Positions 1-64,000 of a DNA stretch of 64,000 bases are shown one piece after another. The notes under the pieces are model-generated. The model was given only the letters and a program-made list of their open reading frames with translations. It did no database searches and had not been told where the DNA came from. This stretch comes from a virus: positions 1 to 64,000 of the IMG/VR virus record IMGVR_UViG_2921643360_000001; one strand, written 5' to 3'. Positions within the stretch are counted from its first letter, which is position 1, and the number at the start of each line of letters is the position of its first letter. The position numbers and the translations under genes were made by a program.

Positions 1-480
1 CGCGACCACGCCCGCGACGCCTGCCGTCGCGTAGAGCCTGATCAGGCGGCGCAACGCATCGTGATCGACGGCACCGTTTGCGGAAAACGGCGTGACAAGG
101 GGAATCCAGATACCCGAAAAATTGAACATGACTTTCCTCGAACGCGACCGTACGGGAACCGTTCAGCGGCGAGGAAGCAGGATCGTAAGCGGGAGTTTCG
201 AGGACCGTTGATCGAGGCTGTTCCGTCGCACATCTGACGGAACAGCGGCTCCGGTCAGATGAGCAACTGTTTTTTGGCTTTGGAAGCGGCGCGTGTGAGC
301 ACAGCACGCAAAGGCGTACCCGTTTCCACACGATCACGAAGCAATGAGCCGTTTTCCATGTCCGCAATAATACAGCAATAATTCAAAGTCTTAGGCCAAA
401 TTCCGTTCCGCAAACAACCAAATATTGACGGCCTGAAAGCCTTGCCCAACCGGATGTCTTTTATTTTTGCGGAACACCTT

Positions 481-1554
481 TCAGCGCGTCGGGCCCACTT
501 TTTCACCTCGGCGCTTCCGAACATAGTGCTCGGTCATGGTAACGGATTCGTGCCCAAGCTGCTTCTGTGCTTCTCGAATGTCGCCCGATGAATCCGCCTT
601 GTCTGTCGCCGCTTTCGCGCGCAAATCGCGTAACTGAAACGAGTTGTCGTCCTTGATGCCCGCCGCCCTTCGGGCGTTCTTGAAGCGCATCTGCATCGCG
701 TTCAGGGTCATCCGTTGGCCCTTCTCGTTGACCACCAGCGCTGTGCTCACGACCTTGTACGACGCCTTGCGGGCTTTGATCCGCTCGATGGCCGTTTTCA
801 GTTCTCCAGCGATCTCCATGCGAATTTTCTTGCCAGTCTTGCCCTGGTCGATCAGAAGGAACCCGTCGCGGATATCTCGCTCGTCAAAATTCAGCGTGTC
901 CTGCGGGCGCTGGCCGGCCAGGTAAGCCAAGTCCATAAAATCCTTGGTCGGCTGGTCGGCCTTCTCATACACGCGCGCAAACAGGTCATCTTCAACGTAG
1001 ACGTCGCGCCCTTCCACCGTGTTCCTCTTGACACCCGTACACGGGTTGGCCGCCTTAGTCAGACCAACTGCGCGAGCCTTGTTGAATATATGGCTGAACA
1101 GCGAGAGTTCCCTGTTAGCGCGCGCATGACCGGCGTTAGGTGGGGCTGCCCTCCCCTTGCTGGCGAACCACTTGACAGACTTCTCATAGCGCCAGCGCAG
1201 ATATGCACTGACATGCATCGGCTCGATCTCGTCGAGGGGTGTGTCGTCTTCGAAGTATTCTTTGAGATTCGCCAACTCCTCCAAGTTGTCTGACTGAGTT
1301 CGCGGCTTCTTGCGGGGCAATTCCTCCCGCAGATAGACGGTCACGGCGTCCCGAAATGTGCTCCCGGCATCTTTCGGCGTATCGGCCTGCTCGATCTCAG
1401 CCCAGCGCGTGACGGCCTTCCGGTAGTCCGTCCCAAGCGACTCCTCGCGTCGAGGTTTGCCGCCGTGGTCGTAGTAATAGTAGATCGTCTCGCCGCGGTG
1501 ACGGGCGCGCATCCCTGGCGGCAAATGAGTGTTGCGCGTCGGCTTCCTGCCCAT
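481..1554 (-). CDS. int: phage integrase (tyrosine recombinase)
   Basis: 357-aa ORF. C-terminal catalytic box has the R..HxxR..Y pattern (LRDLRAKAATD...HESVTMTEHYVR). It is the terminal gene of the minus-strand early block near the window edge. Confidence 0.9.
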   Translation of the reverse strand: MGRKPTRNTHLPPGMRARHRGETIYYYYDHGGKPRREESLGTDYRKAVTRWAEIEQADTPKDAGSTFRDAVTVYLREELPRKKPRTQSDNLEELANLKEYFEDDTPLDEIEPMHVSAYLRWRYEKSVKWFASKGRAAPPNAGHARANRELSLFSHIFNKARAVGLTKAANPCTGVKRNTVEGRDVYVEDDLFARVYEKADQPTKDFMDLAYLAGQRPQDTLNFDERDIRDGFLLIDQGKTGKKIRMEIAGELKTAIERIKARKASYKVVSTALVVNEKGQRMTLNAMQMRFKNARRAAGIKDDNSFQLRDLRAKAATDKADSSGDIREAQKQLGHESVTMTEHYVRKRRGEKVGPTR

Positions 1555-1558
1555 GTTC

Positions 1559-1795
1559 TTATCCTGCGGCTAGAAACTTCGGTTGCCATTTCTTCTTTGG
1601 CGGCTCGGCCTTGGTCTGCCGCCCTTCAATGGCCGTCCTCGGAATTATCGGACGCCCGCGCGCATTCTGCCAGAACGGGATACCCGACGTCCGCAGCCAT
1701 TCGACCTGTAATTCCTCCCGCGTCTTCCCGCGTCGGCCGATTCGCACGCCAGTAAGTTCGGCGACTTCATCAGCAGACAGAAACGTGTCGCTCAT
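1559..1795 (-). CDS. excisionase / AlpA-like small DNA-binding protein
   Basis: 78-aa basic ORF 4 nt upstream of int on the same strand. HTH-like N-terminus (LSADEVAELTGVRIGRRG). Confidence 0.55.
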   Translation of the reverse strand: MSDTFLSADEVAELTGVRIGRRGKTREELQVEWLRTSGIPFWQNARGRPIIPRTAIEGRQTKAEPPKKKWQPKFLAAG

Positions 1796-2091
1796 CCCTT
1801 CTCTCCCATTCTCTTCATCCGCGACAGGTCAAACTCGCACCAACCACCCCGCCGCGACGATATCCAGCAAATCGCCCAAAACGTCCGGTTGCCCTGCATG
1901 GCGCGGATGATGTCTTCGTTACCCGACCAACCGCCAGTAGACAGGTTCAGCACGTCGCCCTCAGTCCACCATCGGTCGGGATAGCTCCATAGCGGCTGCG
2001 TGAACGCCAGCAAGCCAGTCCAATCGGTATGCGGCCACTCTTCGATTCGCTTCAGCGCTTCTTCGGTTGGATAACCGTCGTCATCGAGCAT
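1792..2091 (-). CDS. hypothetical phage protein
   Basis: 99-aa ORF, ATGA overlap with downstream gene, Trp-rich. No recognisable motif. Confidence 0.4.
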   Translation of the reverse strand: MLDDDGYPTEEALKRIEEWPHTDWTGLLAFTQPLWSYPDRWWTEGDVLNLSTGGWSGNEDIIRAMQGNRTFWAICWISSRRGGWCEFDLSRMKRMGEKG

Positions 2092-2146
2092 TCAATCCTC
2101 CATTCCCTCGCGGTAACCCGCAAAATCCGTTGTAACGCTGCTTCCA

Positions 2147-2461
2147 TCAATCCTCGTATCGCTTGTGTCGCTTCGCCTTTGGCGCCCGTCGCCCTCGCAC
2201 TAATGGCCTCGTCTTGATGCAGTAATAAGACTCGGCGCATTTAAAGAAGGCGATGAAGTCAGCGCAGAACGAGTTGCGACGGGCATAGCGGATCGGTGGC
2301 AGGCGTTCGCTGTGGACAGGCCCGAAGCTGCCGACACCCGGAACACGGTCCAGCACCTTCAGTTGCGCCGCGCTGATGCCAAGCACTCGACACAGACGAA
2401 GACCGCCGACGAACTTGTGCTTGAACCGCAGGAAGCGGTAGATTTGACGATGTGTCTTCAT
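2147..2461 (-). CDS. hypothetical protein
   Basis: 104-aa ORF in minus-strand early block; basic. Confidence 0.3.
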   Translation of the reverse strand: MKTHRQIYRFLRFKHKFVGGLRLCRVLGISAAQLKVLDRVPGVGSFGPVHSERLPPIRYARRNSFCADFIAFFKCAESYYCIKTRPLVRGRRAPKAKRHKRYED

Positions 2462-2727
2462 GCTGGCGCCTCCAAACCTATCGCCCTGCGAACTTGACTC
2501 GTACAGTTCGGGCCGATGTGTTTCGCTATTACGAATAGCGCCTTGAATGTCATTCCTATGGCGTCCTCAAACCTCTCTGTTGAAACATGGCTAGGACAAT
2601 CGGCGCCTTCTAGCGCCTCTAGCGCCCATATGATTGCCGCCTCAGTCCTCGGTCGGTCGCCATTGTTCTCCAGCGCCCATTGCAATTCAGCTTTCAATAC
2701 TTCGAGTTCGGTCATAGTTCGCTCCAT
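2458..2727 (-). CDS. hypothetical protein
   Basis: 89-aa ORF, ATGA-coupled to neighbour. Confidence 0.4.
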   Translation of the reverse strand: MERTMTELEVLKAELQWALENNGDRPRTEAAIIWALEALEGADCPSHVSTERFEDAIGMTFKALFVIAKHIGPNCTSQVRRAIGLEAPA

Positions 2728-2903
2728 CGCACCGCGTCATAACGTCCCGTGAAAACACCCCATGCGAGCCTCAAGCGTCGGCGCAGGCAGATTCCCTTGA
2801 ATCCCATCGGCCTAGCCATGTGCCATATGCCTAGGCGTCCGCATGCCGACATATCCCAATCTTTCAGTTCTCGCGCCCAGAACAGGTTCGGCGTGTTCAT
2901 TCC

Positions 2904-3269
2904 TCATCTCCCGAATCCAGCGGACAATGCCGCCCACTCTTCCCCGGCTCGCCATCGCGTAGCTGCGGGCATTGCGAATGGGCGCACTCGCCATCCCGGC
3001 CCGCTGCGCATCCGGTAAGTTTGACGCTCAGCTTTCACTGGCTCGGGGCCATTCGGGCCTTGGCGCAACTCGCGGATAGCCTCGGCATATTCCGTCGCGC
3101 TAAAGTCATGACCGATGCGCTTCTCGCAAGCCTTCGCCGCCTCCTCCAGCGCACCCCGCCTCGCCGCCTCCATCACCTCCCCCGCCACTTCCGCCCAATC
3201 CACGATCTGACCGTTGCAATACTTGATCGCGTGATCGAAGAGGATGTCGCCTGCTTCTGCGTTGGTCAT
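2904..3269 (-). CDS. hypothetical protein
   Basis: 121-aa ORF, coupled to 3266..3766. Confidence 0.4.
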   Translation of the reverse strand: MTNAEAGDILFDHAIKYCNGQIVDWAEVAGEVMEAARRGALEEAAKACEKRIGHDFSATEYAEAIRELRQGPNGPEPVKAERQTYRMRSGPGWRVRPFAMPAATRWRAGEEWAALSAGFGR

Positions 3270-3766
3270 GGGGTCTCCTTGGCGGGAAATGCGGTGAGAG
3301 CGATTCGCGCAACACGCCCAGCCCAGCCAGGGTCAAGCGCCATCTCCACCGGGTCTTGCTTGGCAATGTCTTCGAGTGCTTCGCGTAAAGTCCTGTTCTG
3401 CTCCACTAAATCAGCAATCAACTCGCCGTCTTCGATATCTGCATCGCTGGCGCGCGGAAGGGCTGGTTCGCCCATGTGAGTAGGTCCATTCACAGACGCC
3501 ATGAACTTGCGATTCAGTTCTTCAGCTTCAATCGCGCGCTTCTTCCACCCAAGCAACTCGCACCAATCCTCATGATCGGCATCCATGCCGGGTGCAACAC
3601 TGTTTCCGCATGATTGGCAGCGCCTAGGGGCATCAAGACCGAGAGTTCCCGCATCAAAGGCTGGCTGCGATGCACCCGCAATCGCAACCGCCAGCGCATG
3701 AACGTCCAGGCCGCCGCCGTAGTCGATGTGTTCGCGGATTAGTGCGTCTGCTTCGTCGTAGGTCAT
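3266..3766 (-). CDS. hypothetical protein
   Basis: 166-aa acidic ORF in early-left operon. Confidence 0.45.
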   Translation of the reverse strand: MTYDEADALIREHIDYGGGLDVHALAVAIAGASQPAFDAGTLGLDAPRRCQSCGNSVAPGMDADHEDWCELLGWKKRAIEAEELNRKFMASVNGPTHMGEPALPRASDADIEDGELIADLVEQNRTLREALEDIAKQDPVEMALDPGWAGRVARIALTAFPAKETP

Positions 3767-3805
3767 GGTGTCCTCATTGGACCCGGAGAACCGGGCCCGC
3801 CTCCG

Positions 3806-4639
3806 TTACTTGCTGAGTTGGATCATCGGCATTGCGCTGCCCATCATGTACTGAGGGTAGTGCCCGTCCCATTTGGCGATCTTCTGTTGCTCGATCAGCG
3901 CGGGGTTTGCCTCAAGCGATTTGCCCGTCAGCTCATTGGCCTTGGCGTTGTTCTCAGCAACCTTCAGCGCTGCCTCAGACTCAACGACGCGCTTTTGCGC
4001 TTCCCACTTCGTCTGGGCAATTTCGTTCTCGACGCGCAATGCGTTCTGCTGGGCGGTGATCTTCGCCTCAATGGCGTCGTTGAACTGCTTGCTAAACTGG
4101 AAGTCAACGATGTTCACCGCCGACACATTCACGCCGATATTCTTGAACCGAGTCAGCAACGCCTCGCGGATCTCCTGACTAACCTGGTCCCGCTTCTGAA
4201 TCAGGTCAGTAGCTTCGTATCGGGCCACGATAGCCTTCACGATGTCATGCACTGCCGGGTCCATGACTTGCGCCCACGGATCGCCGCCGAGATTGGCATA
4301 AACGCCGACTGCCGCAGTCGGAAGAATATTGAAGTTGACGGCGACCTTCATGTCGGCCTGTTGCAGGTCTTTTGAAGAACCCGCGATATCCGATTGCGCC
4401 TTGTACACGCCGATGTAGACCGTGTGCATCGACTGCGAAATCGGCATACGGAAGTGGATGCCGGGCTCGTACACCGTGGCGGATGGAGCGCCGAACGTGG
4501 TCATCACGCCGACGTAGCCCGCTGGCACGGATGCGAACGGCCAGAGGATGAAAAGCGCGATGAGCAATACAACTGCGCCGATAGCGCCGAGGATCAGCTT
4601 GATGCCGCCTCGCGGGACTTCTCTGGATGCAACAGCCAT
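3806..4639 (-). CDS. SPFH / band-7 (prohibitin, HflK/HflC-like) membrane protein
   Basis: N-terminal TM helix (LILGAIGAVVLLIALFILWPF) followed by a band-7 core (GYVGVMTTFG...) and a C-terminal coiled-coil/Ala-rich tail. Start chosen at Met47 of the listed ORF (ATG at 4637-4639), which has an AAGGA RBS 7 nt upstream. Confidence 0.8.
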   Translation of the reverse strand: MAVASREVPRGGIKLILGAIGAVVLLIALFILWPFASVPAGYVGVMTTFGAPSATVYEPGIHFRMPISQSMHTVYIGVYKAQSDIAGSSKDLQQADMKVAVNFNILPTAAVGVYANLGGDPWAQVMDPAVHDIVKAIVARYEATDLIQKRDQVSQEIREALLTRFKNIGVNVSAVNIVDFQFSKQFNDAIEAKITAQQNALRVENEIAQTKWEAQKRVVESEAALKVAENNAKANELTGKSLEANPALIEQQKIAKWDGHYPQYMMGSAMPMIQLSK

Positions 4640-4795
4640 TTGATTTTCCTTGTGGGTAGAAAAAGAGACCCGAACCGAAGTCCGGGCCTTAAGCGCCGTC
4701 CCAGTGGACCTACTGGCACGGATGGAGAAGAAGTGCCGCTGCCCTTGGTTCATGCGAAACGCGCTAGGCCAATGCATGTGGGCTGCGGCGGTAAG

Positions 4796-5227
4796 TCAGA
4801 ACGGCACATCGTCCGCCATGTCCTCGAAACCACCACCAGCCGGCGCACGTTGCGGCGCTGGACGCTGCTGCGGCTTCGGTGCTGGCGCGGGCGCTTGCTG
4901 CTGCGGCTGACCACCTCCCGCCAGGTCAATTGCAGTGATCCGACCGGCGAGCTTCACGCCTTCGGTGCCGTCCGCTTTCTTGAATGTCTCGATGTGTGTG
5001 TCTTCCAGCGCGACGGTAACAAGCGCGCCTTTCGTGAAGTACGGGGCCAACGCCTCTGCGCGCTTACCCCACAAAGCACCGTCGACCCACTGAACCGGCT
5101 TCTTTCCGTCGTCGCCCTTGCGCCCATAACTGAACGCCAGTGAGACGCTCGCGACGGCATCGCCGCCCGTTGTGTTGCGCACTTCAACATCTCGACCGAT
5201 GCGGGCCAATCCGAAAATTTGAATCAT
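4796..5227 (-). CDS. ssb: single-stranded DNA-binding protein
   Basis: OB-fold N-terminus, Gly/Gln/Pro-rich linker and the canonical acidic C-terminal tail ...DMADDVPF. Confidence 0.85.
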   Translation of the reverse strand: MIQIFGLARIGRDVEVRNTTGGDAVASVSLAFSYGRKGDDGKKPVQWVDGALWGKRAEALAPYFTKGALVTVALEDTHIETFKKADGTEGVKLAGRITAIDLAGGGQPQQQAPAPAPKPQQRPAPQRAPAGGGFEDMADDVPF

Positions 5228-5250
5228 GATTCGCTCTTGTGTAAGGTGGA

Positions 5251-5904
5251 TCAGGCGGCCATCGCCGCAATTTGTTTGTGGGTTGCGTCGACTTCGAACA
5301 GAAACTGACGCAACGCCACTTCGTACTCTTTGATCAGCGCTTCATCACGCTCCCATCGGAAGACGAACAGTTGCAGCTTCTCCGGCATGTCGGGATCGAA
5401 GCTCACAAAGTCGACGAACTCCGCGCCGGTCACCAGCGTGTTGTGCAGTACCTGATTCATGTACGTCGGCGGGATGCGTTTCTCAATCAGATACTTGAAG
5501 TGCGTTTTGGTCTTCGGGCACTTGCCCTCCCACAGACCAAGGCGACCGCCATCGACCAGAAGTCCATCCGGGCTGCAGCCCGCCATCATGTCTTCGCGGT
5601 AGACGAACCCGCATTGCTCGACCGCGATGCCGGTTTGGATCTCGTATCGCATCCTGGCGAATGGCTCTCGGTCATGCCCGCGCTCAGTGTCTGCGCTCGA
5701 AAACTCATCCGCGCACGATTTGCACAGCAATCGCTCAAGAGCCAGTTGCACGCGGTAATCGGCCCGCGTCGCCGCCTCTCCAGAACCGGACCTTGCCTTG
5801 GCGGTGACTGCTGCTGCGTTTGAGCCCGTAACACGTCCGGCGCGGTCAGCCATCCATTCTGGTGTGTTTTGCGGATGCTCCGAGACGATGAAATTCCGCT
5901 TCAT
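5251..5904 (-). CDS. YqaJ-like viral recombinase-domain exonuclease (lambda Exo-like)
   Basis: Start chosen at MKRNFIVSEHPQNTPEW (ATG 5902-5904), which overlaps the stop of the upstream annealing-protein gene. PD-(D/E)xK-like region (DGLLVDGGRLGLWEGK). Paired with an ERF-type SSAP. Confidence 0.75.
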   Translation of the reverse strand: MKRNFIVSEHPQNTPEWMADRAGRVTGSNAAAVTAKARSGSGEAATRADYRVQLALERLLCKSCADEFSSADTERGHDREPFARMRYEIQTGIAVEQCGFVYREDMMAGCSPDGLLVDGGRLGLWEGKCPKTKTHFKYLIEKRIPPTYMNQVLHNTLVTGAEFVDFVSFDPDMPEKLQLFVFRWERDEALIKEYEVALRQFLFEVDATHKQIAAMAA

Positions 5905-6713
5905 TGCGCACTCCCTCCGATTTCGCCCTTCTTCTTGTCGGCCAAAACCTTGAACTGGTTCCAGCTTGCGACGTCGCCAATCGCCTCGAACGCTGCGCCA
6001 GCCATTGCGCGAATGCGACGAATGTCGTCGGCGGTGGCTGCGGACGTCAACTGGGTTTCCCACTTCATCCAAGTTTCGTCGGCGCTAGGCTTGCCATCAG
6101 ACCCATGGCCGTCGTCGTCGGCCTGATCCTTGGTGGCTAAGCCAACAGCAGCCAGCAGCGAATAGCGCTCCAGGTAGGTCACGGTCGACGACATCGCCTG
6201 GATGCTGTTCTTCCCTCCAGACTGGTCAAGGCCGGCCTCAAGCGTCGTTTCTTCGCTATGGCCCAGCTTGTGTTTGATGACGCACGTGATGGACATCATT
6301 CCGCCTTCGGTGCGACGCGGAATCCAGCGATGACTGAATCCATAGGTCGCTAGCGACGCAACCACCTTTTCCACTACGTTGCCGATGGTGGCGTGGTCGT
6401 ACGCGGTGACCCCGCTGTTCGTCTTGAACTCGACGTGCTTGTCCTTGAGGATCGTCGGCGGGTTCAGCTTGAACTCAGCCATTGATGCGTCAAACGCCTT
6501 CCTCGCCTCGCGGTCTTCCCACTGCATTTGCATCTGCATGAGCCGTTCAAGACGATCAAGGTCGGCACCACTTTCAAGCGCATATCGCACAAGGTCTGCC
6601 GGCGTGGCGGATGCCGCGGTGACAGCGCGCGTCTGTTGAACTGCCGGTGGCTTTGCTGCGATCGGTTCGGCCATCTCAACATCTGTAATGTCTGCCATGG
6701 TTGCGGTTTGCAT
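5901..6713 (-). CDS. erf: ERF-family single-strand annealing protein
   Basis: Core resembles P22 Erf (SSTVTYLERYSLLAAVGLA vs SSYARKYCLNGLFGIDD), followed by an acidic DQADDDG stretch. Sits next to the exonuclease and SSB. Confidence 0.65.
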   Translation of the reverse strand: MQTATMADITDVEMAEPIAAKPPAVQQTRAVTAASATPADLVRYALESGADLDRLERLMQMQMQWEDREARKAFDASMAEFKLNPPTILKDKHVEFKTNSGVTAYDHATIGNVVEKVVASLATYGFSHRWIPRRTEGGMMSITCVIKHKLGHSEETTLEAGLDQSGGKNSIQAMSSTVTYLERYSLLAAVGLATKDQADDDGHGSDGKPSADETWMKWETQLTSAATADDIRRIRAMAGAAFEAIGDVASWNQFKVLADKKKGEIGGSAQ

Positions 6714-6724
6714 GCTTGCTCCAG

Positions 6725-7924
6725 TTAGTTAGCGGCGACGTTCGCGGCAGCGAAATACTCATCCGCTGCGGCGTAGTCGAATTTCTTCATCCAGCCCATT
6801 ACGTCGCCGATCTCGACGTCGTATTGGTCGGCCAGCAACTTCACAATCTCCACATCACCGGGGCCGTTTGCGGCGAATTGTTCCTGTTCGCGTCGGATTT
6901 GCTCTTGCACGGCGGCTCGGCGCACTGCCTCGATTCGATCAGCTTCGGCGCGTGCGGCGGCGTCAGCCTCTTCCTTCTTACGGCGTTCTTCGGCGGCTAC
7001 TCGCGCGGCCTCGGCGGCAATCGCTTCCTGCTTCTCACGCTCAACGCGGGCTGCTTCATCCGCTTGGCGTTGGCGTTCGGCGTCAATCTCGGCTTGCTGG
7101 CGAGCCATTTCGGCCTGGTGTTCGCGGACCTGCTTTGCGTGCGCCTCTTGTTCCGCCCGCAACTCGGCGGCGGCCTTATCCTGCTCAGCCTTCACGCGGG
7201 CCGCCTCACGTTCGCGGGCCTCACGTGCCAATTGCTCATCAAGCGCGCGCGCCTGTGCGATTTGCCGATCGCGTTCGGCCTGCGCCCGTCGTTCCGCCTC
7301 CAGCGCTGCACGTTCCTCAGCGAGCTTGGCTTGTGCGGCTTCGTGCGCTTGCTGGGCGATCAGCGCTTCGCAAAGTTTCGCCAGCGCGGCCACTTTGGAC
7401 ATCTCCGCTTCACCGGCAAGCTCGGCAAACTCTTCCAGAGTGATTTCGTGTGTCGACAGTTCGTCAATCGCGCCTTGAATCTCGGCGGCGGACTTACCCA
7501 TCGCAAAGACGATCGAATCCTTGATCTGGTCGATCTTGGCGCGGATGCCGTCGACACGTTGTTTCTCGGCGGCGGCTTTGGCGGCTTTCTCGGCCTCACG
7601 TTCCTTATCCCACGCGTCACGCAACGCAAGCAGCCGGGTTTCTTCTGCCGAAATAATCGCGATGCGGCGCTTTACCTCGGCAATCACTGCCTTCTGAAAC
7701 GCGTTCGCATCCTCACGGGCCACTTCGCCGGTCTTGGTCGTCGCGATTCGCGCATTGCCTAATTCCATCGCCGCGGCGTGACATTGCTGGCGCGCGGCTG
7801 GGTTCTTGATCTCCACAATATCGACGTACTTTTTCGATAGCGCGATCAGGGCCTTCTCGCCTTCGTCGGCGCCAAGCGCAAGCGCTGCGCGCTCAGGCAC
7901 CGTCAATTCATTCTTCTCTTCCAC
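6725..7924 (-). CDS. long coiled-coil protein, unknown function
   Basis: 399-aa ORF with a roughly 250-aa A/E/R/Q-rich heptad-like stretch (EAERRAQAERDRQIAQARALDEQLAREAREREAARVKAEQ...). Confidence 0.5.
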   Translation of the reverse strand: MEEKNELTVPERAALALGADEGEKALIALSKKYVDIVEIKNPAARQQCHAAAMELGNARIATTKTGEVAREDANAFQKAVIAEVKRRIAIISAEETRLLALRDAWDKEREAEKAAKAAAEKQRVDGIRAKIDQIKDSIVFAMGKSAAEIQGAIDELSTHEITLEEFAELAGEAEMSKVAALAKLCEALIAQQAHEAAQAKLAEERAALEAERRAQAERDRQIAQARALDEQLAREAREREAARVKAEQDKAAAELRAEQEAHAKQVREHQAEMARQQAEIDAERQRQADEAARVEREKQEAIAAEAARVAAEERRKKEEADAAARAEADRIEAVRRAAVQEQIRREQEQFAANGPGDVEIVKLLADQYDVEIGDVMGWMKKFDYAAADEYFAAANVAAN

Positions 7925-7946
7925 ACTCGTTCCCCTTCGTTATTCG

Positions 7947-8159
7947 TTAAATTTCATTCCGCTGCCGTTCGATCCACGCCCACACCATCCGCTTGATTTC
8001 CGCCTCACTCGGCATGTCGCCGGCATTCACATGTGCGTGGATGATTTCGAGCGTTTCAGCTTGTCCGCTGTGTTCGGGCGGCCACACTGCAAAGTTGACG
8101 GTTAGCGTGTCGTCGCGGTCGTCGTCGGTCAGCGGTAGGTCGATCTTCGTTACGATCAT
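7947..8159 (-). CDS. hypothetical small protein
   Basis: 70-aa acidic ORF; first in a chain of ATGA-overlapping small early genes. Confidence 0.35.
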   Translation of the reverse strand: MIVTKIDLPLTDDDRDDTLTVNFAVWPPEHSGQAETLEIIHAHVNAGDMPSEAEIKRMVWAWIERQRNEI

Positions 8160-8356
8160 TCGTCATCTCCCGTTGACCACTTCGACTTGTACTCAGCGAT
8201 GAATTCCGGCTCAAAACTGGACTGCCAGCCGCACGCGTGACAACGGAACTGCGCCCCCGTCCACGATGCGCGCGGCCACATGCCTCGGCATTTCTCATTG
8301 CCGCAATACGGCGAGTAGCCGGGTTCGTTCATTAGGTTGTCGCGGACGATGCTCAC
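8156..8356 (-). CDS. hypothetical Cys-rich small protein (zinc-ribbon-like)
   Basis: 66 aa with a CGNEKC...CHAC motif. Confidence 0.4.
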   Translation of the reverse strand: MSIVRDNLMNEPGYSPYCGNEKCRGMWPRASWTGAQFRCHACGWQSSFEPEFIAEYKSKWSTGDDE

Positions 8357-8556
8357 AGAATCACTCCCGCATGTCCGTTGAATCGTCGGCGCAAGTCCTT
8401 CAGCGCCTCATCGCGCGAGCCATACCATTTGGCCTCTAGACGCATCCGACCGTCTTCATGGGCACGGACAACCCAATCGTCACCGTGCGGATGACCGGGG
8501 GCGATGTCGCGCTGGATGTACCAGCGACGTTTGGGGTAACGCTTTGCGATGCTCAC
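8353..8556 (-). CDS. hypothetical small protein
   Basis: 67-aa ORF, overlapping stop/start with neighbours. Confidence 0.35.
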   Translation of the reverse strand: MSIAKRYPKRRWYIQRDIAPGHPHGDDWVVRAHEDGRMRLEAKWYGSRDEALKDLRRRFNGHAGVIL

Positions 8557-8756
8557 GCGGCTCCCCTGATGAATTGAATGTGTTGGTATTGCCGTGCGAT
8601 GCTGGGCGGCACGTATGACTGGCCGATAGCGACGCGCGGCTCAGTCAGTCCAAGTGCTTCGCGCTGGCGGCTGCGGCGGATTTCTTGGCGCTCTGCGTCG
8701 GTCAGTGCCCATCGTGTGTCGATGTGGCGGAGATCATTGAGACCGTTCATGTTCAA
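8553..8756 (-). CDS. hypothetical small protein
   Basis: 67-aa ORF. Confidence 0.35.
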   Translation of the reverse strand: MNMNGLNDLRHIDTRWALTDAERQEIRRSRQREALGLTEPRVAIGQSYVPPSIARQYQHIQFIRGAA

Positions 8757-8959
8757 CCTCCGATCAATTGTTTAAGAACGAGAACAGCGATCACGACTAC
8801 TGCCGCTGCTGTCGTCCACATAAGAATCTCGGCGCGATCCCTGTCTTGCTGGGCAAGGCGCTGCTGTTCTTCGTGCCTCGTGGCGTCGGCGGCGCATGCG
8901 GCCATGCCTTCGTCTGACAGATACGTAACGGCGCCTTCGTGATACTCGATAGTCAGCAT
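8753..8959 (-). CDS. hypothetical small membrane protein
   Basis: 68-aa ORF with a C-terminal hydrophobic helix (TTAAAVVVIAVLVLKQLIGG). Confidence 0.35.
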   Translation of the reverse strand: MLTIEYHEGAVTYLSDEGMAACAADATRHEEQQRLAQQDRDRAEILMWTTAAAVVVIAVLVLKQLIGG

Positions 8960-9123
8960 GCTTCCCTCGCTTTAATCATGGCATCAGCGATTTCATACGC
9001 CTCCAGTGCGCATTGATTCGCGCCTTGGGTGTGGTACATCCCGGCGCACAGAATCCCCTGAAGCGCCCCCGTCCATAGCTTGCTTGCCGCCCGCCAGTGC
9101 AAACTCCAAATCACTCGTTTGAC

Positions 9124-9339
9124 TCATCGCCCGACTCCCATCTCATCCCACAAGCGCACCGTTCGCGGCGCTGCGTCCTGCTTGTTCCAACCGTTTTCCG
9201 AGTGGCCGATGTCGAAATCGTCGTCAGAGTAGGATTCGACGCCCTCGAAATACTCGTCCTGCTTGCGGTCTTGCTGGTATTGCCAGTCGCCGTAAGCGCG
9301 TTGTTCCTGCTTGTGCTTTCGTTCGGTTCGATAGCCCAT
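9124..9339 (-). CDS. hypothetical small protein
   Basis: 71-aa ORF. Confidence 0.3.
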   Translation of the reverse strand: MGYRTERKHKQEQRAYGDWQYQQDRKQDEYFEGVESYSDDDFDIGHSENGWNKQDAAPRTVRLWDEMGVGR

Positions 9340-9607
9340 GATGTGTAGTCCTATTTGAGAGGGTTACTTCGCTACGTCAGCCCGACACCCGAGTTGTTCC
9401 GCCTACGGCTAGCGACGCAATAACGGCTCGGGATTGGGCTGCATCCGCTTTCACCCTGGCGAATCAGCCGATCCACGGTCGATTCGTCAGGGCTCAGGGC
9501 ATCCCACCCTGAATGAACCTCTTCAGCCGGTCTGGCTTCGTTCGCTTGCTGAAGGCGAGACACTTCGGTTCGGCTCTGTGCGATCGACACGCGGCACCAG
9601 CGGGGTA

Positions 9608-9730
9608 CTACCAGAACTTCGCGATGAAGTGAAAGATTGCGTAGACGCCAAGCCCAACGAATCCGAGCCAGAAAAGCGTGAACAGAACCGCCATCAGTTC
9701 AACCGTTGTAAATCCCTTTTGCTTCTTCAT
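9608..9730 (-). CDS. 40-aa hydrophobic peptide with prepilin-like N-terminus (not in ORF track)
   Basis: My own translation: MKKQKGFTTVELMAVLFTLFWLGFVGLGVYAIFHFIAKFW. Strong GGGAGGA RBS. Its ATG overlaps the stop of the next small ORF (ATGA). Confidence 0.4.
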   Translation of the reverse strand: MKKQKGFTTVELMAVLFTLFWLGFVGLGVYAIFHFIAKFW

Positions 9731-9858
9731 GCTTCCTCCCTCACTCCGATACGAAGCCTTTCATCGCGACGCTCGACCATCGAACCGCCTCGGCAGAGCG
9801 CCCAGGCGATCAGGCAGACGCCAGCCCAGACGGCGGCTATGATTTGAATGGTGGTCAT
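9721..9858 (-). CDS. 45-aa small membrane protein (not in ORF track)
   Basis: My own translation: MTTIQIIAAVWAGVCLIAWALCRGGSMVERRDERLRIGVREEA. GAGGT RBS. ATG is 2 nt downstream of the stop of 9860..10240. Confidence 0.35.
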
Positions 9859-9859
9859 G

Positions 9860-10240
9860 TCAAACCTCGATTTCGATGGGGACGGCGATAGCCAGAAGCT
9901 TCAACCGGTTGCCATCAGCGTTGCTCAGCGCCTCGGCCTCAGTCTGAAATGCGCCAGCATCAAGCGCGATCGAGTCTTCCGCCTGAGCGTCGTACACATT
10001 TACGAAAACAATCCGCTTTGGCTTGGATGCCATGCGCAGGCGATCAGCACTGAAACCTCGCGTACAGCCGGCATTGTCTTCGGCCCAGATGGTTTCGTGA
10101 CTGTCGATGCCTACATACACGACTGGATAACAATCGCCAAGATCTCCGGCCGGGGTTGCCATGATCGGCTCGCCGCGCTTGGCGGCTTCAAGGTTGAATG
10201 GCTTCAAGTCAGACTCCGGGTATGTTCGGTAGACCAGCAA
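9860..10240 (-). CDS. hypothetical protein
   Basis: 126-aa ORF. Confidence 0.4.
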   Translation of the reverse strand: MLVYRTYPESDLKPFNLEAAKRGEPIMATPAGDLGDCYPVVYVGIDSHETIWAEDNAGCTRGFSADRLRMASKPKRIVFVNVYDAQAEDSIALDAGAFQTEAEALSNADGNRLKLLAIAVPIEIEV

Positions 10241-10498
10241 TCCCCTGTTCCTGCCATTGCATGAACGAGCTACGGGTCAAGGTCGGGTGGACGAAGACGA
10301 TCATCGCGGCGCCATACCGCATGCGATAGAGTTGGTTCATTGTCATCTCCTACGCCCAGACAACGCTGTCAAGGCTCACATAAACCGAATCCAGCACCCT
10401 TCCCGTCCGGGTTACCCGGTCGATGCGGTAGACGAATCCAAGGTGCTGCAACTTCTCCTGGGCTATCGTCATCAATCTGTGCACTGCGCGTTGGGGGT

Positions 10499-10864
10499 TC
10501 ATGATTGGCTCGCTAGCAATGCTTCGATCCGATCAGCCACTTCTCCGGGCGTTGTGCGGTCGCCATTCGGATAATGCGGCGAATAGAACAGGTCGCTTGA
10601 TACAGGGCCACTCAGTTCGAAGAACTCTTCGACCGCGTCCCACGATTCGTACCCGTTGAAATTCGGAACATCGTCGACCAACTTCAAACCTTGGTCTGTG
10701 AAAACCTTGTTGAAGCACGCATGGCCTACGGCGCAAGCCGTTGTTCCGCATGAGTTTTCATCGTCATGCCAACGGGCAAGATCGAACCTGATGGCGTCTT
10801 CCGGCAGGTTTCGCAGCATGGTCACCATTTGCTGCAAGCGTTCACGGTTCATTTCAGCCTCCAT
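10499..10864 (-). CDS. hypothetical protein
   Basis: 121-aa ORF. Confidence 0.4.
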   Translation of the reverse strand: MEAEMNRERLQQMVTMLRNLPEDAIRFDLARWHDDENSCGTTACAVGHACFNKVFTDQGLKLVDDVPNFNGYESWDAVEEFFELSGPVSSDLFYSPHYPNGDRTTPGEVADRIEALLASQS

Positions 10865-10956
10865 GCATCCATCGCCTCAACAGCGATAATCGCTAGCAGA
10901 GCGAAAGTGGTGGGGAGTAGTTCGAGGTGGGTGAAGAGGGACATGGCGGCGGCCGG

Positions 10957-11370
10957 TTAGGCGGCTTTCTTGAACGTCCGGACGACCACCATCTTTTCTT
11001 CCTCGGTGACGTCCAGGTTGTAGGCCTCATCCATCCAGTCGATAGCCTCGGGCTCGCCGTGCTTGCCACCGCCGTACCAGTATGTCCAGCCTACCCATGA
11101 GCCGTCTGGAGCCTTAGCGGCTACCGACTTGCTCTCGTAGTGCCGCGACGACTGGCAGGGAAGTTTCGTTTCAACTTCGCCTTCGCGAACCTCGTAGATC
11201 GCGTCCCACTTGTCCTCGCACTCGTCGTACAGATCGTCGATGTTGTCGGCGGTCACTTCGACTTCAATCGGCGTCTCGGCCCAGTCGGCGATTCTGGCGA
11301 GGATGATGTGTTTGATCTTTTGTTCGGGCGTCATGTCTGCTCCAATAGTTGTCCTAACCGCATTGCACAA
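10957..11370 (-). CDS. hypothetical acidic protein
   Basis: 137-aa ORF; first gene downstream of the 700-bp ORF-free leader. Confidence 0.4.
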   Translation of the reverse strand: MCNAVRTTIGADMTPEQKIKHIILARIADWAETPIEVEVTADNIDDLYDECEDKWDAIYEVREGEVETKLPCQSSRHYESKSVAAKAPDGSWVGWTYWYGGGKHGEPEAIDWMDEAYNLDVTEEEKMVVVRTFKKAA

Positions 11371-12083
11371 AATACTGACGGGAGGGCGCTGTTACTGTGC
11401 CGCCGACTTCGGCTAACCTACTGCACCGCCATGCGCATGTTTCAGCGATGGGCTAACGTGGCTCAGTTTCGCGGGTACTCGTCGTTGGCAGGGAGCCCAG
11501 CGGGCCCTTTCGTCAATACTCGTCTCATGGAACGGGGCCGGCGGTTTCCATCTGATCCGGCTTGGGGCGTGGCACTGATTCCCCGCTTGTACGGCATATG
11601 CCGCTCATACCACCTATCACCGGAAGTTCGCGCCATTTAGGTCGTTCGACCGCAGGACTACCAGAGCCGGTTTCGATCTTGCTGCCCGTCACCACCGGGC
11701 TACCCGTTCCATCAAACTGCTTCTTCGGACCCATCCGGCTACACCTGGCAGGCCAGCTCCGGCCTGGGTCCGTCCTACTCCTCCACCAACCGCGCAACTC
11801 ACAAGGTCACGCGACTGCCGCAGGTGCGTTCGCTTTCTACTCGAGCGAACAGCTTTGTTCCGAGCTGCGAAAAGAAACCCCGCAGAATGGTTGGCTTAAC
11901 TACGCCTTTTGCGCACCATGGGCGCGACGTACTGTGAAGTTGTTAAAGAGCCCTCAGACTGCGAGGTGCGCCGTTGCGCGGTGTTGCTGGTATGGATAGA
12001 ACGATAGCAAACGCTCTCGAAGAACGCAAGCAAAAGCTATCGTTGATCGATAAATTTTTTTAGCGCTAGTGTTGCGCAGAAAC

Positions 12084-12105
12084 AAAAAAGCCCGCCGAAG
12101 CGGGC
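12084..12105 (-). terminator. rho-independent terminator downstream of the repressor gene
   Basis: GCCCGC-CGAA-GCGGGC hairpin, followed on the minus strand by TTTTTTGTTT. Lies 23 nt past the cI stop. Confidence 0.7.
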
Positions 12106-12127
12106 TGAACAAGCGTTTGAGTGTTTT

Positions 12128-12910
12128 TCAGGTGCTGCGATACATGCCGGATCCGCGCGGCACGATGGCGCCTACACGATGGATAGACACGATATCGGCC
12201 AGCGACCTCGTGATTGGAGGAATGCCATTGTTGATCGAACCAAGGCTGACTTCCTCATCACGGATCCACAACAATTCTTTGACGACAGCGCTGCCGTCGA
12301 CAAACTTGACCACCACATCATCACCCGGAAGAGCTTCGACGCCGGGTTCCACAACGATGTGTTCGCCACTCTTTATGCGCGGCCTCATGCTATCGCCGCG
12401 CACCTTCAAACCATAGGCCGTTGGGTCTGGTGAATGGATGTTGAGCCATCCATGGCCGTGACCTGGCGGATAGTCGTCGATACTGATAAACCCATCCGGC
12501 CCACCCTGCACTTCCCCGACCACGGCTATATCCCTCCCAGCCTTTAGTTCCAATCGCTCGCCAACGTTTGCTTCTGCTCGTGGCAGGCCTTCGATACTAG
12601 CCCCACCTTTCGGGACCGAAGGCGCAATCATGCCTGACTTTTGCCGGTTCTTCGAGATATCAGTGTCCGCTGAAATGTGGTTGCCGGTGACGCCCAAATC
12701 GAAGTAGAGAGTCGGCAAGCCAAGTTCGGACTCGAGTCGCCGCGCAGCTCCTTCGCCGAACCCGCGTCCCTCCCGATAGTTCGGGTTCAGCAGTTGTCGG
12801 ATCCGAGCCGCATCCTGGTTGTGCAGTCGAGCGAATTCAGCGGCGACCCCTCCCGCCTCCCTGTCCACTAGTTCCTGTAGCCGCTTACGGCGGTGCGCAT
12901 GTATGTCCAT
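12128..12910 (-). CDS. cI-type repressor (N-terminal HTH + C-terminal S24 LexA-like autopeptidase)
   Basis: S24 Ser/Lys dyad motifs (GDSMRPRIKSGEHIVVEP; VVKELL). Transcribed divergently from a cro-like gene. Start chosen at MDIHAHRRKRLQ (ATG 12908-12910). Confidence 0.85.
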   Translation of the reverse strand: MDIHAHRRKRLQELVDREAGGVAAEFARLHNQDAARIRQLLNPNYREGRGFGEGAARRLESELGLPTLYFDLGVTGNHISADTDISKNRQKSGMIAPSVPKGGASIEGLPRAEANVGERLELKAGRDIAVVGEVQGGPDGFISIDDYPPGHGHGWLNIHSPDPTAYGLKVRGDSMRPRIKSGEHIVVEPGVEALPGDDVVVKFVDGSAVVKELLWIRDEEVSLGSINNGIPPITRSLADIVSIHRVGAIVPRGSGMYRST

Positions 12911-12932
12911 GGCGGAATTAGAACCGAAAACT

Positions 12933-13001
12933 AGCATTTGCTGTGAAAGCAGAATTTATCATTTCAGCACGCAAATGCTTGCGTTTAGCGGAAGCATTTG
13001 C
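12933..13001. promoter_or_regulatory. operator region of the immunity switch (three copies of AGCATTTGC / GCAAATGCT)
   Basis: AGCATTTGC at 12933-12941 and 12993-13001; the inverted copy GCAAATGCT at 12971-12979. All lie in the 103-bp gap between the divergent repressor and cro starts. Confidence 0.55.
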
Positions 13002-13013
13002 TATCGTTTGTCC

Positions 13014-13343
13014 ATGGATACCTTTCGCACCTACTTCAAAGGGCTGACCAAGGCCGAACGCGACGCGCTCGCCAAACAGGTCGGTACGACGGCTGCCTAT
13101 CTCTGGCAGATCGCCTACAAACAGCGTCGCTGCAACGAGTCGATGGCTATCGAGATTGAGAAAGCATCGCAGCGCGCGGTGACGGTCGAAGACCTTCGTC
13201 CCGATGTCGACTGGGCGTACGTCCGGAACTCGGCTCAGTCGATTGCCGATAGTGAAATTGTAGACCGCGCGCAGGCGAGCGACGACGCGCAACCGCCTGT
13301 AGGTCGCGGGAGCGCAGCTAGACACAAAAAAAGCAGTCAATAA
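13014..13343 (+). CDS. Cro / YdaS-like HTH regulator
   Basis: Starts at the internal ATG (MDTFRTYFKGLTKAERDALAKQVGTTAAYLWQIAYKQRRC...). Small basic HTH protein opposite cI. The listed ORF starts at TTG inside the operator region. Confidence 0.6.
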   Translation: MDTFRTYFKGLTKAERDALAKQVGTTAAYLWQIAYKQRRCNESMAIEIEKASQRAVTVEDLRPDVDWAYVRNSAQSIADSEIVDRAQASDDAQPPVGRGSAARHKKSSQ

Positions 13344-13351
13344 CAGGCCGT

Positions 13352-13372
13352 CACCCCTCACGGCGAGGGGTG
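13352..13372 (+). promoter_or_regulatory. perfect 8-bp stem-loop (CACCCCTC-ACGGC-GAGGGGTG) just after cro
   Basis: Seen directly. No T-run follows it. Possible tR1-like pause or attenuator, or a nut-like structure. Confidence 0.4.
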
Positions 13373-13491
13373 CATACAACGATTTCACCAAGAGCATGTG
13401 GGGTTCATAGGGCTAGTAGTAGTTGAAAAATTTTACGTTGCATCCGAGCGGTTAGCGGATGGGTTAGCAAAATTTTCGATACGAGGCACTT

Positions 13492-13842
13492 ATGGACGAC
13501 GAACTGGCAATGGTTGGCGGGATGGTGAAGCGGCCTGATTTCCTGCCTGACGAAGTGATTGATGCCTGCAAGAGCTACCGCGATGCGGTCAGGGTCTCGT
13601 GGGAATACCGAAGGATCAAGCAGATGCACCGCTGCACGCTGGCAGAAAGAATCGATCGGAAGGCGCAGCACGTTTCCGATTACCTCGCGCAGGATGACGA
13701 GCCACATCGGCGGAATCTTCCTGCCGATTCTCTCGATCTGTGGGCGTGTGCTGTTGGCAATTTCGGCGTCCAGCAATGGCTTAACCGCCAGTCACGCTTG
13801 ACGATTCTCGAGGAAGTGATTGCGGAGAGGGCTGCAGCATGA
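13492..13842 (+). CDS. CII-like transcriptional activator (HTH)
   Basis: 116 aa at the cII position in the switch. HTH-like segment QMHRCTLAERIDRKAQHVSDYLAQ. Confidence 0.45.
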   Translation: MDDELAMVGGMVKRPDFLPDEVIDACKSYRDAVRVSWEYRRIKQMHRCTLAERIDRKAQHVSDYLAQDDEPHRRNLPADSLDLWACAVGNFGVQQWLNRQSRLTILEEVIAERAAA

Positions 13843-14012
13843 CGCTACACAAACGCAACGAACTCCAGCGCGCCCAATGGGATGCGTATCTGGCCCGTCA
13901 GGACGTGTCGGTATTCGAACGCGTCTTGCGGTCGCCCATCACGTTCGGAATCGCCATGGCGGCTCTCTGTGCGCTGCCAGTCGTGGTCGTAGTTCTCTTG
14001 CTGGAGTGCTGA
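13839..14012 (+). CDS. hypothetical 57-aa membrane protein
   Basis: ATGA overlap with the upstream gene. C-terminal hydrophobic helix ITFGIAMAALCALPVVVVVLLLEC. Confidence 0.3.
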   Translation: MTLHKRNELQRAQWDAYLARQDVSVFERVLRSPITFGIAMAALCALPVVVVVLLLEC

Positions 14013-14013
14013 G

Positions 14014-14202
14014 ATGCGCGCTGACCAACGAGTAATTGATGACGCCCGTGAGGCTCGAATCGGCGAGTTGGCAGCGCGCATTGACGCCGCCGATACGGCA
14101 GAGGCGCGAGCAATCCTGTTTAGACAGATGAGAGATGAGATTAGACAGCGAAGCATCGAGCAAGTGTGCCGGATGGAAGCTGAGAAGGGGCTGAATCGAT
14201 AG
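14014..14202 (+). CDS. hypothetical small protein
   Basis: 62 aa, Arg/Glu-rich helical. Confidence 0.35.
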   Translation: MRADQRVIDDAREARIGELAARIDAADTAEARAILFRQMRDEIRQRSIEQVCRMEAEKGLNR

Positions 14203-14710
14203 AGACAGCGCCTTTCGTCCGGGCGAACAAATGCAACTGGGCCTGATTGGGCTGGCAGACGAGAAAACAACCGGGTGGCGAGCCCCGTAAAGCGCGCAGG
14301 ATCGGTCGGGGCGCTTGCAGGGGGCCTCGGGGTTAGGCGGACACAGACGCCAGCCAGGAACGACGCGAGATAGGGGTGACGCCGGGGACGGTGGAGACAG
14401 ATTGGCCTTCTGGAGTTGACGGGCAGCGTTCGATGACGACTGATTTTGCGAAACGTGTCACTGGTTATGCGGATTAAGAGTGCAACGTTGCACGCTTTTC
14501 GACGCCGCATAGTACTCCTCACCGCCGCAGGCGGCCGGTCCGGAGCTTTCACCCCAACCCCTGCATTAGTCGGGGTCCGTCCTGACAAAACGGAGGGGAA
14601 GGTGAAAAGGATGCTGAAGAAGATTCTGATCTGGCTGTACTGCCGCGGCGTGTTGAGCATGACAACAGTGGCGCGGATGTTTGAACGTTTCGACTTGAGA
14701 GGGCTGTAAC

Positions 14711-15556
14711 TTGATTACTGAATTGCAACTGCATCCGCTCTGCACTCTCTTCCCGAGAATTGTCGGTGCGGAATTTGAGGCGTTGAAGGCGGACATCGTC
14801 GCCAATGGCCTGCGTCAGCCGATTGTGGTCCACGACGGCATGATCCTGGACGGCGGCAATCGCTATCGTGCCTGTATCGAGGCTGGAATCGAACCGTCTA
14901 CGGTTGAATTTGATGGCGGCAATCTGGTGTCGTTCGTCCTGTCGGCCAATCTGCATCGCCGCCACCTGTCAGAAGGCCAGCATGCCGCAATCGTCGCGAG
15001 CGCCCAGCAATGGGAGTCCGCGCAATCGCAAGGGAGACCGAAGAAAACCGGTAACGTTACCGGATTATCGACAGTGGCAGAGAGACGGGCGGTATCTGGC
15101 GCAAGCGATAAGACGCAGCGCATGGCGGACAAGGTGGCGAGAGAGTCACCGGAACTCGCAAAGAAAGTCGCGCAAGGCGAAGTCAGCCTTCCTAAAGCAA
15201 TCAAGCAGCTCGCGCCTGCAAAGGCCGCCCCAGTAGCGGAACCTGAGCCCGAACAGGTCGAGGCCGCAGAGGAGGAGTTTGGCCCTAGCGCGGAAGAGAT
15301 CGCATTTCTTGAGGCGACCGAACAGGCCGACAGAGACGCCTATAACAACCTTGTCGAGATCGCAGCGGCTGACGACAAACTCGCCGAGGCGCTTGCACTG
15401 GTCGTCACGCAAACCCATGAGATCGCACGACTCAGGGCGCTTGTTCGTGTCGTAGAAGAGTCGCGCGACGGCAAGATGATGACGATCAACGAGCAGATCC
15501 GCACGATCAAATCATTGCAGCGAAAACTCGAAAAATTCGAAAGGACTGCGGCATGA
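14711..15556 (+). CDS. ParB-like nuclease-domain protein
   Basis: N-terminal ParB/Srx fold (LHPLCTLFPRI...GLRQPIVVHDGMILDGGNRYRACIEAGIE) and an acidic Ala-rich C-terminus. TTG start inferred. Confidence 0.7.
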   Translation: MITELQLHPLCTLFPRIVGAEFEALKADIVANGLRQPIVVHDGMILDGGNRYRACIEAGIEPSTVEFDGGNLVSFVLSANLHRRHLSEGQHAAIVASAQQWESAQSQGRPKKTGNVTGLSTVAERRAVSGASDKTQRMADKVARESPELAKKVAQGEVSLPKAIKQLAPAKAAPVAEPEPEQVEAAEEEFGPSAEEIAFLEATEQADRDAYNNLVEIAAADDKLAEALALVVTQTHEIARLRALVRVVEESRDGKMMTINEQIRTIKSLQRKLEKFERTAA

Positions 15557-17085
15557 ATCACGTTCTCTTTGAAGATCGGCCCAACTACGAGACTGTTAGC
15601 TTCCCTAAGCCGCGACCGTTCCAGACTTCGGCGCACGACCGGCTTCGCGAAGGACGGCGCGCAGGACACAAGAATCAACTCGTGATGGCTCCGACTGGCG
15701 CCGGCAAATCTTATCTTGGTCTCCGCATCGCTCATGAAGCATTGGCGAAGGGGCGCAAGGCGATTTTCGTTTGCGACCGCGAGGCGTTGATCGACCAGAC
15801 TAGCGAGGTCGCAGACAAATATGGCCTAAGCGCGCATGGAGTCATCAAGGCGAATCACTGGCGCGTAAATCGCGATATGCCATTCCAGATCGCGAGCGCG
15901 CAGACGTTGGCTCGTCGCGGATGGCCCGAAGATATGGACGTGATCATCATCGATGAAGCGCACACCCAGTACACGGTATGGCGAGATTACATCCCGAACT
16001 GCCGCGCGTCCGTCATTGGATTGTCTGCAACTCCGTTTTCAGATGGTCTAGGAAAGCTTTTTAGCAATCTGATCAATGCCACGACTATGCACGACCTCAC
16101 CGAATCCGGCGTGCTTGTGCCGATGCGCGTGTTCTCGTGCAAGAAAACCAATATGGACGGCGCTGCAACTCGCGGTGGCGAGTGGACCGATTCCGCCGCC
16201 GAGGAGCGCGGCATGGAAATCGTCGGTGATGTGGTGGCCGAATGGATGAAGCTTGGCGAAGGCCGCAAGACAATCGTCTTTGGTTCCACGATCAAGCATT
16301 GCGAGGAATTGTGCCGGGAATTCAATGCCGCTGGCGTGATGGCCGCCGTGTTCACATCTGAAACGCCGCCCGAACAGCGCAAGCCGCTCCTTGAGGAATA
16401 CCGAAAGCGTAACTCAGTGTTGCGCGTGCTGATTAGCGTTGAGGCTCTGGCGAAGGGATTTGATGTGCAGGATGTTGGCTGCGTTGTCGACTGTCGGCCT
16501 CTCCGCAAGTCTCTAAGCACGGCAATCCAAATGTGGGGAAGAGGCCTGCGTTCGTCGCCGGAAACTGGTAAGCAAGATTGCCTGCTTCTTGATCATAGCG
16601 GGAACATCACCCGGTTTTTGGATGACTACACCGACATTTTCTATAACGGCCTCGACGCGTTGGATGCTGGTGAAAAGCTGGATAAGGCGGTGCGCAAGGA
16701 GCCTGAAGAGAAGGAGGTGGTCGCCTGCCCTTCATGCGGCTATAAGCCTTTCGGACGGCGCTGCATGTCGTGCGGATTCGAGCCGAAATCTTCAGCCCTT
16801 GTGGAGGCCGTACCCGGTGAAATGCAGGAGGTCGTTATAGGAAAAAGGAAATTGGCCGACGACAAACGGCACCTATATGCGCAGATCTGCACATATGCGC
16901 GCTCCCATAGTGACCCAGACAAGCAGCGTGGGCGGGCGGCGCACCTTTATCGAAAAATCATGGGCGATTGGCCGCCACGTGACTTCGTGTTCGAGAAGAC
17001 GGAGAACGTCACCATCGAGCGCAACACACTGAACAAGATCAAATCAACCAACATTGCTGCGGCAAAGGCGCGCTCAAATGGCTGA
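15553..17085 (+). CDS. SF2 DEAD/DEAH-box DNA helicase with C-terminal zinc ribbon
   Basis: Walker A (MAPTGAGKS), DEAH box (IIIDEAH), SAT motif, helicase-C motifs, and CPSCG...CMSCG at the C-terminus. Confidence 0.85.
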   Translation: MNHVLFEDRPNYETVSFPKPRPFQTSAHDRLREGRRAGHKNQLVMAPTGAGKSYLGLRIAHEALAKGRKAIFVCDREALIDQTSEVADKYGLSAHGVIKANHWRVNRDMPFQIASAQTLARRGWPEDMDVIIIDEAHTQYTVWRDYIPNCRASVIGLSATPFSDGLGKLFSNLINATTMHDLTESGVLVPMRVFSCKKTNMDGAATRGGEWTDSAAEERGMEIVGDVVAEWMKLGEGRKTIVFGSTIKHCEELCREFNAAGVMAAVFTSETPPEQRKPLLEEYRKRNSVLRVLISVEALAKGFDVQDVGCVVDCRPLRKSLSTAIQMWGRGLRSSPETGKQDCLLLDHSGNITRFLDDYTDIFYNGLDALDAGEKLDKAVRKEPEEKEVVACPSCGYKPFGRRCMSCGFEPKSSALVEAVPGEMQEVVIGKRKLADDKRHLYAQICTYARSHSDPDKQRGRAAHLYRKIMGDWPPRDFVFEKTENVTIERNTLNKIKSTNIAAAKARSNG

Positions 17086-17941
17086 CTTCATTAGTTTTGC
17101 ACTTTCGCATGGCGTTGTTATCAACCGCTTGGATGACAGCGGGCGTATCAAACGCTGCGGCACGGTCGATCACCCGAAATCCACCAACGGCGCATACATG
17201 TGGGACGGGCAGCGTGGTTTTGCATTCGCATGGGACGCGGACGCAGAGCCGAAGTGGTTCAACGATCCGCACGCGAAGCCGTGGACCGAAGAGGAAAAGC
17301 GAGCGTTCGCAACGCGGCAAGACGCTGAGCGCCGCAAGAAAGTTGGGCGCTATCAGCAGGCAGCGAGGAATGCAGCGGAACTGATGAAGACGGCAGTTAT
17401 GGGCGAGCACAACTACTTCCATTACAAGGGTCTGCCCTTGGCTCGCGGTCTGGTGTTGCCTGATGGCGGTCTGTTCGTGCCGATGCGCGGTCTGAGTGGC
17501 GGTCTGCAGGGCGCGCAGACGATCCGATGGGATGCAGAGAACCGCACGTACGAAAAGAAGATGCTGTCGGGCATGCGGGCGAAAGGCGCCGTGCTGAAGC
17601 TTGGCCCGGCCCGATCGAACGAGACGGTGCTGTGTGAAGGCTACGCGACCGGCCTGTCGATCGAAATGGCAATCCGCCAGATGCGCCTGAATACTCAAGT
17701 GCTGGTGTGCTTCTCGGATTCAAACATGGCTTTCGTCGCGTCGAGCGTGAATGGTCGCAAGTTCGTGTTTGCCGATAACGATAAGTCTGGCGCTGGTGAG
17801 CGTGCGGCAAAGCAAACCGGCCTGCCCTATTGCATGAGCGAACAACTTGGAGAGGACGCTAATGATATGCACGTTCGGTCTGGCCTGATGGCGGTCTGTC
17901 AGAAAGTGATGGCGCTTAGACGAATGGATAAGGCGGCATGA
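17078..17941 (+). CDS. TOPRIM-domain DNA primase
   Basis: TOPRIM motifs (VLCEGYATGLSIE; VFADNDKSGAGE). N-terminal Zn-binding-like segment. Start ATG 17078 overlaps the helicase stop. Confidence 0.65.
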   Translation: MADFISFALSHGVVINRLDDSGRIKRCGTVDHPKSTNGAYMWDGQRGFAFAWDADAEPKWFNDPHAKPWTEEEKRAFATRQDAERRKKVGRYQQAARNAAELMKTAVMGEHNYFHYKGLPLARGLVLPDGGLFVPMRGLSGGLQGAQTIRWDAENRTYEKKMLSGMRAKGAVLKLGPARSNETVLCEGYATGLSIEMAIRQMRLNTQVLVCFSDSNMAFVASSVNGRKFVFADNDKSGAGERAAKQTGLPYCMSEQLGEDANDMHVRSGLMAVCQKVMALRRMDKAA

Positions 17942-18105
17942 TCCACGACCCAGCCAGATTACGCGAGGTCATCGAAGAAATCGCCGCTTGGCCCCTCGAC
18001 AAACGTCGCGAATACATCCGGCAAATCGAAGAGGCAAACGGAAAGTCCGCAGCAGATCAACTGCGAGCGGGGTTGGTGGAATTGTGGCGGGAACGGGATA
18101 AGTAG
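17938..18105 (+). CDS. hypothetical 55-aa protein
   Basis: ATGA-coupled to the primase stop. Confidence 0.3.
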   Translation: MIHDPARLREVIEEIAAWPLDKRREYIRQIEEANGKSAADQLRAGLVELWRERDK

Positions 18106-18120
18106 AGGGGAAGCGAGAAA

Positions 18121-19539
18121 ATGCAACGAAGAGCAAACGTAGAGTTGAGGACTGCTTACAACGCTTTCATTGAAAGCAAGCGCATGTCCGATCCGGCATC
18201 GGGGTTGACGGAAATCCCGGCGCTGAATCAAACGCTCAAGCCGCACCAGCACGACATTGTGACGTGGGCTCTCCGTCGCGGTCGGGCTGCCGTGTTCGCC
18301 GGAACTGGCCTGGGCAAGAGTTTCATGCAACTGGAATGGGCTCGCTGTGTCGCTGAGGCAACGGATATGCCCGTGCTAATCCTGGCGCCGCTCGCTGTGG
18401 CCGCGCAAACGAAGCGAGAAGGCGAAAAGTTCGGGATTGAGGTCAAGCACTGCCGAGAGCAATCGGAAGTTGGCGATGCATCGATCGTCGTCACGAACTA
18501 TGACCGGCTGCAGAAATTCGACCTTGAGCATTTCGCAGGCGTCGTGCTGGATGAGTCGAGCATCCTCAAGGCATCAGACGGCAAGACCCGCACGGCAATC
18601 ATCGAGGCATTCAAGGATTACCGATTCCGGCTCGCCTGCACCGCTACGCCGGCGCCGAACGATTACATGGAGCTCGGCAACCACGCGGAATTCCTTGGCG
18701 TGATGACGCAGGAAGAAATGCTGGCGATGTTCTTTATTCACGACGGTGGCGAGACGCAGAAATGGCGCCTCAAGGGCCATGCAGAAAGCGAGTTCTGGAA
18801 ATGGATGTGCTCGTGGGCCGTGATGCTGCGCAAACCGTCCGACCTTGGCTATCCGAACGACGGCTACGATCTGCCGCCGCTGGCTATCGAGCAAATCACG
18901 GTTGGTGTCGACCATGACCGCGCGCAAGACACGCTTTTCGTGATGCAAGCCGCGACGCTGCAGGACCGGATCAAAGAGCGGCGCGAGACCGTCGAGGAGC
19001 GCTGCCGTGCTGCCGTCGAAATCATCGCCCGTAAGCCCGATACGCCGTGGCTTGTGTGGTGCAACCTGAACAGCGAAGCGGAACTCATGACGAAGCTGAT
19101 CGCGGATGCCGTTGAGGTTCGCGGTTCCGACAAGGTCGAAGACAAGGAACGCAAGCTTCTCGGCTTCACGGACGGCCAGATTCGCGTCATGACGACCAAG
19201 CCAAGCGTAGCCGGATTTGGGATGAACTGGCAGCACTGCGCAGACATGGTTTTCGTCGGCCTCAACGACTCATACGAGCAACTGTTTCAGGCAATTCGCC
19301 GTTGCTGGCGCTTCGGGCAGACGAAGCCAGTGAATGTCTATCTCGTGGCTGCTGAGACCGAAGGCGCAGTCGTGGCGAATCTGCATCGCAAAGAGGCTGA
19401 CGCCGAGCGCATGGCTGAGCAGATGGTCGCTCACATGCAGGACATTACCGTCGCCACGATTCGCGGCACGTCCCGAACCAAGACCGAATACAACCCGTCC
19501 GTCGAAATGACGATCCCCCAATTTCTGGAGGCTGCATGA
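18121..19539 (+). CDS. SNF2-family helicase
   Basis: PHQHDIV, Walker A AGTGLGKS, DExx (VVLDESS) and C-terminal helicase motifs. Confidence 0.85.
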   Translation: MQRRANVELRTAYNAFIESKRMSDPASGLTEIPALNQTLKPHQHDIVTWALRRGRAAVFAGTGLGKSFMQLEWARCVAEATDMPVLILAPLAVAAQTKREGEKFGIEVKHCREQSEVGDASIVVTNYDRLQKFDLEHFAGVVLDESSILKASDGKTRTAIIEAFKDYRFRLACTATPAPNDYMELGNHAEFLGVMTQEEMLAMFFIHDGGETQKWRLKGHAESEFWKWMCSWAVMLRKPSDLGYPNDGYDLPPLAIEQITVGVDHDRAQDTLFVMQAATLQDRIKERRETVEERCRAAVEIIARKPDTPWLVWCNLNSEAELMTKLIADAVEVRGSDKVEDKERKLLGFTDGQIRVMTTKPSVAGFGMNWQHCADMVFVGLNDSYEQLFQAIRRCWRFGQTKPVNVYLVAAETEGAVVANLHRKEADAERMAEQMVAHMQDITVATIRGTSRTKTEYNPSVEMTIPQFLEAA

Positions 19540-20417
19540 AAGTTTTGAATGAAAAGATCGGCGCCGACTACGCCATGTATCACGCAGATTGCGTGGAAGG
19601 CGTATCGGGCCTGCCGGATGAATCCGTGGGGTTCTCGGTATTCAGCCCGCCATTCGCAAGCTTGTACACGTACAGCAACAGCGATCGCGACATGGGCAAT
19701 TCGAAAGACGATGGCGCGTTCGATGTTCACTTTCAGTTTCTGGTGAAGGAGCTGTATCGAGTTCTCAAGGCTGGCCGCCTGGTGTCGTTCCATTGCATGA
19801 ACCTGCCGACCAGCAAAGCGCATCACGGCTTCATCGGCATCCGGGACTTCCGCGGTGACCTGATCCGCATGTTCGAGAAGGAAGGTTTCATTTTCCATAG
19901 CGAGGTATGCATCTGGAAAGACCCGGTTACGGCGATGCAGCGCACGAAAGCACTTGGGTTGCTGCACAAGACGATCCGCAACGATTCGAGCATGAGCCGA
20001 CAGGGTATCCCCGATTACCTGGTGACGATGCGCAAGCCGGGCAAGAATCCTGAGCCGATCGCGCACACGCACGAAGAGTTCCCCGTCGAGCTGTGGCAGC
20101 AATACGCGTCTCCCGTGTGGATGGACGTAAATCCTAGCGACACGCTGACATTCCGCGAAGCTCGCGATGAAGAAGATGAGAGACATATCTGCGCTTTACA
20201 GCTCCCCGTCATCGAGCGCGCGCTGAAGCTTTGGAGCAATCCGGGCGACGTGGTGCTGTCCCCGTTCGGCGGGATTGGCTCAGAGGGATATGTCTCACTG
20301 CAAATGGGGCGCAAGTACATCGGCTTCGAGCTCAAGGAATCGTACTGGAAAGTTGCTTGCAAAAATCTTGAGTCGGCAAAGGCAAGCATGGGCGACATGT
20401 TCGCGGAGGTGGCGTAA
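19536..20417 (+). CDS. DNA methyltransferase (N6-adenine / N4-cytosine, beta class)
   Basis: Catalytic SPPF (DPPY-type) motif near the N-terminus and the AdoMet motif FGGIGSEG near the C-terminus. Start overlaps the SNF2 stop within a GGAGGCTGCATGA junction. Confidence 0.85.
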   Translation: MKVLNEKIGADYAMYHADCVEGVSGLPDESVGFSVFSPPFASLYTYSNSDRDMGNSKDDGAFDVHFQFLVKELYRVLKAGRLVSFHCMNLPTSKAHHGFIGIRDFRGDLIRMFEKEGFIFHSEVCIWKDPVTAMQRTKALGLLHKTIRNDSSMSRQGIPDYLVTMRKPGKNPEPIAHTHEEFPVELWQQYASPVWMDVNPSDTLTFREARDEEDERHICALQLPVIERALKLWSNPGDVVLSPFGGIGSEGYVSLQMGRKYIGFELKESYWKVACKNLESAKASMGDMFAEVA

Positions 20418-20912
20418 ATGCCCGGTAACAGCAAGAAACGCAAAAAGTACAGCCCGAGCCGCTCCGTTCATCGCATCGTCGCATGGGCCGAACGCAAGGT
20501 AGGCGAGCGCCCTATCCGTCAGGATGCCCAGCGCGACATCGGTATCGCCGCACACATCGCTTTCGAGCGCCTGCGTAATGGCGCCGACAAGGATTCGCTC
20601 TACATCATCGCGACCACTTTCGATGTCGCTTACGAGTTGGCCGTGAAGGGTTGCGGCGCCGAATACCTGGGCGAAATCAAAGCTGGCATGGCCGCTCTCG
20701 TCCGTGCCAAGAAAGACGCGAACCTGACCGGCAAGTGGATCGTTACTGGCGACGACACCGAAGCGGTGCGTACGGCGCTAGAGGTGCATGACGCGCAACT
20801 CGAAGTCGCCGCACGCGCTGTCGTCGTGAAGGCGCTTAACGACGTGATGAAACGTATTGAGACAGGTTCAAACGAAACTGAATTCGAAACGATGCTTTTG
20901 GAGGCTGCGTGA
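20418..20912 (+). CDS. hypothetical protein
   Basis: 164-aa ORF beginning 1 nt after the MTase stop. Confidence 0.45.
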   Translation: MPGNSKKRKKYSPSRSVHRIVAWAERKVGERPIRQDAQRDIGIAAHIAFERLRNGADKDSLYIIATTFDVAYELAVKGCGAEYLGEIKAGMAALVRAKKDANLTGKWIVTGDDTEAVRTALEVHDAQLEVAARAVVVKALNDVMKRIETGSNETEFETMLLEAA

Positions 20913-21361
20913 TGTCAAACCGAGAAAAACCATCCATGAAAACCGTGATCGAGTTCATCGGGAAATTCGGCCCGCTAGAGACGGATCAACTAAAGCTAAT
21001 GCTGCCAATGTCGGAAACCGCCATCTACAAGGCGTGCAAGAGCGGAGTCGACGAGGGATATCTCAGGGTAGACCGCGCCAAAAAGAAAGGCGTATGCGGA
21101 CGCCGGCATTGCATCTACACGCGCACGGACAAGCCTTATATCGCACCGCAGGTTTGCCACAAGACGATCATTAATCGCATCTACAGGGAGCGAATGCTGA
21201 CTATGGATAAAGTTCCAGATAACAGGGTTGTCCCATTCAGGCATTGGATGGATTCGGCGCTTTTCGGCTCTTACCCGACGCCTATTGAGCCGCAGATCAA
21301 GGAAGGTCGCATCTACAGACAGCCAATGAACGTTCGCGATGACGAGGAGCTTGCAGCATGA
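20909..21361 (+). CDS. hypothetical protein (possible winged-helix DNA-binding)
   Basis: 150 aa. GTG 20909 or ATG 20912 start, overlapping the upstream stop. Confidence 0.45.
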   Translation: MMSNREKPSMKTVIEFIGKFGPLETDQLKLMLPMSETAIYKACKSGVDEGYLRVDRAKKKGVCGRRHCIYTRTDKPYIAPQVCHKTIINRIYRERMLTMDKVPDNRVVPFRHWMDSALFGSYPTPIEPQIKEGRIYRQPMNVRDDEELAA

Positions 21362-21582
21362 ACATCCGCGATATAGCAGGCATATCCAGCCAGCAGGAAC
21401 TGTACGAACTGGCGTCGAACTTCAATGTTCACGTCGGCAGCATGGACAAGCTGATCCGATTCGCCGGCGAACTCCAAAAGCGCGCCCTAGCCGACCACGC
21501 AAAGCGCGAGCTGGCGATGGATCGACTTGTTGAGGATGCGGAAGAGCTCGGACTTTATAACGAACCGGAGAAAGCAGCGTGA
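21358..21582 (+). CDS. hypothetical small protein
   Basis: 74 aa, coupled. Confidence 0.4.
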   Translation: MNIRDIAGISSQQELYELASNFNVHVGSMDKLIRFAGELQKRALADHAKRELAMDRLVEDAEELGLYNEPEKAA

Positions 21583-22199
21583 AGAAACTGATTCTCAAGA
21601 AACTGTTGCGGGTGCATTCCAACGCCTGCTCTACGCCCTACTACCACCTGTCCGGCTACATGCTACGCGACTGGATTCTCGGTTACCGCAGCCCGGATCG
21701 AAACGCCGATAACCCAGCATGGAAAGCGGGCTTTAGCCCGAAGTCGTCGGCGCTCTATCGCTGGATCTGCCGCAACGTCGCTATCCGCGCTCACACGATC
21801 CTGCGCAGCGACAACGACCGTCACTTGCACGACCATCCGTCGTGGTCGCTGTCGATCGTGCTGTCGGGCGGGTATTGGGAAGTGTGCGAGCCGACCGAAT
21901 GGGCGAAGCAATTCGGAGCAACGTACCGCCGAATCGTCGACGGACTCGACCGGGGAATGATCGACAACGAAGACAGTTACGAACTCGACTACGTTGCACG
22001 GTTCGGAATCTTCTGGCGCGGACCCGGCGCGATCGTCCTGCGTCGCGCTACTGACTTCCATCGCCTGATCCTGCCACGTGGCACGGTCGCCAAGTCAATA
22101 TTCGTCATGGGCAAGAAAACCAACAGTTGGGGCTTCCTGACGCCTAACGGCAAGGTCTACTGGCGCACGTATCTCGGTCTCGACAAGGAACAAGCATGA
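21579..22199 (+). CDS. hypothetical protein
   Basis: 206 aa. Contains a His-rich segment (HLHDHPSWSLSIVLSGGYWEV); the fold is not recognised. Confidence 0.45.
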   Translation: MKKLILKKLLRVHSNACSTPYYHLSGYMLRDWILGYRSPDRNADNPAWKAGFSPKSSALYRWICRNVAIRAHTILRSDNDRHLHDHPSWSLSIVLSGGYWEVCEPTEWAKQFGATYRRIVDGLDRGMIDNEDSYELDYVARFGIFWRGPGAIVLRRATDFHRLILPRGTVAKSIFVMGKKTNSWGFLTPNGKVYWRTYLGLDKEQA

Positions 22200-23266
22200 C
22201 TCTCGAACACTCGCAGACAGGCGGAATCGGAGACGTCAATTCCAGCGAGCGCGGCTCCGGAGCGAGATACAACACGGGCAAGGTTGCTATCGAGTTGATC
22301 CCTCTGCGTCTGATCGCGGAACAACTTGAACACGCCACGTCGGAAGACGATCCGCAAAACACGCTTATCGGCGCCCTGTGGAATCTCGCGTTGTTTCAGG
22401 AAGGCGGCGAGGCGCATTACCTGCGCGCGGCAATCGAAAACGTCGGATCGGCATGGGACGAATGCGCGGCGGTATTCGACTACGGGCGGAAGAAATATAG
22501 CAAGCGAGGTGATTGCACATGCAGTGCGGGCGATGCGGTACGACTGAACCTGAGCGGTTCTATCTATACACCTACAAAGGCGCAAACATCCGAAAGTTGC
22601 TCAAGGGATTTTGCAAGCCTTGCTACGACAAAGACCTCAAAGAGCGGAATCCAGGGTATCGGAAGCGACAAACCGAAAACCATCGAAAGTGGCTCGCAAA
22701 CCCTGAGAACAGAGAGCGAGCGCGCGCATCTGAACGGAAGCGATCTGCAAAGCGAAAGCTGGACCCAAATTACAAGGAGCAATCCAAGCTCTACCGAATC
22801 AAGCAGGAATACGGACTCACGCCTGAGCAGTACGACACCCTCATCGCGGCAGGATGCGCAATCTGCGGAAGCTTCGATCGATTGCATGTCGACCATTGCC
22901 ACGACAAAGGACACGTCAGAGCAGCGTTATGCCATTCCTGCAACATTGGCCTTGGATTTGTCGAAAGGCCTAACGGCTGGCTTGAGCGCGCACTCGAATA
23001 CCTGCGGCGTACATCAGACGCCGGGGCACACGGGTAACTGGAACTGGGCCAAGGGAATGGCGTGGAGCGTTCCCCTCGCCTGCGCTGCCCGCCATCTGAT
23101 CTTCGGCATGATGGCCGGTGAAGAACTCGACCCTGAATCGGGCCTGCCCCATCGCGGTCACTTCCTCTGCAATCTCGTGATGCTGCTGACGTTCATGCGG
23201 ACCTATCCGGAGGGAGATGATCGTCCGTCGCAATGGTTGGCTACGCCGACACAGGAAGCCGCATGA
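22196..23266 (+). CDS. MazG-like dATP/dGTP pyrophosphohydrolase-family protein interrupted by a 540-bp insertion (reading frame stays open)
   Basis: N-terminal 100 aa and C-terminal 75 aa look like protein. The central 180 aa are S/T-rich low complexity and correspond to an alternative frame of the nested HNH gene. Confidence 0.45.
   Translation: MTLEHSQTGGIGDVNSSERGSGARYNTGKVAIELIPLRLIAEQLEHATSEDDPQNTLIGALWNLALFQEGGEAHYLRAAIENVGSAWDECAAVFDYGRKKYSKRGDCTCSAGDAVRLNLSGSIYTPTKAQTSESCSRDFASLATTKTSKSGIQGIGSDKPKTIESGSQTLRTESERAHLNGSDLQSESWTQITRSNPSSTESSRNTDSRLSSTTPSSRQDAQSAEASIDCMSTIATTKDTSEQRYAIPATLALDLSKGLTAGLSAHSNTCGVHQTPGHTGNWNWAKGMAWSVPLACAARHLIFGMMAGEELDPESGLPHRGHFLCNLVMLLTFMRTYPEGDDRPSQWLATPTQEAA
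22519..23037 (+). CDS. endonuclease VII-family HNH nuclease
   Basis: LHVDHCHDKGHVRAALCHSCNIGLG is the EndoVII/HNH signature. GAGGTG RBS 8 nt upstream of ATG 22519. Lies wholly inside 22196..23266 in a different frame. Confidence 0.75.
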   Translation: MQCGRCGTTEPERFYLYTYKGANIRKLLKGFCKPCYDKDLKERNPGYRKRQTENHRKWLANPENRERARASERKRSAKRKLDPNYKEQSKLYRIKQEYGLTPEQYDTLIAAGCAICGSFDRLHVDHCHDKGHVRAALCHSCNIGLGFVERPNGWLERALEYLRRTSDAGAHG

Positions 23267-23406
23267 AACATTCCCTCATTCTTTTCCTGCTCCTTCTGCC
23301 GATCAGCCTTTCTCTCGCCACACGCCGCATCGGTGTGCGCAACTGGCAATACTGGGCGGTCGTTTTCACTGCGGCGATCATGTTTGAGGCGGGGAGATAC
23401 GTATGA
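23263..23406 (+). CDS. 47-aa small membrane protein
   Basis: MKHSLILFLLLLPISLSLA...; ATGA overlap. Confidence 0.3.
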   Translation: MKHSLILFLLLLPISLSLATRRIGVRNWQYWAVVFTAAIMFEAGRYV

Positions 23407-23747
23407 CCGACGAAGGCGAGATCAATATTTTTCGGGCGCTAGACTTCATCCGAGATCAAGCGCCCGCCTACGCCCAAGCCAAGGCCCAACGAGTCTACCT
23501 GGAGAATTTCAGGAAGAGCAAGAAGGCGCTGCTGATGCGCGCCGCGGAACTCAAGGGCCACAAGACGGCGGCCATCCAAGAGCGCGAGGCGTACGCAGAC
23601 GACGGCTATATCGAGATCCTTGCGGCACTCCAAGCGGCAACCGAGGAAGAAGAACGGCTGCGCTGGATGATCGTCGCGGCAGAGGCAAAGATTGAATGCT
23701 GGAGAACGATCGAGGCGAACCGGCGTGCGGAGGCGAGGACTCTATGA
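23403..23747 (+). CDS. hypothetical protein
   Basis: 114 aa. Confidence 0.45.
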   Translation: MTDEGEINIFRALDFIRDQAPAYAQAKAQRVYLENFRKSKKALLMRAAELKGHKTAAIQEREAYADDGYIEILAALQAATEEEERLRWMIVAAEAKIECWRTIEANRRAEARTL

Positions 23748-23881
23748 GCACCGCCACCTACTACTCAATCCTCGCCACGATCTGCCTCACGCGAGTGGTG
23801 CCTAGGTGGGCTTGCATCGCCAGCGGGATCGTCTATCTCGGGCTTGCGGTTGCTCTTGACATGGGGTGGTTTGCACGATGA
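23744..23881 (+). CDS. 45-aa small membrane protein
   Basis: MSTATYYSILATICLTRVV...; ATGA overlaps on both sides. Confidence 0.3.
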   Translation: MSTATYYSILATICLTRVVPRWACIASGIVYLGLAVALDMGWFAR

Positions 23882-24489
23882 ACCGTCTCCCCAGAAAAAA
23901 GAAGTGCGCAGCTTGCAAGACGGTTTTCGAACCAGCGCGCTCACTCCAGAAAGTGTGTAGCCCCAAGTGTGCCGCCGATTTTGCAGCGAAACAGAAAGCG
24001 CAGAAGTTGGCGAGGGCGAATCGGGAGGAGAGGAAGTCCCTCGCAGAGCGTAAAGCCAAGCTCAAGACTCGCCGCGAGTGGATTGCCGAGGCTCAGGCGG
24101 CATTTAACGCATACGTGCGTGAGCGAGATTACGGGAAGCCATGCATAAGTTGCGGCATCCCGCCGAGGGAAGCTTTCGGCGGCGCTGTTGATTGCGGTCA
24201 TTATCGAAGTGTTGGCAGCGCTTCTCAGCATCGCTTCAATTTAAAAAATTGCGCTGCACAATGTGTCAAATGCAATAGATATTTAGGATCTAATGCCGTC
24301 GAAATGAGGAAAGGACTTATAATTAAGATTGGTCTAGAAGAATTGGAAAATCTAGAGTCAGACCAGACCATCAAGAAGTTCAACATCGAATACCTCGCTC
24401 GCATCAAGCGAGTCTTCCTCAAGAAAGCGCGGCGAGCTAAGGCCCGGAGAAATCATGAGCATAACGAAATGGAATATGCAGCCGGGTGA
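23878..24489 (+). CDS. ninG: NinG / Rap-like protein
   Basis: Cys motifs of the lambda NinG family: CAACKT...CSPKC...CISCG...DCGHYRSVG...RFNLKNCAAQCVKCN. Confidence 0.8.
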   Translation: MNRLPRKKKCAACKTVFEPARSLQKVCSPKCAADFAAKQKAQKLARANREERKSLAERKAKLKTRREWIAEAQAAFNAYVRERDYGKPCISCGIPPREAFGGAVDCGHYRSVGSASQHRFNLKNCAAQCVKCNRYLGSNAVEMRKGLIIKIGLEELENLESDQTIKKFNIEYLARIKRVFLKKARRAKARRNHEHNEMEYAAG

Positions 24490-25264
24490 CCGGTTTTGTC
24501 GGCTGACCTTCAAGAGTGAAGGCGACGGTCGTAAAAATCGGGCGAGATATGGAATCTTCATCTGCGATTGTGGTACCGAGAAAGATGTGGCGTTCTCGCA
24601 CGTTGTTTCGGGAAAAATAAAAAGTTGTGGATGCCTCAAAGCGGAAGATGCCGGTAACAGGCTTCGCACTCATGGGATGCATGGTTCGCCAGAATATACG
24701 GTGTGGCAAGACATGTGGCAGCGCTGCACCAATCCAAAGACGGACAGATATCCGAATTACGGCGGACGGGGCATATCCGTCTGCGAGCGGTGGAAGTCGT
24801 TCGAGAACTTCTTTGCAGACATGGGTCAGCGCCCAGAAGGAACGTCGATAGAGCGAAAGGAGACGAACGGCAACTACGAGCCAAGTAACTGTCGTTGGGC
24901 CACGCCCAAGGAGCAAGGAAGGAATAGAACCAACAACCGTTTTATCGAATACAACGGGGAGAGGAAATGTGTTTCTGAATGGAGCGAGCAATTCGGCATA
25001 CCTCATTCAACGATTAACAATCGACTTCGGCTAGGGTTATCGTTAGATCAGGTTTTTGATGCAAGTGCAGATGGGTTTAAAAAGAAGTCAATCGTTGTCG
25101 ATGGTGTATCGAAGTGCACCAACGAATGGATGCGTGATGCTGGCATACCGATTTCGTCCTTCTATCACTTCCGGCGAAAGGGGCTGACTGAAGAAGAGAT
25201 CGTCAGGAAGTATCTGGCGCGCAAGCAACCCTACTCTCAAACGAATAACGAGGAAGCAGCCTAA
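24455..25264 (+). CDS. HNH-like (HNH_3-type, N-C-R-W-A-T element) homing-endonuclease-like protein, paralogue 1
   Basis: N-terminal CxCG...SCGC zinc ribbon; then HG..SPEYTVWQDMWQRC...YGGRGISVCERW...ADMGQRPEG.SIERKETNGNYEPSNCRWATPKEQGRNR. Clear paralogue of 51329..51952 and 58804..59472. Confidence 0.55.
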   Translation: MSITKWNMQPGDRFCRLTFKSEGDGRKNRARYGIFICDCGTEKDVAFSHVVSGKIKSCGCLKAEDAGNRLRTHGMHGSPEYTVWQDMWQRCTNPKTDRYPNYGGRGISVCERWKSFENFFADMGQRPEGTSIERKETNGNYEPSNCRWATPKEQGRNRTNNRFIEYNGERKCVSEWSEQFGIPHSTINNRLRLGLSLDQVFDASADGFKKKSIVVDGVSKCTNEWMRDAGIPISSFYHFRRKGLTEEEIVRKYLARKQPYSQTNNEEAA

Positions 25265-25459
25265 ATGCTATTCGCACTCGCTGGAATCATTCTCTGTGGC
25301 CTGAAGATCGCGGGCGTGACGATCGTTGCAACGTGGCCGTGGTGGCTGGTCACGCTGCCCTTCTGGATCGGCATTGCCATGTTCTTCGCAATGCTGCTGA
25401 TTGGTGGCGGCTTGTTCGCGCTCGCCGCGGCGTTTATTGCGTGGGTGGATCGCAAATGA
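25265..25459 (+). CDS. small integral membrane protein (2 TM)
   Basis: 64-aa ORF, almost entirely hydrophobic. Confidence 0.4.
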   Translation: MLFALAGIILCGLKIAGVTIVATWPWWLVTLPFWIGIAMFFAMLLIGGGLFALAAAFIAWVDRK

Positions 25460-25848
25460 CTATCAACCTAGACGAAATCGAGAGGCTGGCGAAGGCGGCT
25501 GGCGGTGACAAGTGGACGGCATCTGACGGCGTTGTCTGGTTTGATGATGGCGACTCGGCGTTGCAAGTCATGAATCCGGTTCCTGCGTTCATTGCACACG
25601 ATAACCTCGGAACGTGGCCAGATGCGATAGACCGAGAAGATGTGGCGCTGTTCGCTGCTGCGGTCAACCCAGCCGCCATCCTCGCCCTGATCGCAGAGGT
25701 GCGGGCGCTTCGGGAGGATGCGTATAGGTATCGGTGGCTGCGAGAACAGAATTCCGACTACAAAAGCGCATGGTGTGTCGAGAATATCTACAACTGGGTC
25801 GGTGAAGATCTGGACGCCGAAATCGATAAAGCGCGAGGTGCCGCATGA
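25456..25848 (+). CDS. hypothetical protein
   Basis: Start at ATG 25456, overlapping the upstream stop. Confidence 0.45.
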   Translation: MTINLDEIERLAKAAGGDKWTASDGVVWFDDGDSALQVMNPVPAFIAHDNLGTWPDAIDREDVALFAAAVNPAAILALIAEVRALREDAYRYRWLREQNSDYKSAWCVENIYNWVGEDLDAEIDKARGAA

Positions 25849-26060
25849 CCTTCATTGCTTTCGGCGTCGGCATGATATTCGCCTATGGGTCTGTTCTGGA
25901 GGTCCTACTTATTATGCCGGGGCGTAAGCCGCCCGCTCCGCCGCCTACCAAGTTTCGACGCAAGTATCGAGACCTTCCCGTTGCCGACATTCCGCCGCCG
26001 TGGGAGAGAGTCGAAGGCATCGATTACAAATGGATAAACATTGCGGGAGAGCAGGAATGA
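25845..26060 (+). CDS. hypothetical small membrane protein
   Basis: 71 aa with an N-terminal TM helix. Confidence 0.35.
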   Translation: MTFIAFGVGMIFAYGSVLEVLLIMPGRKPPAPPPTKFRRKYRDLPVADIPPPWERVEGIDYKWINIAGEQE

Positions 26061-26317
26061 ACAAGCCTTCAGAACACTTTCTGCGAATGATGGTCGCGGC
26101 GTTTTACGAACTGCCGGGAAATTGCGTAGGCGGTTGTCTGCGCATCGTCCTCGATGATGACAACCTCGAAGACCATCACGTCCGCTGGTGTCGGGAGGAG
26201 GCGCAAAAGCGAAACGACCAGGATGCGATGTTTATGTGTGACGTGCTGATGCTCTACACCGAGGACGAGCGATTCGAGATTCTGGAGACTCGCGGGCTTC
26301 CACCGTACGAAGAGTAA
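26057..26317 (+). CDS. hypothetical protein
   Basis: Start at the internal ATG (MNKPSEHF...). Confidence 0.4.
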   Translation: MNKPSEHFLRMMVAAFYELPGNCVGGCLRIVLDDDNLEDHHVRWCREEAQKRNDQDAMFMCDVLMLYTEDERFEILETRGLPPYEE

Positions 26318-26432
26318 AAGTGTTGTCCTCGCGTGCGCATAGCACACCATAGCGCGTAGGACAACGAAATTTATGATACTATTAGTAGGTTAACAAGCGT
26401 TGTTTTCCACAATAGATTGTGCGGGGTTCAAG

Positions 26433-26831
26433 ATGACGCAAGAACAATCCGATGAAGTTGAGCATTTGCTGAGAACATGGTTTGAGTGGCAATGTCGCCA
26501 GTCCATCGCCATGCACGCGAAGATGTATTACCGCCCTGCCGATTCTATGGGTCGCCAATCGATCACGAATCGCACGTGCGAAGAGGACGATGAAGTCGCG
26601 TATCAATGGGCGGACGATCAGCAATCGGAGCAAGTCCAACTCTGCGTCGACGAACTCACGATCGACCAGCGAGCGGCGATATCAACATCGATGCGTAATA
26701 AGGCTAGCGACGCGTCAGTGTGGAGATCAGTGCGCGTTGGCGATCAGCACGCCGTCTATCAGTCGGCAAAGTCTGACCTTATCCCGATGCTGGCTGCGCG
26801 GCACCTTATTCGGATGGAGATGGCGGTATGA
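26433..26831 (+). CDS. hypothetical protein
   Basis: 132 aa; first gene after an AT-rich promoter-like island. Confidence 0.45.
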   Translation: MTQEQSDEVEHLLRTWFEWQCRQSIAMHAKMYYRPADSMGRQSITNRTCEEDDEVAYQWADDQQSEQVQLCVDELTIDQRAAISTSMRNKASDASVWRSVRVGDQHAVYQSAKSDLIPMLAARHLIRMEMAV

Positions 26832-27553
26832 GCTTCGTTCAACGCTTCGAGCGCAACAAGGTCGGTAGGGACTTCGCAGTTGGCGACATTCACGGCCATT
26901 TCCGCGCGCTCTGGACTGTTCTGGGAAGCATTGGCTTCGACCGAGAGAAAGACCGCCTGTTTAGCGTTGGCGATCTGGTCGACCGTGGGCCCGATTCGGA
27001 GATGGCTCTGGATTGGATCGACGAACCGTGGTTCCATGCCGTGCGCGGCAATCACGAGGATATGGCTATTCGCTGGCCCAGCGGCAACATGGATGCGGCG
27101 CACTATGCGGCCAATGGCGGAGGCTGGAATGTGTCGAACCCTCGCCATGCGCAGTTAGCGTTCTCGTGGGCGTTCAACGCCCTGCCAATCGCCATCGAGG
27201 TAGAGACGGAGGACGGAAAGGTCGGCATCGTGCATGCGGACTGCCCTTTCCCGACGTGGCGCGATTTCGTTGTGTCGCTGGATGACGCCAGCATGTCGAA
27301 CAAGATGCGCAAGGCGGTATTCGAGGCGGCGCTCTGGTCGCGTGAGCGGATTCAGGATGAGGACCGCTCCGGCGTGCCGGACATTCGCGCGCTGATTGTC
27401 GGTCATACGCCGCTCAAGAAACCCGCCGTGCTTGGCAATGTGCATTACATCGACACTGGCGGCTGGTTCCGTGACGGCTATTTCACGCTAATCAATCTGG
27501 CAACGCTGGAGACGATCCCGCCGATGCCTGAGCAATTGGATTGTGCGGCTTGA
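26828..27553 (+). CDS. Ser/Thr protein phosphatase (lambda PPase / NinI-like metallophosphoesterase)
   Basis: GDIHG, GDLVDRGP and GNHE motifs. Confidence 0.85.
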   Translation: MSFVQRFERNKVGRDFAVGDIHGHFRALWTVLGSIGFDREKDRLFSVGDLVDRGPDSEMALDWIDEPWFHAVRGNHEDMAIRWPSGNMDAAHYAANGGGWNVSNPRHAQLAFSWAFNALPIAIEVETEDGKVGIVHADCPFPTWRDFVVSLDDASMSNKMRKAVFEAALWSRERIQDEDRSGVPDIRALIVGHTPLKKPAVLGNVHYIDTGGWFRDGYFTLINLATLETIPPMPEQLDCAA

Positions 27554-27630
27554 AAAATATTTGAGAAAAGTGCTTGCGCAACGATTCTAGCTGTGGCATT
27601 GTTCGGGGTAGGGGCCTTGCGCCCAAATCA

Positions 27631-27663
27631 GCCCGATCCAGCGAAAGCCGGTCGGGCTTTTTC
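27631..27663 (+). terminator. rho-independent terminator
   Basis: GCCCGA-N15-TCGGGC hairpin followed by TTTTT. Confidence 0.65.
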
Positions 27664-27665
27664 AT

Positions 27666-27902
27666 TTGGTCTCCGTGATGCGCTCAACTGCCCTTCCCTC
27701 TAGTCACTACCGCGACCCGATGGAGGTCGCTATTGCGAATCAGGAGCGCGAAGCCAGAGAGAAGCGCCGAGCCGAAGAGAAGCCCCGACGTCCAATCCTG
27801 ACATTGAAGGAATCGGATGCCGAGAAAGCGAAGCGCTCTCGCGCCGCGCGAGAGGCAGCCGAAGAATTATTCGAAATCCCGCCGCGACTCGGAAGGTCAT
27901 GA
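27666..27902 (+). CDS. hypothetical small protein
   Basis: 78 aa, Arg/Glu-rich. Confidence 0.3.
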   Translation: MVSVMRSTALPSSHYRDPMEVAIANQEREAREKRRAEEKPRRPILTLKESDAEKAKRSRAAREAAEELFEIPPRLGRS

Positions 27903-27973
27903 GTTGCACCAAGCCCGCAGCAAGCAGCGCAATACTGCTCTCGCCGGTTCGCCGGCCAGAATTCGGAGTGTGA

Positions 27974-28213
27974 ATGACCGTCTACTACCTTGCGCAAGCC
28001 GATAACGGCAGGATCACGCTCGACCGCGAATGCCACGGTAGCCTGATAAAGGCGATCACGGTCAACGATCCGCCCATTATTCGGCGCGAGATTGACGGCG
28101 AGATGGTGGATTGTCCGCAGTATTGGGAAAGCTACGCCGAAGCCCGCCAGCAAGTGAACGCAAGTGAGTTCGATCATGTGCGTGGCGAAGGCTACTTTGC
28201 GAGGAAGCAGTGA
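27974..28213 (+). CDS. hypothetical small protein
   Basis: 79 aa. Confidence 0.35.
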   Translation: MTVYYLAQADNGRITLDRECHGSLIKAITVNDPPIIRREIDGEMVDCPQYWESYAEARQQVNASEFDHVRGEGYFARKQ

Positions 28214-28315
28214 TGGGCTGGAATCCAGTAGCAGCGTGGCTGATGTGGCTCGCGACCTGGAACATGGGTGCAACCCAGATGCTTCTAGACATGGCGGATC
28301 GGATGGAAGGCGACG

Positions 28316-28522
28316 GTGATTGACCGAATTGGCGTAGAGCCGAAAGTCTACCCGCGCGTGCATTGCTCGCCAGACATTCTGGTAGAGCGCTCCGCGACAT
28401 TCTTAACCGCTGGCCAAGTCGTGACAATGATCTGGTCGGAGCGCGATAAGGTTTTCAAGATGCCTGAGCCACGCAGCGAGGCTGTCGAGAAGTTGCGGCG
28501 ACAACTACTGGCGCAACGCTGA
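28316..28522 (+). CDS. hypothetical small protein
   Basis: 68 aa. Confidence 0.35.
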   Translation: MIDRIGVEPKVYPRVHCSPDILVERSATFLTAGQVVTMIWSERDKVFKMPEPRSEAVEKLRRQLLAQR

Positions 28523-29073
28523 GCTTTGTACGACTTTTCACCCGCGTACGCATTTCTCGTACACCACCAGAAACCGTACGCAAAGTTCCGCAGAAAGCCG
28601 GAAGAATGCCGCCAGGCAAGGCTCTGAGCGGGATAGTTCTGATGGAACAGGAATAAAGACGGGGTTGATCGCCCGTCATGCGCCCGATGCGTCGGGGGTC
28701 GCAATGGCAGCAGCCAGGAAGCAAAGGAGTGAAGCCGCTCCGCCCATTGGGTGCCTGGCTAGGGTGTTGCATGGACTGAGTAGTTGCATGCTGCCGGTCG
28801 CTCCACGAAACGGAGTGCTTTCGTTTATGCTGCCCGGTCCGAACTGGCATGGGTAAAGAGTACGGCGCAAAGAACCTTCCAGGAGGGCCGCCGTTAAATC
28901 GCACGTAGCAGCCTACCAAGGCGGCATAAACGAAGGTGAAACAGAGTCAGCAGCGCGCGCCGATAGGCGGGTATATGCCCATGCGGGCTGAGCGTGAATC
29001 CTTCACCCCTCCCCACGACGACACCCTCGTCGCTGCCCGCGCTGATGCGGGCTTTTTTTATTCTGGTGCGACC

Positions 29074-29460
29074 ATGCCGCGCAAACCTAAGACGGCACCG
29101 GTCGAATGGCTTGAGATTCCCGTTTTCCCGATTCCGATTTATGCCGGCAAGGTCCTCTTGTGTGTAACTCGTGATGAATGGTCGAGCGTCGCGCATGCCT
29201 ACGATAGCGACCCGGACACGGACGGATGCAAAGGGCTGGCGATTCGCCACCTGAACGACGACGGACGTACGTATGTGATCGGCGTCTTCGATGGCGCAAC
29301 AGACACGTTTGTCCACGAGCTGGCACACACGGTATTTCATCTGCTGGGCGATGTCGGAATACCGGTTGAATCCGGCGAAGCGAATGAGGCGTTCACATAT
29401 CTGATTGGCTGGCTAATGCGCGAGGTGTTTCCAGTATTCCTCGCCAGAACGAAAACTTAA
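29074..29460 (+). CDS. DUF955 / ImmA-IrrE-like HEXXH metallopeptidase-domain protein
   Basis: VHELAHTVFH motif. Start chosen at MPRKPKT (Met47 of the listed ORF). Confidence 0.4.
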   Translation: MPRKPKTAPVEWLEIPVFPIPIYAGKVLLCVTRDEWSSVAHAYDSDPDTDGCKGLAIRHLNDDGRTYVIGVFDGATDTFVHELAHTVFHLLGDVGIPVESGEANEAFTYLIGWLMREVFPVFLARTKT

Positions 29461-29469
29461 GGGGAAAGC

Positions 29470-30648
29470 ATGCCTATCGCGCGCCAGTACGACGAACGGT
29501 TAAAAGAGTTTGCCGACAGCCGCGAGGCCGAATTCCTCAGTGCTGTGCTGGAGCATGGTTCGCCCAATGCGGCGGCCAAAGCGCTCGGGAAGCATCACAG
29601 CACCGTCATTCGGGCGCTGGACAGTTTAGAAGCGCGCGCCGCACGCATGGGTTATGCGCCGGCCTACGACATGACGCGTCCATGCCCGCCGGGGTTCCGG
29701 TCGCGCGGCACGTCGACACTCGTCAAGGCTGACGGCTCCATTGCCATGCAATGGGTGAAGACGGAAGCCGACAAGTCACAAGACGAAGCGATTCTCCGCG
29801 AGTTTGCCCAATCGCTGGCGGATGGCGTGAAGGGCTTGGCACCGATTACGCCCGCGCCGGCGCACGTTGTTTCCGATCTGCTGTGTGTCTATCCTCAAGG
29901 TGACCCACACGTCGGTTTGCATAGCTGGTGGGCTGAAGCCGGAGAAGACTTCGACCTGAAGATTGCCGAACGCCTGATGTGCGCCGCGGTTGATCGACTC
30001 GTCGCAACCGCGCCAGCAGCCGAAACCGCCCTGCTCCTAAATTTAGGAGATATGTTCCATGCTGACAATCAGAAGAACGAAAGCCAGTCGGGACATAAAT
30101 TAGACGTCGACGGACGCTGGGCAAAGGTTCAGCAGGTAGGATTGCGCGCGATGCTGCACTGTGTGCGCCGCCTGCTTGAAAAGCATAAGCGCGTGATTCT
30201 CCGCATCAACCGCGGCAATCACGACGGCCATTCGTCGTATGCGTTGGCGCTGATGATCTCGTGCTACTTCCACAATGAGCCGCGCGTGGAGGTCGACTTG
30301 TCACCCGCCGTCTGCTGGTATCACCAGTTCGGCGGCAACCTGATTGGATCGACGCACGGCGACACGATCAAAGGCCCGAATCTGCTGCCCGTCATGGCAG
30401 CGGACGTCCCCGAGATGTGGGGCGCAACAAAGCATCGCATGTGGTTCGTGGGTCACGTCCACCATCAGGACATCAAGGAATACCCGGGCGGCACGGTGGA
30501 GTACTTCCGCACGCTGGCCGCTCGTGATGCGTGGCACGCCGGGCAGGGATACCGCGCCGGACGCGACATGCGCCTGATTGTGCTGCACCGTGAGCACGGC
30601 GAGATCGAGCGGCACCGCGCAGACATTGGAATGCTGGAGGCGGCATGA
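29470..30648 (+). CDS. fusion of N-terminal HTH and calcineurin-like metallophosphoesterase (Mre11/SbcD-like)
   Basis: N-terminal HTH (LEHGSPNAAAKALGKHHSTVIRAL). Downstream metallophosphoesterase motifs: GDPHVG, GDMFHAD, NRGNHD, GHVHH. Confidence 0.55.
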   Translation: MPIARQYDERLKEFADSREAEFLSAVLEHGSPNAAAKALGKHHSTVIRALDSLEARAARMGYAPAYDMTRPCPPGFRSRGTSTLVKADGSIAMQWVKTEADKSQDEAILREFAQSLADGVKGLAPITPAPAHVVSDLLCVYPQGDPHVGLHSWWAEAGEDFDLKIAERLMCAAVDRLVATAPAAETALLLNLGDMFHADNQKNESQSGHKLDVDGRWAKVQQVGLRAMLHCVRRLLEKHKRVILRINRGNHDGHSSYALALMISCYFHNEPRVEVDLSPAVCWYHQFGGNLIGSTHGDTIKGPNLLPVMAADVPEMWGATKHRMWFVGHVHHQDIKEYPGGTVEYFRTLAARDAWHAGQGYRAGRDMRLIVLHREHGEIERHRADIGMLEAA

Positions 30649-30959
30649 AAGCGATGACCAGCGGCGAGAAGGTCGCCCAGCTTGAGGCGCGCATTGCAGA
30701 GTTGGAGCGCTTGGTTGGCATTCTGACGCGTGAGCGCGATTCGAAGCCGCCTGCGGTGTACGGACCGCTCGACAGGACGCCAACACTTCCGGGCTGGCCG
30801 ATGGACCCAAAGCCGTTCGAGCCGGTATTCCCGCTGCCGGGAGCCATGCCAACGTGCGGTAAGTGCGGCATTACGCTGTCGCCGGTCATGGGCTATTGCT
30901 GCTCTCGCACTGATTGCCCGTGCGGGCTTGGCGGCGTCACTTGCACGACGACGGCATGA
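30645..30959 (+). CDS. hypothetical protein (coiled coil + Cys-rich C-terminus)
   Basis: 104 aa; LEARIAELERLVGIL followed by CGKCG...CCSRTDCPCG. Confidence 0.4.
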   Translation: MKAMTSGEKVAQLEARIAELERLVGILTRERDSKPPAVYGPLDRTPTLPGWPMDPKPFEPVFPLPGAMPTCGKCGITLSPVMGYCCSRTDCPCGLGGVTCTTTA

Positions 30960-31029
30960 TCACCCCCAACACTCTTTTCCTCGCCTACACCATATTTGTT
31001 GCGTGTTGTGTGATTGTGGCGGGGAGAGG

Positions 31030-31368
31030 TTAAACGCTTCCGGAGCGGCGCACCTTCACATTGATCGTGCGCTTTCCTGATGCGTCGACTGACGTGCTGG
31101 GCCGATCGAACTTTGCCGTGCGAGGGCGCTCCTGATTCAGCGTCTCCGCAGCTTGCGCCAGCGACTCCAGCGCGAACTGTTCCGGGTAAGTCATCTCGAC
31201 GTCAGTAGTCTTGCCGTCGACCTCGCGCGAGCCGGCTATCAGGTAACGCAACCGGCGCTCGCTGATACCGATCGTGGTTGCAATCCAGAACTGAGATTTG
31301 CCGATGCGCTCGACCAGCTTGCGAACGGTTTCGGCGCGCGGGTCGTGGTTGTCTGAGTTAGGTGTCAT
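31030..31368 (-). CDS. HTH DNA-binding regulator (possibly Mor/C-like late activator; low confidence)
   Basis: HTH segment KSQFWIATTIGISERRLRYLIAG. Opposite orientation inside the late region. Confidence 0.5.
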   Translation of the reverse strand: MTPNSDNHDPRAETVRKLVERIGKSQFWIATTIGISERRLRYLIAGSREVDGKTTDVEMTYPEQFALESLAQAAETLNQERPRTAKFDRPSTSVDASGKRTINVKVRRSGSV

Positions 31369-31509
31369 AGCTTGCGGTAGATGATTGCTTCGGGATACGA
31401 GTTACGCAGGCAGCGCAAAGCGCTTTCTACGTCTCGCGGTTTGTTTGAATCGACGGTAATGGTGCAAACCAATTTGCCGTTGAGGAAGGCGCCGTAGGTG
31501 ACCATGGCT
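31369..31509 (-). CDS. 46-aa hypothetical protein (not in ORF track)
   Basis: MVTYGAFLNGKLVCTITVDSNKPRDVESALRCLRNSYPEAIIYRKL. ATGA-coupled between the two flanking minus-strand genes. Confidence 0.3.
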
Positions 31510-31513
31510 CGCC

Positions 31514-31813
31514 TCAAAGAACGATGCTGGAGATTTCTGCTGCGCGCTTCGCGGCGGCGATCGCCTTATCTGCTGCGTGGGCTGCGGCACGTTGTGCATC
31601 GGCGATGAGTTCTTTTGCCTCGGCAACGGTGATCTTCTCGACGCCGTTGTGCGGGACAAACTTGTAGATCTGTGTGCCAGCCTTGTTGACGAGGATGTAT
31701 GCGTCGGGTGCAAAGTCGCCGGGAGTGGCGATTGCAGCCTTTACGGTGAGGCTCAGGAAGCCAACCTTAACGGTTGCGCCGATGGACCAATCTTGCTTGC
31801 TCTTCGTGATCAT
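31514..31813 (-). CDS. hypothetical protein
   Basis: Start chosen at MITKSKQDW. Confidence 0.4.
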   Translation of the reverse strand: MITKSKQDWSIGATVKVGFLSLTVKAAIATPGDFAPDAYILVNKAGTQIYKFVPHNGVEKITVAEAKELIADAQRAAAHAADKAIAAAKRAAEISSIVL

Positions 31814-31871
31814 TTCGTTTCTCCGGGTTCGCCTTCCACGTTGTGTGGCGGCATGTGTGAATCTTAGGTGA

Positions 31872-31938
31872 GGCACACTGTGCCGTCAAGCGTTATTTAG
31901 GATATTTGTGCCTCAGAATAACGAGCGGATACGGCACA
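31872..31938. promoter_or_regulatory. divergent promoter/operator region with GGCACA/TGTGCC repeats
   Basis: 13-bp perfect palindrome GGCACACTGTGCC at 31872-31884, plus TGTGCC at 31907-31912 and GGCACA at 31933-31938. Lies between the minus-strand HTH operon and the TerS-like gene. Confidence 0.5.
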
Positions 31939-31991
31939 CATCGGCAAACACCCTGATTTTCCGGAAACTCCCCCATGAATGAGGTGCAGGT

Positions 31992-32648
31992 ATGGCCCTT
32001 TGCGGAGCCAAAAACCGCAGCGGTCAGCCTTGCAAACGCCACGCAACGGTAGGAGCCAAGCGCTGCAAGTTGCACGGCGGCAACAACAAGCCGGCGAAGA
32101 AGGGTAACGCGTACGCATCCAAGCCTGGTTCGCTCTACAGCAAGTACCTAACCGACGACGAGCGCGCTATTGCCGCGTCGCTTGAACTCGGCGGCGTCGA
32201 CGAAGAGTTGCGCCTTACCCGCATCCGCCTGATGCGCGCCCTGCAGCGTGAGGCCGACAAGGGCGACACACCGGAGCTTGACGAGCAGGTTGAGCGCGAA
32301 GGCGCCGAGAACGTCACGGCCAAGAGCGAGACCAAGTACAAGGTTCGCGACTACGTGACGATGATCGACCGGCTGACGGCTCGCGTCGAGTCCCTGGAGG
32401 CGCGTCGTGCTGTCCTGCTCCAGCAGCAGACGGACATCGAACTGAAGCGCAATGCTGATCGCCGCGCCGAAGAGATGCACGACATCGAGGCGCAGGTTAA
32501 GCGTCTTGATATCCAGCGCAAACAGAAAGAAGCCGCGCTGACGAATGTCGAGATCACGAACAACATCATGCCGGTTCCGACCGCTGACAGCGTCGATAGC
32601 TGGGAGCAGGTTGCATCGGCGCAGCAAGACAAGTCGCTGGGGCGGTAA
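31992..32648 (+). CDS. terminase small subunit-like DNA-packaging protein
   Basis: N-terminal CGAKNRSGQPCKRHA...KRCKLHGG Zn-ribbon motif and a coiled-coil C-terminus. Immediately precedes TerL. Confidence 0.5.
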   Translation: MALCGAKNRSGQPCKRHATVGAKRCKLHGGNNKPAKKGNAYASKPGSLYSKYLTDDERAIAASLELGGVDEELRLTRIRLMRALQREADKGDTPELDEQVEREGAENVTAKSETKYKVRDYVTMIDRLTARVESLEARRAVLLQQQTDIELKRNADRRAEEMHDIEAQVKRLDIQRKQKEAALTNVEITNNIMPVPTADSVDSWEQVASAQQDKSLGR

Positions 32649-34207
32649 TGGCCTACAACGTCGTTTGGAAGCCGCTCCCTGGCTCGCAATCGCTGGCGCT
32701 GTCGTGTCCGTGCAATGAGATCCTGTACGAAGGGACTCGTGGGCCTGGCAAGACGGCTGCTCAGCTTGCCCGATTCCGTCGCAACGTTGGCCGCGGTTAC
32801 GGCTCGTTCTGGCGCGGAATCATCTTCGACATCGAGTATAAGAACCTCGCCGACATCATCACGCAGAGCAAGCGGATGTTTCGCCTGTTCAACGATGGCG
32901 CTCGGTTTCTGTCGTCTGCATCCGAACTGAAGTGGGTTTGGCCCACTGGCGAGGAACTGCTGTTCCGGTTCGCGAAGGACGAGGACAAGTATTGGGACTA
33001 TCACGGGCAGGAATTCCCGTTCATCGGCTTTAACGAGCTGACGAAGCAGACGAGTAGCGCCTTTTACGAGGCGATCATGTCGTGCTTGCGGTCGTCTTTT
33101 AGGCCGCAGGACTATCCGCGCCCAGATGGCTCGCTGTTGCCGAATATCCCGCTTGAGATGTTCAGCACGAGCAACCCGTTTGGCGTCGGACATGCGTGGG
33201 TGAAGAAGCGTTTCATCGAACCAGTGCCGCGCGGTCGCGTTCTGCGTACGAAGCAGGTTGTGTTCAACCCGCAGACGAAGCAGGACGAGGAAATTACCCT
33301 CACTCGCGTGGCGATTCACGGCAGTTACAAGGAAAACCCGTTCCTTGACCCGGTGTACGTCGCGACGCTGATGAATATCCGCGATCCGAACAGGCGCAAG
33401 GCTTGGGTAGAAGGATCGTGGGATGTGACGAGCGGCGGACGGTTCGACCATCTCTGGCGCGAATCGACGCACGTCATCAAGCCGTTTCAGATTCCGGCAT
33501 CGTGGCACGTCGATCGTTCGCACGACTGGGGCGAATCGAAGCCATTTGCCAATCTCTGGTGGGCGGAATCAGATGGTTCGGCTGTCGCGATAAACGGTCG
33601 GCATCGCGTATTCCCCAAGGGGACGCTGTTCCTGATCGGCGAATGGTACGGTTGCCCTCCCGGTGAGTTGAATACTGGCCTGAATATGTCGTCTACGGAC
33701 GTCGCAAAGGGCGTCAGGTGGATCGATGCACGTCTGGCTGGTCAAACTGCGGAGATGCCGGCGAGCTTGAATCAAGGCCAGGTCAATATCATGCCCGGCC
33801 TGTGCTCGAAGGTGGCGCCCGGCCCTGCCGATTCGTCAATCTTCAACACTGGCGACCATGAGTTGTCTATCGCCGAGAAGATGAGAAAGCAGGGCGTGTC
33901 GTGGCGCGAGTCTGACAAGCGTCCTGGCAGCCGCAAAAACGGCGCATCGCTCTTCTGCGACATGCTCGAAGCGGCGCTCAACGGGCAAGTATCCGAATCC
34001 GGCCAGCCGGAGGAGCCCGCTTTCTACGTTTTTGAGCATTGCCGCGGATGGATCAGCCGAATCCCGATTCTGCCGCGCGACTCGAAAGACCCTGACGACG
34101 TCGATACCAGCGCCGAAGACCACGATTGGGACGCGACGCGTTATCGAGTCCTAGTCAAGCGCGGTACTGCATCGCATCAGGCAAGCGTCCCCCACATGCA
34201 CAGGTGA
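32648..34207 (+). CDS. terminase large subunit
   Basis: Walker A YEGTRGPGKT and C-terminal RNaseH-like nuclease motifs (DWG...DHDWDATRY). Confidence 0.9.
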   Translation: MAYNVVWKPLPGSQSLALSCPCNEILYEGTRGPGKTAAQLARFRRNVGRGYGSFWRGIIFDIEYKNLADIITQSKRMFRLFNDGARFLSSASELKWVWPTGEELLFRFAKDEDKYWDYHGQEFPFIGFNELTKQTSSAFYEAIMSCLRSSFRPQDYPRPDGSLLPNIPLEMFSTSNPFGVGHAWVKKRFIEPVPRGRVLRTKQVVFNPQTKQDEEITLTRVAIHGSYKENPFLDPVYVATLMNIRDPNRRKAWVEGSWDVTSGGRFDHLWRESTHVIKPFQIPASWHVDRSHDWGESKPFANLWWAESDGSAVAINGRHRVFPKGTLFLIGEWYGCPPGELNTGLNMSSTDVAKGVRWIDARLAGQTAEMPASLNQGQVNIMPGLCSKVAPGPADSSIFNTGDHELSIAEKMRKQGVSWRESDKRPGSRKNGASLFCDMLEAALNGQVSESGQPEEPAFYVFEHCRGWISRIPILPRDSKDPDDVDTSAEDHDWDATRYRVLVKRGTASHQASVPHMHR

Positions 34208-34210
34208 CAC

Positions 34211-34387
34211 ATGGCAATCAAGATCAATCCCGCGCACAAGGGCGACCTTCACCGCGCGCTGGGCATCCCGCAAGACAAGCCGATTCCGGCGAAGAAACTG
34301 GAGTCGGCAACGAAATCCAGCAACGAACACGTACGCCAGATGGCGGATTTTGCAAAGAACGCACGCGGCTTCAAACACGGAAAGTAA
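34211..34387 (+). CDS. 58-aa basic hypothetical protein
   Basis: Lies between TerL and the portal gene. Confidence 0.3.
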   Translation: MAIKINPAHKGDLHRALGIPQDKPIPAKKLESATKSSNEHVRQMADFAKNARGFKHGK

Positions 34388-35839
34388 ATGCTGAAGACAC
34401 TCCAGAAGTCGCTGCCGCAGGACAAGGACTTCCCGGAGCGCACATTCCGCGTCCAGATGCTGCAGCGCGTGCTGAACGGCACGCTATACGACGAACTGCC
34501 GCACGCTTTCCATGAGGAAAAGACGGACGCGGATGAATATGTTCCCCTGCGTGATCGGCGCCCATGCGTCAAGACGAACCTCTGCCGCACGGTAGTGGAC
34601 GATTCGGTCGCGTTGCTGTTCGCCGAAGGCCATTTCCCTTCTGTCGAGATTGAGGGTGCTGATCGCAAGGCCGCACTCGCGAAGTTGCTCAAAGAGATTC
34701 GCCTCAATGAGGTGATGATCAATGCGGCGACGCGCGGCTCAGTCGGCTCGGTCGCGGTCCAGTTCAAGGTGCTCCAGAAGCGCGTCTTTCTGGACGTGCT
34801 GGATACGGACTATCTGACGCCGAAGTGGAATCCGGAAGCGCCCGACACGCTGCTTTCCGTGACCGAGAAGTACAAGGTCAAAGGTTCCGCTCTCGCCGAA
34901 CAGGGTTACACGATCAAAACGGACGAGTTGGGCGCATCGTTCTGGTTTCAGCGCGTGTGGGACGAAAACGCGGAAACGTGGTTCACGCCATGGAAGGTGG
35001 CTGACGAAAACCAGACGCCCGTGGTTGACAACGGCAAGACGGTCAAGCACGAATTAGGCTTCGTGCCGATCGTGTGGATTCGCAATCTACCCGGCGGTGA
35101 CGCGGTGGATGGTCTGCCGACATTTCCCAATGAGGCAATCGAGACGCAGATCGAGATCGACTATCAGCTTTCGCAGGCTGGGCGCGGGCTGAAGTACACA
35201 TCCGATCCGACGTTGCTCATCAAGGAACCGGCATTCGGCGGAGAAGGCCCGACCGTTAAGGGCGCAGCCAATGCAATCAAGGTCAGCGAGAACGGCGACG
35301 CGAAGTTGCTGGAAATCAATGGCACGGGCGCCGCTGCTGTACTCGAATACGTCAAGCATCTGCGTGAAATCGCGCTCGAGACGATGCACGGCAACCGGAC
35401 GAGTCCCGAGAAGATGGCGACGGCGCAGTCTGGCCGGGCGATGGAAATGATGCAAATGGGCCTGGTATGGCTGGCTGACCGGCTCCGCATCTCATACGGC
35501 GAGTACGCGATTCTCGAAATCGTTTCGATGATCGCAAAGGCGTCGAAGAAGTTCAAACTCACGTTCAAGAATGGCGAGAAAGTCGGCGATTTCGATCCTG
35601 CCAAAGACGCATCACTGCGCTGGCCGGCATGGCACGCACCGACCGTCTCCGATCTGCAGACGATGGCGAATACGCTGCGCACGCTTTGTGATGCCGGCCT
35701 GATGTCCCGCGAAACGGCAATCAAGGTGCTGGCTGATGCATACGACATCGAGGACGCCGCAGCAGAGAAGGCGCTCGCAGATGCCGACATGGCCGAAAGA
35801 AACGCCGACGCTCAGAAGAAGGTCGCGATCAACGAATAA
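34388..35839 (+). CDS. portal protein
   Basis: 483 aa directly after the terminase; size and position; acidic C-terminal tail. Confidence 0.7.
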   Translation: MLKTLQKSLPQDKDFPERTFRVQMLQRVLNGTLYDELPHAFHEEKTDADEYVPLRDRRPCVKTNLCRTVVDDSVALLFAEGHFPSVEIEGADRKAALAKLLKEIRLNEVMINAATRGSVGSVAVQFKVLQKRVFLDVLDTDYLTPKWNPEAPDTLLSVTEKYKVKGSALAEQGYTIKTDELGASFWFQRVWDENAETWFTPWKVADENQTPVVDNGKTVKHELGFVPIVWIRNLPGGDAVDGLPTFPNEAIETQIEIDYQLSQAGRGLKYTSDPTLLIKEPAFGGEGPTVKGAANAIKVSENGDAKLLEINGTGAAAVLEYVKHLREIALETMHGNRTSPEKMATAQSGRAMEMMQMGLVWLADRLRISYGEYAILEIVSMIAKASKKFKLTFKNGEKVGDFDPAKDASLRWPAWHAPTVSDLQTMANTLRTLCDAGLMSRETAIKVLADAYDIEDAAAEKALADADMAERNADAQKKVAINE

Positions 35840-35874
35840 CCGCATTACCCCGGCTTGATGCCGGACGTCAAACC

Positions 35875-35898
35875 AGGCCGCTCGATGCGGCCTTTTTC
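35875..35898 (+). terminator. rho-independent terminator
   Basis: AGGCCGC-TCGAT-GCGGCCT followed by TTTTT. Confidence 0.6.
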
Positions 35899-35913
35899 TT
35901 TTGTGAGGGCTAG

Positions 35914-36534
35914 ATGCCTAACCTGCTTCGCCAGTTGATGCTGCAAAACCGTCTGATGTCGCCTGAAGGTGACGATGGCGGCGGCGGTCCGCCCGCAACG
36001 CCTCCGACTACCCCGCCGATCCAGGGCAAAGAGACGTTCTCCCGCGAATACGTGCAGGAACTCCGGCAGGAAAACGCCAGTTACCGCACCCGCGCCATCG
36101 AAGCAGAACGCAAGGCTCAGGAAGCCGAGACGAAAGCGACGAAGGCTGCGGAAGAGGCTGAAGCCAGGGCAAAGAAAGCCTCGGACGATGCTGACGCGAA
36201 GGTGAGGGAGAGCCACACCGCATCCGAGCAGCGGATCATCCGCGCCGAACTCAAGGCAGAAGCCCTGAAGGCCGGCATGGTGGATCTGGACGGCCTGAAA
36301 CTGGCCGACCTGTCGAGCATCAAGATCGACGACAAGGGTGAAGTAACGGGCGCTACCGAACTGATGGCGGCGCTCAAGGAATCGAAGCCGTATCTCTTTA
36401 AGGAAGCGTCCAGCTCAAGCAGCACGCAAACGCCCCCTCCGAAAGAAAAAGCCAAGCCTTTCGACGCGCGCACCGCGACGCCGGAAGAGCGAGCAGCCAA
36501 GGCCCGCGAGATGGGCCTGCACATCAAGCAGTAA
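35914..36534 (+). CDS. head scaffolding protein (DUF4355-like)
   Basis: Pro/Gly-rich N-terminus followed by a long charged helical region. Position between portal and major capsid. Confidence 0.6.
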   Translation: MPNLLRQLMLQNRLMSPEGDDGGGGPPATPPTTPPIQGKETFSREYVQELRQENASYRTRAIEAERKAQEAETKATKAAEEAEARAKKASDDADAKVRESHTASEQRIIRAELKAEALKAGMVDLDGLKLADLSSIKIDDKGEVTGATELMAALKESKPYLFKEASSSSSTQTPPPKEKAKPFDARTATPEERAAKAREMGLHIKQ

Positions 36535-36614
36535 CCGCATTAGCAACGCCCCGTGAGTCCTGACGACGAGGGGAAGCGAAAGCAATTTCCCTTTTCCGAT
36601 AGGACTCACTCATC

Positions 36615-37976
36615 ATGGCATTGAACAATCTGCCGGCAGCGCTGCAAAGCGTTATTCAAACCGGCTTCCTTGAGCATCAATTCGGTCTCCCGCTGAAGGC
36701 CAAGCTCGGCTTCCGCGCGATCGCTGACCGCGTGCCGTTCACGGCGAACATCGGTGAAACGATCACCAAGACGCGTACCGGTCTGCTTCAGGCTGTCACC
36801 ACGCCGATGGCGCCGGCCGCAAACAGCGACATCACGTCGGGCCTCACGCCGCAGAACTACTCGATCGAGCAGTACATTCTCTCGGTCGCGCAGTACGCTG
36901 CGAACATGCAACTGAACATCGTGACGCAGAAGGTTGCGATCTCGGATCTGTTCCTGCGCAACGCATACGCGCTCGGCGAACAGGCTTTCCGCTCGGTCGA
37001 CACGATCGCCCAGCAAGCACTGTTCAACACGTACCTCGGCGGCAACACGCGCGTTCGCACGACCCTGGGTGCGCCGGCTGCGACGATCAACGTCGACGAC
37101 ATCCGCGGCTTCCAGCAAACGCTGAACAGCGCCGGTCAGGTCGTCGCTGTGTCGGGTTCGAATCCGGTCAACGTGACGGTCGGCTCGAACGTCTACTCGC
37201 TAACGGGCTTCGCTGCTGACGGCTCGAACGTGTCGACGACGCCTGGCGGTGTTTCTGGCACGCTGACGTTCTCTGGCAACGTGACGGTGGCTGACGGCAC
37301 GGCGCTCAACGCTGTCGTGTCGGCGGTCGCCCCGTACGTGATCCGTCCGAGCCTGACGTCGAACAACACGATGGCCGCGACGACTGCCGCTATCTCGGCG
37401 ACGAACGACATCAACAGCGGTCGCCTGACCATGCAGATGGTCCTGCAAGCCAAGGCCACGATGCAGGCCAACGCTGTGCCGGTCGTGGACGCAACGGGCA
37501 TGTATCACCTGTACGTCGACCCGATGCAGGCTACCGGTCTGTACGCTGACCCGGCATTCCAGCAGTTCTTCCGCGGTCAGATCACCAGCGAAGAATACCG
37601 CCAAGGCGTGATCGCCGAAATGCTCGGCGTTCGCATCGAGGAAACCAACCTCAACCCGGTGCAGACGCTGGCTGGGGTGGGCACGGTTCGCCGCGGTCTG
37701 CTGGTCGGTCAGGGCGCACTCGTCGAAGGCCAGTTCACCAACGAAGCCTACAGCGAAGCACTCGCGACGGTCGACAAGGATGAGCTGATCACCATCATCG
37801 AAGGCATCGCGCACGTGACCCGCGAACCGCTCGACGCGCTCAAGCAGGTTGTGACGCAGACGTGGTCGTACATCGGCGGCTTTGTTGTTCCGACGGATGT
37901 AACGACGAACCCCAACACGATCCCGACCGCGACGAACTCGGCGGCCAAGCGCGGCATCATGTTGGAATCGCTGTAA
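36615..37976 (+). CDS. major capsid protein
   Basis: 453 aa, follows the scaffold gene; composition typical of capsid proteins. Confidence 0.7.
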   Translation: MALNNLPAALQSVIQTGFLEHQFGLPLKAKLGFRAIADRVPFTANIGETITKTRTGLLQAVTTPMAPAANSDITSGLTPQNYSIEQYILSVAQYAANMQLNIVTQKVAISDLFLRNAYALGEQAFRSVDTIAQQALFNTYLGGNTRVRTTLGAPAATINVDDIRGFQQTLNSAGQVVAVSGSNPVNVTVGSNVYSLTGFAADGSNVSTTPGGVSGTLTFSGNVTVADGTALNAVVSAVAPYVIRPSLTSNNTMAATTAAISATNDINSGRLTMQMVLQAKATMQANAVPVVDATGMYHLYVDPMQATGLYADPAFQQFFRGQITSEEYRQGVIAEMLGVRIEETNLNPVQTLAGVGTVRRGLLVGQGALVEGQFTNEAYSEALATVDKDELITIIEGIAHVTREPLDALKQVVTQTWSYIGGFVVPTDVTTNPNTIPTATNSAAKRGIMLESL

Positions 37977-38022
37977 TTGGCGACGCGGGAGGGTTCGCCC
38001 TCCCGTTTTTCTGAGGACATGT

Positions 38023-38232
38023 ATGGCTCGCAAACCCAATGCCCTGCCCGTCGCTGACGAGGGCGAAGCCGAACAGAAACCAGTCAAGTATGTGCTGAAG
38101 CGAAACGCCGGCTTGATTCTGGATGGACGTCAGAACCTGTTTTTCCCCGCTGGCACCGTATTCGATGCTGAGAGTGACGCGCCGATGATTTCCGCGCTCT
38201 TTCAACTCGGCGAAATTCTTGAGCAACAGTAA
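38023..38232 (+). CDS. hypothetical virion protein
   Basis: 69 aa; head-module position. Confidence 0.35.
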   Translation: MARKPNALPVADEGEAEQKPVKYVLKRNAGLILDGRQNLFFPAGTVFDAESDAPMISALFQLGEILEQQ

Positions 38233-38628
38233 ATGCCATTCACACCGTACGTTTTCACGTCCGCGCAGTTGGTGGATATCCGCAGACATACCGGGTATCC
38301 AGCGTATGGCGATGGTGCTGTCGTGTTCCCGGCGCCATGGCTGCAGCGCAACTATCTGGCGCTCGAATACCGCCTGCAGCACATGAGCACGGACGAGGGA
38401 AGCGTGGTGGTGAATACGTACCTGGCGAATCTGACGACGCTGGAAAACGCCATCCCGACGACGAGCGACAACCTCGACACCGATCAGGCTGCGGTATGGA
38501 CCCACAACAAAAACGAACTTCGCGATAGAGAGGCGCTGTTCGATTCGTGGCGCCGACGCCTGTGTAACTTCCTGGGCGTGCCGCGAGGCCCTCAGTTCGG
38601 CGGGCCCTCGAATAGTCTGGTGGTTTGA
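38233..38628 (+). CDS. head-tail joining / head completion protein (by position)
   Basis: 131 aa. Confidence 0.4.
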   Translation: MPFTPYVFTSAQLVDIRRHTGYPAYGDGAVVFPAPWLQRNYLALEYRLQHMSTDEGSVVVNTYLANLTTLENAIPTTSDNLDTDQAAVWTHNKNELRDREALFDSWRRRLCNFLGVPRGPQFGGPSNSLVV

Positions 38629-39269
38629 TGGATGCAGCGAAACTGCAGGCGAAGGTCTGGAAGGGCTATAGCCTTGCCGCCAAACGCATCGGCCCCGCCT
38701 ACAACCTATTCCGCCCGATCGCCGCGATCAACCCGTTCTCAAACGGCCCAATCGCAACGCTGAACGCCTCGTTCAATGCCGAGGACATGACTTACGGCAG
38801 GCCGAACAAGTACGGCAAGCCGACGTGGTTTGCGTTGGTTGACGGATCGCAGACGCAGGTCGGCGACTACCTCAGCAACAACGATCAGACGTTCTTCATC
38901 GCGGCAATGCAACCGATCCTTCCGATTCTGGCGGTCGACTGTAATCGGACGATCAATGTTTTGAGGCCGCAGCAGCAATCCGGATTCGGCGCACAGCCTT
39001 ACGGCGGCGACACCGCTGCCGGCGAGACTGCGCTGATGACTGGCTGGCCCGCTTCAGTGCTTCAAGGCACGAAGGGCGAGAAGAATGAAGTCAATTTGCC
39101 TGGTGACGTGCGTAATCCGTGGTGGCAGATCCTGATGCCGGCATTCCCCGGCGTCGTTATCGGCACCGCGGACATTCTGACGGACGATTTGCAACGACGC
39201 TACTCCGTCTCGAGCGCTGAAGCCACAGATTTGGGGTGGCGAATCACAGCGATGCAGGCCCAGACATGA
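38625..39269 (+). CDS. virion morphogenesis protein (by position)
   Basis: 214 aa, coupled to the upstream gene. Confidence 0.4.
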   Translation: MMDAAKLQAKVWKGYSLAAKRIGPAYNLFRPIAAINPFSNGPIATLNASFNAEDMTYGRPNKYGKPTWFALVDGSQTQVGDYLSNNDQTFFIAAMQPILPILAVDCNRTINVLRPQQQSGFGAQPYGGDTAAGETALMTGWPASVLQGTKGEKNEVNLPGDVRNPWWQILMPAFPGVVIGTADILTDDLQRRYSVSSAEATDLGWRITAMQAQT

Positions 39270-39281
39270 TGGATACACGCA

Positions 39282-40133
39282 ATGGCTGATATCGGCGACG
39301 TCTACGACTCAGTTTCGGCGCTGATTGCCGGCGTGATCTACCCGAACGGCACAAGTCAGCCCCCCGTCAACGGCATTCAGACGCGCATTTATGGCGGCTG
39401 GCCCGTCAAGGCGCAACTCGATGCTGACCTCCTGGCAGGCAACGCACATATCACGGTCTACGGACGCGAATCCCGCAACACGACGCGTTATCAGACAGTC
39501 CCGCTTGACATCGCCGTCACGCCTCCGACGCTCACGCTGACGATCAACGCAAACACGGTCACGGTCGACGGCACGGTTGCGGCGGGCGTGAATACAGCCA
39601 TTCTCGCCGGCACGAAGGCGTATCTCTACCAGACCGTCGCGAACGACACGCCGAGCACGATCGCAGCGGCTCTTGCGACCCTGATCAACGCCGATTTCCC
39701 CGGCACATCGGCGACTGGTCCAGTAATCACCCTCCCTGCTACCGCGACCATTGCCGCGGCGCGCGTCGGCGGAAGCGGCTCGCAAGTCACCGAGGTTGGC
39801 CGCGTCGAGCAGGTATTTCAGATCACCATCTGGACCAACACGCCCGCCAATCGCAAGTCGATCGCTAGCCTGATCGTGCCGCAACTGATGAATAGCCGCT
39901 TTCTGACGCTGGCTGACGGCAGCGCAGCACGGATGATCCTGCAAGGCCAGCGCGACGATGACATGCCGCAGAAAGAACTGCTGTATCGCCGCGACATCAT
40001 GGCGAAGATCGAATACGCCGAGACGATCACGAACACCTCAACGACGGTTGTCGACATCGTCGAGAACATCGCTGTCGGCGTGAATGGCTACAACGGCGGC
40101 ACTTACCCGAACACGACCACCATCAACATTTGA
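39282..40133 (+). CDS. virion structural protein
   Basis: 283 aa, Thr/Ala/Val-rich, beta-rich composition. Confidence 0.45.
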   Translation: MADIGDVYDSVSALIAGVIYPNGTSQPPVNGIQTRIYGGWPVKAQLDADLLAGNAHITVYGRESRNTTRYQTVPLDIAVTPPTLTLTINANTVTVDGTVAAGVNTAILAGTKAYLYQTVANDTPSTIAAALATLINADFPGTSATGPVITLPATATIAAARVGGSGSQVTEVGRVEQVFQITIWTNTPANRKSIASLIVPQLMNSRFLTLADGSAARMILQGQRDDDMPQKELLYRRDIMAKIEYAETITNTSTTVVDIVENIAVGVNGYNGGTYPNTTTINI

Positions 40134-40140
40134 GGCGCAC

Positions 40141-40275
40141 ATGGAATTCCATCTGACCGTCGTCGAGCCATTCGGCGGCTACAAGAAAGGCGACGAAATC
40201 ACCGATCCGGAGAAAGTCGCCGAGATCCTGTCCGGCGAGAACGAGCATCACGTCGTCAAGCGCGTCGCCGAATAA
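40141..40275 (+). CDS. 44-aa hypothetical protein
   Basis: MEFHLTVVEPFGGYKKGDEITDPEKVAEILSGENEHHVVKRVAE. Confidence 0.3.
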   Translation: MEFHLTVVEPFGGYKKGDEITDPEKVAEILSGENEHHVVKRVAE

Positions 40276-40295
40276 ATCCCCTCCCCGCTTCGCCC

Positions 40296-40326
40296 GAAGG
40301 CCTGCCATTGCGCGGGCCTTTTTTAT
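40296..40326 (+). terminator. probable rho-independent terminator
   Basis: GC-rich imperfect hairpin (GGCC...GGCC) followed by TTTTTTATT. Confidence 0.45.
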
Positions 40327-40358
40327 TGGCCTTTGGCCCAATCACTCTGTGAGAAACC

Positions 40359-40868
40359 ATGAATCAACTGACATTCGAAAATCAGCCGATGACGCTCATC
40401 GAACACGACGGGCGCCTGTGGTTGAAGTCTGCCGATATAGCCAGGGCACTCGGATATGCGCGGACAGACAAACTGACGCGCGTCTATGACCGGCATGAAT
40501 CGGAATTTACCGGTTCGATGACGTGTGTTGTCGAGACCCCCACTTTGGGGTTCCCGAACCTGACGTCAGAAACCCGCATGTTCAGCCTCCGCGGCGCTCA
40601 TTTGCTTGGCATGTTTGCGCGCACGGCGAACGGCATGAAGTTCCGCAAGTGGGTGCTAGACCAACTTGACGCGATTGAGGAGCAGCGCGTCGCCAATCGC
40701 TCGCTGATGTCGGAGTGGTACGACGCGAAAGCCGCGCTCGACAACCAGAACAGGTTTGCAAGTCTGTGCGGTCGCGGTCTGAATGACCACAAACGGCAAA
40801 AGCCGCCGCTTATGCAGCGAATAGCGCTGATCGCAGAAAAGATACAGCCCTCCCTCTCGTTTTCTTAG
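40359..40868 (+). CDS. Bro-N domain antirepressor-like protein
   Basis: N-terminal Bro-N signature (QLTFENQPMTLIEHDGRLWLKSADIARALGY). Confidence 0.7.
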   Translation: MNQLTFENQPMTLIEHDGRLWLKSADIARALGYARTDKLTRVYDRHESEFTGSMTCVVETPTLGFPNLTSETRMFSLRGAHLLGMFARTANGMKFRKWVLDQLDAIEEQRVANRSLMSEWYDAKAALDNQNRFASLCGRGLNDHKRQKPPLMQRIALIAEKIQPSLSFS

Positions 40869-40893
40869 CCCGCTTCGGCGGGCTTTTTCTTTT
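40867..40893 (+). terminator. rho-independent terminator
   Basis: AGCCCGC-TTCG-GCGGGCT followed by TTTTTCTTTT. Confidence 0.7.
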
Positions 40894-40905
40894 GGAGCCC
40901 CCACG

Positions 40906-42432
40906 ATGACCCAAATTGTCCAATACGGACAGGTCAACACGACAGCGCTGATCGTTCCAGACCTGATCGTGCAGATCATTGCGCCCCAGGTCGCACAGCT
41001 TAACGGCGTGCCCACGAACGTAGCCGGTTTTGTTGGCACGGCGACGTGGGGCCCGGTTAATTCGCCGACCATCGTCGGCAGCATGGCGGATTACGCGCGC
41101 AACTTCGGCGCAATCCAGAACCGCCTGTACGACATGGGCACGGCAGTCGCTGCCGCTGTCCTGCAAGGCGCGAACAACTTCCGCTGTGTCCGCGTGACGG
41201 ACGGCACGGATACGGCTGCTTCGATCCTGGTTCAGTCGACCTGCATCACGTTCACATCGAAGTACACGGGCACGCTCGGTAACTCGACGCAAGTGCAGAT
41301 TGCCACCGGGTCCGCAGCGAACACCTTCAAAGCGATCGTTTCGATGCCCGGTCAAACGCCGGAAGTGTTCGACAACATCGGCGGTACGGCTAACGCGCTG
41401 TGGGTCAACATGGCTGCAGCGATCAACGGCGGCCAGGTCGGTGCGCGCGGCCCCTCGCAACTGATCGTTGCAACCGCTGGCGCAGGCACGACGGCGCCGA
41501 CGCCTGCGACCTACACGCTGGCAAGCGGTACGGATGGCGCAACCACGATCACGGGCTCGGTTCTCATCGGCCAGGACACGCTTCCTCGCAAGGGCATGTA
41601 CGCACTTCGCGGCACGGGCGCATCGGTTGCCGCTCTCGTCGACTGCTCGGACACGACGACGTTCTCAACGCAGGTCTCGTATGGCCTGTCCGAGGGCACG
41701 TACATGATCGGCGTCTCGCCGGTTGGCGACACGATCACCAACGCCGTGACGGTCAAGGCAACGGCCGGCATCGATTCGTATGCGTTCAAGTACATGTTCG
41801 GCGACTGGGTCTACTTCCTCGATCCCGTTAATGGCGGCACGCGACTGATCTCGCCGCAGGGTTACGTGGTCGGCGTGCTGGCGAACCTCGCTCCGCAAAA
41901 CTCGTCGTTGAACAAGCAACTGTATGGCGTGGTCGGCACGCAGAAGTCGTATCAGAACCAGCAGTACTCGAGCGCGGAGCTTCAAACGCTGGCTCAGGCC
42001 GGTATCGACGTCATCACGAACCCGATCCCAGCTGGCAATCAGTTCGGCTGCCGCATCGGTCACAACAGTTCGTCGGACAGCACCCGCAACGGCGACAACT
42101 ACACGCGGATGACCAATTACCTCGCGGCCACGACGGCGCAGGGCATGGGCATCTACGACGGGCGCCTGCAATCGGTGCAGCCGACCGATCCGCTGCGTCG
42201 TGCAGTCAAGGCCACGCTGGACAACTTCTATCTGAACCTGCAGCAGCAAGGCCAGATCGACGACTTCACGGTCCAGTGCGACCTGAACAACAACCCGGCA
42301 TCGCGCATCGCGCTTGGCTACCTGCAAGCCGATGTCCGCGTGCGCTACCTAGCTGTCGCCGAAAAGATCCTGATCAACCAGGAAGGCGGCCAGTCCGTGA
42401 CGATCTCGCGCCAGCAAGTCGCTTCGTTCTAA
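40906..42432 (+). CDS. contractile tail sheath protein
   Basis: 508 aa; size and position before the tube gene; myovirus tail module. Confidence 0.75.
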   Translation: MTQIVQYGQVNTTALIVPDLIVQIIAPQVAQLNGVPTNVAGFVGTATWGPVNSPTIVGSMADYARNFGAIQNRLYDMGTAVAAAVLQGANNFRCVRVTDGTDTAASILVQSTCITFTSKYTGTLGNSTQVQIATGSAANTFKAIVSMPGQTPEVFDNIGGTANALWVNMAAAINGGQVGARGPSQLIVATAGAGTTAPTPATYTLASGTDGATTITGSVLIGQDTLPRKGMYALRGTGASVAALVDCSDTTTFSTQVSYGLSEGTYMIGVSPVGDTITNAVTVKATAGIDSYAFKYMFGDWVYFLDPVNGGTRLISPQGYVVGVLANLAPQNSSLNKQLYGVVGTQKSYQNQQYSSAELQTLAQAGIDVITNPIPAGNQFGCRIGHNSSSDSTRNGDNYTRMTNYLAATTAQGMGIYDGRLQSVQPTDPLRRAVKATLDNFYLNLQQQGQIDDFTVQCDLNNNPASRIALGYLQADVRVRYLAVAEKILINQEGGQSVTISRQQVASF

Positions 42433-42444
42433 CCTGGAGAAAAC

Positions 42445-42876
42445 ATGGCAATCGGCCCTTTCAATACCGGGCGGGACGTAGTGCTTGACGTGACGACCCC
42501 GACCGGCCCGCTGCGCCTACCCACGACGACCACGTCATGGGAAGCCAAGCCGAAGTACAAGGAAATCGAGTCGGTCTCGATCAGTGGCGAGAACAACCAC
42601 GCGTCTATTCCTATCGGCTGGACCGGGACTATCGGTCTGGACCGCACGGATAACTCGGTGGATGCTTTCTTCGCCACGCTTGAGGCGAACTACTACGCCG
42701 GCATCAACATCGGCTACGCGACGATCACCGAGACGATCTCGGAAGGCAATGGCTCGGTGAGCCAGTACCGCTACACGAAAGTGTCGCTGCGCCTCGAGGA
42801 GCACGGCAAGTTCGTCGGTGATGACCGCGTGCAAGTGACGATCGGCTTCTCGGCGTCGCGTCGCGTCCCGCTGTAA
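42445..42876 (+). CDS. tail tube protein
   Basis: 143 aa directly after the sheath gene. Confidence 0.65.
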   Translation: MAIGPFNTGRDVVLDVTTPTGPLRLPTTTTSWEAKPKYKEIESVSISGENNHASIPIGWTGTIGLDRTDNSVDAFFATLEANYYAGINIGYATITETISEGNGSVSQYRYTKVSLRLEEHGKFVGDDRVQVTIGFSASRRVPL

Positions 42877-42976
42877 TGCTTCAAAGACCGCAGATAGGCC
42901 GGCCAGCCGACAAGCACGCTTCCCGGGCGTGTTTCTGTGGTCCCCGCACCCGGGTATCTGCGGGAGATATCCCTAA

Positions 42977-43342
42977 ATGACGAAGAAACCAACGCTGGAA
43001 CTGAATGCGGCAACGGTCGAGCAGCCCGCTCCGATCGCCGACAATCTAATCACCGACGCAAAAGGTCGCGTGCTGAAGGTGGTCGAGCCTGACATCCTGG
43101 CGGAAAGCCGACTGATGCGCCTGGTCGGCCCCGAAGCGGCGCTGAATCCGGCCTACATGCGTCTGTACGTGCTGCCGGCCGTCTCGGTAGTCGAGATCGA
43201 CGGCGAGGAAATGCCGTTTCCGATGAGCCAGCGTGAAGTCGACGCGGCAATCAAGCGACTCGATCACGATGGCATCAACGCTGTCATCCAGTATCAGGCG
43301 AAAAAGCGCAAGGACGAAGAAGACGCGGCAGTAAAAAACTAG
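42977..43342 (+). CDS. tail assembly chaperone (gpG-like)
   Basis: 121 aa. The slippery heptamer A_AAA_AAC sits immediately before its stop. Confidence 0.65.
   Translation: MTKKPTLELNAATVEQPAPIADNLITDAKGRVLKVVEPDILAESRLMRLVGPEAALNPAYMRLYVLPAVSVVEIDGEEMPFPMSQREVDAAIKRLDHDGINAVIQYQAKKRKDEEDAAVKN
43333..43339 (+). other. programmed -1 ribosomal frameshift site (A_AAA_AAC)
   Basis: After a -1 slip, reading continues as L-A-R-N-P-A-F-Q-E-A-C-W-L-M-K-N-G... without a stop until 43539. This is the frame of the listed ORF 43378..43539. Confidence 0.6.
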
Positions 43343-43539
43343 CGCGGAACCCTGCTTTTCAGGAAGCCTGCTGGCTGATGAAGAATGGGGTTCCGTTTCA
43401 TAGCGCGTTCGGCATGCCGGCGTCGCGTGACTGGCGGATCGACAAGATCGAGCGTCGCGCGATGGCAATCACGTTCTCGTGCTTTAACGGTGCGGAATAC
43501 GACTGGGAAGCGATGCGCTTCAAGGATCCGCCGAGATGA
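43339..43539 (+). CDS. -1 frame extension giving the gpGT-type fusion chaperone
   Basis: Open from 43339 to the TGA at 43537-43539 in the -1 frame relative to gpG. Conserved G/GT arrangement upstream of the tape measure. Confidence 0.55.
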   Translation, partial: LARNPAFQEACWLMKNGVPFHSAFGMPASRDWRIDKIERRAMAITFSCFNGAEYDWEAMRFKDPPR

Positions 43540-44009
43540 AATTCAACAGTTTCAGCGCCTTCGCCAATCATCTTCAGAAACTCGCTGTGACGACGCCGGA
43601 AGTGACGCATGAGATGGTGAAGTCCGGCGCCAAAGAGATCGAGGATACGGCGAAGGGCATGATCGGGTTCTATCAGACCGACATCGCGCCTTATCCGACT
43701 TGGGCGCCGCTAAGCGAGAAGTACGAAGCCGCCAAGGTTGCGGCTGGATTTGAGCCGGATGCACCATTGCTGCGGACTGGCGAAATGCAGAAGAGCATCA
43801 GATCGACCGCTGAACGCAACGAGGCGGCGACGGGCTCGAATGACAAGGTGCTGGAGTATCACGAGTTCGGCACGCCGAATATGCCGCCGCGCCCTGTTCT
43901 CGGTCCTGCGGCACATCACAGTACGCCACGAATCATCTCCAGCATGGCTGCGACGACGTTTTATTTCCTCTCCGGGAAGGGCTGGCGCGCTCAGCTACGC
44001 CGGAAGTAG
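43536..44009 (+). CDS. HK97 gp10-family tail component
   Basis: LEYHEFGTPNMPPRPVLGPA matches the E-F-G-T...R-P-F-L motif of that family. Confidence 0.5.
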   Translation: MKFNSFSAFANHLQKLAVTTPEVTHEMVKSGAKEIEDTAKGMIGFYQTDIAPYPTWAPLSEKYEAAKVAAGFEPDAPLLRTGEMQKSIRSTAERNEAATGSNDKVLEYHEFGTPNMPPRPVLGPAAHHSTPRIISSMAATTFYFLSGKGWRAQLRRK

Positions 44010-44239
44010 AAGAACAGAAACACGATGGCGAGCACAGCAAGATAGACGCCAATGTATGGCACAAACAGCAGCATCGACGGCATGAACAGCGCACACAGTT
44101 TCGGTATGTGCGGTCGTGTTGCCCAGCGTGCCTTCCAGCCGTGAGCATGACCGCTCAGGCTTTTCACATTCGGCTTCGGGTACTGAATAAAGCTGACGCG
44201 ATCCGCCAGCCATTCGTGGATTCGGTAGGCGATGCCCAT
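43991..44239 (-). CDS. hypothetical membrane protein (opposite strand)
   Basis: 82 aa with a C-terminal TM (LCALFMPSMLLFVPYIGVYLAVLAIVFLFF). Could be a shadow ORF. Confidence 0.25.
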   Translation of the reverse strand: MGIAYRIHEWLADRVSFIQYPKPNVKSLSGHAHGWKARWATRPHIPKLCALFMPSMLLFVPYIGVYLAVLAIVFLFFYFRRS

Positions 44240-44274
44240 AGAAACTCCAGTAAGTTATTGAGTATACGACGGAA

Positions 44275-46180
44275 ATGATCAACGTCTACGAAATCGGCAC
44301 GACGCTCAAGCTGAATGACCTGATCACGCCGCAACTGCTCAAGTTGTCGGACGAGTTCCGCAAGGTCGATGCGATCGCACTGCAGATCAACAAGCGCCTG
44401 AAGTCGATGGGCGCCGAGATCGTAGGCATTCGGAATCTTGCGGGCGCAACGAAAGGCCTGGCCGCCAGCATGAAAGCGATCAAGGACGAGTCGGCGCTGG
44501 CAGAAAAGAATCTGTTTGCGCTGCGCATGGCGTTGCCCAGTGGCGGTCTCGGACTCGAAGCCGAACTGATCGCGGCGAACGTGCAGGCTCGCACGCTGCG
44601 CGACGCTGGCTGGCATTCGTGGCGGCGGCCGCTTGCCTCCCGGTGGCGGCGGTGGTCATCTGCCGTCTCCTGGCGGTGCGGGTGGCGGTCGTCGCGGTGG
44701 CGGTCACATTCACGGCGGCAACATCCATGTTGGCTCAGGCGGAATCGGTATCGGCGGAATCGGCATGGGACTGATGAGCGATGCTCTGATCCCGCTCGGC
44801 GCGGGCATGGTCACCTACTACGTCGGCAAGCAGTTCTACGAAGGCGCGAAGGACTATCAGGACGCCTTCATGCGCTTCAAATCGCTGAATCTCGGCGATC
44901 AGGTCAATGCTGAGGCTGACAAGTTCGTCAAGGCGACGAAAGTCTACGGCGTCTCGCAGACCGAACTGATGAAGGCGCTGGGCGAATCGGTTGGCCTGTT
45001 CGGTTCGTTCGATGAGGCGAAGAAGTTCACGCCCGACCTGCTGACGCTCGGTAAGGCCAACTCGGCGGTATTCGGCGACAAGAACGGGCATCTCGACGAT
45101 GAGGGGTTGAAAAGCCTGCTCAAGTTCATCGATCGCCGCGGTGGATTCAAGGACGAAGCGACATTCAAGCGCAATCTTGACCTCGCAGAAAAGATGGTCA
45201 CAGGCTCATCCGGGTTCTTGAAGTTTAACGACCTCGGCGCATTCTCCCAGAACGCAGGCACGGCATTCCGCACGCTTTCCGATGAGGGTTTGCTGGAAAT
45301 GGAGGGCCTGCTGATCGAACAAGGCGGCCAGAAAGCGGGTACGGCGTGGATGAGCCTGTATCAGAACCTGGTCGCTGGCCGCACGCCGAAAAAGACGATG
45401 GGTCTGCTGCAAGACCTTGGTCTCGGGACGCTCCAGATGCAGGAGCATGGTTCTGTCGGCGGCAAGCCCCTGAAGTCTCTTGTCATGGCGGATATCAAGG
45501 AGTCCGCGCTACTCCAGTCGAATCCGCCAAAGTGGATGCGCGACGTTCTGATCCCGACCATGCAGGCGCATGGGATTACGTCAGAGGCTCAGCAGTTGAA
45601 AGCGGTGAACGACATTCTGTCGAACCGTACAGCGTCTGGTCAGGGTTCCATCATGACGACGCAGCAGTTCCAGCTTTTGCGGGACTTTCACCTTGCCAGG
45701 GGCGCTATGGGCGCAGACAAGGTGTCCGGCATGTTCAAGGACTCCGCATCGGGCGCTGAAGCCGATTTCGACGCTGCGTGGACGGATTTCAAGAAGCAGT
45801 TCGGCACTACGATGCTGCCACAGATCACGAGCATGCTGAAGACCGGAACAGACCTGCTGCGCTCGCTGGCAAGCATCACGGAAAGCGAGAACTTCAAGTC
45901 GTTCATGAGTTTCGCATCAAAGGTCAACGGCACCTTCGGCTGGCTGCCAAAGCAGTTTTTCGGCTCAGCCAATGCGGCTGAACCCGGACAAAGCCCGAAC
46001 GTTAAGACGGGCACGCCACAGCCTTTCAAGCTGAGTACGACTATCAACCTCGACGGCAGAAAGATCGGCGAGGCGGCGACGGACTACATCCTGAATGGCA
46101 TGGGCAAGCCCCAATCCACCAGTTCCGGCTTCGATTTCACACGCGCAGCACCGCCAATCGGCCACTCTTTCGCACGCTAA
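44275..46180 (+). CDS. tail tape measure protein with apparent +1 frame break near 44600-44635
   Basis: A plausible N-terminal part is in frame 1 (44275..about 44610). The remainder is in frame 2, a 515-aa ORF starting with a Gly-rich segment. The junction lies in a ggcggcggcc/GGN repeat tract. Confidence 0.6.
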
Positions 46181-47134
46181 ATGGCAACCAATCTCTCTCT
46201 CGGCGATGTCCTGTTCGCGGATCTCGAAATCCCTGAACACATCACGTTCGGCGGCGAACAGCGGCTGACGGTGCATGAACTGGTCGGCGGCACGCGCATT
46301 ATCGACGCGATGGGCCGCTCGGACATGCCGCTTGACTGGTCGGGCTGGTTCATGGGTCAGAATGCGCTGGCTCGTGCGCAATATCTCGAGGCGCAGCGCA
46401 TCGCCGGCACATCGGTGCCGCTGGTCTGGTCCGAACTGTTCTACGACGTTGTCATCCAGCGATTCGAGGCGGATTTCCAGCGCGAGTGGATGATCCCTTA
46501 TCGGATCACCTGCGTTGTGGTTGCGAATCATGCGCAGCCGCAGACGTCGCTTGCTGGACCGTCGATCAACGACCTGATGGCGTCGGACCTGTCGAGCGCC
46601 AACCTGCTTGCGAGCCAGATCGGCAATAGCACGCTGACCGGTCTGATGGGCACGGTCAATTCGGCTATCTCCACAGTATCGAGCTTCGCCAGCGCTACGG
46701 CCAGCACGATCAATAGCGTTCTTCAGCCGATCAATGCGGTACAGCAGCAGGTTGCGACGCTGATCGGGCAAGCGGCAAACACGATGGCGAACGTGACGAC
46801 ACTGGGCGGCATCCTGCCAAATAACCCGATCTCGACATCGGTGGCGAACATCGCGGCACAAGTCACGGCGTATCAGCAATCTCCCCTGCTCTACAACCTC
46901 CAGTCCGTCATGGGGCGTATGTCGATCAACCTCGGCAACGTCACAGGTGCGACGCAGCAGATCACGACGGCTGGCGGCAACCTGATGGATCTGGCCGCCA
47001 AGGTCTACGGCAAGGCTGAAGCATGGACGGGCATTGCAAAGGCTAACGGCCTGAGAGATCCCGTTGTGCAGGGCGTTCAAACACTCAACATTCCGGTCAC
47101 GCCGGATAACAGCGGCGGCGTCCTGACTTCATGA
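46181..47134 (+). CDS. tail protein with C-terminal LysM-like domain (Mu gp43 / P2 gpX-like)
   Basis: C-terminal AKVYGKAEAWTGIAKANGLRDPVVQGVQTLNIP resembles LysM. Confidence 0.55.
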   Translation: MATNLSLGDVLFADLEIPEHITFGGEQRLTVHELVGGTRIIDAMGRSDMPLDWSGWFMGQNALARAQYLEAQRIAGTSVPLVWSELFYDVVIQRFEADFQREWMIPYRITCVVVANHAQPQTSLAGPSINDLMASDLSSANLLASQIGNSTLTGLMGTVNSAISTVSSFASATASTINSVLQPINAVQQQVATLIGQAANTMANVTTLGGILPNNPISTSVANIAAQVTAYQQSPLLYNLQSVMGRMSINLGNVTGATQQITTAGGNLMDLAAKVYGKAEAWTGIAKANGLRDPVVQGVQTLNIPVTPDNSGGVLTS

Positions 47135-48273
47135 CGACACTCAACATCGTTCCTGCGGTCGCCTCCGCACGGCAGCCGCGCGGCATGGTGTTGCTGGGCG
47201 ACCCGAATCAGCCTGGCACGTCGGTTCCGTGGATCGACTGGGACGTCGAGCAGAACGCGTGGCATTCGGCCAGCACGTTTCGCATGCGCCTGCCTATCTC
47301 TGCGCTGAGCGCTCCAATTGATCTGAATTACGTGCTCGGCACAAACCCGATCCAGGCGCAGATCTTCGCAGGCTTTCCGGGCAACCCCGATAGCTACGGA
47401 ACAGCCGATCTCCAGCAACTCATCACGGGCAACGTCGACCAGATCCAGTTTGGGCCGGCGAGGCGCTGGATTGAACTGAGCGGACGCGATTACACGTCGC
47501 TGCTGATCGATGCGAAAACGTTCGACCGCTGGACCAACCAGACGGCGAGCGAGATTGCGGCGACGCTGGCGAATCGTCATGGTCTGAAGCCGCAAGTTAC
47601 TGCGACGACGGGCGCAGTCGGCAAGATCTACGAAATCGACAAGATCCACGATCGGCACGGCAGCACCGAATGGGAATTGCTCACGTGGCTGGCAGGCATC
47701 TATGACTTCGTGGTCTATGTGCAGGGCATGACGCTGTACTTCGGGCCGAAGCCTGACCCGACGACGGCGACGCCCTACGCGCTCCAGTGGAAGAACCCGG
47801 ATGCGCTGACGACTACGACGTTCCAGGGCAATGTGCTCGACATGTCGTTCTCACGCACGCTGACGGTCGGAAAGGGTGTGACGGTTCAGGTTCACAGCTT
47901 AAATCACAAGCAGAAAACCGGATTCACCGTCACTTATCCCGAAAGCAAAGCCAAGGGAATCAAGCCCGGTTCGGCGACCGCGCCCGCTCAGGTCTACAGC
48001 TACATCATCGCCAATCTGACGCAGCAGGATGCACAGCAGCGCGCGAAACAGATCTACGACGACATCATCCACCACGAACTCAAGATGAGCGCCGAACTGC
48101 CAGGCGACAACATTTTGACGCCAAACACGATGGTGAGTGTTTCCGGGACCGAAACACCATTCGACACGATGTATTACGTTGAATCCGTCAGTCGGCGCAT
48201 GAGCATCGATTCAGGTTATTCAATGTCGATGCGCGGCAAGAATCACTCGCTCGACACTACAGTCATTCCATGA
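47131..48273 (+). CDS. baseplate hub / late control protein D-like (P2 gpD, Mu gpP)
   Basis: 380 aa; position and size match. Confidence 0.65.
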   Translation: MTTLNIVPAVASARQPRGMVLLGDPNQPGTSVPWIDWDVEQNAWHSASTFRMRLPISALSAPIDLNYVLGTNPIQAQIFAGFPGNPDSYGTADLQQLITGNVDQIQFGPARRWIELSGRDYTSLLIDAKTFDRWTNQTASEIAATLANRHGLKPQVTATTGAVGKIYEIDKIHDRHGSTEWELLTWLAGIYDFVVYVQGMTLYFGPKPDPTTATPYALQWKNPDALTTTTFQGNVLDMSFSRTLTVGKGVTVQVHSLNHKQKTGFTVTYPESKAKGIKPGSATAPAQVYSYIIANLTQQDAQQRAKQIYDDIIHHELKMSAELPGDNILTPNTMVSVSGTETPFDTMYYVESVSRRMSIDSGYSMSMRGKNHSLDTTVIP

Positions 48274-48920
48274 TCGACAACCTTCTCAACCAGATACGCG
48301 CTCACGCCCAGATGGCCCAGGGCGAGAAGACGACGCATCGGGTCGGCCAGGTGACGGCATATGACCCAAGCAAGTATTCGGTCAAGGTCAAGATGTGGCC
48401 GGACACGCAGGAATCGCTGGGCTGGATTCCGCTTGCGTCGACCTACATCGGGAATGGATGGGGACTCGTCGCGGGGCCATCCATCGGCGATCAGGTGATG
48501 ATCGCATTCGATCGCGAGGATCAGGATGCGGGCGTCGTGGTTGGCAGGTTCTTCACGGATGTGGAGCAGCCCCCGGCCGCCCCATCCGGGGACTTCTGGC
48601 TGGTGCATAAGTCGGGCTCGCTGCTGAAGTTTCACGGCGATGGCTCGGTCGAATTGACAGCCAATGCGACACTGACCTACCGCGCCGCTCAGCATCACTT
48701 CATTGGGCCTGTGCAGATGGATGCCACCCTCAACGTGAATCAGGCGATCAGCGGCGAGGGAGGAATGTCGATCTCTGGCGACAACGGCAGCGGCCACGCG
48801 TCGACCGTCACTGGCAACACGAACTTTGTCGGCGGTGTGACCGCAAACGGTCACGACATCGGCAGCACGCATCAGCACATCAATTCAGGCGGCTCTGGCC
48901 TCGGTGGGGTTCCGCAATGA
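48270..48920 (+). CDS. baseplate spike protein gpV-like
   Basis: 216 aa with a Gly-rich C-terminus. Confidence 0.6.
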   Translation: MIDNLLNQIRAHAQMAQGEKTTHRVGQVTAYDPSKYSVKVKMWPDTQESLGWIPLASTYIGNGWGLVAGPSIGDQVMIAFDREDQDAGVVVGRFFTDVEQPPAAPSGDFWLVHKSGSLLKFHGDGSVELTANATLTYRAAQHHFIGPVQMDATLNVNQAISGEGGMSISGDNGSGHASTVTGNTNFVGGVTANGHDIGSTHQHINSGGSGLGGVPQ

Positions 48921-49318
48921 CAACGCAATCTCTCAATGACCTGAATCAGTTGTGGTCCCAGGATATCGTCCCGAGCCCGACTGGCGATCTCGGCATAGCA
49001 ACCGACGCGACCCGCAGCCAGCAGCGCGTCATCCGGCGCCTGTTGACAAACCCGCTTGACGCGAACGGACCTCCTGACTATCCGCTCCATCCTACCTACG
49101 GCGCAGGACTAGCCCGGTACGTCGGCCAAAACGTCGACCTCGCCAAGATGCGCACGCTGATCCGCGGGCAGATGCTGCTCGAGGATTCTGTCTCGAAGAA
49201 TCCGCAGCCGCAAGTCACCGTGAAGCTGGTTGATCCGACAACCCTATCCGTCTACATCAGGTACACCGTCGCCGGGTCGGGATCGCCAGCCGTCTTGCAA
49301 TTCAACGTCAATAACTGA
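48917..49318 (+). CDS. baseplate protein gpW / GP25-like
   Basis: 133 aa. Confidence 0.55.
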   Translation: MTTQSLNDLNQLWSQDIVPSPTGDLGIATDATRSQQRVIRRLLTNPLDANGPPDYPLHPTYGAGLARYVGQNVDLAKMRTLIRGQMLLEDSVSKNPQPQVTVKLVDPTTLSVYIRYTVAGSGSPAVLQFNVNN

Positions 49319-49337
49319 CGCATCGACATTCAATCTG

Positions 49338-49360
49338 AGCCACCTTCGGGTGGCTTTTTG
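49338..49360 (+). terminator. rho-independent terminator inside the baseplate operon
   Basis: AGCCACC-TTCG-GGTGGCT followed by TTTTT. Confidence 0.6.
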
Positions 49361-49374
49361 CATTTCAGGACGCT

Positions 49375-50502
49375 ATGGCATCGATCAACCAATGGAGTTT
49401 GAGCCAGGCGATCGGCAACATGGTCGCGTCTACGCAGGCCAAGGCAAAGGTTCTGCTCGACTTCACCGTTGGCTCGGTCAATCTGGCGATCATTGAGGCC
49501 GTCGCTCAGGTGGTGATCTGGCTTGAGGGCTTAATCCTCACGCTGCTCGCTGTCACGCGAGCCGCAACGTCGAGTGGCTCCGATCTTGACTCGTGGATGG
49601 CGGATTACGGCCTGACGCGGCTTGCGGCTACCTCGTCGACCGGGCAAGTCACCTTCTCACGATTCACGCCGACGTATCAGGCGGTCGTGCCAGTCGGAAC
49701 TGTTGTGCAAACGGCGGACGGGACGCAGCAATTCACCGTCATCGCCGATACGACGCAGACGGCCTACAACGCGACGCTCGGCGGCTATGTCATCGCTGCG
49801 GGCATCTCTGGCGCCGTCGCAACAGTCCAGGCGGTCAACGCCGGCACGCAGACCAACGTCCTCGCCAATACGGTCACGACGCTGACGCAGGCGGTGCAAT
49901 ACGTCGATACGGTCACGAACGCAAATCCGTTCGCTAACGCCGTCGACACCGAGACTGACACTGCGTTTCGGGCGCGGTTCGTCACTTACATCAACTCACT
50001 GTCGAAGGCGACGAAAAGCGCAGTCGGCAATGCGATCCTCGCGGTTCAGCAAGGACTGTCCTATGTGCTGGTGGAAAACCAGACGTATGGCGGTGCCACG
50101 CAAATGGGCTACTTCTACGCCGTCGTCGCACTGAATGGCGCGGTGCCCGGATCGACGCTACTCAATTCGATCGCCAATGCGGTCGACGCGGTTCGGCCAA
50201 TTACCTCGACGTTTGGCGTGTTCGCCGCTGCTACCGTCAACGCGAATATCGCGATGACTATCACGACGTCGTCCGGTTACACACATTCGGCAGTGGTCAC
50301 GCAGGTTCAGACGGCTCTGCAAAGCTACATCGCCACGCTGGGCATCGGTCAGACGTTGGCCTATACCCGCCTCGCGCAAGTCGCGTATGACGCATCACCT
50401 GGCGTGACTGGAGTCAGCGCAATCACGCTCAACGGCGGCACGTCAGATCTCACCGCTACGCAGCAACAACTGATCGTCAGCGGCACGCTGAGCATCACGT
50501 AA
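49375..50502 (+). CDS. baseplate J-like protein
   Basis: 375 aa. Confidence 0.65.
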   Translation: MASINQWSLSQAIGNMVASTQAKAKVLLDFTVGSVNLAIIEAVAQVVIWLEGLILTLLAVTRAATSSGSDLDSWMADYGLTRLAATSSTGQVTFSRFTPTYQAVVPVGTVVQTADGTQQFTVIADTTQTAYNATLGGYVIAAGISGAVATVQAVNAGTQTNVLANTVTTLTQAVQYVDTVTNANPFANAVDTETDTAFRARFVTYINSLSKATKSAVGNAILAVQQGLSYVLVENQTYGGATQMGYFYAVVALNGAVPGSTLLNSIANAVDAVRPITSTFGVFAAATVNANIAMTITTSSGYTHSAVVTQVQTALQSYIATLGIGQTLAYTRLAQVAYDASPGVTGVSAITLNGGTSDLTATQQQLIVSGTLSIT

Positions 50503-50511
50503 GGAGGCGCC

Positions 50512-51228
50512 TTGTCGATTGGAGATAGCAACGACGTCTTCGGGCGCCTGAAAGCCGCCCTGCCGCAGCGATGGTTTGGGTCGACTTCGGATTCGATGCC
50601 GGTTGTCGATTCGATCCTGGCAGGACTCGGAACCGGGTTGACGTTCATCTATTCGCTGTATGCCTACGCCAAGGCACAAACAAGACTTTTAACCTGTTCG
50701 GATGGCTTTCTCGATATTTTCGCCAGCGACTTCTTCGGGTCGTCGATACAGCGCAAGGCAAACCAGTCTGACGCCTCATTCAGGGGAGTCATCCAGGCAA
50801 ATCTATTCGCCGAGAAGGCCACACGCAAAGGCGTCGTCAACGTCCTTACGACCATCACCGGGCGAGCGCCAGTCGTATTCGAGCCCAACCGCGTTGGTGA
50901 CGTCGCAATTATGGGCGTGCCAACGGCAGGCGGACAGAACTACATGGGCATTCAGACGAGCATGTATGTCGGGCCTGCGCGCATGGCGTCCACGGCGACA
51001 CCCTACCAGGCTTTCATCATCGCATACCGCCCACAGGCAACGGGCGGATCGGCTGGCGGTGCTTTTACGGATGCGCCCACTCAAGCCGCACTGAATACGC
51101 CCCTCGCCAAGTCATACACCAATTCCCTGTCATTGCTGACGTCAAGCGCAACCGACGCCGACATCTACGCAGCAGTGGACGCTACGCGCCCGGTCGGAAC
51201 CATTCTCTGGGTAAGCATTTCGAACTGA
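50512..51228 (+). CDS. baseplate / tail protein I-like (Mu gp48-like)
   Basis: 238 aa. Confidence 0.5.
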   Translation: MSIGDSNDVFGRLKAALPQRWFGSTSDSMPVVDSILAGLGTGLTFIYSLYAYAKAQTRLLTCSDGFLDIFASDFFGSSIQRKANQSDASFRGVIQANLFAEKATRKGVVNVLTTITGRAPVVFEPNRVGDVAIMGVPTAGGQNYMGIQTSMYVGPARMASTATPYQAFIIAYRPQATGGSAGGAFTDAPTQAALNTPLAKSYTNSLSLLTSSATDADIYAAVDATRPVGTILWVSISN

Positions 51229-51328
51229 CAAGCATGTCTAATCTATTTCGGCTAAAATAGCGAGACCCGCTCGGTGCGCTAACACCTTGCGGGCCTCTAA
51301 CCACCATCTGCTTTCGAGGAGCAAAACG

Positions 51329-51952
51329 ATGGCTACCAAAGATTTTACCTCAGTTGGCGCAGTATTTTCCCGCCTTACCGTGATAGGTTCGCCAGAGAAG
51401 CGCGACCAGCGCTGGTTCGCGCCCTGCCGTTGCGAATGCGGGGCCGAGAAGTTTGTGCAATGCAAGCATCTTGTGTCCGGCGCGACGGTTTCCTGCGGTT
51501 GCGTGAAAAAGGGGCGACCCAACCTGAAGAATCGGACCCATGGCAATTGCGTTGGCGAGAGCAAGGCTTCTCCAACGTATCTAAGCTGGGTTGCTGCCAA
51601 ATCGCGTTGCGATGATGCCAAGGACCGAGACTATGCGAATTACGGCGGTCGGGGCATTCGCATGTGCGATCGCTGGCGCAATGATTTCTCGACGTTTCTC
51701 GCCGACATGGGCGAGCGGCCCGTTGGCATGACGCTAGACCGCTTCCCGGACACGGACGGCCACTACGAGCCGGGCAATTGCCGCTGGGCGACGAACCGCG
51801 AGCAACAGAATAACCGCCGCAATAATGTCCTCATTGAGCACGGCGGCCAGATGAAAACATGCACGCAGGTCGCCCGCGAATATGGAATCCGCCCCAGTGT
51901 GTTCATTGGCCGCATACGACGAGGATGGTCGGTAGAACGCGCCACATCCTAA
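51329..51952 (+). CDS. HNH-like homing-endonuclease-like protein, paralogue 2
   Basis: CRCECG...SCGC zinc ribbon, then YGGRGIRMCDRW...ADMGERPVGMTLDRFPDTDGHYEPGNCRWATNREQQNNR. AGGAGCAAAAC RBS precedes it. Confidence 0.55.
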   Translation: MATKDFTSVGAVFSRLTVIGSPEKRDQRWFAPCRCECGAEKFVQCKHLVSGATVSCGCVKKGRPNLKNRTHGNCVGESKASPTYLSWVAAKSRCDDAKDRDYANYGGRGIRMCDRWRNDFSTFLADMGERPVGMTLDRFPDTDGHYEPGNCRWATNREQQNNRRNNVLIEHGGQMKTCTQVAREYGIRPSVFIGRIRRGWSVERATS

Positions 51953-51988
51953 CCTGTCGGCAAATAGATAGCTGACGCTAAAACACCA

Positions 51989-52043
51989 AGCCCGCTAAAC
52001 GCGGGCTTTTTCATTTTCTGGCCCGCCATCGTGCGGGCTTTTT
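51989..52043 (+). terminator. tandem rho-independent terminators
   Basis: AGCCCGC-TAAAC-GCGGGCT + TTTTT (51989-52011), and GCCCGC-CATCGT-GCGGGC + TTTTT (52021-52043). Confidence 0.7.
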
Positions 52044-52060
52044 GCATTTCTGGAGCCTAA

Positions 52061-53704
52061 ATGGACCGTGTGATTACGTATGTAGGGATGAGCGTATACG
52101 AATGGCTCTTTTCTAAACAAGCGCAAAGCTCGATGGTCGGGCTCTCGAAGCTGTCGGCCGCCATGTTCGGTTCGAATACCGTGGCCAATGGTCTTTCCTG
52201 CGTACCGACCGGCCCCGCTTCGCTGCAAGTCGTCATCAACCCCGGCGAAATCTACTCGTTCGCCAACCTCGAGAACAGCGTCTGCGGAACGCTGCCGACT
52301 GATTCTCACAGCATCATGAAGCAAGGCGTCCTGCTGGATGCTTTTACGACGACTGCTGGTGCGCTTCCCGCGCCAGGCACGGCTGGACAGTCGGTGAACT
52401 ATCTCATCGAAGCCCAGTACGCAGATTCAGACGTCTCGGTCGATCCGACGACGGGCAGCGCGCCTGTCGTGCTTCAGTTCTATAACTCTTCGAATCCCGG
52501 CTCGCCTTGGAGCGGTCCTGGCGGCCTCGGCGGCACGAGCAACACGTTCCGTAAGGGCGTTGTGTCGCTCCAGATCAAGGCAGGTGCCGCGGCAACGACG
52601 GGCAGCCAGACGACGCCCTCACCTGATGCTGGCTGGACTGGGCTGTGGGTCGTGACGGTCGCCAATGGGCAGACACAGATCCTCGCGGGCAACATCACGC
52701 AATACGCAGGCGCGCCAATCCTGCCGTCGTCGATTCTTTCGTCGATCCAAAGCGGAAATATGTCGTATGCGGTCGCAACCGGGTCGGCTAACGCTCACAC
52801 GATCGCCTTGACGCCGGCTCTCACGTCGCGCGTCGACGGCATGATGATCCGCTACAAGGCTCCTGCCGCCAACACGACAGCCGTGACGCTGAACGATGGC
52901 GTCGGAACGGCCAACGTTCTCGGCGCGAACCACGCGGCACTCCAGGGCGGCGAATACATCACCAACGGTGACGCCATTGTCGTCTGGAATAGCTCGATCA
53001 GCGGCGGTTCGTACATCCTCATCGAATGCACTGGCGGCGCCCTCCAAATCCCCCCCGCCACTCAGAGCCAGCATGCTGTGCAGTTGGGGCAGGTGCAGCA
53101 GAACTATGCGTGGAATGGCGGGTTCCAGGCCGTTAGCGCAACCGGGAACTTTACAGTTCCGGCCGGCGTTTATAGATTGCGTTACCGCGTATGGGGTGGC
53201 GGTGGCGGCTCAGGCGGATGTGGGTCGACTGGCCAGACAGCAGGGGGCGCTGGCGGTGGCGGCTACTCCGAGGGAGTCGCTAGCGTAACTCCTGGTCAAA
53301 CTGTGTCATGCACTATTGGAGCAGCAGGTACCGCCGGGGGGGCAGGTGGCTCCGGTGGTACAGGCGGCACTACGTCGTTCACTGCAGGCGCTTTGACGGT
53401 TTCCGCTACCGGCGGGTCTGGAAGTTCAAACGGCATAGGGTCTGGCGGGAATGGAGCAGCCGGTGGCACCGGATCTGGTGGGCAAAACAACCTGACTGGT
53501 GCCGGCGGCTGCTCGGGTTCGGGCTCGACGGGCGGCCCTGGGGGCATGGGTGGTTCGGCCCCCCAAGGCGGTGGCGGTGGCGGTGGCGCAACTGGGACCG
53601 CCCAGTCCGGGCAGACGCCTGGCGGCGGCGCAGGAGGGCCTGGTGCGGCTGGAGCCAACCCGGGCGCCATTGGCGGAGCTGGTCGCATTGTTTTTGAATG
53701 GTGA
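52061..53704 (+). CDS. tail fibre protein with Gly-rich C-terminal domain
   Basis: 547 aa. The C-terminal 180 aa are about 60 % Gly (GGGGSGGCGSTGQTAGGAGGGG...). Confidence 0.7.
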   Translation: MDRVITYVGMSVYEWLFSKQAQSSMVGLSKLSAAMFGSNTVANGLSCVPTGPASLQVVINPGEIYSFANLENSVCGTLPTDSHSIMKQGVLLDAFTTTAGALPAPGTAGQSVNYLIEAQYADSDVSVDPTTGSAPVVLQFYNSSNPGSPWSGPGGLGGTSNTFRKGVVSLQIKAGAAATTGSQTTPSPDAGWTGLWVVTVANGQTQILAGNITQYAGAPILPSSILSSIQSGNMSYAVATGSANAHTIALTPALTSRVDGMMIRYKAPAANTTAVTLNDGVGTANVLGANHAALQGGEYITNGDAIVVWNSSISGGSYILIECTGGALQIPPATQSQHAVQLGQVQQNYAWNGGFQAVSATGNFTVPAGVYRLRYRVWGGGGGSGGCGSTGQTAGGAGGGGYSEGVASVTPGQTVSCTIGAAGTAGGAGGSGGTGGTTSFTAGALTVSATGGSGSSNGIGSGGNGAAGGTGSGGQNNLTGAGGCSGSGSTGGPGGMGGSAPQGGGGGGGATGTAQSGQTPGGGAGGPGAAGANPGAIGGAGRIVFEW

Positions 53705-53708
53705 GCTT

Positions 53709-53891
53709 ATGGTCCAAAACTACGCATTAGTCGCAAGCGGCGTCGTCGCTAATACCATCATTTGGGATGGCGACACTGAAAACTGGCAGCCCCCCGATGG
53801 TCAAGTGGTCGTGTTGATACCCAGTGACGCGGGGCCGGTGTCGATTGGCTGGAAATGCGACGGCTCGGCATTCACGTTACCTGAATTGTAA
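53709..53891 (+). CDS. 60-aa hypothetical protein (candidate rSAM substrate, or fibre assembly/adaptor)
   Basis: MVQNYALVASGVVANTIIWDGDTENWQPPDGQVVVLIPSDAGPVSIGWKCDGSAFTLPEL. ATG is 4 nt after the tail-fibre stop. GC looks lower than the flanks by eye, not computed. Confidence 0.4.
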   Translation: MVQNYALVASGVVANTIIWDGDTENWQPPDGQVVVLIPSDAGPVSIGWKCDGSAFTLPEL

Positions 53892-53928
53892 AGACTGGTA
53901 ATATGCGCGTCTATAAGGAGCGCGCAGA

Positions 53929-55242
53929 ATGCTTATTTCGAAAATCGGCGGGGCGGTAAATAAGGTAGCGATGTCGGTCAAGCATCGCGTCGTCGGGCGG
54001 GCGATCTCTACGCTAGAGAAACCTCATCAGGCAGTTCCCGATGTCGCGATTCCCGATGTTCCCGAGACGGATGAGTCTGTTCTCGCTCGATCCGAGTCTA
54101 TTATTTCCCGGGCAATTTCTGCTGGCCGATCTGGCAAGCTGACCGTTGTTCCTGAGATGATCTCCGTCGCGGCCACGGAAAACTGCAATCTTAAGTGTGT
54201 TATGTGCCCAGGTCATGCGGGTATGAGCGGTCCGAAACTCTCAGTCAATGAGGCCGAAATGCTATTCGCCTCGCTCGCTGTTGAAGGCCCGCATTTTGGG
54301 TCGCCGAAGATCCTAGACATGACATCTGGTGAGCCCACGCTCAACCCCGACCTAGGGCCAATTTACGGCCGATTCAAAGAACTTTTCCCCGATTCGAAGA
54401 TTTCGATGATAAGCAACGGGACGATCCCCGTTCGCGGTCGAACCCGTGAAGCATTCGAACATGCTGACCGCATCGGTCTTTCGATGGACGGCGCGACGCA
54501 GGAGACGTATGAGCGGATCCGTCAAGGGTCGATATGGAAGAACGTCATTCGCAATGTGATGGACGTTGCTGAAATCAAGAAGTTGGGTGAGAACTGCGAG
54601 ACGTTGCAGATCATGATGGTTGTTATGGACCAGAATATCCATGAACTACCTGAAATGATCCGCCTCGCACATTCCCTTGGAATTCCGCAAGTGTTCGCGC
54701 AGGTTTCTGAGATTCGTACTACCCCCTTCAATATCGCAGGGCAGAACGTTTCGCTTACTCTCTCAAAGGAAAAACTCGCCCCTATAGTACACGAGGCGAA
54801 GCAGGAGGCTCAGCGACTCGGCTTGGATTTGACTCTTACGGCGCATCTGGAAAATTCACTCGTTCCGGATGAGCCAAAGCAACCAGCGACTGCTCAGATG
54901 ACACATGACGAGCGCGCGTTGAGTGTCGCGATTCGAACGTGTAATGTGCCGTGGATGCATGCACCGCGCATTTCGCAAAATCACGATGGGATCTACCCCA
55001 CAACGGTTTGCTGCCATATGCCGAATGTCCATGGCGCTGGCAATTTGGCACGCCGGGAGGAGTTCCGCGGGAAGTCGATCAACGAAATCTTCAACTCGCC
55101 ATACTATTGGGAAATTCGGGCTGGGTTGATGGATGGATCGCTTGCCAATGATGCATGCAAGGGTTGCCAGTATCACCAGATGACGCAGTGGACGGCCACC
55201 CAATTGCGCGAATTGGAAGAGGCCGTCGATGCATCAGTTTGA
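53929..55242 (+). CDS. radical SAM enzyme with C-terminal SPASM/twitch-like Cys cluster
   Basis: CNLKCVMC (the CxxxCxxC motif), SGEPTLNP glycine-rich SAM motif, and C-terminal CNVPW...CCHMP...CKGCQY. The first 60 nt are about 52 % GC, against higher-GC flanks. Confidence 0.85.
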   Translation: MLISKIGGAVNKVAMSVKHRVVGRAISTLEKPHQAVPDVAIPDVPETDESVLARSESIISRAISAGRSGKLTVVPEMISVAATENCNLKCVMCPGHAGMSGPKLSVNEAEMLFASLAVEGPHFGSPKILDMTSGEPTLNPDLGPIYGRFKELFPDSKISMISNGTIPVRGRTREAFEHADRIGLSMDGATQETYERIRQGSIWKNVIRNVMDVAEIKKLGENCETLQIMMVVMDQNIHELPEMIRLAHSLGIPQVFAQVSEIRTTPFNIAGQNVSLTLSKEKLAPIVHEAKQEAQRLGLDLTLTAHLENSLVPDEPKQPATAQMTHDERALSVAIRTCNVPWMHAPRISQNHDGIYPTTVCCHMPNVHGAGNLARREEFRGKSINEIFNSPYYWEIRAGLMDGSLANDACKGCQYHQMTQWTATQLRELEEAVDASV

Positions 55243-55605
55243 TTGATTCAGGGACGGGGATAACGACGGCGCCTCGCCACATTCGTTTTCGGCTAGTCCC
55301 TGCTCGTCTACAGGTCGGTCAGGAAAGCTCATAGGCGCTCGCATTCCGATCAGTGCCGTGAGTTTTCCGAAGAAGGACCGCTTGTGCGTCTCCAGTCCGA
55401 ACTCTCGTGCGCTTCGCTGGAAGTTGTCGACCTCCCCGGAGCAGAAGCAGGCGACATACCGGTAGGTCTCTCGTCGTCGATTCAGAAGGGCGAAATACGC
55501 ATAGACAGGCTGATCGAATTTCTTGATCTCTCCCACCTGTAAGCGCTCAACAAATGCTTTGTCCTGCTCCGGCATGTGCCGCGTAGTCAAAAGTATCGTC
55601 TGCAC
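55234..55605 (-). CDS. hypothetical protein
   Basis: 123 aa, convergent with the rSAM gene; AT-rich promoter-like region upstream. Confidence 0.4.
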   Translation of the reverse strand: MQTILLTTRHMPEQDKAFVERLQVGEIKKFDQPVYAYFALLNRRRETYRYVACFCSGEVDNFQRSAREFGLETHKRSFFGKLTALIGMRAPMSFPDRPVDEQGLAENECGEAPSLSPSLNQSN

Positions 55606-55706
55606 TTCGATCCTCCGTCTCTGGGTTATTTAGGATCGCGCTGAATGTTCAGGGGATTGCGTTGTTTTTCAATTCGTTACCCCTGTAACGACCGCCGATA
55701 ATACAC

Positions 55707-56504
55707 CTAAAATTTTATTTTCAGCTCCAGCGCATCGGCATCATTCCACAGTGGCGGAATTTCGCGCTTGTTGCTGTTGATGCTCATGAAGTAATGCCTG
55801 TAGCTCAAGGTGAGGCGACCGTTTCCTACGGACAGCCCAGCAACGGGCGCGACGGACCAGTAGGCATCGGAAACGCTGATGTCCTGTGCCGTCTGCGTTG
55901 GCCACGCCTTCCACCCGGCGACGTGCTCGGACCACGAGTCACGATGCACATAGGCGCCGACTTCTGCGCCGACGCGGACGCCGTAGACCCAGTAGTACGG
56001 CTCAAGCGTCAGCGCGACACCTTGTGATCGTCCTTCGCCCGTGAAATACGCCTGCGGTACGTCAACCTTACGCGTGTAAGAGTGCGACGATGGGTCGTAA
56101 TTCGCGTCATTCGGCGTGCATGAGCAGTCGGCTGCAGCGCGACCAAGATTGACGTATTCGGCGTGCCAGTCGACGCCCCATTTGCCGCGAGTGATGAGCG
56201 GACCAGTGAAGCCAGCAGAGAAAGCCGGCGGCTTGCTCGTCAGCTTTGAGCCGCCCGGAATGCCCTCCTGGTACCAGCGACCATCGGTCGTGGTGTACTT
56301 GGCCGCGCCAATGCCCAATTCGACCTGAACGTAATCGTTGATGTAATCAGCATGCGCCGACGCAGCGGCACAGCCCAAACTCATCGCAACAGCCGCCGCA
56401 CGCCACCGCGACCCAACGCGGCGATTCGTGCGTGAAGCCGTAACCTGTTGGCGCGGAACTCGGCGACCGCGTGAAGCCTGAACCACCCGATTTTGCGTGT
56501 GCAT
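55707..56504 (-). CDS. outer-membrane beta-barrel protein (Lom/Ail-like or PagL-like moron)
   Basis: Signal peptide (RWRAAAVAMSLGCAAASAHA|DY); alternating amphipathic beta-strands; C-terminus ...LELKIKF ends in Phe. The true start is uncertain. Confidence 0.6.
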   Translation of the reverse strand: MHTQNRVVQASRGRRVPRQQVTASRTNRRVGSRWRAAAVAMSLGCAAASAHADYINDYVQVELGIGAAKYTTTDGRWYQEGIPGGSKLTSKPPAFSAGFTGPLITRGKWGVDWHAEYVNLGRAAADCSCTPNDANYDPSSHSYTRKVDVPQAYFTGEGRSQGVALTLEPYYWVYGVRVGAEVGAYVHRDSWSEHVAGWKAWPTQTAQDISVSDAYWSVAPVAGLSVGNGRLTLSYRHYFMSINSNKREIPPLWNDADALELKIKF

Positions 56505-56506
56505 TT

Positions 56507-57187
56507 TTATTCTCCGAGCGCAACTGTCAAATTAGCTGCGTGATTTGCTGTCCAGACGGTTGCGAAAGCTTGCAGCGATGCTTTGCGCTCGTCATAGTCC
56601 TTGCCCAAGCCGATCATTACGGCGTTGCGCTCTTCCAGTCTTGCCAGAAGATCGAGCGCAGTCGTTGACAGGCTGTCGCGCTCAAGAGATTGAAACTTGC
56701 CTGATGCGGCCCAGTTGACCAGCCGCGCCTCATTGGAAAAATGATGCGGAGCGCATGTCTTGCCGATGGCCTCGCGGCTCAATTGCACAATCTGCGACAT
56801 GACCTTGTATGACGCTGCGGCTTCGTGGCGAAGACGTTTCTGGTCAAAGTGCGGATGCTGGCGTGTGATGAGCGCACGAATTTGCCGATCGCACCAGATA
56901 GCGAAGCGCACGTCCAGCCATCGGGCGAATCCAACCGCAAGATCGGGATGAAGCCAAGTTCCGCCGCTCTTGCCGCGCAAGGTGCGAATCCAATTACCAG
57001 ATTCTCCGGTATTTAAGGATTCATCCAAGGCAGCGATGTATTCCTGTGTGGCAGGAAGGGCGAGCCAGTCATTCGGACGCTTGCCGAATTGCGAGGCGAT
57101 GGCTGTCGCATTGAACCAACCTTCGTCAGTAAATGAGACGGCCACGCCTTGGTAGTCTGCGACGATGATTTGCTGTTTGGGGGCCAT
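56507..57187 (-). CDS. KilA-N domain protein
   Basis: N-terminal KilA-N/APSES-like segment (VSFTDEGWFNATAIASQFGKRPNDWL...GGTWLHPDLAVGFARWLD). Confidence 0.65.
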   Translation of the reverse strand: MAPKQQIIVADYQGVAVSFTDEGWFNATAIASQFGKRPNDWLALPATQEYIAALDESLNTGESGNWIRTLRGKSGGTWLHPDLAVGFARWLDVRFAIWCDRQIRALITRQHPHFDQKRLRHEAAASYKVMSQIVQLSREAIGKTCAPHHFSNEARLVNWAASGKFQSLERDSLSTTALDLLARLEERNAVMIGLGKDYDERKASLQAFATVWTANHAANLTVALGE

Positions 57188-57212
57188 TACCGCGCTCCCA
57201 TGCTGAATGATG

Positions 57213-57509
57213 CTACTGCGTGTCTTCTCCAGCGGCCTCCGACATGTCCATCGTGGCGCCGACTTTGCGCATTTCGTCGATCACGGCTTCGATATCCCGC
57301 TGCTTGAGCACGAGTTTCGCCATAGCGAAAAACAGCATTTGCGCGCTGATCTTCCTCGGCTCCTTCCCGCCCGTATATTTCCTGAATTGCTTGTCGTCCG
57401 ATACACCGAACAACTCGGCCATCTGGGAGCCGGTATATCCAAGCCGCGCCTTGAGTCGCGCTAGGTCTTCTGGGGTCGGTGCTTCGTAGCGCATTGAGGA
57501 ATCGTCCAA
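57213..57509 (-). CDS. XRE-type HTH regulator
   Basis: DLARLKARLGYTGSQMAELFGVSDDKQFRKYTGG. Confidence 0.55.
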   Translation of the reverse strand: MDDSSMRYEAPTPEDLARLKARLGYTGSQMAELFGVSDDKQFRKYTGGKEPRKISAQMLFFAMAKLVLKQRDIEAVIDEMRKVGATMDMSEAAGEDTQ

Positions 57510-57691
57510 GGCTGCGCGAAAAATCGCGAAATGTTCTTCTCATGATTCTTCCTTTCGGAGTTGTCGGGTTGCCGGATGGCCGCCCTGTGATTGGAAGTAT
57601 CAGCCCCGAAGGGGGCATTTGTCAACAACTAAATTCGACCAACCAACCTGCCCGCCACGAGCGGGCTTTCTGCTTTAACGGGGCTTACTGA

Positions 57692-57976
57692 ATGGACAAC
57701 ACGGTCCTCTACATTGGCGGCGCTGTAGCTGGCGCTATCGGCACGGTTGCCTGGTGGGCTGTTCGTGCGATGCACGCGCGCATCAACGAGAACGCTAAAG
57801 ACCTCTCCGACTACAAGCTCTACGCGGAAAAGCGTTTCGTGACATCCGACGAACTGACGAAGGCCATCGGAAATCTCGAAGGATCAATCGAGCGCCTGAT
57901 TGAATCAGTCGATACCAACGCCAAGGAAATGCGCGAGTGGTTCCGGCTGCTCCAGCAGACGAAGGCAGATAAGTAA
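57692..57976 (+). CDS. holin-like protein (single N-terminal TM + coiled coil)
   Basis: LYIGGAVAGAIGTVAWWAV transmembrane segment. Sits immediately upstream of the endolysin. Confidence 0.45.
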   Translation: MDNTVLYIGGAVAGAIGTVAWWAVRAMHARINENAKDLSDYKLYAEKRFVTSDELTKAIGNLEGSIERLIESVDTNAKEMREWFRLLQQTKADK

Positions 57977-58014
57977 CCGCTTTATCCCCTGCAACACCGC
58001 TCTAAGGTATAGCC

Positions 58015-58629
58015 ATGCAACTCACAGCACAGATTGTCGCGTCAGGGTGTGGCTCAGCGCTTCTTCGGGCGGCGCAGTGGGTCGCCCCGCTCCAATCCGC
58101 CTGCGACCGCTACCACATCGACACGCCTCTGCGCGTCGCGGCCTTCCTGTCGCAGATCGGCGTCGAGTCTGCCCGCCTCACCGCCCTCGTCGAAAACCTG
58201 AATTACTCGGCAGAGGGTTTGCTCGCAACCTTCCCGAAGTACTTCAACGCAGTGCAGGCGGCGCAGTACGAGCGACAGCCGCAGCGCATCGCGAATCACG
58301 TCTACGCGAATCGGTACGGCAATGGTGACGAGGCGAGCGGAGATGGATTTCGATTTCGCGGCAGAGCGTTGCTCCAGATAACCTTTAGAGACAACTATGC
58401 CTCATGCGGTAAGGCGATTGCGCTGCCTCTCGACTCACATCCTGAGTTGCTTGAGCAACCATGCAATGCGGCGCTCGCGGCTGGCTGGTATTGGGACTCG
58501 CGCAACCTTAACCCGCTGGCCGATGCCGGTCGATTCGAGGGCATCACGCGCGCTATCAACGGCGGGCTCGCAGCGTATTCCGAACGCCTCGCTCTCTATA
58601 GCGCTGCAAAGAAGTCACTCGGTATCTGA
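58015..58629 (+). CDS. endolysin, glycoside hydrolase family 19 (chitinase-like)
   Basis: GH19 catalytic signature GNGDEASGDGFRFRGRALLQITFRDNY. Confidence 0.85.
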   Translation: MQLTAQIVASGCGSALLRAAQWVAPLQSACDRYHIDTPLRVAAFLSQIGVESARLTALVENLNYSAEGLLATFPKYFNAVQAAQYERQPQRIANHVYANRYGNGDEASGDGFRFRGRALLQITFRDNYASCGKAIALPLDSHPELLEQPCNAALAAGWYWDSRNLNPLADAGRFEGITRAINGGLAAYSERLALYSAAKKSLGI

Positions 58630-58803
58630 TTATCCCCTCGCATCCCTCGCTAAGGGATAGCGGCCAAACGGGTAATTTCACGATAACTGCGACACGCGTA
58701 GCTCGATCGTAGTCCGAAATTTTGAGGTAAAATAGCGAGAGCGGAAAGGTACTTGCGATACCGATCCGCTCTCTAACCAAAGCCTGCTTACAAGGAGCAA
58801 ACT

Positions 58804-59472
58804 ATGGCTATCCGCAAGTATATCGCATCTGGCGAAATCCTCCATGGTTGGGTCTACGTCCGAGAGGGCGTGGATCGCGGCAGGACTCGGCACATCTTCG
58901 CAATGTGCCCCTCATGCAAAAACGAAGTCGAAGTAAATGCGACTGAGGTGCGGACTGGAAAAAAGAAAATGTGCCGTCCATGTGCCGACAAATTCAACGG
59001 GGCGAGATGCCTGGTTCATGCAGAAAAGTGGGCGACGCACAGGATGTCAGGTTCGACAACTTACGAATCATGGCGGTCTATGATGAAGCGTTGCTACTTA
59101 GAAAGTGCAACGTTCTATCAATACTACGGCGGAAAAGGGGTCAAAGTTTGCGACCGTTGGCGGGATTCGTTCGCCAATTTCTTTGCTGATATGGGAGAGC
59201 GCCCTGAAGGCATGACCTTGGACAGATACCCCGACAAGAACGGTGACTACGCGCCGGGTAACTGCAGATGGGCAACGCCAACGGAACAGATTCGCAACAG
59301 AAATACCACGGTGTATATTGAGTTCCGGGGGTTGCGCAAAACGATGAAGGAATGGGCGGATGAAATTGGTGTCGCCTACAAGACATTACGCGCAAGGATA
59401 GTTGACCAAGGATGGCCAATAGACCGCGCACTTACTACGCCGCTGCGGATCCACAGAAAGCACGTCCCATAA
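58804..59472 (+). CDS. HNH-like homing-endonuclease-like protein, paralogue 3
   Basis: CPSCK...CRPC ribbon; YGGKGVKVCDRW...ADMGERPEGMTLDRYPDKNGDYAPGNCRWATPTEQIRNR. Same 5' and 3' flanks as paralogue 2. Confidence 0.55.
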   Translation: MAIRKYIASGEILHGWVYVREGVDRGRTRHIFAMCPSCKNEVEVNATEVRTGKKKMCRPCADKFNGARCLVHAEKWATHRMSGSTTYESWRSMMKRCYLESATFYQYYGGKGVKVCDRWRDSFANFFADMGERPEGMTLDRYPDKNGDYAPGNCRWATPTEQIRNRNTTVYIEFRGLRKTMKEWADEIGVAYKTLRARIVDQGWPIDRALTTPLRIHRKHVP

Positions 59473-59497
59473 ATCAAAGAAGTCGCTGCGACTGACA

Positions 59498-59522
59498 AGC
59501 CCGCCATTGTGCGGGCTTTTTG
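59498..59522 (+). terminator. rho-independent terminator
   Basis: AGCCCGC-CATTGT-GCGGGCT followed by TTTTTGTTTT. Confidence 0.7.
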
Positions 59523-59546
59523 TTTTCCATCCATTGAAGATTACGC

Positions 59547-59993
59547 ATGCCAACACCTCTACTCCGTGACGCGGGGTCAAGCGGCAGTGTGACCGGCGCG
59601 AATGCTATTGCCAACAACGCCTATTCCAATAGCGCGGACAAGTTGCGGATTCAGTTAAGCGCGATCGGAACAAACTATCTGCTGGCTGATTTCCGGCTTA
59701 CTTCTGCCACATTCGCCAGCGCTCCGACGACTGGCGTTATCCAGCTTGCAAAAGTCCCGCGCGACTTCAGCGGAAACGCAGGGCCGACGCCCTCTGCTTC
59801 GATGCTGGCGACGCAGATCTATACGATGGGACCCGCCCCCTCAACCGGGAACGCCTCAACAAGCTGGGTCATGTCCGTCGATTCGGTCCCGCTCGATGCT
59901 GATGCGGACTACTGGGTCTTCAACAACGCAACCGGCGTTTCTCTCAACTCGGGATGGGTGCTTACCTATGTCCCGTGGTCACCTGGAACGTAA
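59547..59993 (+). CDS. hypothetical fibre-module protein
   Basis: 148 aa, Ser/Ala/Thr-rich. Confidence 0.4.
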   Translation: MPTPLLRDAGSSGSVTGANAIANNAYSNSADKLRIQLSAIGTNYLLADFRLTSATFASAPTTGVIQLAKVPRDFSGNAGPTPSASMLATQIYTMGPAPSTGNASTSWVMSVDSVPLDADADYWVFNNATGVSLNSGWVLTYVPWSPGT

Positions 59994-59999
59994 TCACAC

Positions 60000-60215
60000 A
60001 TGGCACTCATCAACGTTGCGCTTCCCGGCGCATCTGAAATCACGCAGATGGACGACGCTGACCTTCACAAGCTCGAAGGCAGTTACGAGAATGAAAACGA
60101 GATCGTTGGCTGGGTCCAATACCACCTCAAGACAACCGGCGACCTCGTGCATCGCAGCGTGAATATGCACCTGAAGACGGTTCCGGCAGAACTCGCGCAA
60201 GCACTCATTGGATAA
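60000..60215 (+). CDS. hypothetical small protein
   Basis: 71 aa. Confidence 0.35.
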   Translation: MALINVALPGASEITQMDDADLHKLEGSYENENEIVGWVQYHLKTTGDLVHRSVNMHLKTVPAELAQALIG

Positions 60216-60227
60216 CGGAGATTACAA

Positions 60228-60677
60228 ATGGCGAACACGCAAGGGCTCGCAAATTCTTTCAAAAATGAGGTTCTTCTCGGCCTCCACCAGTTCGGTTCGG
60301 CGACGCTCACATCGCGCGGCAGTCTGACGACTCCGACGACAGACACGTTCAAGGCGGCTCTGTATCTGGCGTCCGGCTCACTCGGCGCAGGGACGACCGC
60401 CTATAGCGCGACCAGCGAAGTATCAGGCACGAACTACTCGGCGGGCGGCGTCACGGTGACGAATGCCAACGCACCGAGCGGCGGCCAGTGGACGCCCTCC
60501 GCCTCCATCGTCTACACGAACGTTACGCTCTCGACATCTTTCGATACGGTCCTGATCTACAACTCGACGCAGGGCAATCGCGCGGTCGGAACTTTTGTAT
60601 TCGGAGCGCAGACGATCACCGCCGGCACCCTCACGCTAACCATGCCCGGTTCGGGCGGACTCATCGCGATTAACTAA
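60228..60677 (+). CDS. hypothetical fibre-module protein
   Basis: 149 aa, beta-rich S/T/G composition. Confidence 0.4.
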   Translation: MANTQGLANSFKNEVLLGLHQFGSATLTSRGSLTTPTTDTFKAALYLASGSLGAGTTAYSATSEVSGTNYSAGGVTVTNANAPSGGQWTPSASIVYTNVTLSTSFDTVLIYNSTQGNRAVGTFVFGAQTITAGTLTLTMPGSGGLIAIN

Positions 60678-60682
60678 CTGCC

Positions 60683-62419
60683 ATGGGCGCGCCAGACCTC
60701 TCAAACTGGATCTGGCCGGACGCGGATCTACAGCGCCAGCCTCAGGGCGTGGTCACGGTCAACCCTCAGGTTTTCCCCAGCGCGGTACGCTGCTTTGTCG
60801 GTGGCCGCGATGTGTTGACGAACATCAACCTGGCGCTCCCGCTCATCCAGACGCCAGCCGGAACGGGATATACAAACACCAGCAACTCGGCCGCCGCCAA
60901 GCAACTGTCGAGCACTCTAGCCACTTCGTCCGGCGCGGGCGCAGGTGATTTCACGATCATCTGTGTACACAATCTGGCGGCAAGCGGGTCTCAGAATTCG
61001 GTCGCCTGGGCGATTGACGCTAACAAGGCCGCCCCTGGCTTCTATGTCCAGATGAACGCCGACACGTCGGGTGCCTTGGCATCTGGCGATATGACGTTTG
61101 GGGACTTTAATAACGCGGGGATCGCGCTGACCGGGGCGGTTGACGGCAAAAGTCACGCAGTCATTTTCACGCGGCGCGGCACGACGCTCTATGCCTTCAT
61201 GGATGGGGCGCTGAAGTCTACGCTCGCCTCCTACACTTATGCCCTGCCCGCGTCGGGCAATGCGGAGTGGGTGGGAGGGTCAGGGTGGGCTAACACCGGC
61301 GTCGTCGGGGGTGGCGTCCCGCTTATCGCGGTGTCCAACCGGGGGTTGACGATTGCCGAGGGCGTGGCGCTCTCTGCTAACCCCTGGCAGATTTTCAAGC
61401 CGGCGACGATGGCGCTGTATATGCCAGCGGCTGCGGGCGGCGTGACGGTTGGGCTGTCTCAGGTAGCGGGTGCGGGTAGTGTCGGTGCTGTCGGCATCGC
61501 AACGGGGCTCTCGGCAACGGGCGTATCTGCGACTGGTGCGACGGGTTCTGCCGGATATGGCGAAGGTTATGCGATCACTGGTGCGGCGGCCACTGGCAGC
61601 ACGGGTATTGCTACGCCCGCCTCGTCTCCAGTTCTGGCAGGTGCCAGTGCGACAGGCTCGATGGGCACCGCTGCGCCTTCGATCACCGCAGCGCTGACCG
61701 GCGTATCGGGTGCATCGTCTGTCGGTAGCGTAACCCCCGGCACTTCGGCGGCCCTGACGCAAGTCGCCGCAACGGGATCGACGGGCTCGGTAAGTGAGGG
61801 TATTTCACTGGCCCTGTCTGGCGTCGCGGGAACGGGATATGTCGGCACCGTCTCATCTGGCGGCAACATCACGCAGGCGCTGTCCGGGGCCCCTGCTACT
61901 GGCGCTGTCGGCTCCGTATCCCCTTCCCTGTCGCTGGTTAGTTCTGGCGTCTCGGCAACGGGCAGCACGGGCTCTCTCGCTCCGACTCGCGCGCTATCCG
62001 GCGTATCTGGAGCCAGCACGACTGGCGCCGTCACGCAGTCGATATCGCCTACCCTCGTCGGCTCAAGCGCAGCCGGGTCAACAGGCGCTATCTCTGCGGG
62101 CGCGGACAAGAATGCAGCTCTGACTGGTGCTGCGGCAACGTCTTCCGTTGGCAGTGTTGGCACGAACGTCTCGATCGGTCTGGCTGGCATTTCCGCGACG
62201 GCATCGACCGGCGTTCTCGCGTCGAGCCTGACTTATGGACTGGTTGGAAATGCGTCGGCAACAAGCGTTGGATCGATTCTGGCCGTCACTCCAAAATCCA
62301 TCGCGGCCCCGCCTGTCACGTTCCCGATCTACCGAGAGCGGCGCGTGTTCAGCATTCCATCTGAAAGTCGCATATCGCCCGTTCCTGCCGAGAGGCGAAT
62401 CATCAAAGTCGCAGCCTAG
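60683..62419 (+). CDS. tandem-repeat fibre-like protein with N-terminal lectin/LamG-like region
   Basis: 578 aa. From about aa 240 there are roughly 17 degenerate ~20-aa repeats of the form L-x-G-x-S-A-T-G-S-x-G-S... A terminator follows. Confidence 0.5.
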   Translation: MGAPDLSNWIWPDADLQRQPQGVVTVNPQVFPSAVRCFVGGRDVLTNINLALPLIQTPAGTGYTNTSNSAAAKQLSSTLATSSGAGAGDFTIICVHNLAASGSQNSVAWAIDANKAAPGFYVQMNADTSGALASGDMTFGDFNNAGIALTGAVDGKSHAVIFTRRGTTLYAFMDGALKSTLASYTYALPASGNAEWVGGSGWANTGVVGGGVPLIAVSNRGLTIAEGVALSANPWQIFKPATMALYMPAAAGGVTVGLSQVAGAGSVGAVGIATGLSATGVSATGATGSAGYGEGYAITGAAATGSTGIATPASSPVLAGASATGSMGTAAPSITAALTGVSGASSVGSVTPGTSAALTQVAATGSTGSVSEGISLALSGVAGTGYVGTVSSGGNITQALSGAPATGAVGSVSPSLSLVSSGVSATGSTGSLAPTRALSGVSGASTTGAVTQSISPTLVGSSAAGSTGAISAGADKNAALTGAAATSSVGSVGTNVSIGLAGISATASTGVLASSLTYGLVGNASATSVGSILAVTPKSIAAPPVTFPIYRERRVFSIPSESRISPVPAERRIIKVAA

Positions 62420-62438
62420 CCCCGCAAGGGGCTTTTTC
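62418..62438 (+). terminator. rho-independent terminator
   Basis: AGCCCC-GCAA-GGGGCT followed by TTTTTCTTTT. Confidence 0.65.
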
Positions 62439-62454
62439 TTTTGGAGCGCGCCAT

Positions 62455-62781
62455 ATGGCGACACCAAACCTTACGAAAGACCCGGGTGCAACGCTCGATT
62501 TCGGATTCGATTTGAGCCCGAACGTTACGCCGCTCTATGCGCCTTGGCTGGCTGCCGGCGAGCAAGTTGTATCGCTCAACGTCACCGCCGACCCAGGCAT
62601 CACGATCGGTTCTTCGAGCATTGTGCCGAACGCGGGCGGCATTGCTGGCGCGCTGGTTACCGCATGGATTAGCGGAGGTACTGCAGGGAATTCCTACGCA
62701 GTGCATTTCGCCTTCACCACGAACTCAACCCCTCCCCGCACCGACGTTCGCTCGATGCAGATCGTTGTTCAAAGTAGGTAG
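62455..62781 (+). CDS. hypothetical protein
   Basis: 108 aa. Confidence 0.4.
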   Translation: MATPNLTKDPGATLDFGFDLSPNVTPLYAPWLAAGEQVVSLNVTADPGITIGSSSIVPNAGGIAGALVTAWISGGTAGNSYAVHFAFTTNSTPPRTDVRSMQIVVQSR

Positions 62782-62783
62782 CC

Positions 62784-63290
62784 ATGTCCGTTCAAGATAC
62801 CCACGAGCTGAAAGACACACTCGTAGCAGATTACTTCGTGCCGGGTCATGAGGCGCGCACCACCACCGCCCTTTTCGAGCGCACGCGAAAGATCCTCATC
62901 GAACGCGAAGGTGGCCGCTGCTTCGTCACCAACATGACCGCTGAAGAACTCGGCGCGCCGTTGCAGGCTCATCACCATCCTGTCGAGCGCTGCTTTGCGA
63001 CCGCATGGGACTGGCCGCGCTTTGCCGATGACTGCAAGGCTGGAAAGTGGGGGCCGCACGCGCAGGAATTCGATTGGGATTCGTTCCTTTCCGCAAAGCC
63101 GTTTGACCCTTACCGCTTTGTCGATGACATGACCGTCAACGGCATGTTGCTCGGCGCCGGGCCGCACATCGGGAAAGACCAAGGTTTGCACAGGTTGCCG
63201 TTTCCTGTGTGGTTGTTCACCAAATACGCCGTTGAGGGCTATCGCTTCAGCCCAACCGAAACCATCCATCACGACCCGGAACATCTATGA
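62784..63290 (+). CDS. hypothetical protein with possible HNH-like His/Cys motif
   Basis: GGRCFVTNMTAEELGAPLQAHHHPVERC. The assignment is weak. Confidence 0.35.
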   Translation: MSVQDTHELKDTLVADYFVPGHEARTTTALFERTRKILIEREGGRCFVTNMTAEELGAPLQAHHHPVERCFATAWDWPRFADDCKAGKWGPHAQEFDWDSFLSAKPFDPYRFVDDMTVNGMLLGAGPHIGKDQGLHRLPFPVWLFTKYAVEGYRFSPTETIHHDPEHL

Positions 63291-63496
63291 ATACCTCACC
63301 CGTCCAAACCGGCGCGGTCGGCGCCGTCACTGCAGCGGTTTATACGCTGGTTTCCGCGTTCGCCAAGCACTACAACATCGACATCACTCCTGATGCACAG
63401 ATGTCGGTCGCTGTCGGAATAGTTGCCTCGGCGCACTGGATTGGCCAGCAATTCGCCGCCCGTTCCGCCGCCAAGGCTCCCGCCACTCCGCAATGA
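63287..63496 (+). CDS. holin-like small membrane protein (2 TM)
   Basis: 69 aa with two hydrophobic helices. Confidence 0.4.
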   Translation: MNTSPVQTGAVGAVTAAVYTLVSAFAKHYNIDITPDAQMSVAVGIVASAHWIGQQFAARSAAKAPATPQ

Positions 63497-63609
63497 AGCG
63501 CCTCACCCTAATCGCCGCCCTGCTTCTCTCTGGCTGCGTCTCTGTCTGCACTGGTAGTGCTGGCTCAATGAACTGTCGCGTTGTGCCGGTTCATTTCCAG
63601 TTCGACTGA
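63493..63609 (+). CDS. 38-aa lipoprotein (o-spanin/Rz1-like candidate)
   Basis: MKRLTLIAALLLSGC lipobox. ATGA overlap with the upstream gene. Confidence 0.35.
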   Translation: MKRLTLIAALLLSGCVSVCTGSAGSMNCRVVPVHFQFD

Positions 63610-63628
63610 CTCCCGAATGTTCTCACCC

Positions 63629-63943
63629 ATGAAACTACTCGTCGCACTTGTGCTGGCCGGGTTGCTGACGGCGTGCGCGGGCAGCGCGACATTTTCGGTG
63701 CGCCCCTTCCATGACGACACGACCGGCAAGATGGAGTGCTGCGAGTTTCGCGCGATGGACTGGCGCGACATCGGCGCACTGACCATCGATGCATCCAAGT
63801 CGGCTGACGGCTCGATCGTCGTTCACTACTCCGCCAATGCAATCGGCGCTACGGCTCCGATCAATGCGCAAGGCGCCGTCATCTCCAACGTAGCAACAGC
63901 GGCCGGCAATACGGCTGCTGCCATCGTCAAACTCGCCCCCTAG
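63629..63943 (+). CDS. lipoprotein
   Basis: MKLLVALVLAGLLTAC lipobox; 104 aa. Confidence 0.45.
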   Translation: MKLLVALVLAGLLTACAGSATFSVRPFHDDTTGKMECCEFRAMDWRDIGALTIDASKSADGSIVVHYSANAIGATAPINAQGAVISNVATAAGNTAAAIVKLAP

Positions 63944-64000
63944 GACTCCCCCATGAAAGCGCTTTTCATTGCCGCTGCTGCGGCAGGCTTCGCCATGCTC

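Follow-up and report, generated by a model that had tools for sequence, protein, structure and literature searches.

The gene par3, which lies in a 64,000-nucleotide stretch of phage DNA analysed as a whole (the window), is probably an intact, horizontally acquired, free-standing homing-type endonuclease gene that travels with an antisense module homologous to symE/symR. To judge from its sequence, the strand opposite par3 seems to carry a gene for a small RNA akin to SymR, the antitoxin RNA of E. coli, and by analogy with SymR this RNA probably keeps the par3 nuclease switched off. The gene and its surroundings comprise the following features.

58015..58629, + strand: endolysin gene (GH19-type), the 5' neighbour of par3; phrog_181 match, E 4e-79
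58728..58809, - strand: predicted SymR-like cis-antisense RNA of par3, ~82 nt, two hairpins, 3' tail CUCGCUAUUUUA
58737..58773: hairpin 1, a two-tier stem clamped by GAG...CTC; predicted terminator-like hairpin of the antisense RNA
58781..58809: hairpin 2, holding the Shine-Dalgarno sequence AAGGAG (58792-58797) and the AUGGCU start of par3
58804..59472, + strand: par3 ORF, 222 aa, with AAGGAG 7 nt 5' of the ATG
58817..58822, - strand: predicted antisense -10 (TATACT), within codons 5-7 of par3; the AGCCAU start follows after a gap of 7 nt
59215..59298, + strand: beta-beta-alpha-metal core, residues 138-165, TLD140-R141 ... Y149-x-P-x-N153-C-R-W-A ... Q162 ... N165
59497..59528, + strand: intrinsic terminator 3' of par3, GCCCGCCATTGTGCGGGC plus T-run; stem detected at 59497-59518

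The predicted nuclease gene and its protein family

A preliminary description of this DNA had placed an HNH-like cassette between the endolysin and a fibre-like module, and this placement is borne out; the cassette is self-contained. The reading frame is intact over all 222 aa within the 64-kb window, and the NCBI annotation (P0001), which spans only the C-terminal 130 aa, is truncated. The endolysin, 83-85% identical in three relatives (L002, L008 and L082), is the probable conserved landmark of the par3 insertion site. GC3 is 0.59 in par3 versus 0.65-0.75 in its neighbours.

The par3 protein (AF2 model pLDDT 89.8) consists of an N-terminal CxxC...CxxC zinc ribbon, a PacI-like His-Me finger core with the beta-beta-alpha-metal (His-Me/HNH) fold, and a C-terminal helix-turn-helix-like module. 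It belongs to a family of 195,745 cluster representatives that has no Pfam or NCBIfam model, and many members of which contain two to five tandem modules. The label 'HNH-like' stands in part. Par3 matches PHROG 'HNH endonuclease' families at E 1e-50 to 1e-66 and is superfamily-like, but neither Pfam (PF01844, PF13392, PF14279) nor NCBIfam gives a match even at E<=1, and the position of the catalytic His at the end of strand 1 is occupied by an invariant Arg (R141) in 45 homologues, among which the core holds no invariant His.

What the family keeps instead resembles PacI, in which Asp and Asn hold the metal and Tyr acts as the base (PMC4081073, PMC5714182). Two hhalign runs bring the family invariants D-R...Y-x-P-x-N-x-R-x-A...Q into coincidence with those of the PacI family, and residues D140, Y149, N153 and Q162, invariant or nearly so, align with PacI D92, Y100, N104 and N113. 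A loop Tyr in place of the His and the Asp/Asn-type metal ligands are thus both found, with Gln rather than Asn as the last ligand. The hhalign comparison has a probability of 5-6% and a pairwise E of 0.006-0.007 in a consistent register. HMMER profile searches of PDB sequences returned no match at E<=10, and a Foldseek search of the PDB with par3 was uninformative, finding nothing.

A family whose catalytic His is missing throughout and that matches no Pfam HNH model might also have lost its activity. The His-Me finger would then bind DNA only, like SMAD MH1, and par3 would be either a regulator that binds DNA or the decayed form of a homing endonuclease. Examples of inactive His-Me groups have been described (PMC5714182), and the extra GIY-YIG or canonical HNH domain of some members would fit a non-catalytic, DNA-binding role of the core; the tandem modules point the same way. 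Nevertheless, we consider this rather unlikely: the invariant D, Y, N and Q/N form the catalytic constellation of PacI, which is active without the His, the distribution of the gene is patchy, site-variable and discordant with the flanks in the manner of homing genes, and the tight antisense control predicted below suggests a toxic product.

A predicted SymR-like antisense RNA opposite the leader

The leader of par3 is a string of TAAAATAGCGAGA, a hairpin, CTCTAACCA, an RBS and ATGGCTA, which is best read on the opposite strand, as a gene for a SymR-like antisense RNA. The preliminary description had listed this string without the antisense reading. The 5' end of the predicted RNA, AGCCAU, lies opposite the par3 start codon.

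Similarity to symR was assessed in both directions, using the Rfam symR model (RF01809, gathering threshold 61 bits) and two covariance models, R1 and R2, built solely from HNH cassettes. R2 scores 85.3 bits (E 6e-20) on the par3 antisense RNA and 83.8 bits on that of the par2 cassette described below, and R1 scores 66.5 bits on the sense strand of par3. When turned on E. coli, R1 finds symR at E 1e-3 and R2 at E 3e-5, the R2 match (3836-3917) sharing its 5' end with the annotated gene (3836-3912). In the reverse direction the Rfam model scores the minus strand of par2 at 44.5 bits (E 8e-8) and the antisense strands of loci L251 and L250 at 45.4 and 41 bits (with E-values of 1e-5 and 1e-4 for these two), all below the gathering threshold. 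At that threshold an Rfam scan of the whole window returned nothing, and the par3 leader has no Rfam symR match at E<=10; it is assigned as SymR-like because R1 and R2 show it to be homologous to the other leaders. With covariance-model similarity significant both ways, the leader is, by sequence, homologous to the symE 5'UTR/symR locus of E. coli. Sub-threshold Rfam matches to two other two-hairpin countertranscripts, RF00043 and RF00238, were put down to architectural resemblance only.

The predicted promoter of the RNA is conserved as well. An antisense -10 of the form TAnnnT lies 6-8 nt from AGCCAT in 14 of 17 loci including E. coli symE (background ~3%), and falls within codons 3-6 of the downstream ORFs (codons 5-7 in par3). 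In symE the element is TAGAAT with the same 7-nt gap as in par3; the promoter of E. coli symR lies within symE and needs its -10 (PMC1891008).

Folding distinguishes the two strands. The predicted par3 antisense RNA folds at -38.3 kcal/mol in the architecture of E. coli SymR (antisense-fold z-scores are -6.5, for par3, and -6.2). Across 16 loci the two-hairpin fold is more stable in the antisense than in the sense orientation without exception, by a mean of 9.6 kcal/mol (p 3e-5) and by 7.6 kcal/mol in par3, with 2-7 G-U pairs versus 0-2 in sense. Hairpin 1 shows covariation: over 12 unique loci, paired cells make up 88.7% versus 70% in shuffles (0/500), and 9 of 13 pairs change on both sides (slid controls 33-49%). 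Hairpin 2 is present in 15/15 leaders, with modest individual z-scores, and its equivalent in E. coli is the region covered by SymR. The overlap geometry, in which the RNA would cover both the Shine-Dalgarno sequence and the AUG, is on sequence evidence identical to that of symE/symR.

This homology raises the question of whether the cassette is mainly a type I toxin-antitoxin module for addiction or defence, with a nuclease toxin and an RNA antitoxin, that stabilises a prophage or aborts superinfection and does not home. SymE/SymR is itself a type I pair (PMC1891008). The host contig belongs to a bacterial assembly, that of Paraburkholderia steynii, and one Paraburkholderia genome, L082, holds a related copy. 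We regard this explanation as unlikely: SymR is unusually stable, a titrator and not a labile antitoxin, and the cassettes lie between phage structural or lysis genes and bear a homing-type signature in which conservation is higher in the gene than in the flanks.

The leader could also act in the sense direction only. TAAAAT would then be the -10 (extended in some copies) of the nuclease's own promoter, hairpin 1 a stabiliser at the 5' terminus of the mRNA, and hairpin 2 a throttle on translation as in the homing endonuclease genes of T-even phages, with no antisense RNA. TGn stands directly 5' of TAAAAT in 7/15 leaders where ~1/16 is expected, and T4-type homing endonuclease genes do have their own promoters and RBS-sequestering hairpins (PMC2988022). 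However, the sigma-70 scan finds no promoter there and a -35 is missing; a plain sigma-70 promoter was dropped on these grounds, and TAAAAT may at most serve in a dual role, as sense -10 and antisense terminator tail. The strand asymmetry described above, in which G-U pairs become A-C mismatches in sense, the conservation of the antisense -10 inside unrelated coding sequences and the symR homology in both directions also count against a sense-only leader, which we judge improbable.

Occurrence of the module

When IMG/VR was searched with the two flanking motifs, blind to protein sequence, nine loci were returned, all of which form the hairpin. A readable HNH-type ORF comes next in eight of them, and locus L248 has none. 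The antisense module precedes three different HNH-type gene families: the His-Me finger protein of the window, an HNH_3+AP2 protein (L245) and an HNH_3 protein (L249). Only ~5% of the sampled par-family loci carry it, and it is present in 0/6 of the cultured phages with par-family members that were checked. Readings of the leader as a boxB-boxA (rrn/nut-like) antitermination site, an RNase III site or the hairpin ends of an IS200/605-type element were set aside because of the antisense evidence and because the leader stands before three nuclease families.

Three copies in the window

By tblastn the window holds exactly three paralogues, par3 included. The other two, with the parts of the second cassette, are listed below.

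24455-25264, + strand: paralogue 1 (par1), 269 aa; 39% identity to par3, E 3e-39 (tblastn)
51253..52044, + strand: par2 sister cassette, with predicted antisense RNA, ORF and tandem terminators
51253-51334, - strand: predicted SymR-like antisense RNA of par2
51329-51952: par2 ORF; 36% identity to par3, E 3e-37 (tblastn)
51342-51347, - strand: predicted antisense -10 of par2 (TAAAAT)
51988-52008 and 52020-52039: par2 tandem terminators

The preliminary description had assigned par3 and the cassette at 51229-52060 a common architecture, and we find the same: leader, Shine-Dalgarno hairpin and terminator are shared by these two and occur nowhere else in the window. The sole occurrences of TAAAATAGCGAGA are those at 51253 and 58728, CTCTAACCA is confined to 51295 and 58771, and the hairpin between the two motifs forms in both cassettes (z = -3.5 each). 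The Shine-Dalgarno region CTGCTTnCnAGGAGCAAAC and the terminator GCCCGCCAT(T/C)GTGCGGGCTTTTTG are likewise unique to the two, where shuffling predicts ~0-0.2 such matches. Paralogue 1 has neither the antisense/leader module nor the shared terminator. Identity between par2 and par3 is 65-78% in the leader, 96% in the terminator and 36-37% in the protein; the high protein similarity noted earlier applies only to the core, and the N-terminal half is at nucleotide-level background.

The terminator 3' of par3, identical to 52021-52044 at 23 of 24 positions, may be the resident endolysin terminator and not cassette cargo, because like terminators recur across the phage and in a relative. They have the form GCCCGC-loop-GCGGGC-T-run, and similar ones stand at 12090, 29035, 40868, 51990 and 57650; the endolysin of L082 is also followed by one. 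Leader-bearing cassettes elsewhere have a common TTTTTTATTGCC tail; the window terminators instead resemble the resident ones.

Comparison with relatives bears on how the copies arrived. Par3 is absent after the endolysin in the syntenic relatives L002 and L008, and DNA homology to L002 stops ~40 nt past the endolysin stop codon, near 58670. An exact empty par3 site was not found: the relatives also lack the genes g59547 and g60000, and the right-hand flank is not alignable. Used as bait in viral, genome and metagenome collections, g59547 returned only mosaic loci in which its partner is a g60683-like gene and it is never preceded by an endolysin. Searching deposited phages with the region's DNA yielded no syntenic relative, nor did protein searches for which the fibre-like protein and the terminase served as queries, and par3 has no close orthologue. 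L082 has an empty par2 site. In L254 the site is filled by a par2 orthologue that is 68% identical versus 42-55% for its flanks, and DNA homology begins exactly at 51253. Two properties of homing genes are thus observed: presence/absence polymorphism at a fixed site, with two further genes also differing in the case of par3, and, for par2 against L254, a gene more conserved than its surroundings.

Par1-3 are not each other's closest relatives. The par2-par3 identity of 37% ranks 45-50th among 53 family members, and par2 has its 68% relative elsewhere. The three copies look separately acquired rather than duplicated in place, and together with the absence of par3 from L002/L008 and the polymorphic par2 site this supports the repeated independent integration proposed in the preliminary description. 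That an ancient duplication within the phage lineage produced the three copies, with the similar leaders and terminators of par2 and par3 as remnants beside their divergent proteins, is very improbable, as each copy has closer relatives in other genomes, the same leader is found in unrelated contigs before HNH genes of other families, relatives differ in whether the sites are occupied, and similar terminators are generic to the window phage.

The suggestion that the insert splits a contiguous lysis operon with spanin genes was not upheld. In L002 and L008 the fibre-like module follows directly 3' of the endolysin, and lipoprotein/TM candidates lie ~3.4 kb downstream, as in the window; the preliminary description had itself named such an arrangement as speaking against this part of its proposal.

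Proposed mechanism

Observations on par3 span sequence, fold, covariation, strand asymmetry, promoter conservation, symR homology and presence/absence polymorphism. We infer that the antisense RNA is made and represses, and that the par3 protein cuts DNA and homes. Having entered at the junction of the conserved endolysin gene and the fibre-like module, par3 would encode a nuclease in whose core Asp140 and Gln162/Asn165 hold one metal ion and the invariant loop residue Tyr149 substitutes for the missing His as general base. A promoter on the opposite strand, within codons 3-6, would drive an RNA of ~82 nt that ends at hairpin 1 plus GCUAUUUUA and has perfect complementarity to the entire 5' leader as well as to the Shine-Dalgarno sequence and start codon. 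If it acts as SymR does, the RNA would prevent translation of the nuclease mRNA and make that mRNA less stable. Production of the nuclease would then depend on sense transcription outrunning the antisense RNA, for example by late-operon read-through in lytic growth.

More tentatively, the SymR-type gene could be a portable 'safety catch' that moves with toxic nuclease genes. The phage and prophage cassettes might then be genuine type I toxin-antitoxin-like units, serving as a switch by which homing is restricted to lytic growth, as modules for addiction or exclusion, or as both, and the regulatory half of E. coli symE/symR might share ancestry with mobile endonuclease cassettes.

To our knowledge, work on free-standing homing endonucleases has so far stayed apart from work on type I toxin-antitoxin pairs. 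Here one predicted SymR-homologous regulatory RNA module accompanies at least three unrelated HNH-type nuclease families in phages, which points to a general, testable way of silencing selfish nucleases until the right moment. It also draws attention to a family of nearly 200,000 representatives outside curated domain models, with a predicted chemistry that is His-less and PacI-like.

Comparison with known systems

PacI (PDB 3LDY/3M7K; His-Me finger 'group 20') has no significant sequence-profile score to par3, and the two differ in several respects. The zinc ligands Cys88/109/112 of PacI are not kept, the par family conserving H79/C97/C116/C154 instead; PacI Asn113 is replaced by Gln; the extra C-terminal HTH-like module belongs to par3; and par3, unlike PacI, is phage-borne and free-standing.

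Free-standing HNH homing genes (T4 mobE, I-HmuI-like genes, Skunavirus 'PacI-like' HNHEs) are, like par3, intergenic, non-essential and patchy among relatives, and, again like par3, phage HNH homing genes come with regulatory signals of their own, RNA structure that occludes the RBS, and terminators (PMC2988022, PMC12724721). Control in the T-even phages is by promoter choice and cis hairpins, unlike the antisense RNA predicted here, and in the literature consulted on phage free-standing homing endonucleases we found no description of a cis-encoded antisense RNA gene. The PeSL cassettes of T4-like phages resemble the module as short conserved regulatory units accompanied by variable, non-essential, unrelated ORFs (PMC2839356, PMC4122927), but they are composites of a sense-strand early promoter and a terminator that mediate recombination, with neither antisense RNA nor sequence similarity.

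A further parallel is SymE-SymR (RF01809). In both systems a predicted or known antisense RNA of ~77-82 nt has its promoter inside the 5' end of the ORF, with the -10 lying 7 nt from an AG(U/C)CAU start opposite codon 2; the RNA has two hairpins and lies over the Shine-Dalgarno sequence, the AUG and the whole 5' UTR; and the blocks UGGUUAGAG/UGAUUAGCG and GUGUUGgcGCAC are common. The cassettes differ in their phage setting, in showing no LexA box upstream, in scoring below the Rfam gathering cut-off and in the regulated protein, a His-Me finger here and an AbrB/MazE-like fold in SymE, the two being unrelated. SymR, so far an enterobacterial curiosity, would thereby gain a much wider evolutionary context.

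Cassette elements shared by par2 and par3

A tblastn search of the window with the par3 protein returned exactly three paralogous HNH-like genes, par3 itself included, with par3 located behind the endolysin gene (58015-58629, + strand).

HNH-like paralogues and the par3 terminator
24455-25264: par1, 39% identity to par3, E 3e-39 (tblastn)
51329-51952: par2, 36% identity to par3, E 3e-37 (tblastn)
58804-59472, + strand: par3 ORF, 222 aa, AAGGAG 7 nt 5′ of ATG
59497-59518: par3 terminator, detected

Within the window, TAAAATAGCGAGA is confined to 51253 and 58728 and CTCTAACCA to 51295 and 58771. Matches to the SD region and to the terminator likewise fall in the par2 and par3 cassettes alone; shuffles expect ~0 of either. 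The leaders 5′ of the two ORFs each fold with z = -3.5. Leader, SD-region and terminator elements were looked for in the par1 flanks and are absent there. Judged by match positions and shuffle expectation, the motifs listed in the preliminary description are real and specific to par2 and par3. The common architecture that it had proposed is confirmed for the flanks, where nucleotide identity of the leaders is 0.65-0.78 and leader and terminator are conserved to the same degree as the catalytic core. In the N-terminal half of the gene identity (0.35-0.40) is that of background.

The par3 protein and its family

No Pfam or NCBIfam model matches the par3 protein, and PHROG families named "HNH endonuclease" match it strongly. 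It is a new member of an already known, poorly curated protein kind, with 195,745 cluster representatives (50% identity) at E<=1e-3 and 85,412 at E<=1e-30. Members are found in 368 deposited phages, whose hosts include both Gram-positive and Gram-negative bacteria, and are labeled by depositors "hypothetical protein", "HNH endonuclease" or "homing endonuclease", and "PacI-like" phage HNH endonucleases have been noted earlier (PMC12724721). The C-terminal 130 aa of par3 exactly match an NCBI "hypothetical protein" from a 72-kb Paraburkholderia steynii contig (P0001), whose record begins at par3 Met93; the NCBI annotation is thus N-terminally truncated. Homologues and a confident zinc ribbon in the AF2 model support the full 222-aa ORF.

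The AlphaFold model (pLDDT 89.8) has three parts: an N-terminal beta zinc ribbon, a beta(138-141)-loop-beta(154-157)-alpha(159-165) unit, and a C-terminal beta hairpin with three helices. Among 45 homologues, R141, Y149, N153, C154, W156, Q162 and N165 are among the invariant residues, D140 is nearly so, and the core has no invariant His. Compared by hhalign with PacI alone and with a profile of nine PacI family members, the family aligned each time at a low probability (5-6%) and in an identical register, which sets LDR..Y.P.N.R.A...Q over the PacI-invariant VDR..Y.P.N.R.A...N, the last position being Asn in PacI and Gln in the par3 family. PacI binds its single metal through one Asp and one Asn, and has a loop Tyr in place of the His general base (PMC4081073, PMC5714182). 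On this evidence, we conclude that the par3 protein is probably a His-Me finger of the PacI kind. It follows that the earlier term "HNH-like" is fair at the superfamily level, although the defining His is missing and no Pfam model applies.

The rival reading that the core serves DNA binding alone stays in play because of the few family members that bear an additional GIY-YIG, canonical HNH or AP2 domain. Many family proteins also contain tandem modules, several per polypeptide; among the proteins P0130-P0279, many members have 2-5 whole-module copies in a single chain of <=895 aa. For a nuclease domain such repetition is unusual, and it is relevant to the DNA-binding reading.

Insertion sites and genomic neighborhood

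Searches with region and window proteins found no syntenic relative among deposited phages. With the endolysin as bait, the informative loci were viral contigs L002 (85%) and L008 (83%) and the Paraburkholderia genome L082 (84%). In L002 and L008 the next gene lies 110-150 nt behind the endolysin and corresponds in position to g60228 (window genes are named by their first position); it is followed by a fibre-like gene whose C-terminus matches g60683 and then by homologues of g62455, g62784, g63287 and g63581. The prediction of spanin genes directly behind the endolysin in insert-free relatives therefore fails, the fibre-like module taking that place. A par3 homologue is absent from both contigs, and DNA homology to L002 reaches ~40 nt beyond the endolysin stop codon, stopping near 58670, just 5′ of the leader. 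The empty site is inexact, because g59547 and g60000 are likewise absent from L002 and L008. Elsewhere, g59547 homologues never lie behind an endolysin and in every case directly precede a gene resembling the g60683 N-terminus. Across 59547-62419, L002 and L008 have only the g60683 C-terminus in common with the window (...YGERRVF.V.SE.R....PAERRI.KVAA). Given this pairing and the match to the C-terminus only, the fibre-like module is a mosaic with a swapped N-terminal part.

The par2 cassette is the clearer case. Its site is empty in L082, where the g50512 and g52061 homologues adjoin, and exactly this site in contig L254 holds a par2 orthologue (68% identical) between baseplate and fibre genes that are 42-55% identical. 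Window-L254 DNA homology starts precisely where the leader does, at its first base (51253). The copies par1, par2 and par3 are scattered over an NJ tree of 54 family members; par2-par3 identity is 37%, ranking 45-50th of 53, and GC3 of par3 and par1 is below that of neighbor genes. Because of the empty and occupied sites, the tree positions, GC3 and the L254 comparison, separate acquisition of the copies is well supported, and the original reading as an insertion is largely right. The par2 site has two tandem intrinsic terminators (51988-52039); L254 also has two, identical to each other (5660-5730), and the empty L082 site has one. The doubling at par2 may be a trace of how the cassette was inserted.

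Several neighboring genes deserve mention. A fourth HNH-type gene (62784-63290, + strand; phrog_8048, no Pfam match), unrelated to par1-3 and without a SymR-like leader, is directly behind the endolysin in L003-L005 and conserved in position in L002 and L008; it therefore looks resident rather than recently inserted. The small membrane protein 5′ of the endolysin varies, with an N-terminal TM segment and coiled coil in the window (57692-57976) and a C-terminal TM segment in L002 (5702-6004) and L008 (5682-5987), the endolysin being 83-85% identical in all three genomes. A 437-aa Radical_SAM protein (53929-55242, + strand; PF04055, E 1.5e-14) is encoded directly 3′ of the glycine-rich tail-fibre-like gene 52061-53704, an unusual neighbor for a fibre gene. 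The opposite-strand block 55234-57618 (- strand), which separates the tail module from the lysis module, has the look of a moron or of a regulatory island. Its products are a KilA-N protein (PF04383), a small protein of 98 aa with a homologue in L008, and a protein of 265 aa whose N-terminus resembles a signal peptide and which is 74% identical in L002.

The leader as a conserved unit

The order TAAAAT(A)GCGAG, hairpin, CTCTAACC, SD mini-hairpin, ATGGCT also stands 5′ of family members in L082, L005, L176 and L254. When the entire viral collection was scanned for the two flanking motifs, blind to the encoded proteins (chance expectation ~3, our own estimate from 20 specified bases), 9 loci were found, all with the hairpin, whose stems differ and compensate. 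The downstream ORF is a par3-family member in L247, L250, L251/L253 and L252, an HNH_3+AP2 protein in L245/L246 and a different HNH_3 protein in L249; L248 has no readable ORF downstream. Covariation was assessed on 12 unique leaders aligned by MAFFT without structural information: 88.7% of cells were paired versus 70.3% in shuffles (0/500) and 33-49% in slid controls, and 9/13 base pairs were altered on both sides. R1, a covariance model of cassette leaders, was searched against ~2.3 Mb of phage and prophage DNA; all significant matches lay 5′ of HNH-type genes, three of them non-seed (L184, L167, L168), and in the window only par2 and par3 matched. A different structured RNA holds the same position in Pseudomonas phage phiAH14a, where int-alpA RNA (RF02996; L259 1391-1455, 37 bits, above the gathering score) is directly 5′ of a family member.

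In other genomes, the cassettes that have the leader terminate in a GC hairpin with a conserved TTTTTTATTGCC tail, which suggests that the terminator travels with the cassette as cargo. The tail follows variable GC stems 3′ of nuclease ORFs in unrelated contigs (L247, L249, L250, L251, L184, L005), and the L082 cassette has the variant TTTTTTATTGG. GCCCGC-loop-GCGGGC terminators occur in seven places in the window, and one stands behind the L082 endolysin; the par3 terminator may have come as cargo or may be resident.

A predicted SymR-like antisense RNA

The cassette leader is, by our prediction, a SymR-like antisense RNA gene common to several nuclease families. A scan at an E-value threshold with the Rfam model of SymR, the E. 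coli antisense RNA of symE (RF01809, gathering score 61), gave a match to the full model on the strand opposite the par2 leader (44.5 bits, E 8e-8). L251 (45.4 bits) and L250 (41 bits) matched likewise in a 29-kb search, all three below the gathering score. The par3 leader gave nothing at E<=10 because its apical loop differs; it is assigned as a probable member by its scores with R1 (66.5 bits) and R2 (85.3 bits) and by the promoter and geometry that it has in common with the others. In the reverse direction, R1, built from HNH leaders only, had the symE leader as its sole significant match (E 1e-3; runner-up 7 bits) in the 8-kb E. coli K-12 mcrBC-symE-hsd region. R2, a full-length antisense model from 15 HNH cassettes, matched E. 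coli 3836-3917 (+ strand) in a 72-kb unfiltered search (E 3e-5), its 5′ end identical to that of annotated symR (3836-3912).

In E. coli, symR has its promoter within symE, and the -10 element of this promoter is required (PMC1891008). At the corresponding place, among 17 loci, an antisense TAnnnT lies 6-8 nt 5′ of AGCCAT in 14 and at 10 nt in two more (background ~3%), independent of the protein encoded; the hexamer is TATACT in par3, TAAAAT in par2 and TAGAAT in E. coli, with a 7-nt gap in all three. The predicted antisense RNAs have the two-hairpin shape of SymR (z -6.5 and -6.2 vs -5.4 for SymR). The antisense strand folds more stably than the sense strand in 16/16 loci (mean difference -9.6 kcal/mol, Wilcoxon p 3e-5), its 2-7 G-U pairs being A-C mismatches on the sense strand. 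ATGGCT is the complement of the predicted RNA's 5′ end, and TAAAATAGCGAG that of its 3′ tail CUCGCUAUUUUA, behind a terminator-like hairpin; the antisense reading accounts for each conserved leader block. Observations point away from a leader working on the sense strand, as there is no conservation and no called sigma-70 promoter 5′ of TAAAAT and the Rfam SymR matches (par2, L251, L250) fall on the opposite strand. Carriers of the antisense module make up ~5% of sampled viral family loci and 0/6 cultured phages with family members, BcepMigl among them; the module marks only a subset of the par3 family.

Comparison with known regulation

SymR represses translation of symE and destabilizes its mRNA; SymR itself is very stable and outnumbers its target ~10-fold (PMC1891008). 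By analogy, pairing of the antisense RNA to the nuclease mRNA at SD, AUG and leader would hold the nuclease silent, and the nuclease would then be made only if strong sense transcription, such as read-through from the lysis or late operon, exceeds the antisense RNA. Our literature search found no paper that connects HNH or homing endonucleases with SymR or with type I antisense control. T-even homing endonuclease genes are controlled by promoters, hairpins, terminators and RNase E (PMC2988022); to these known controls, we propose, SymR-like antisense RNA would add a further layer in the present cassettes.
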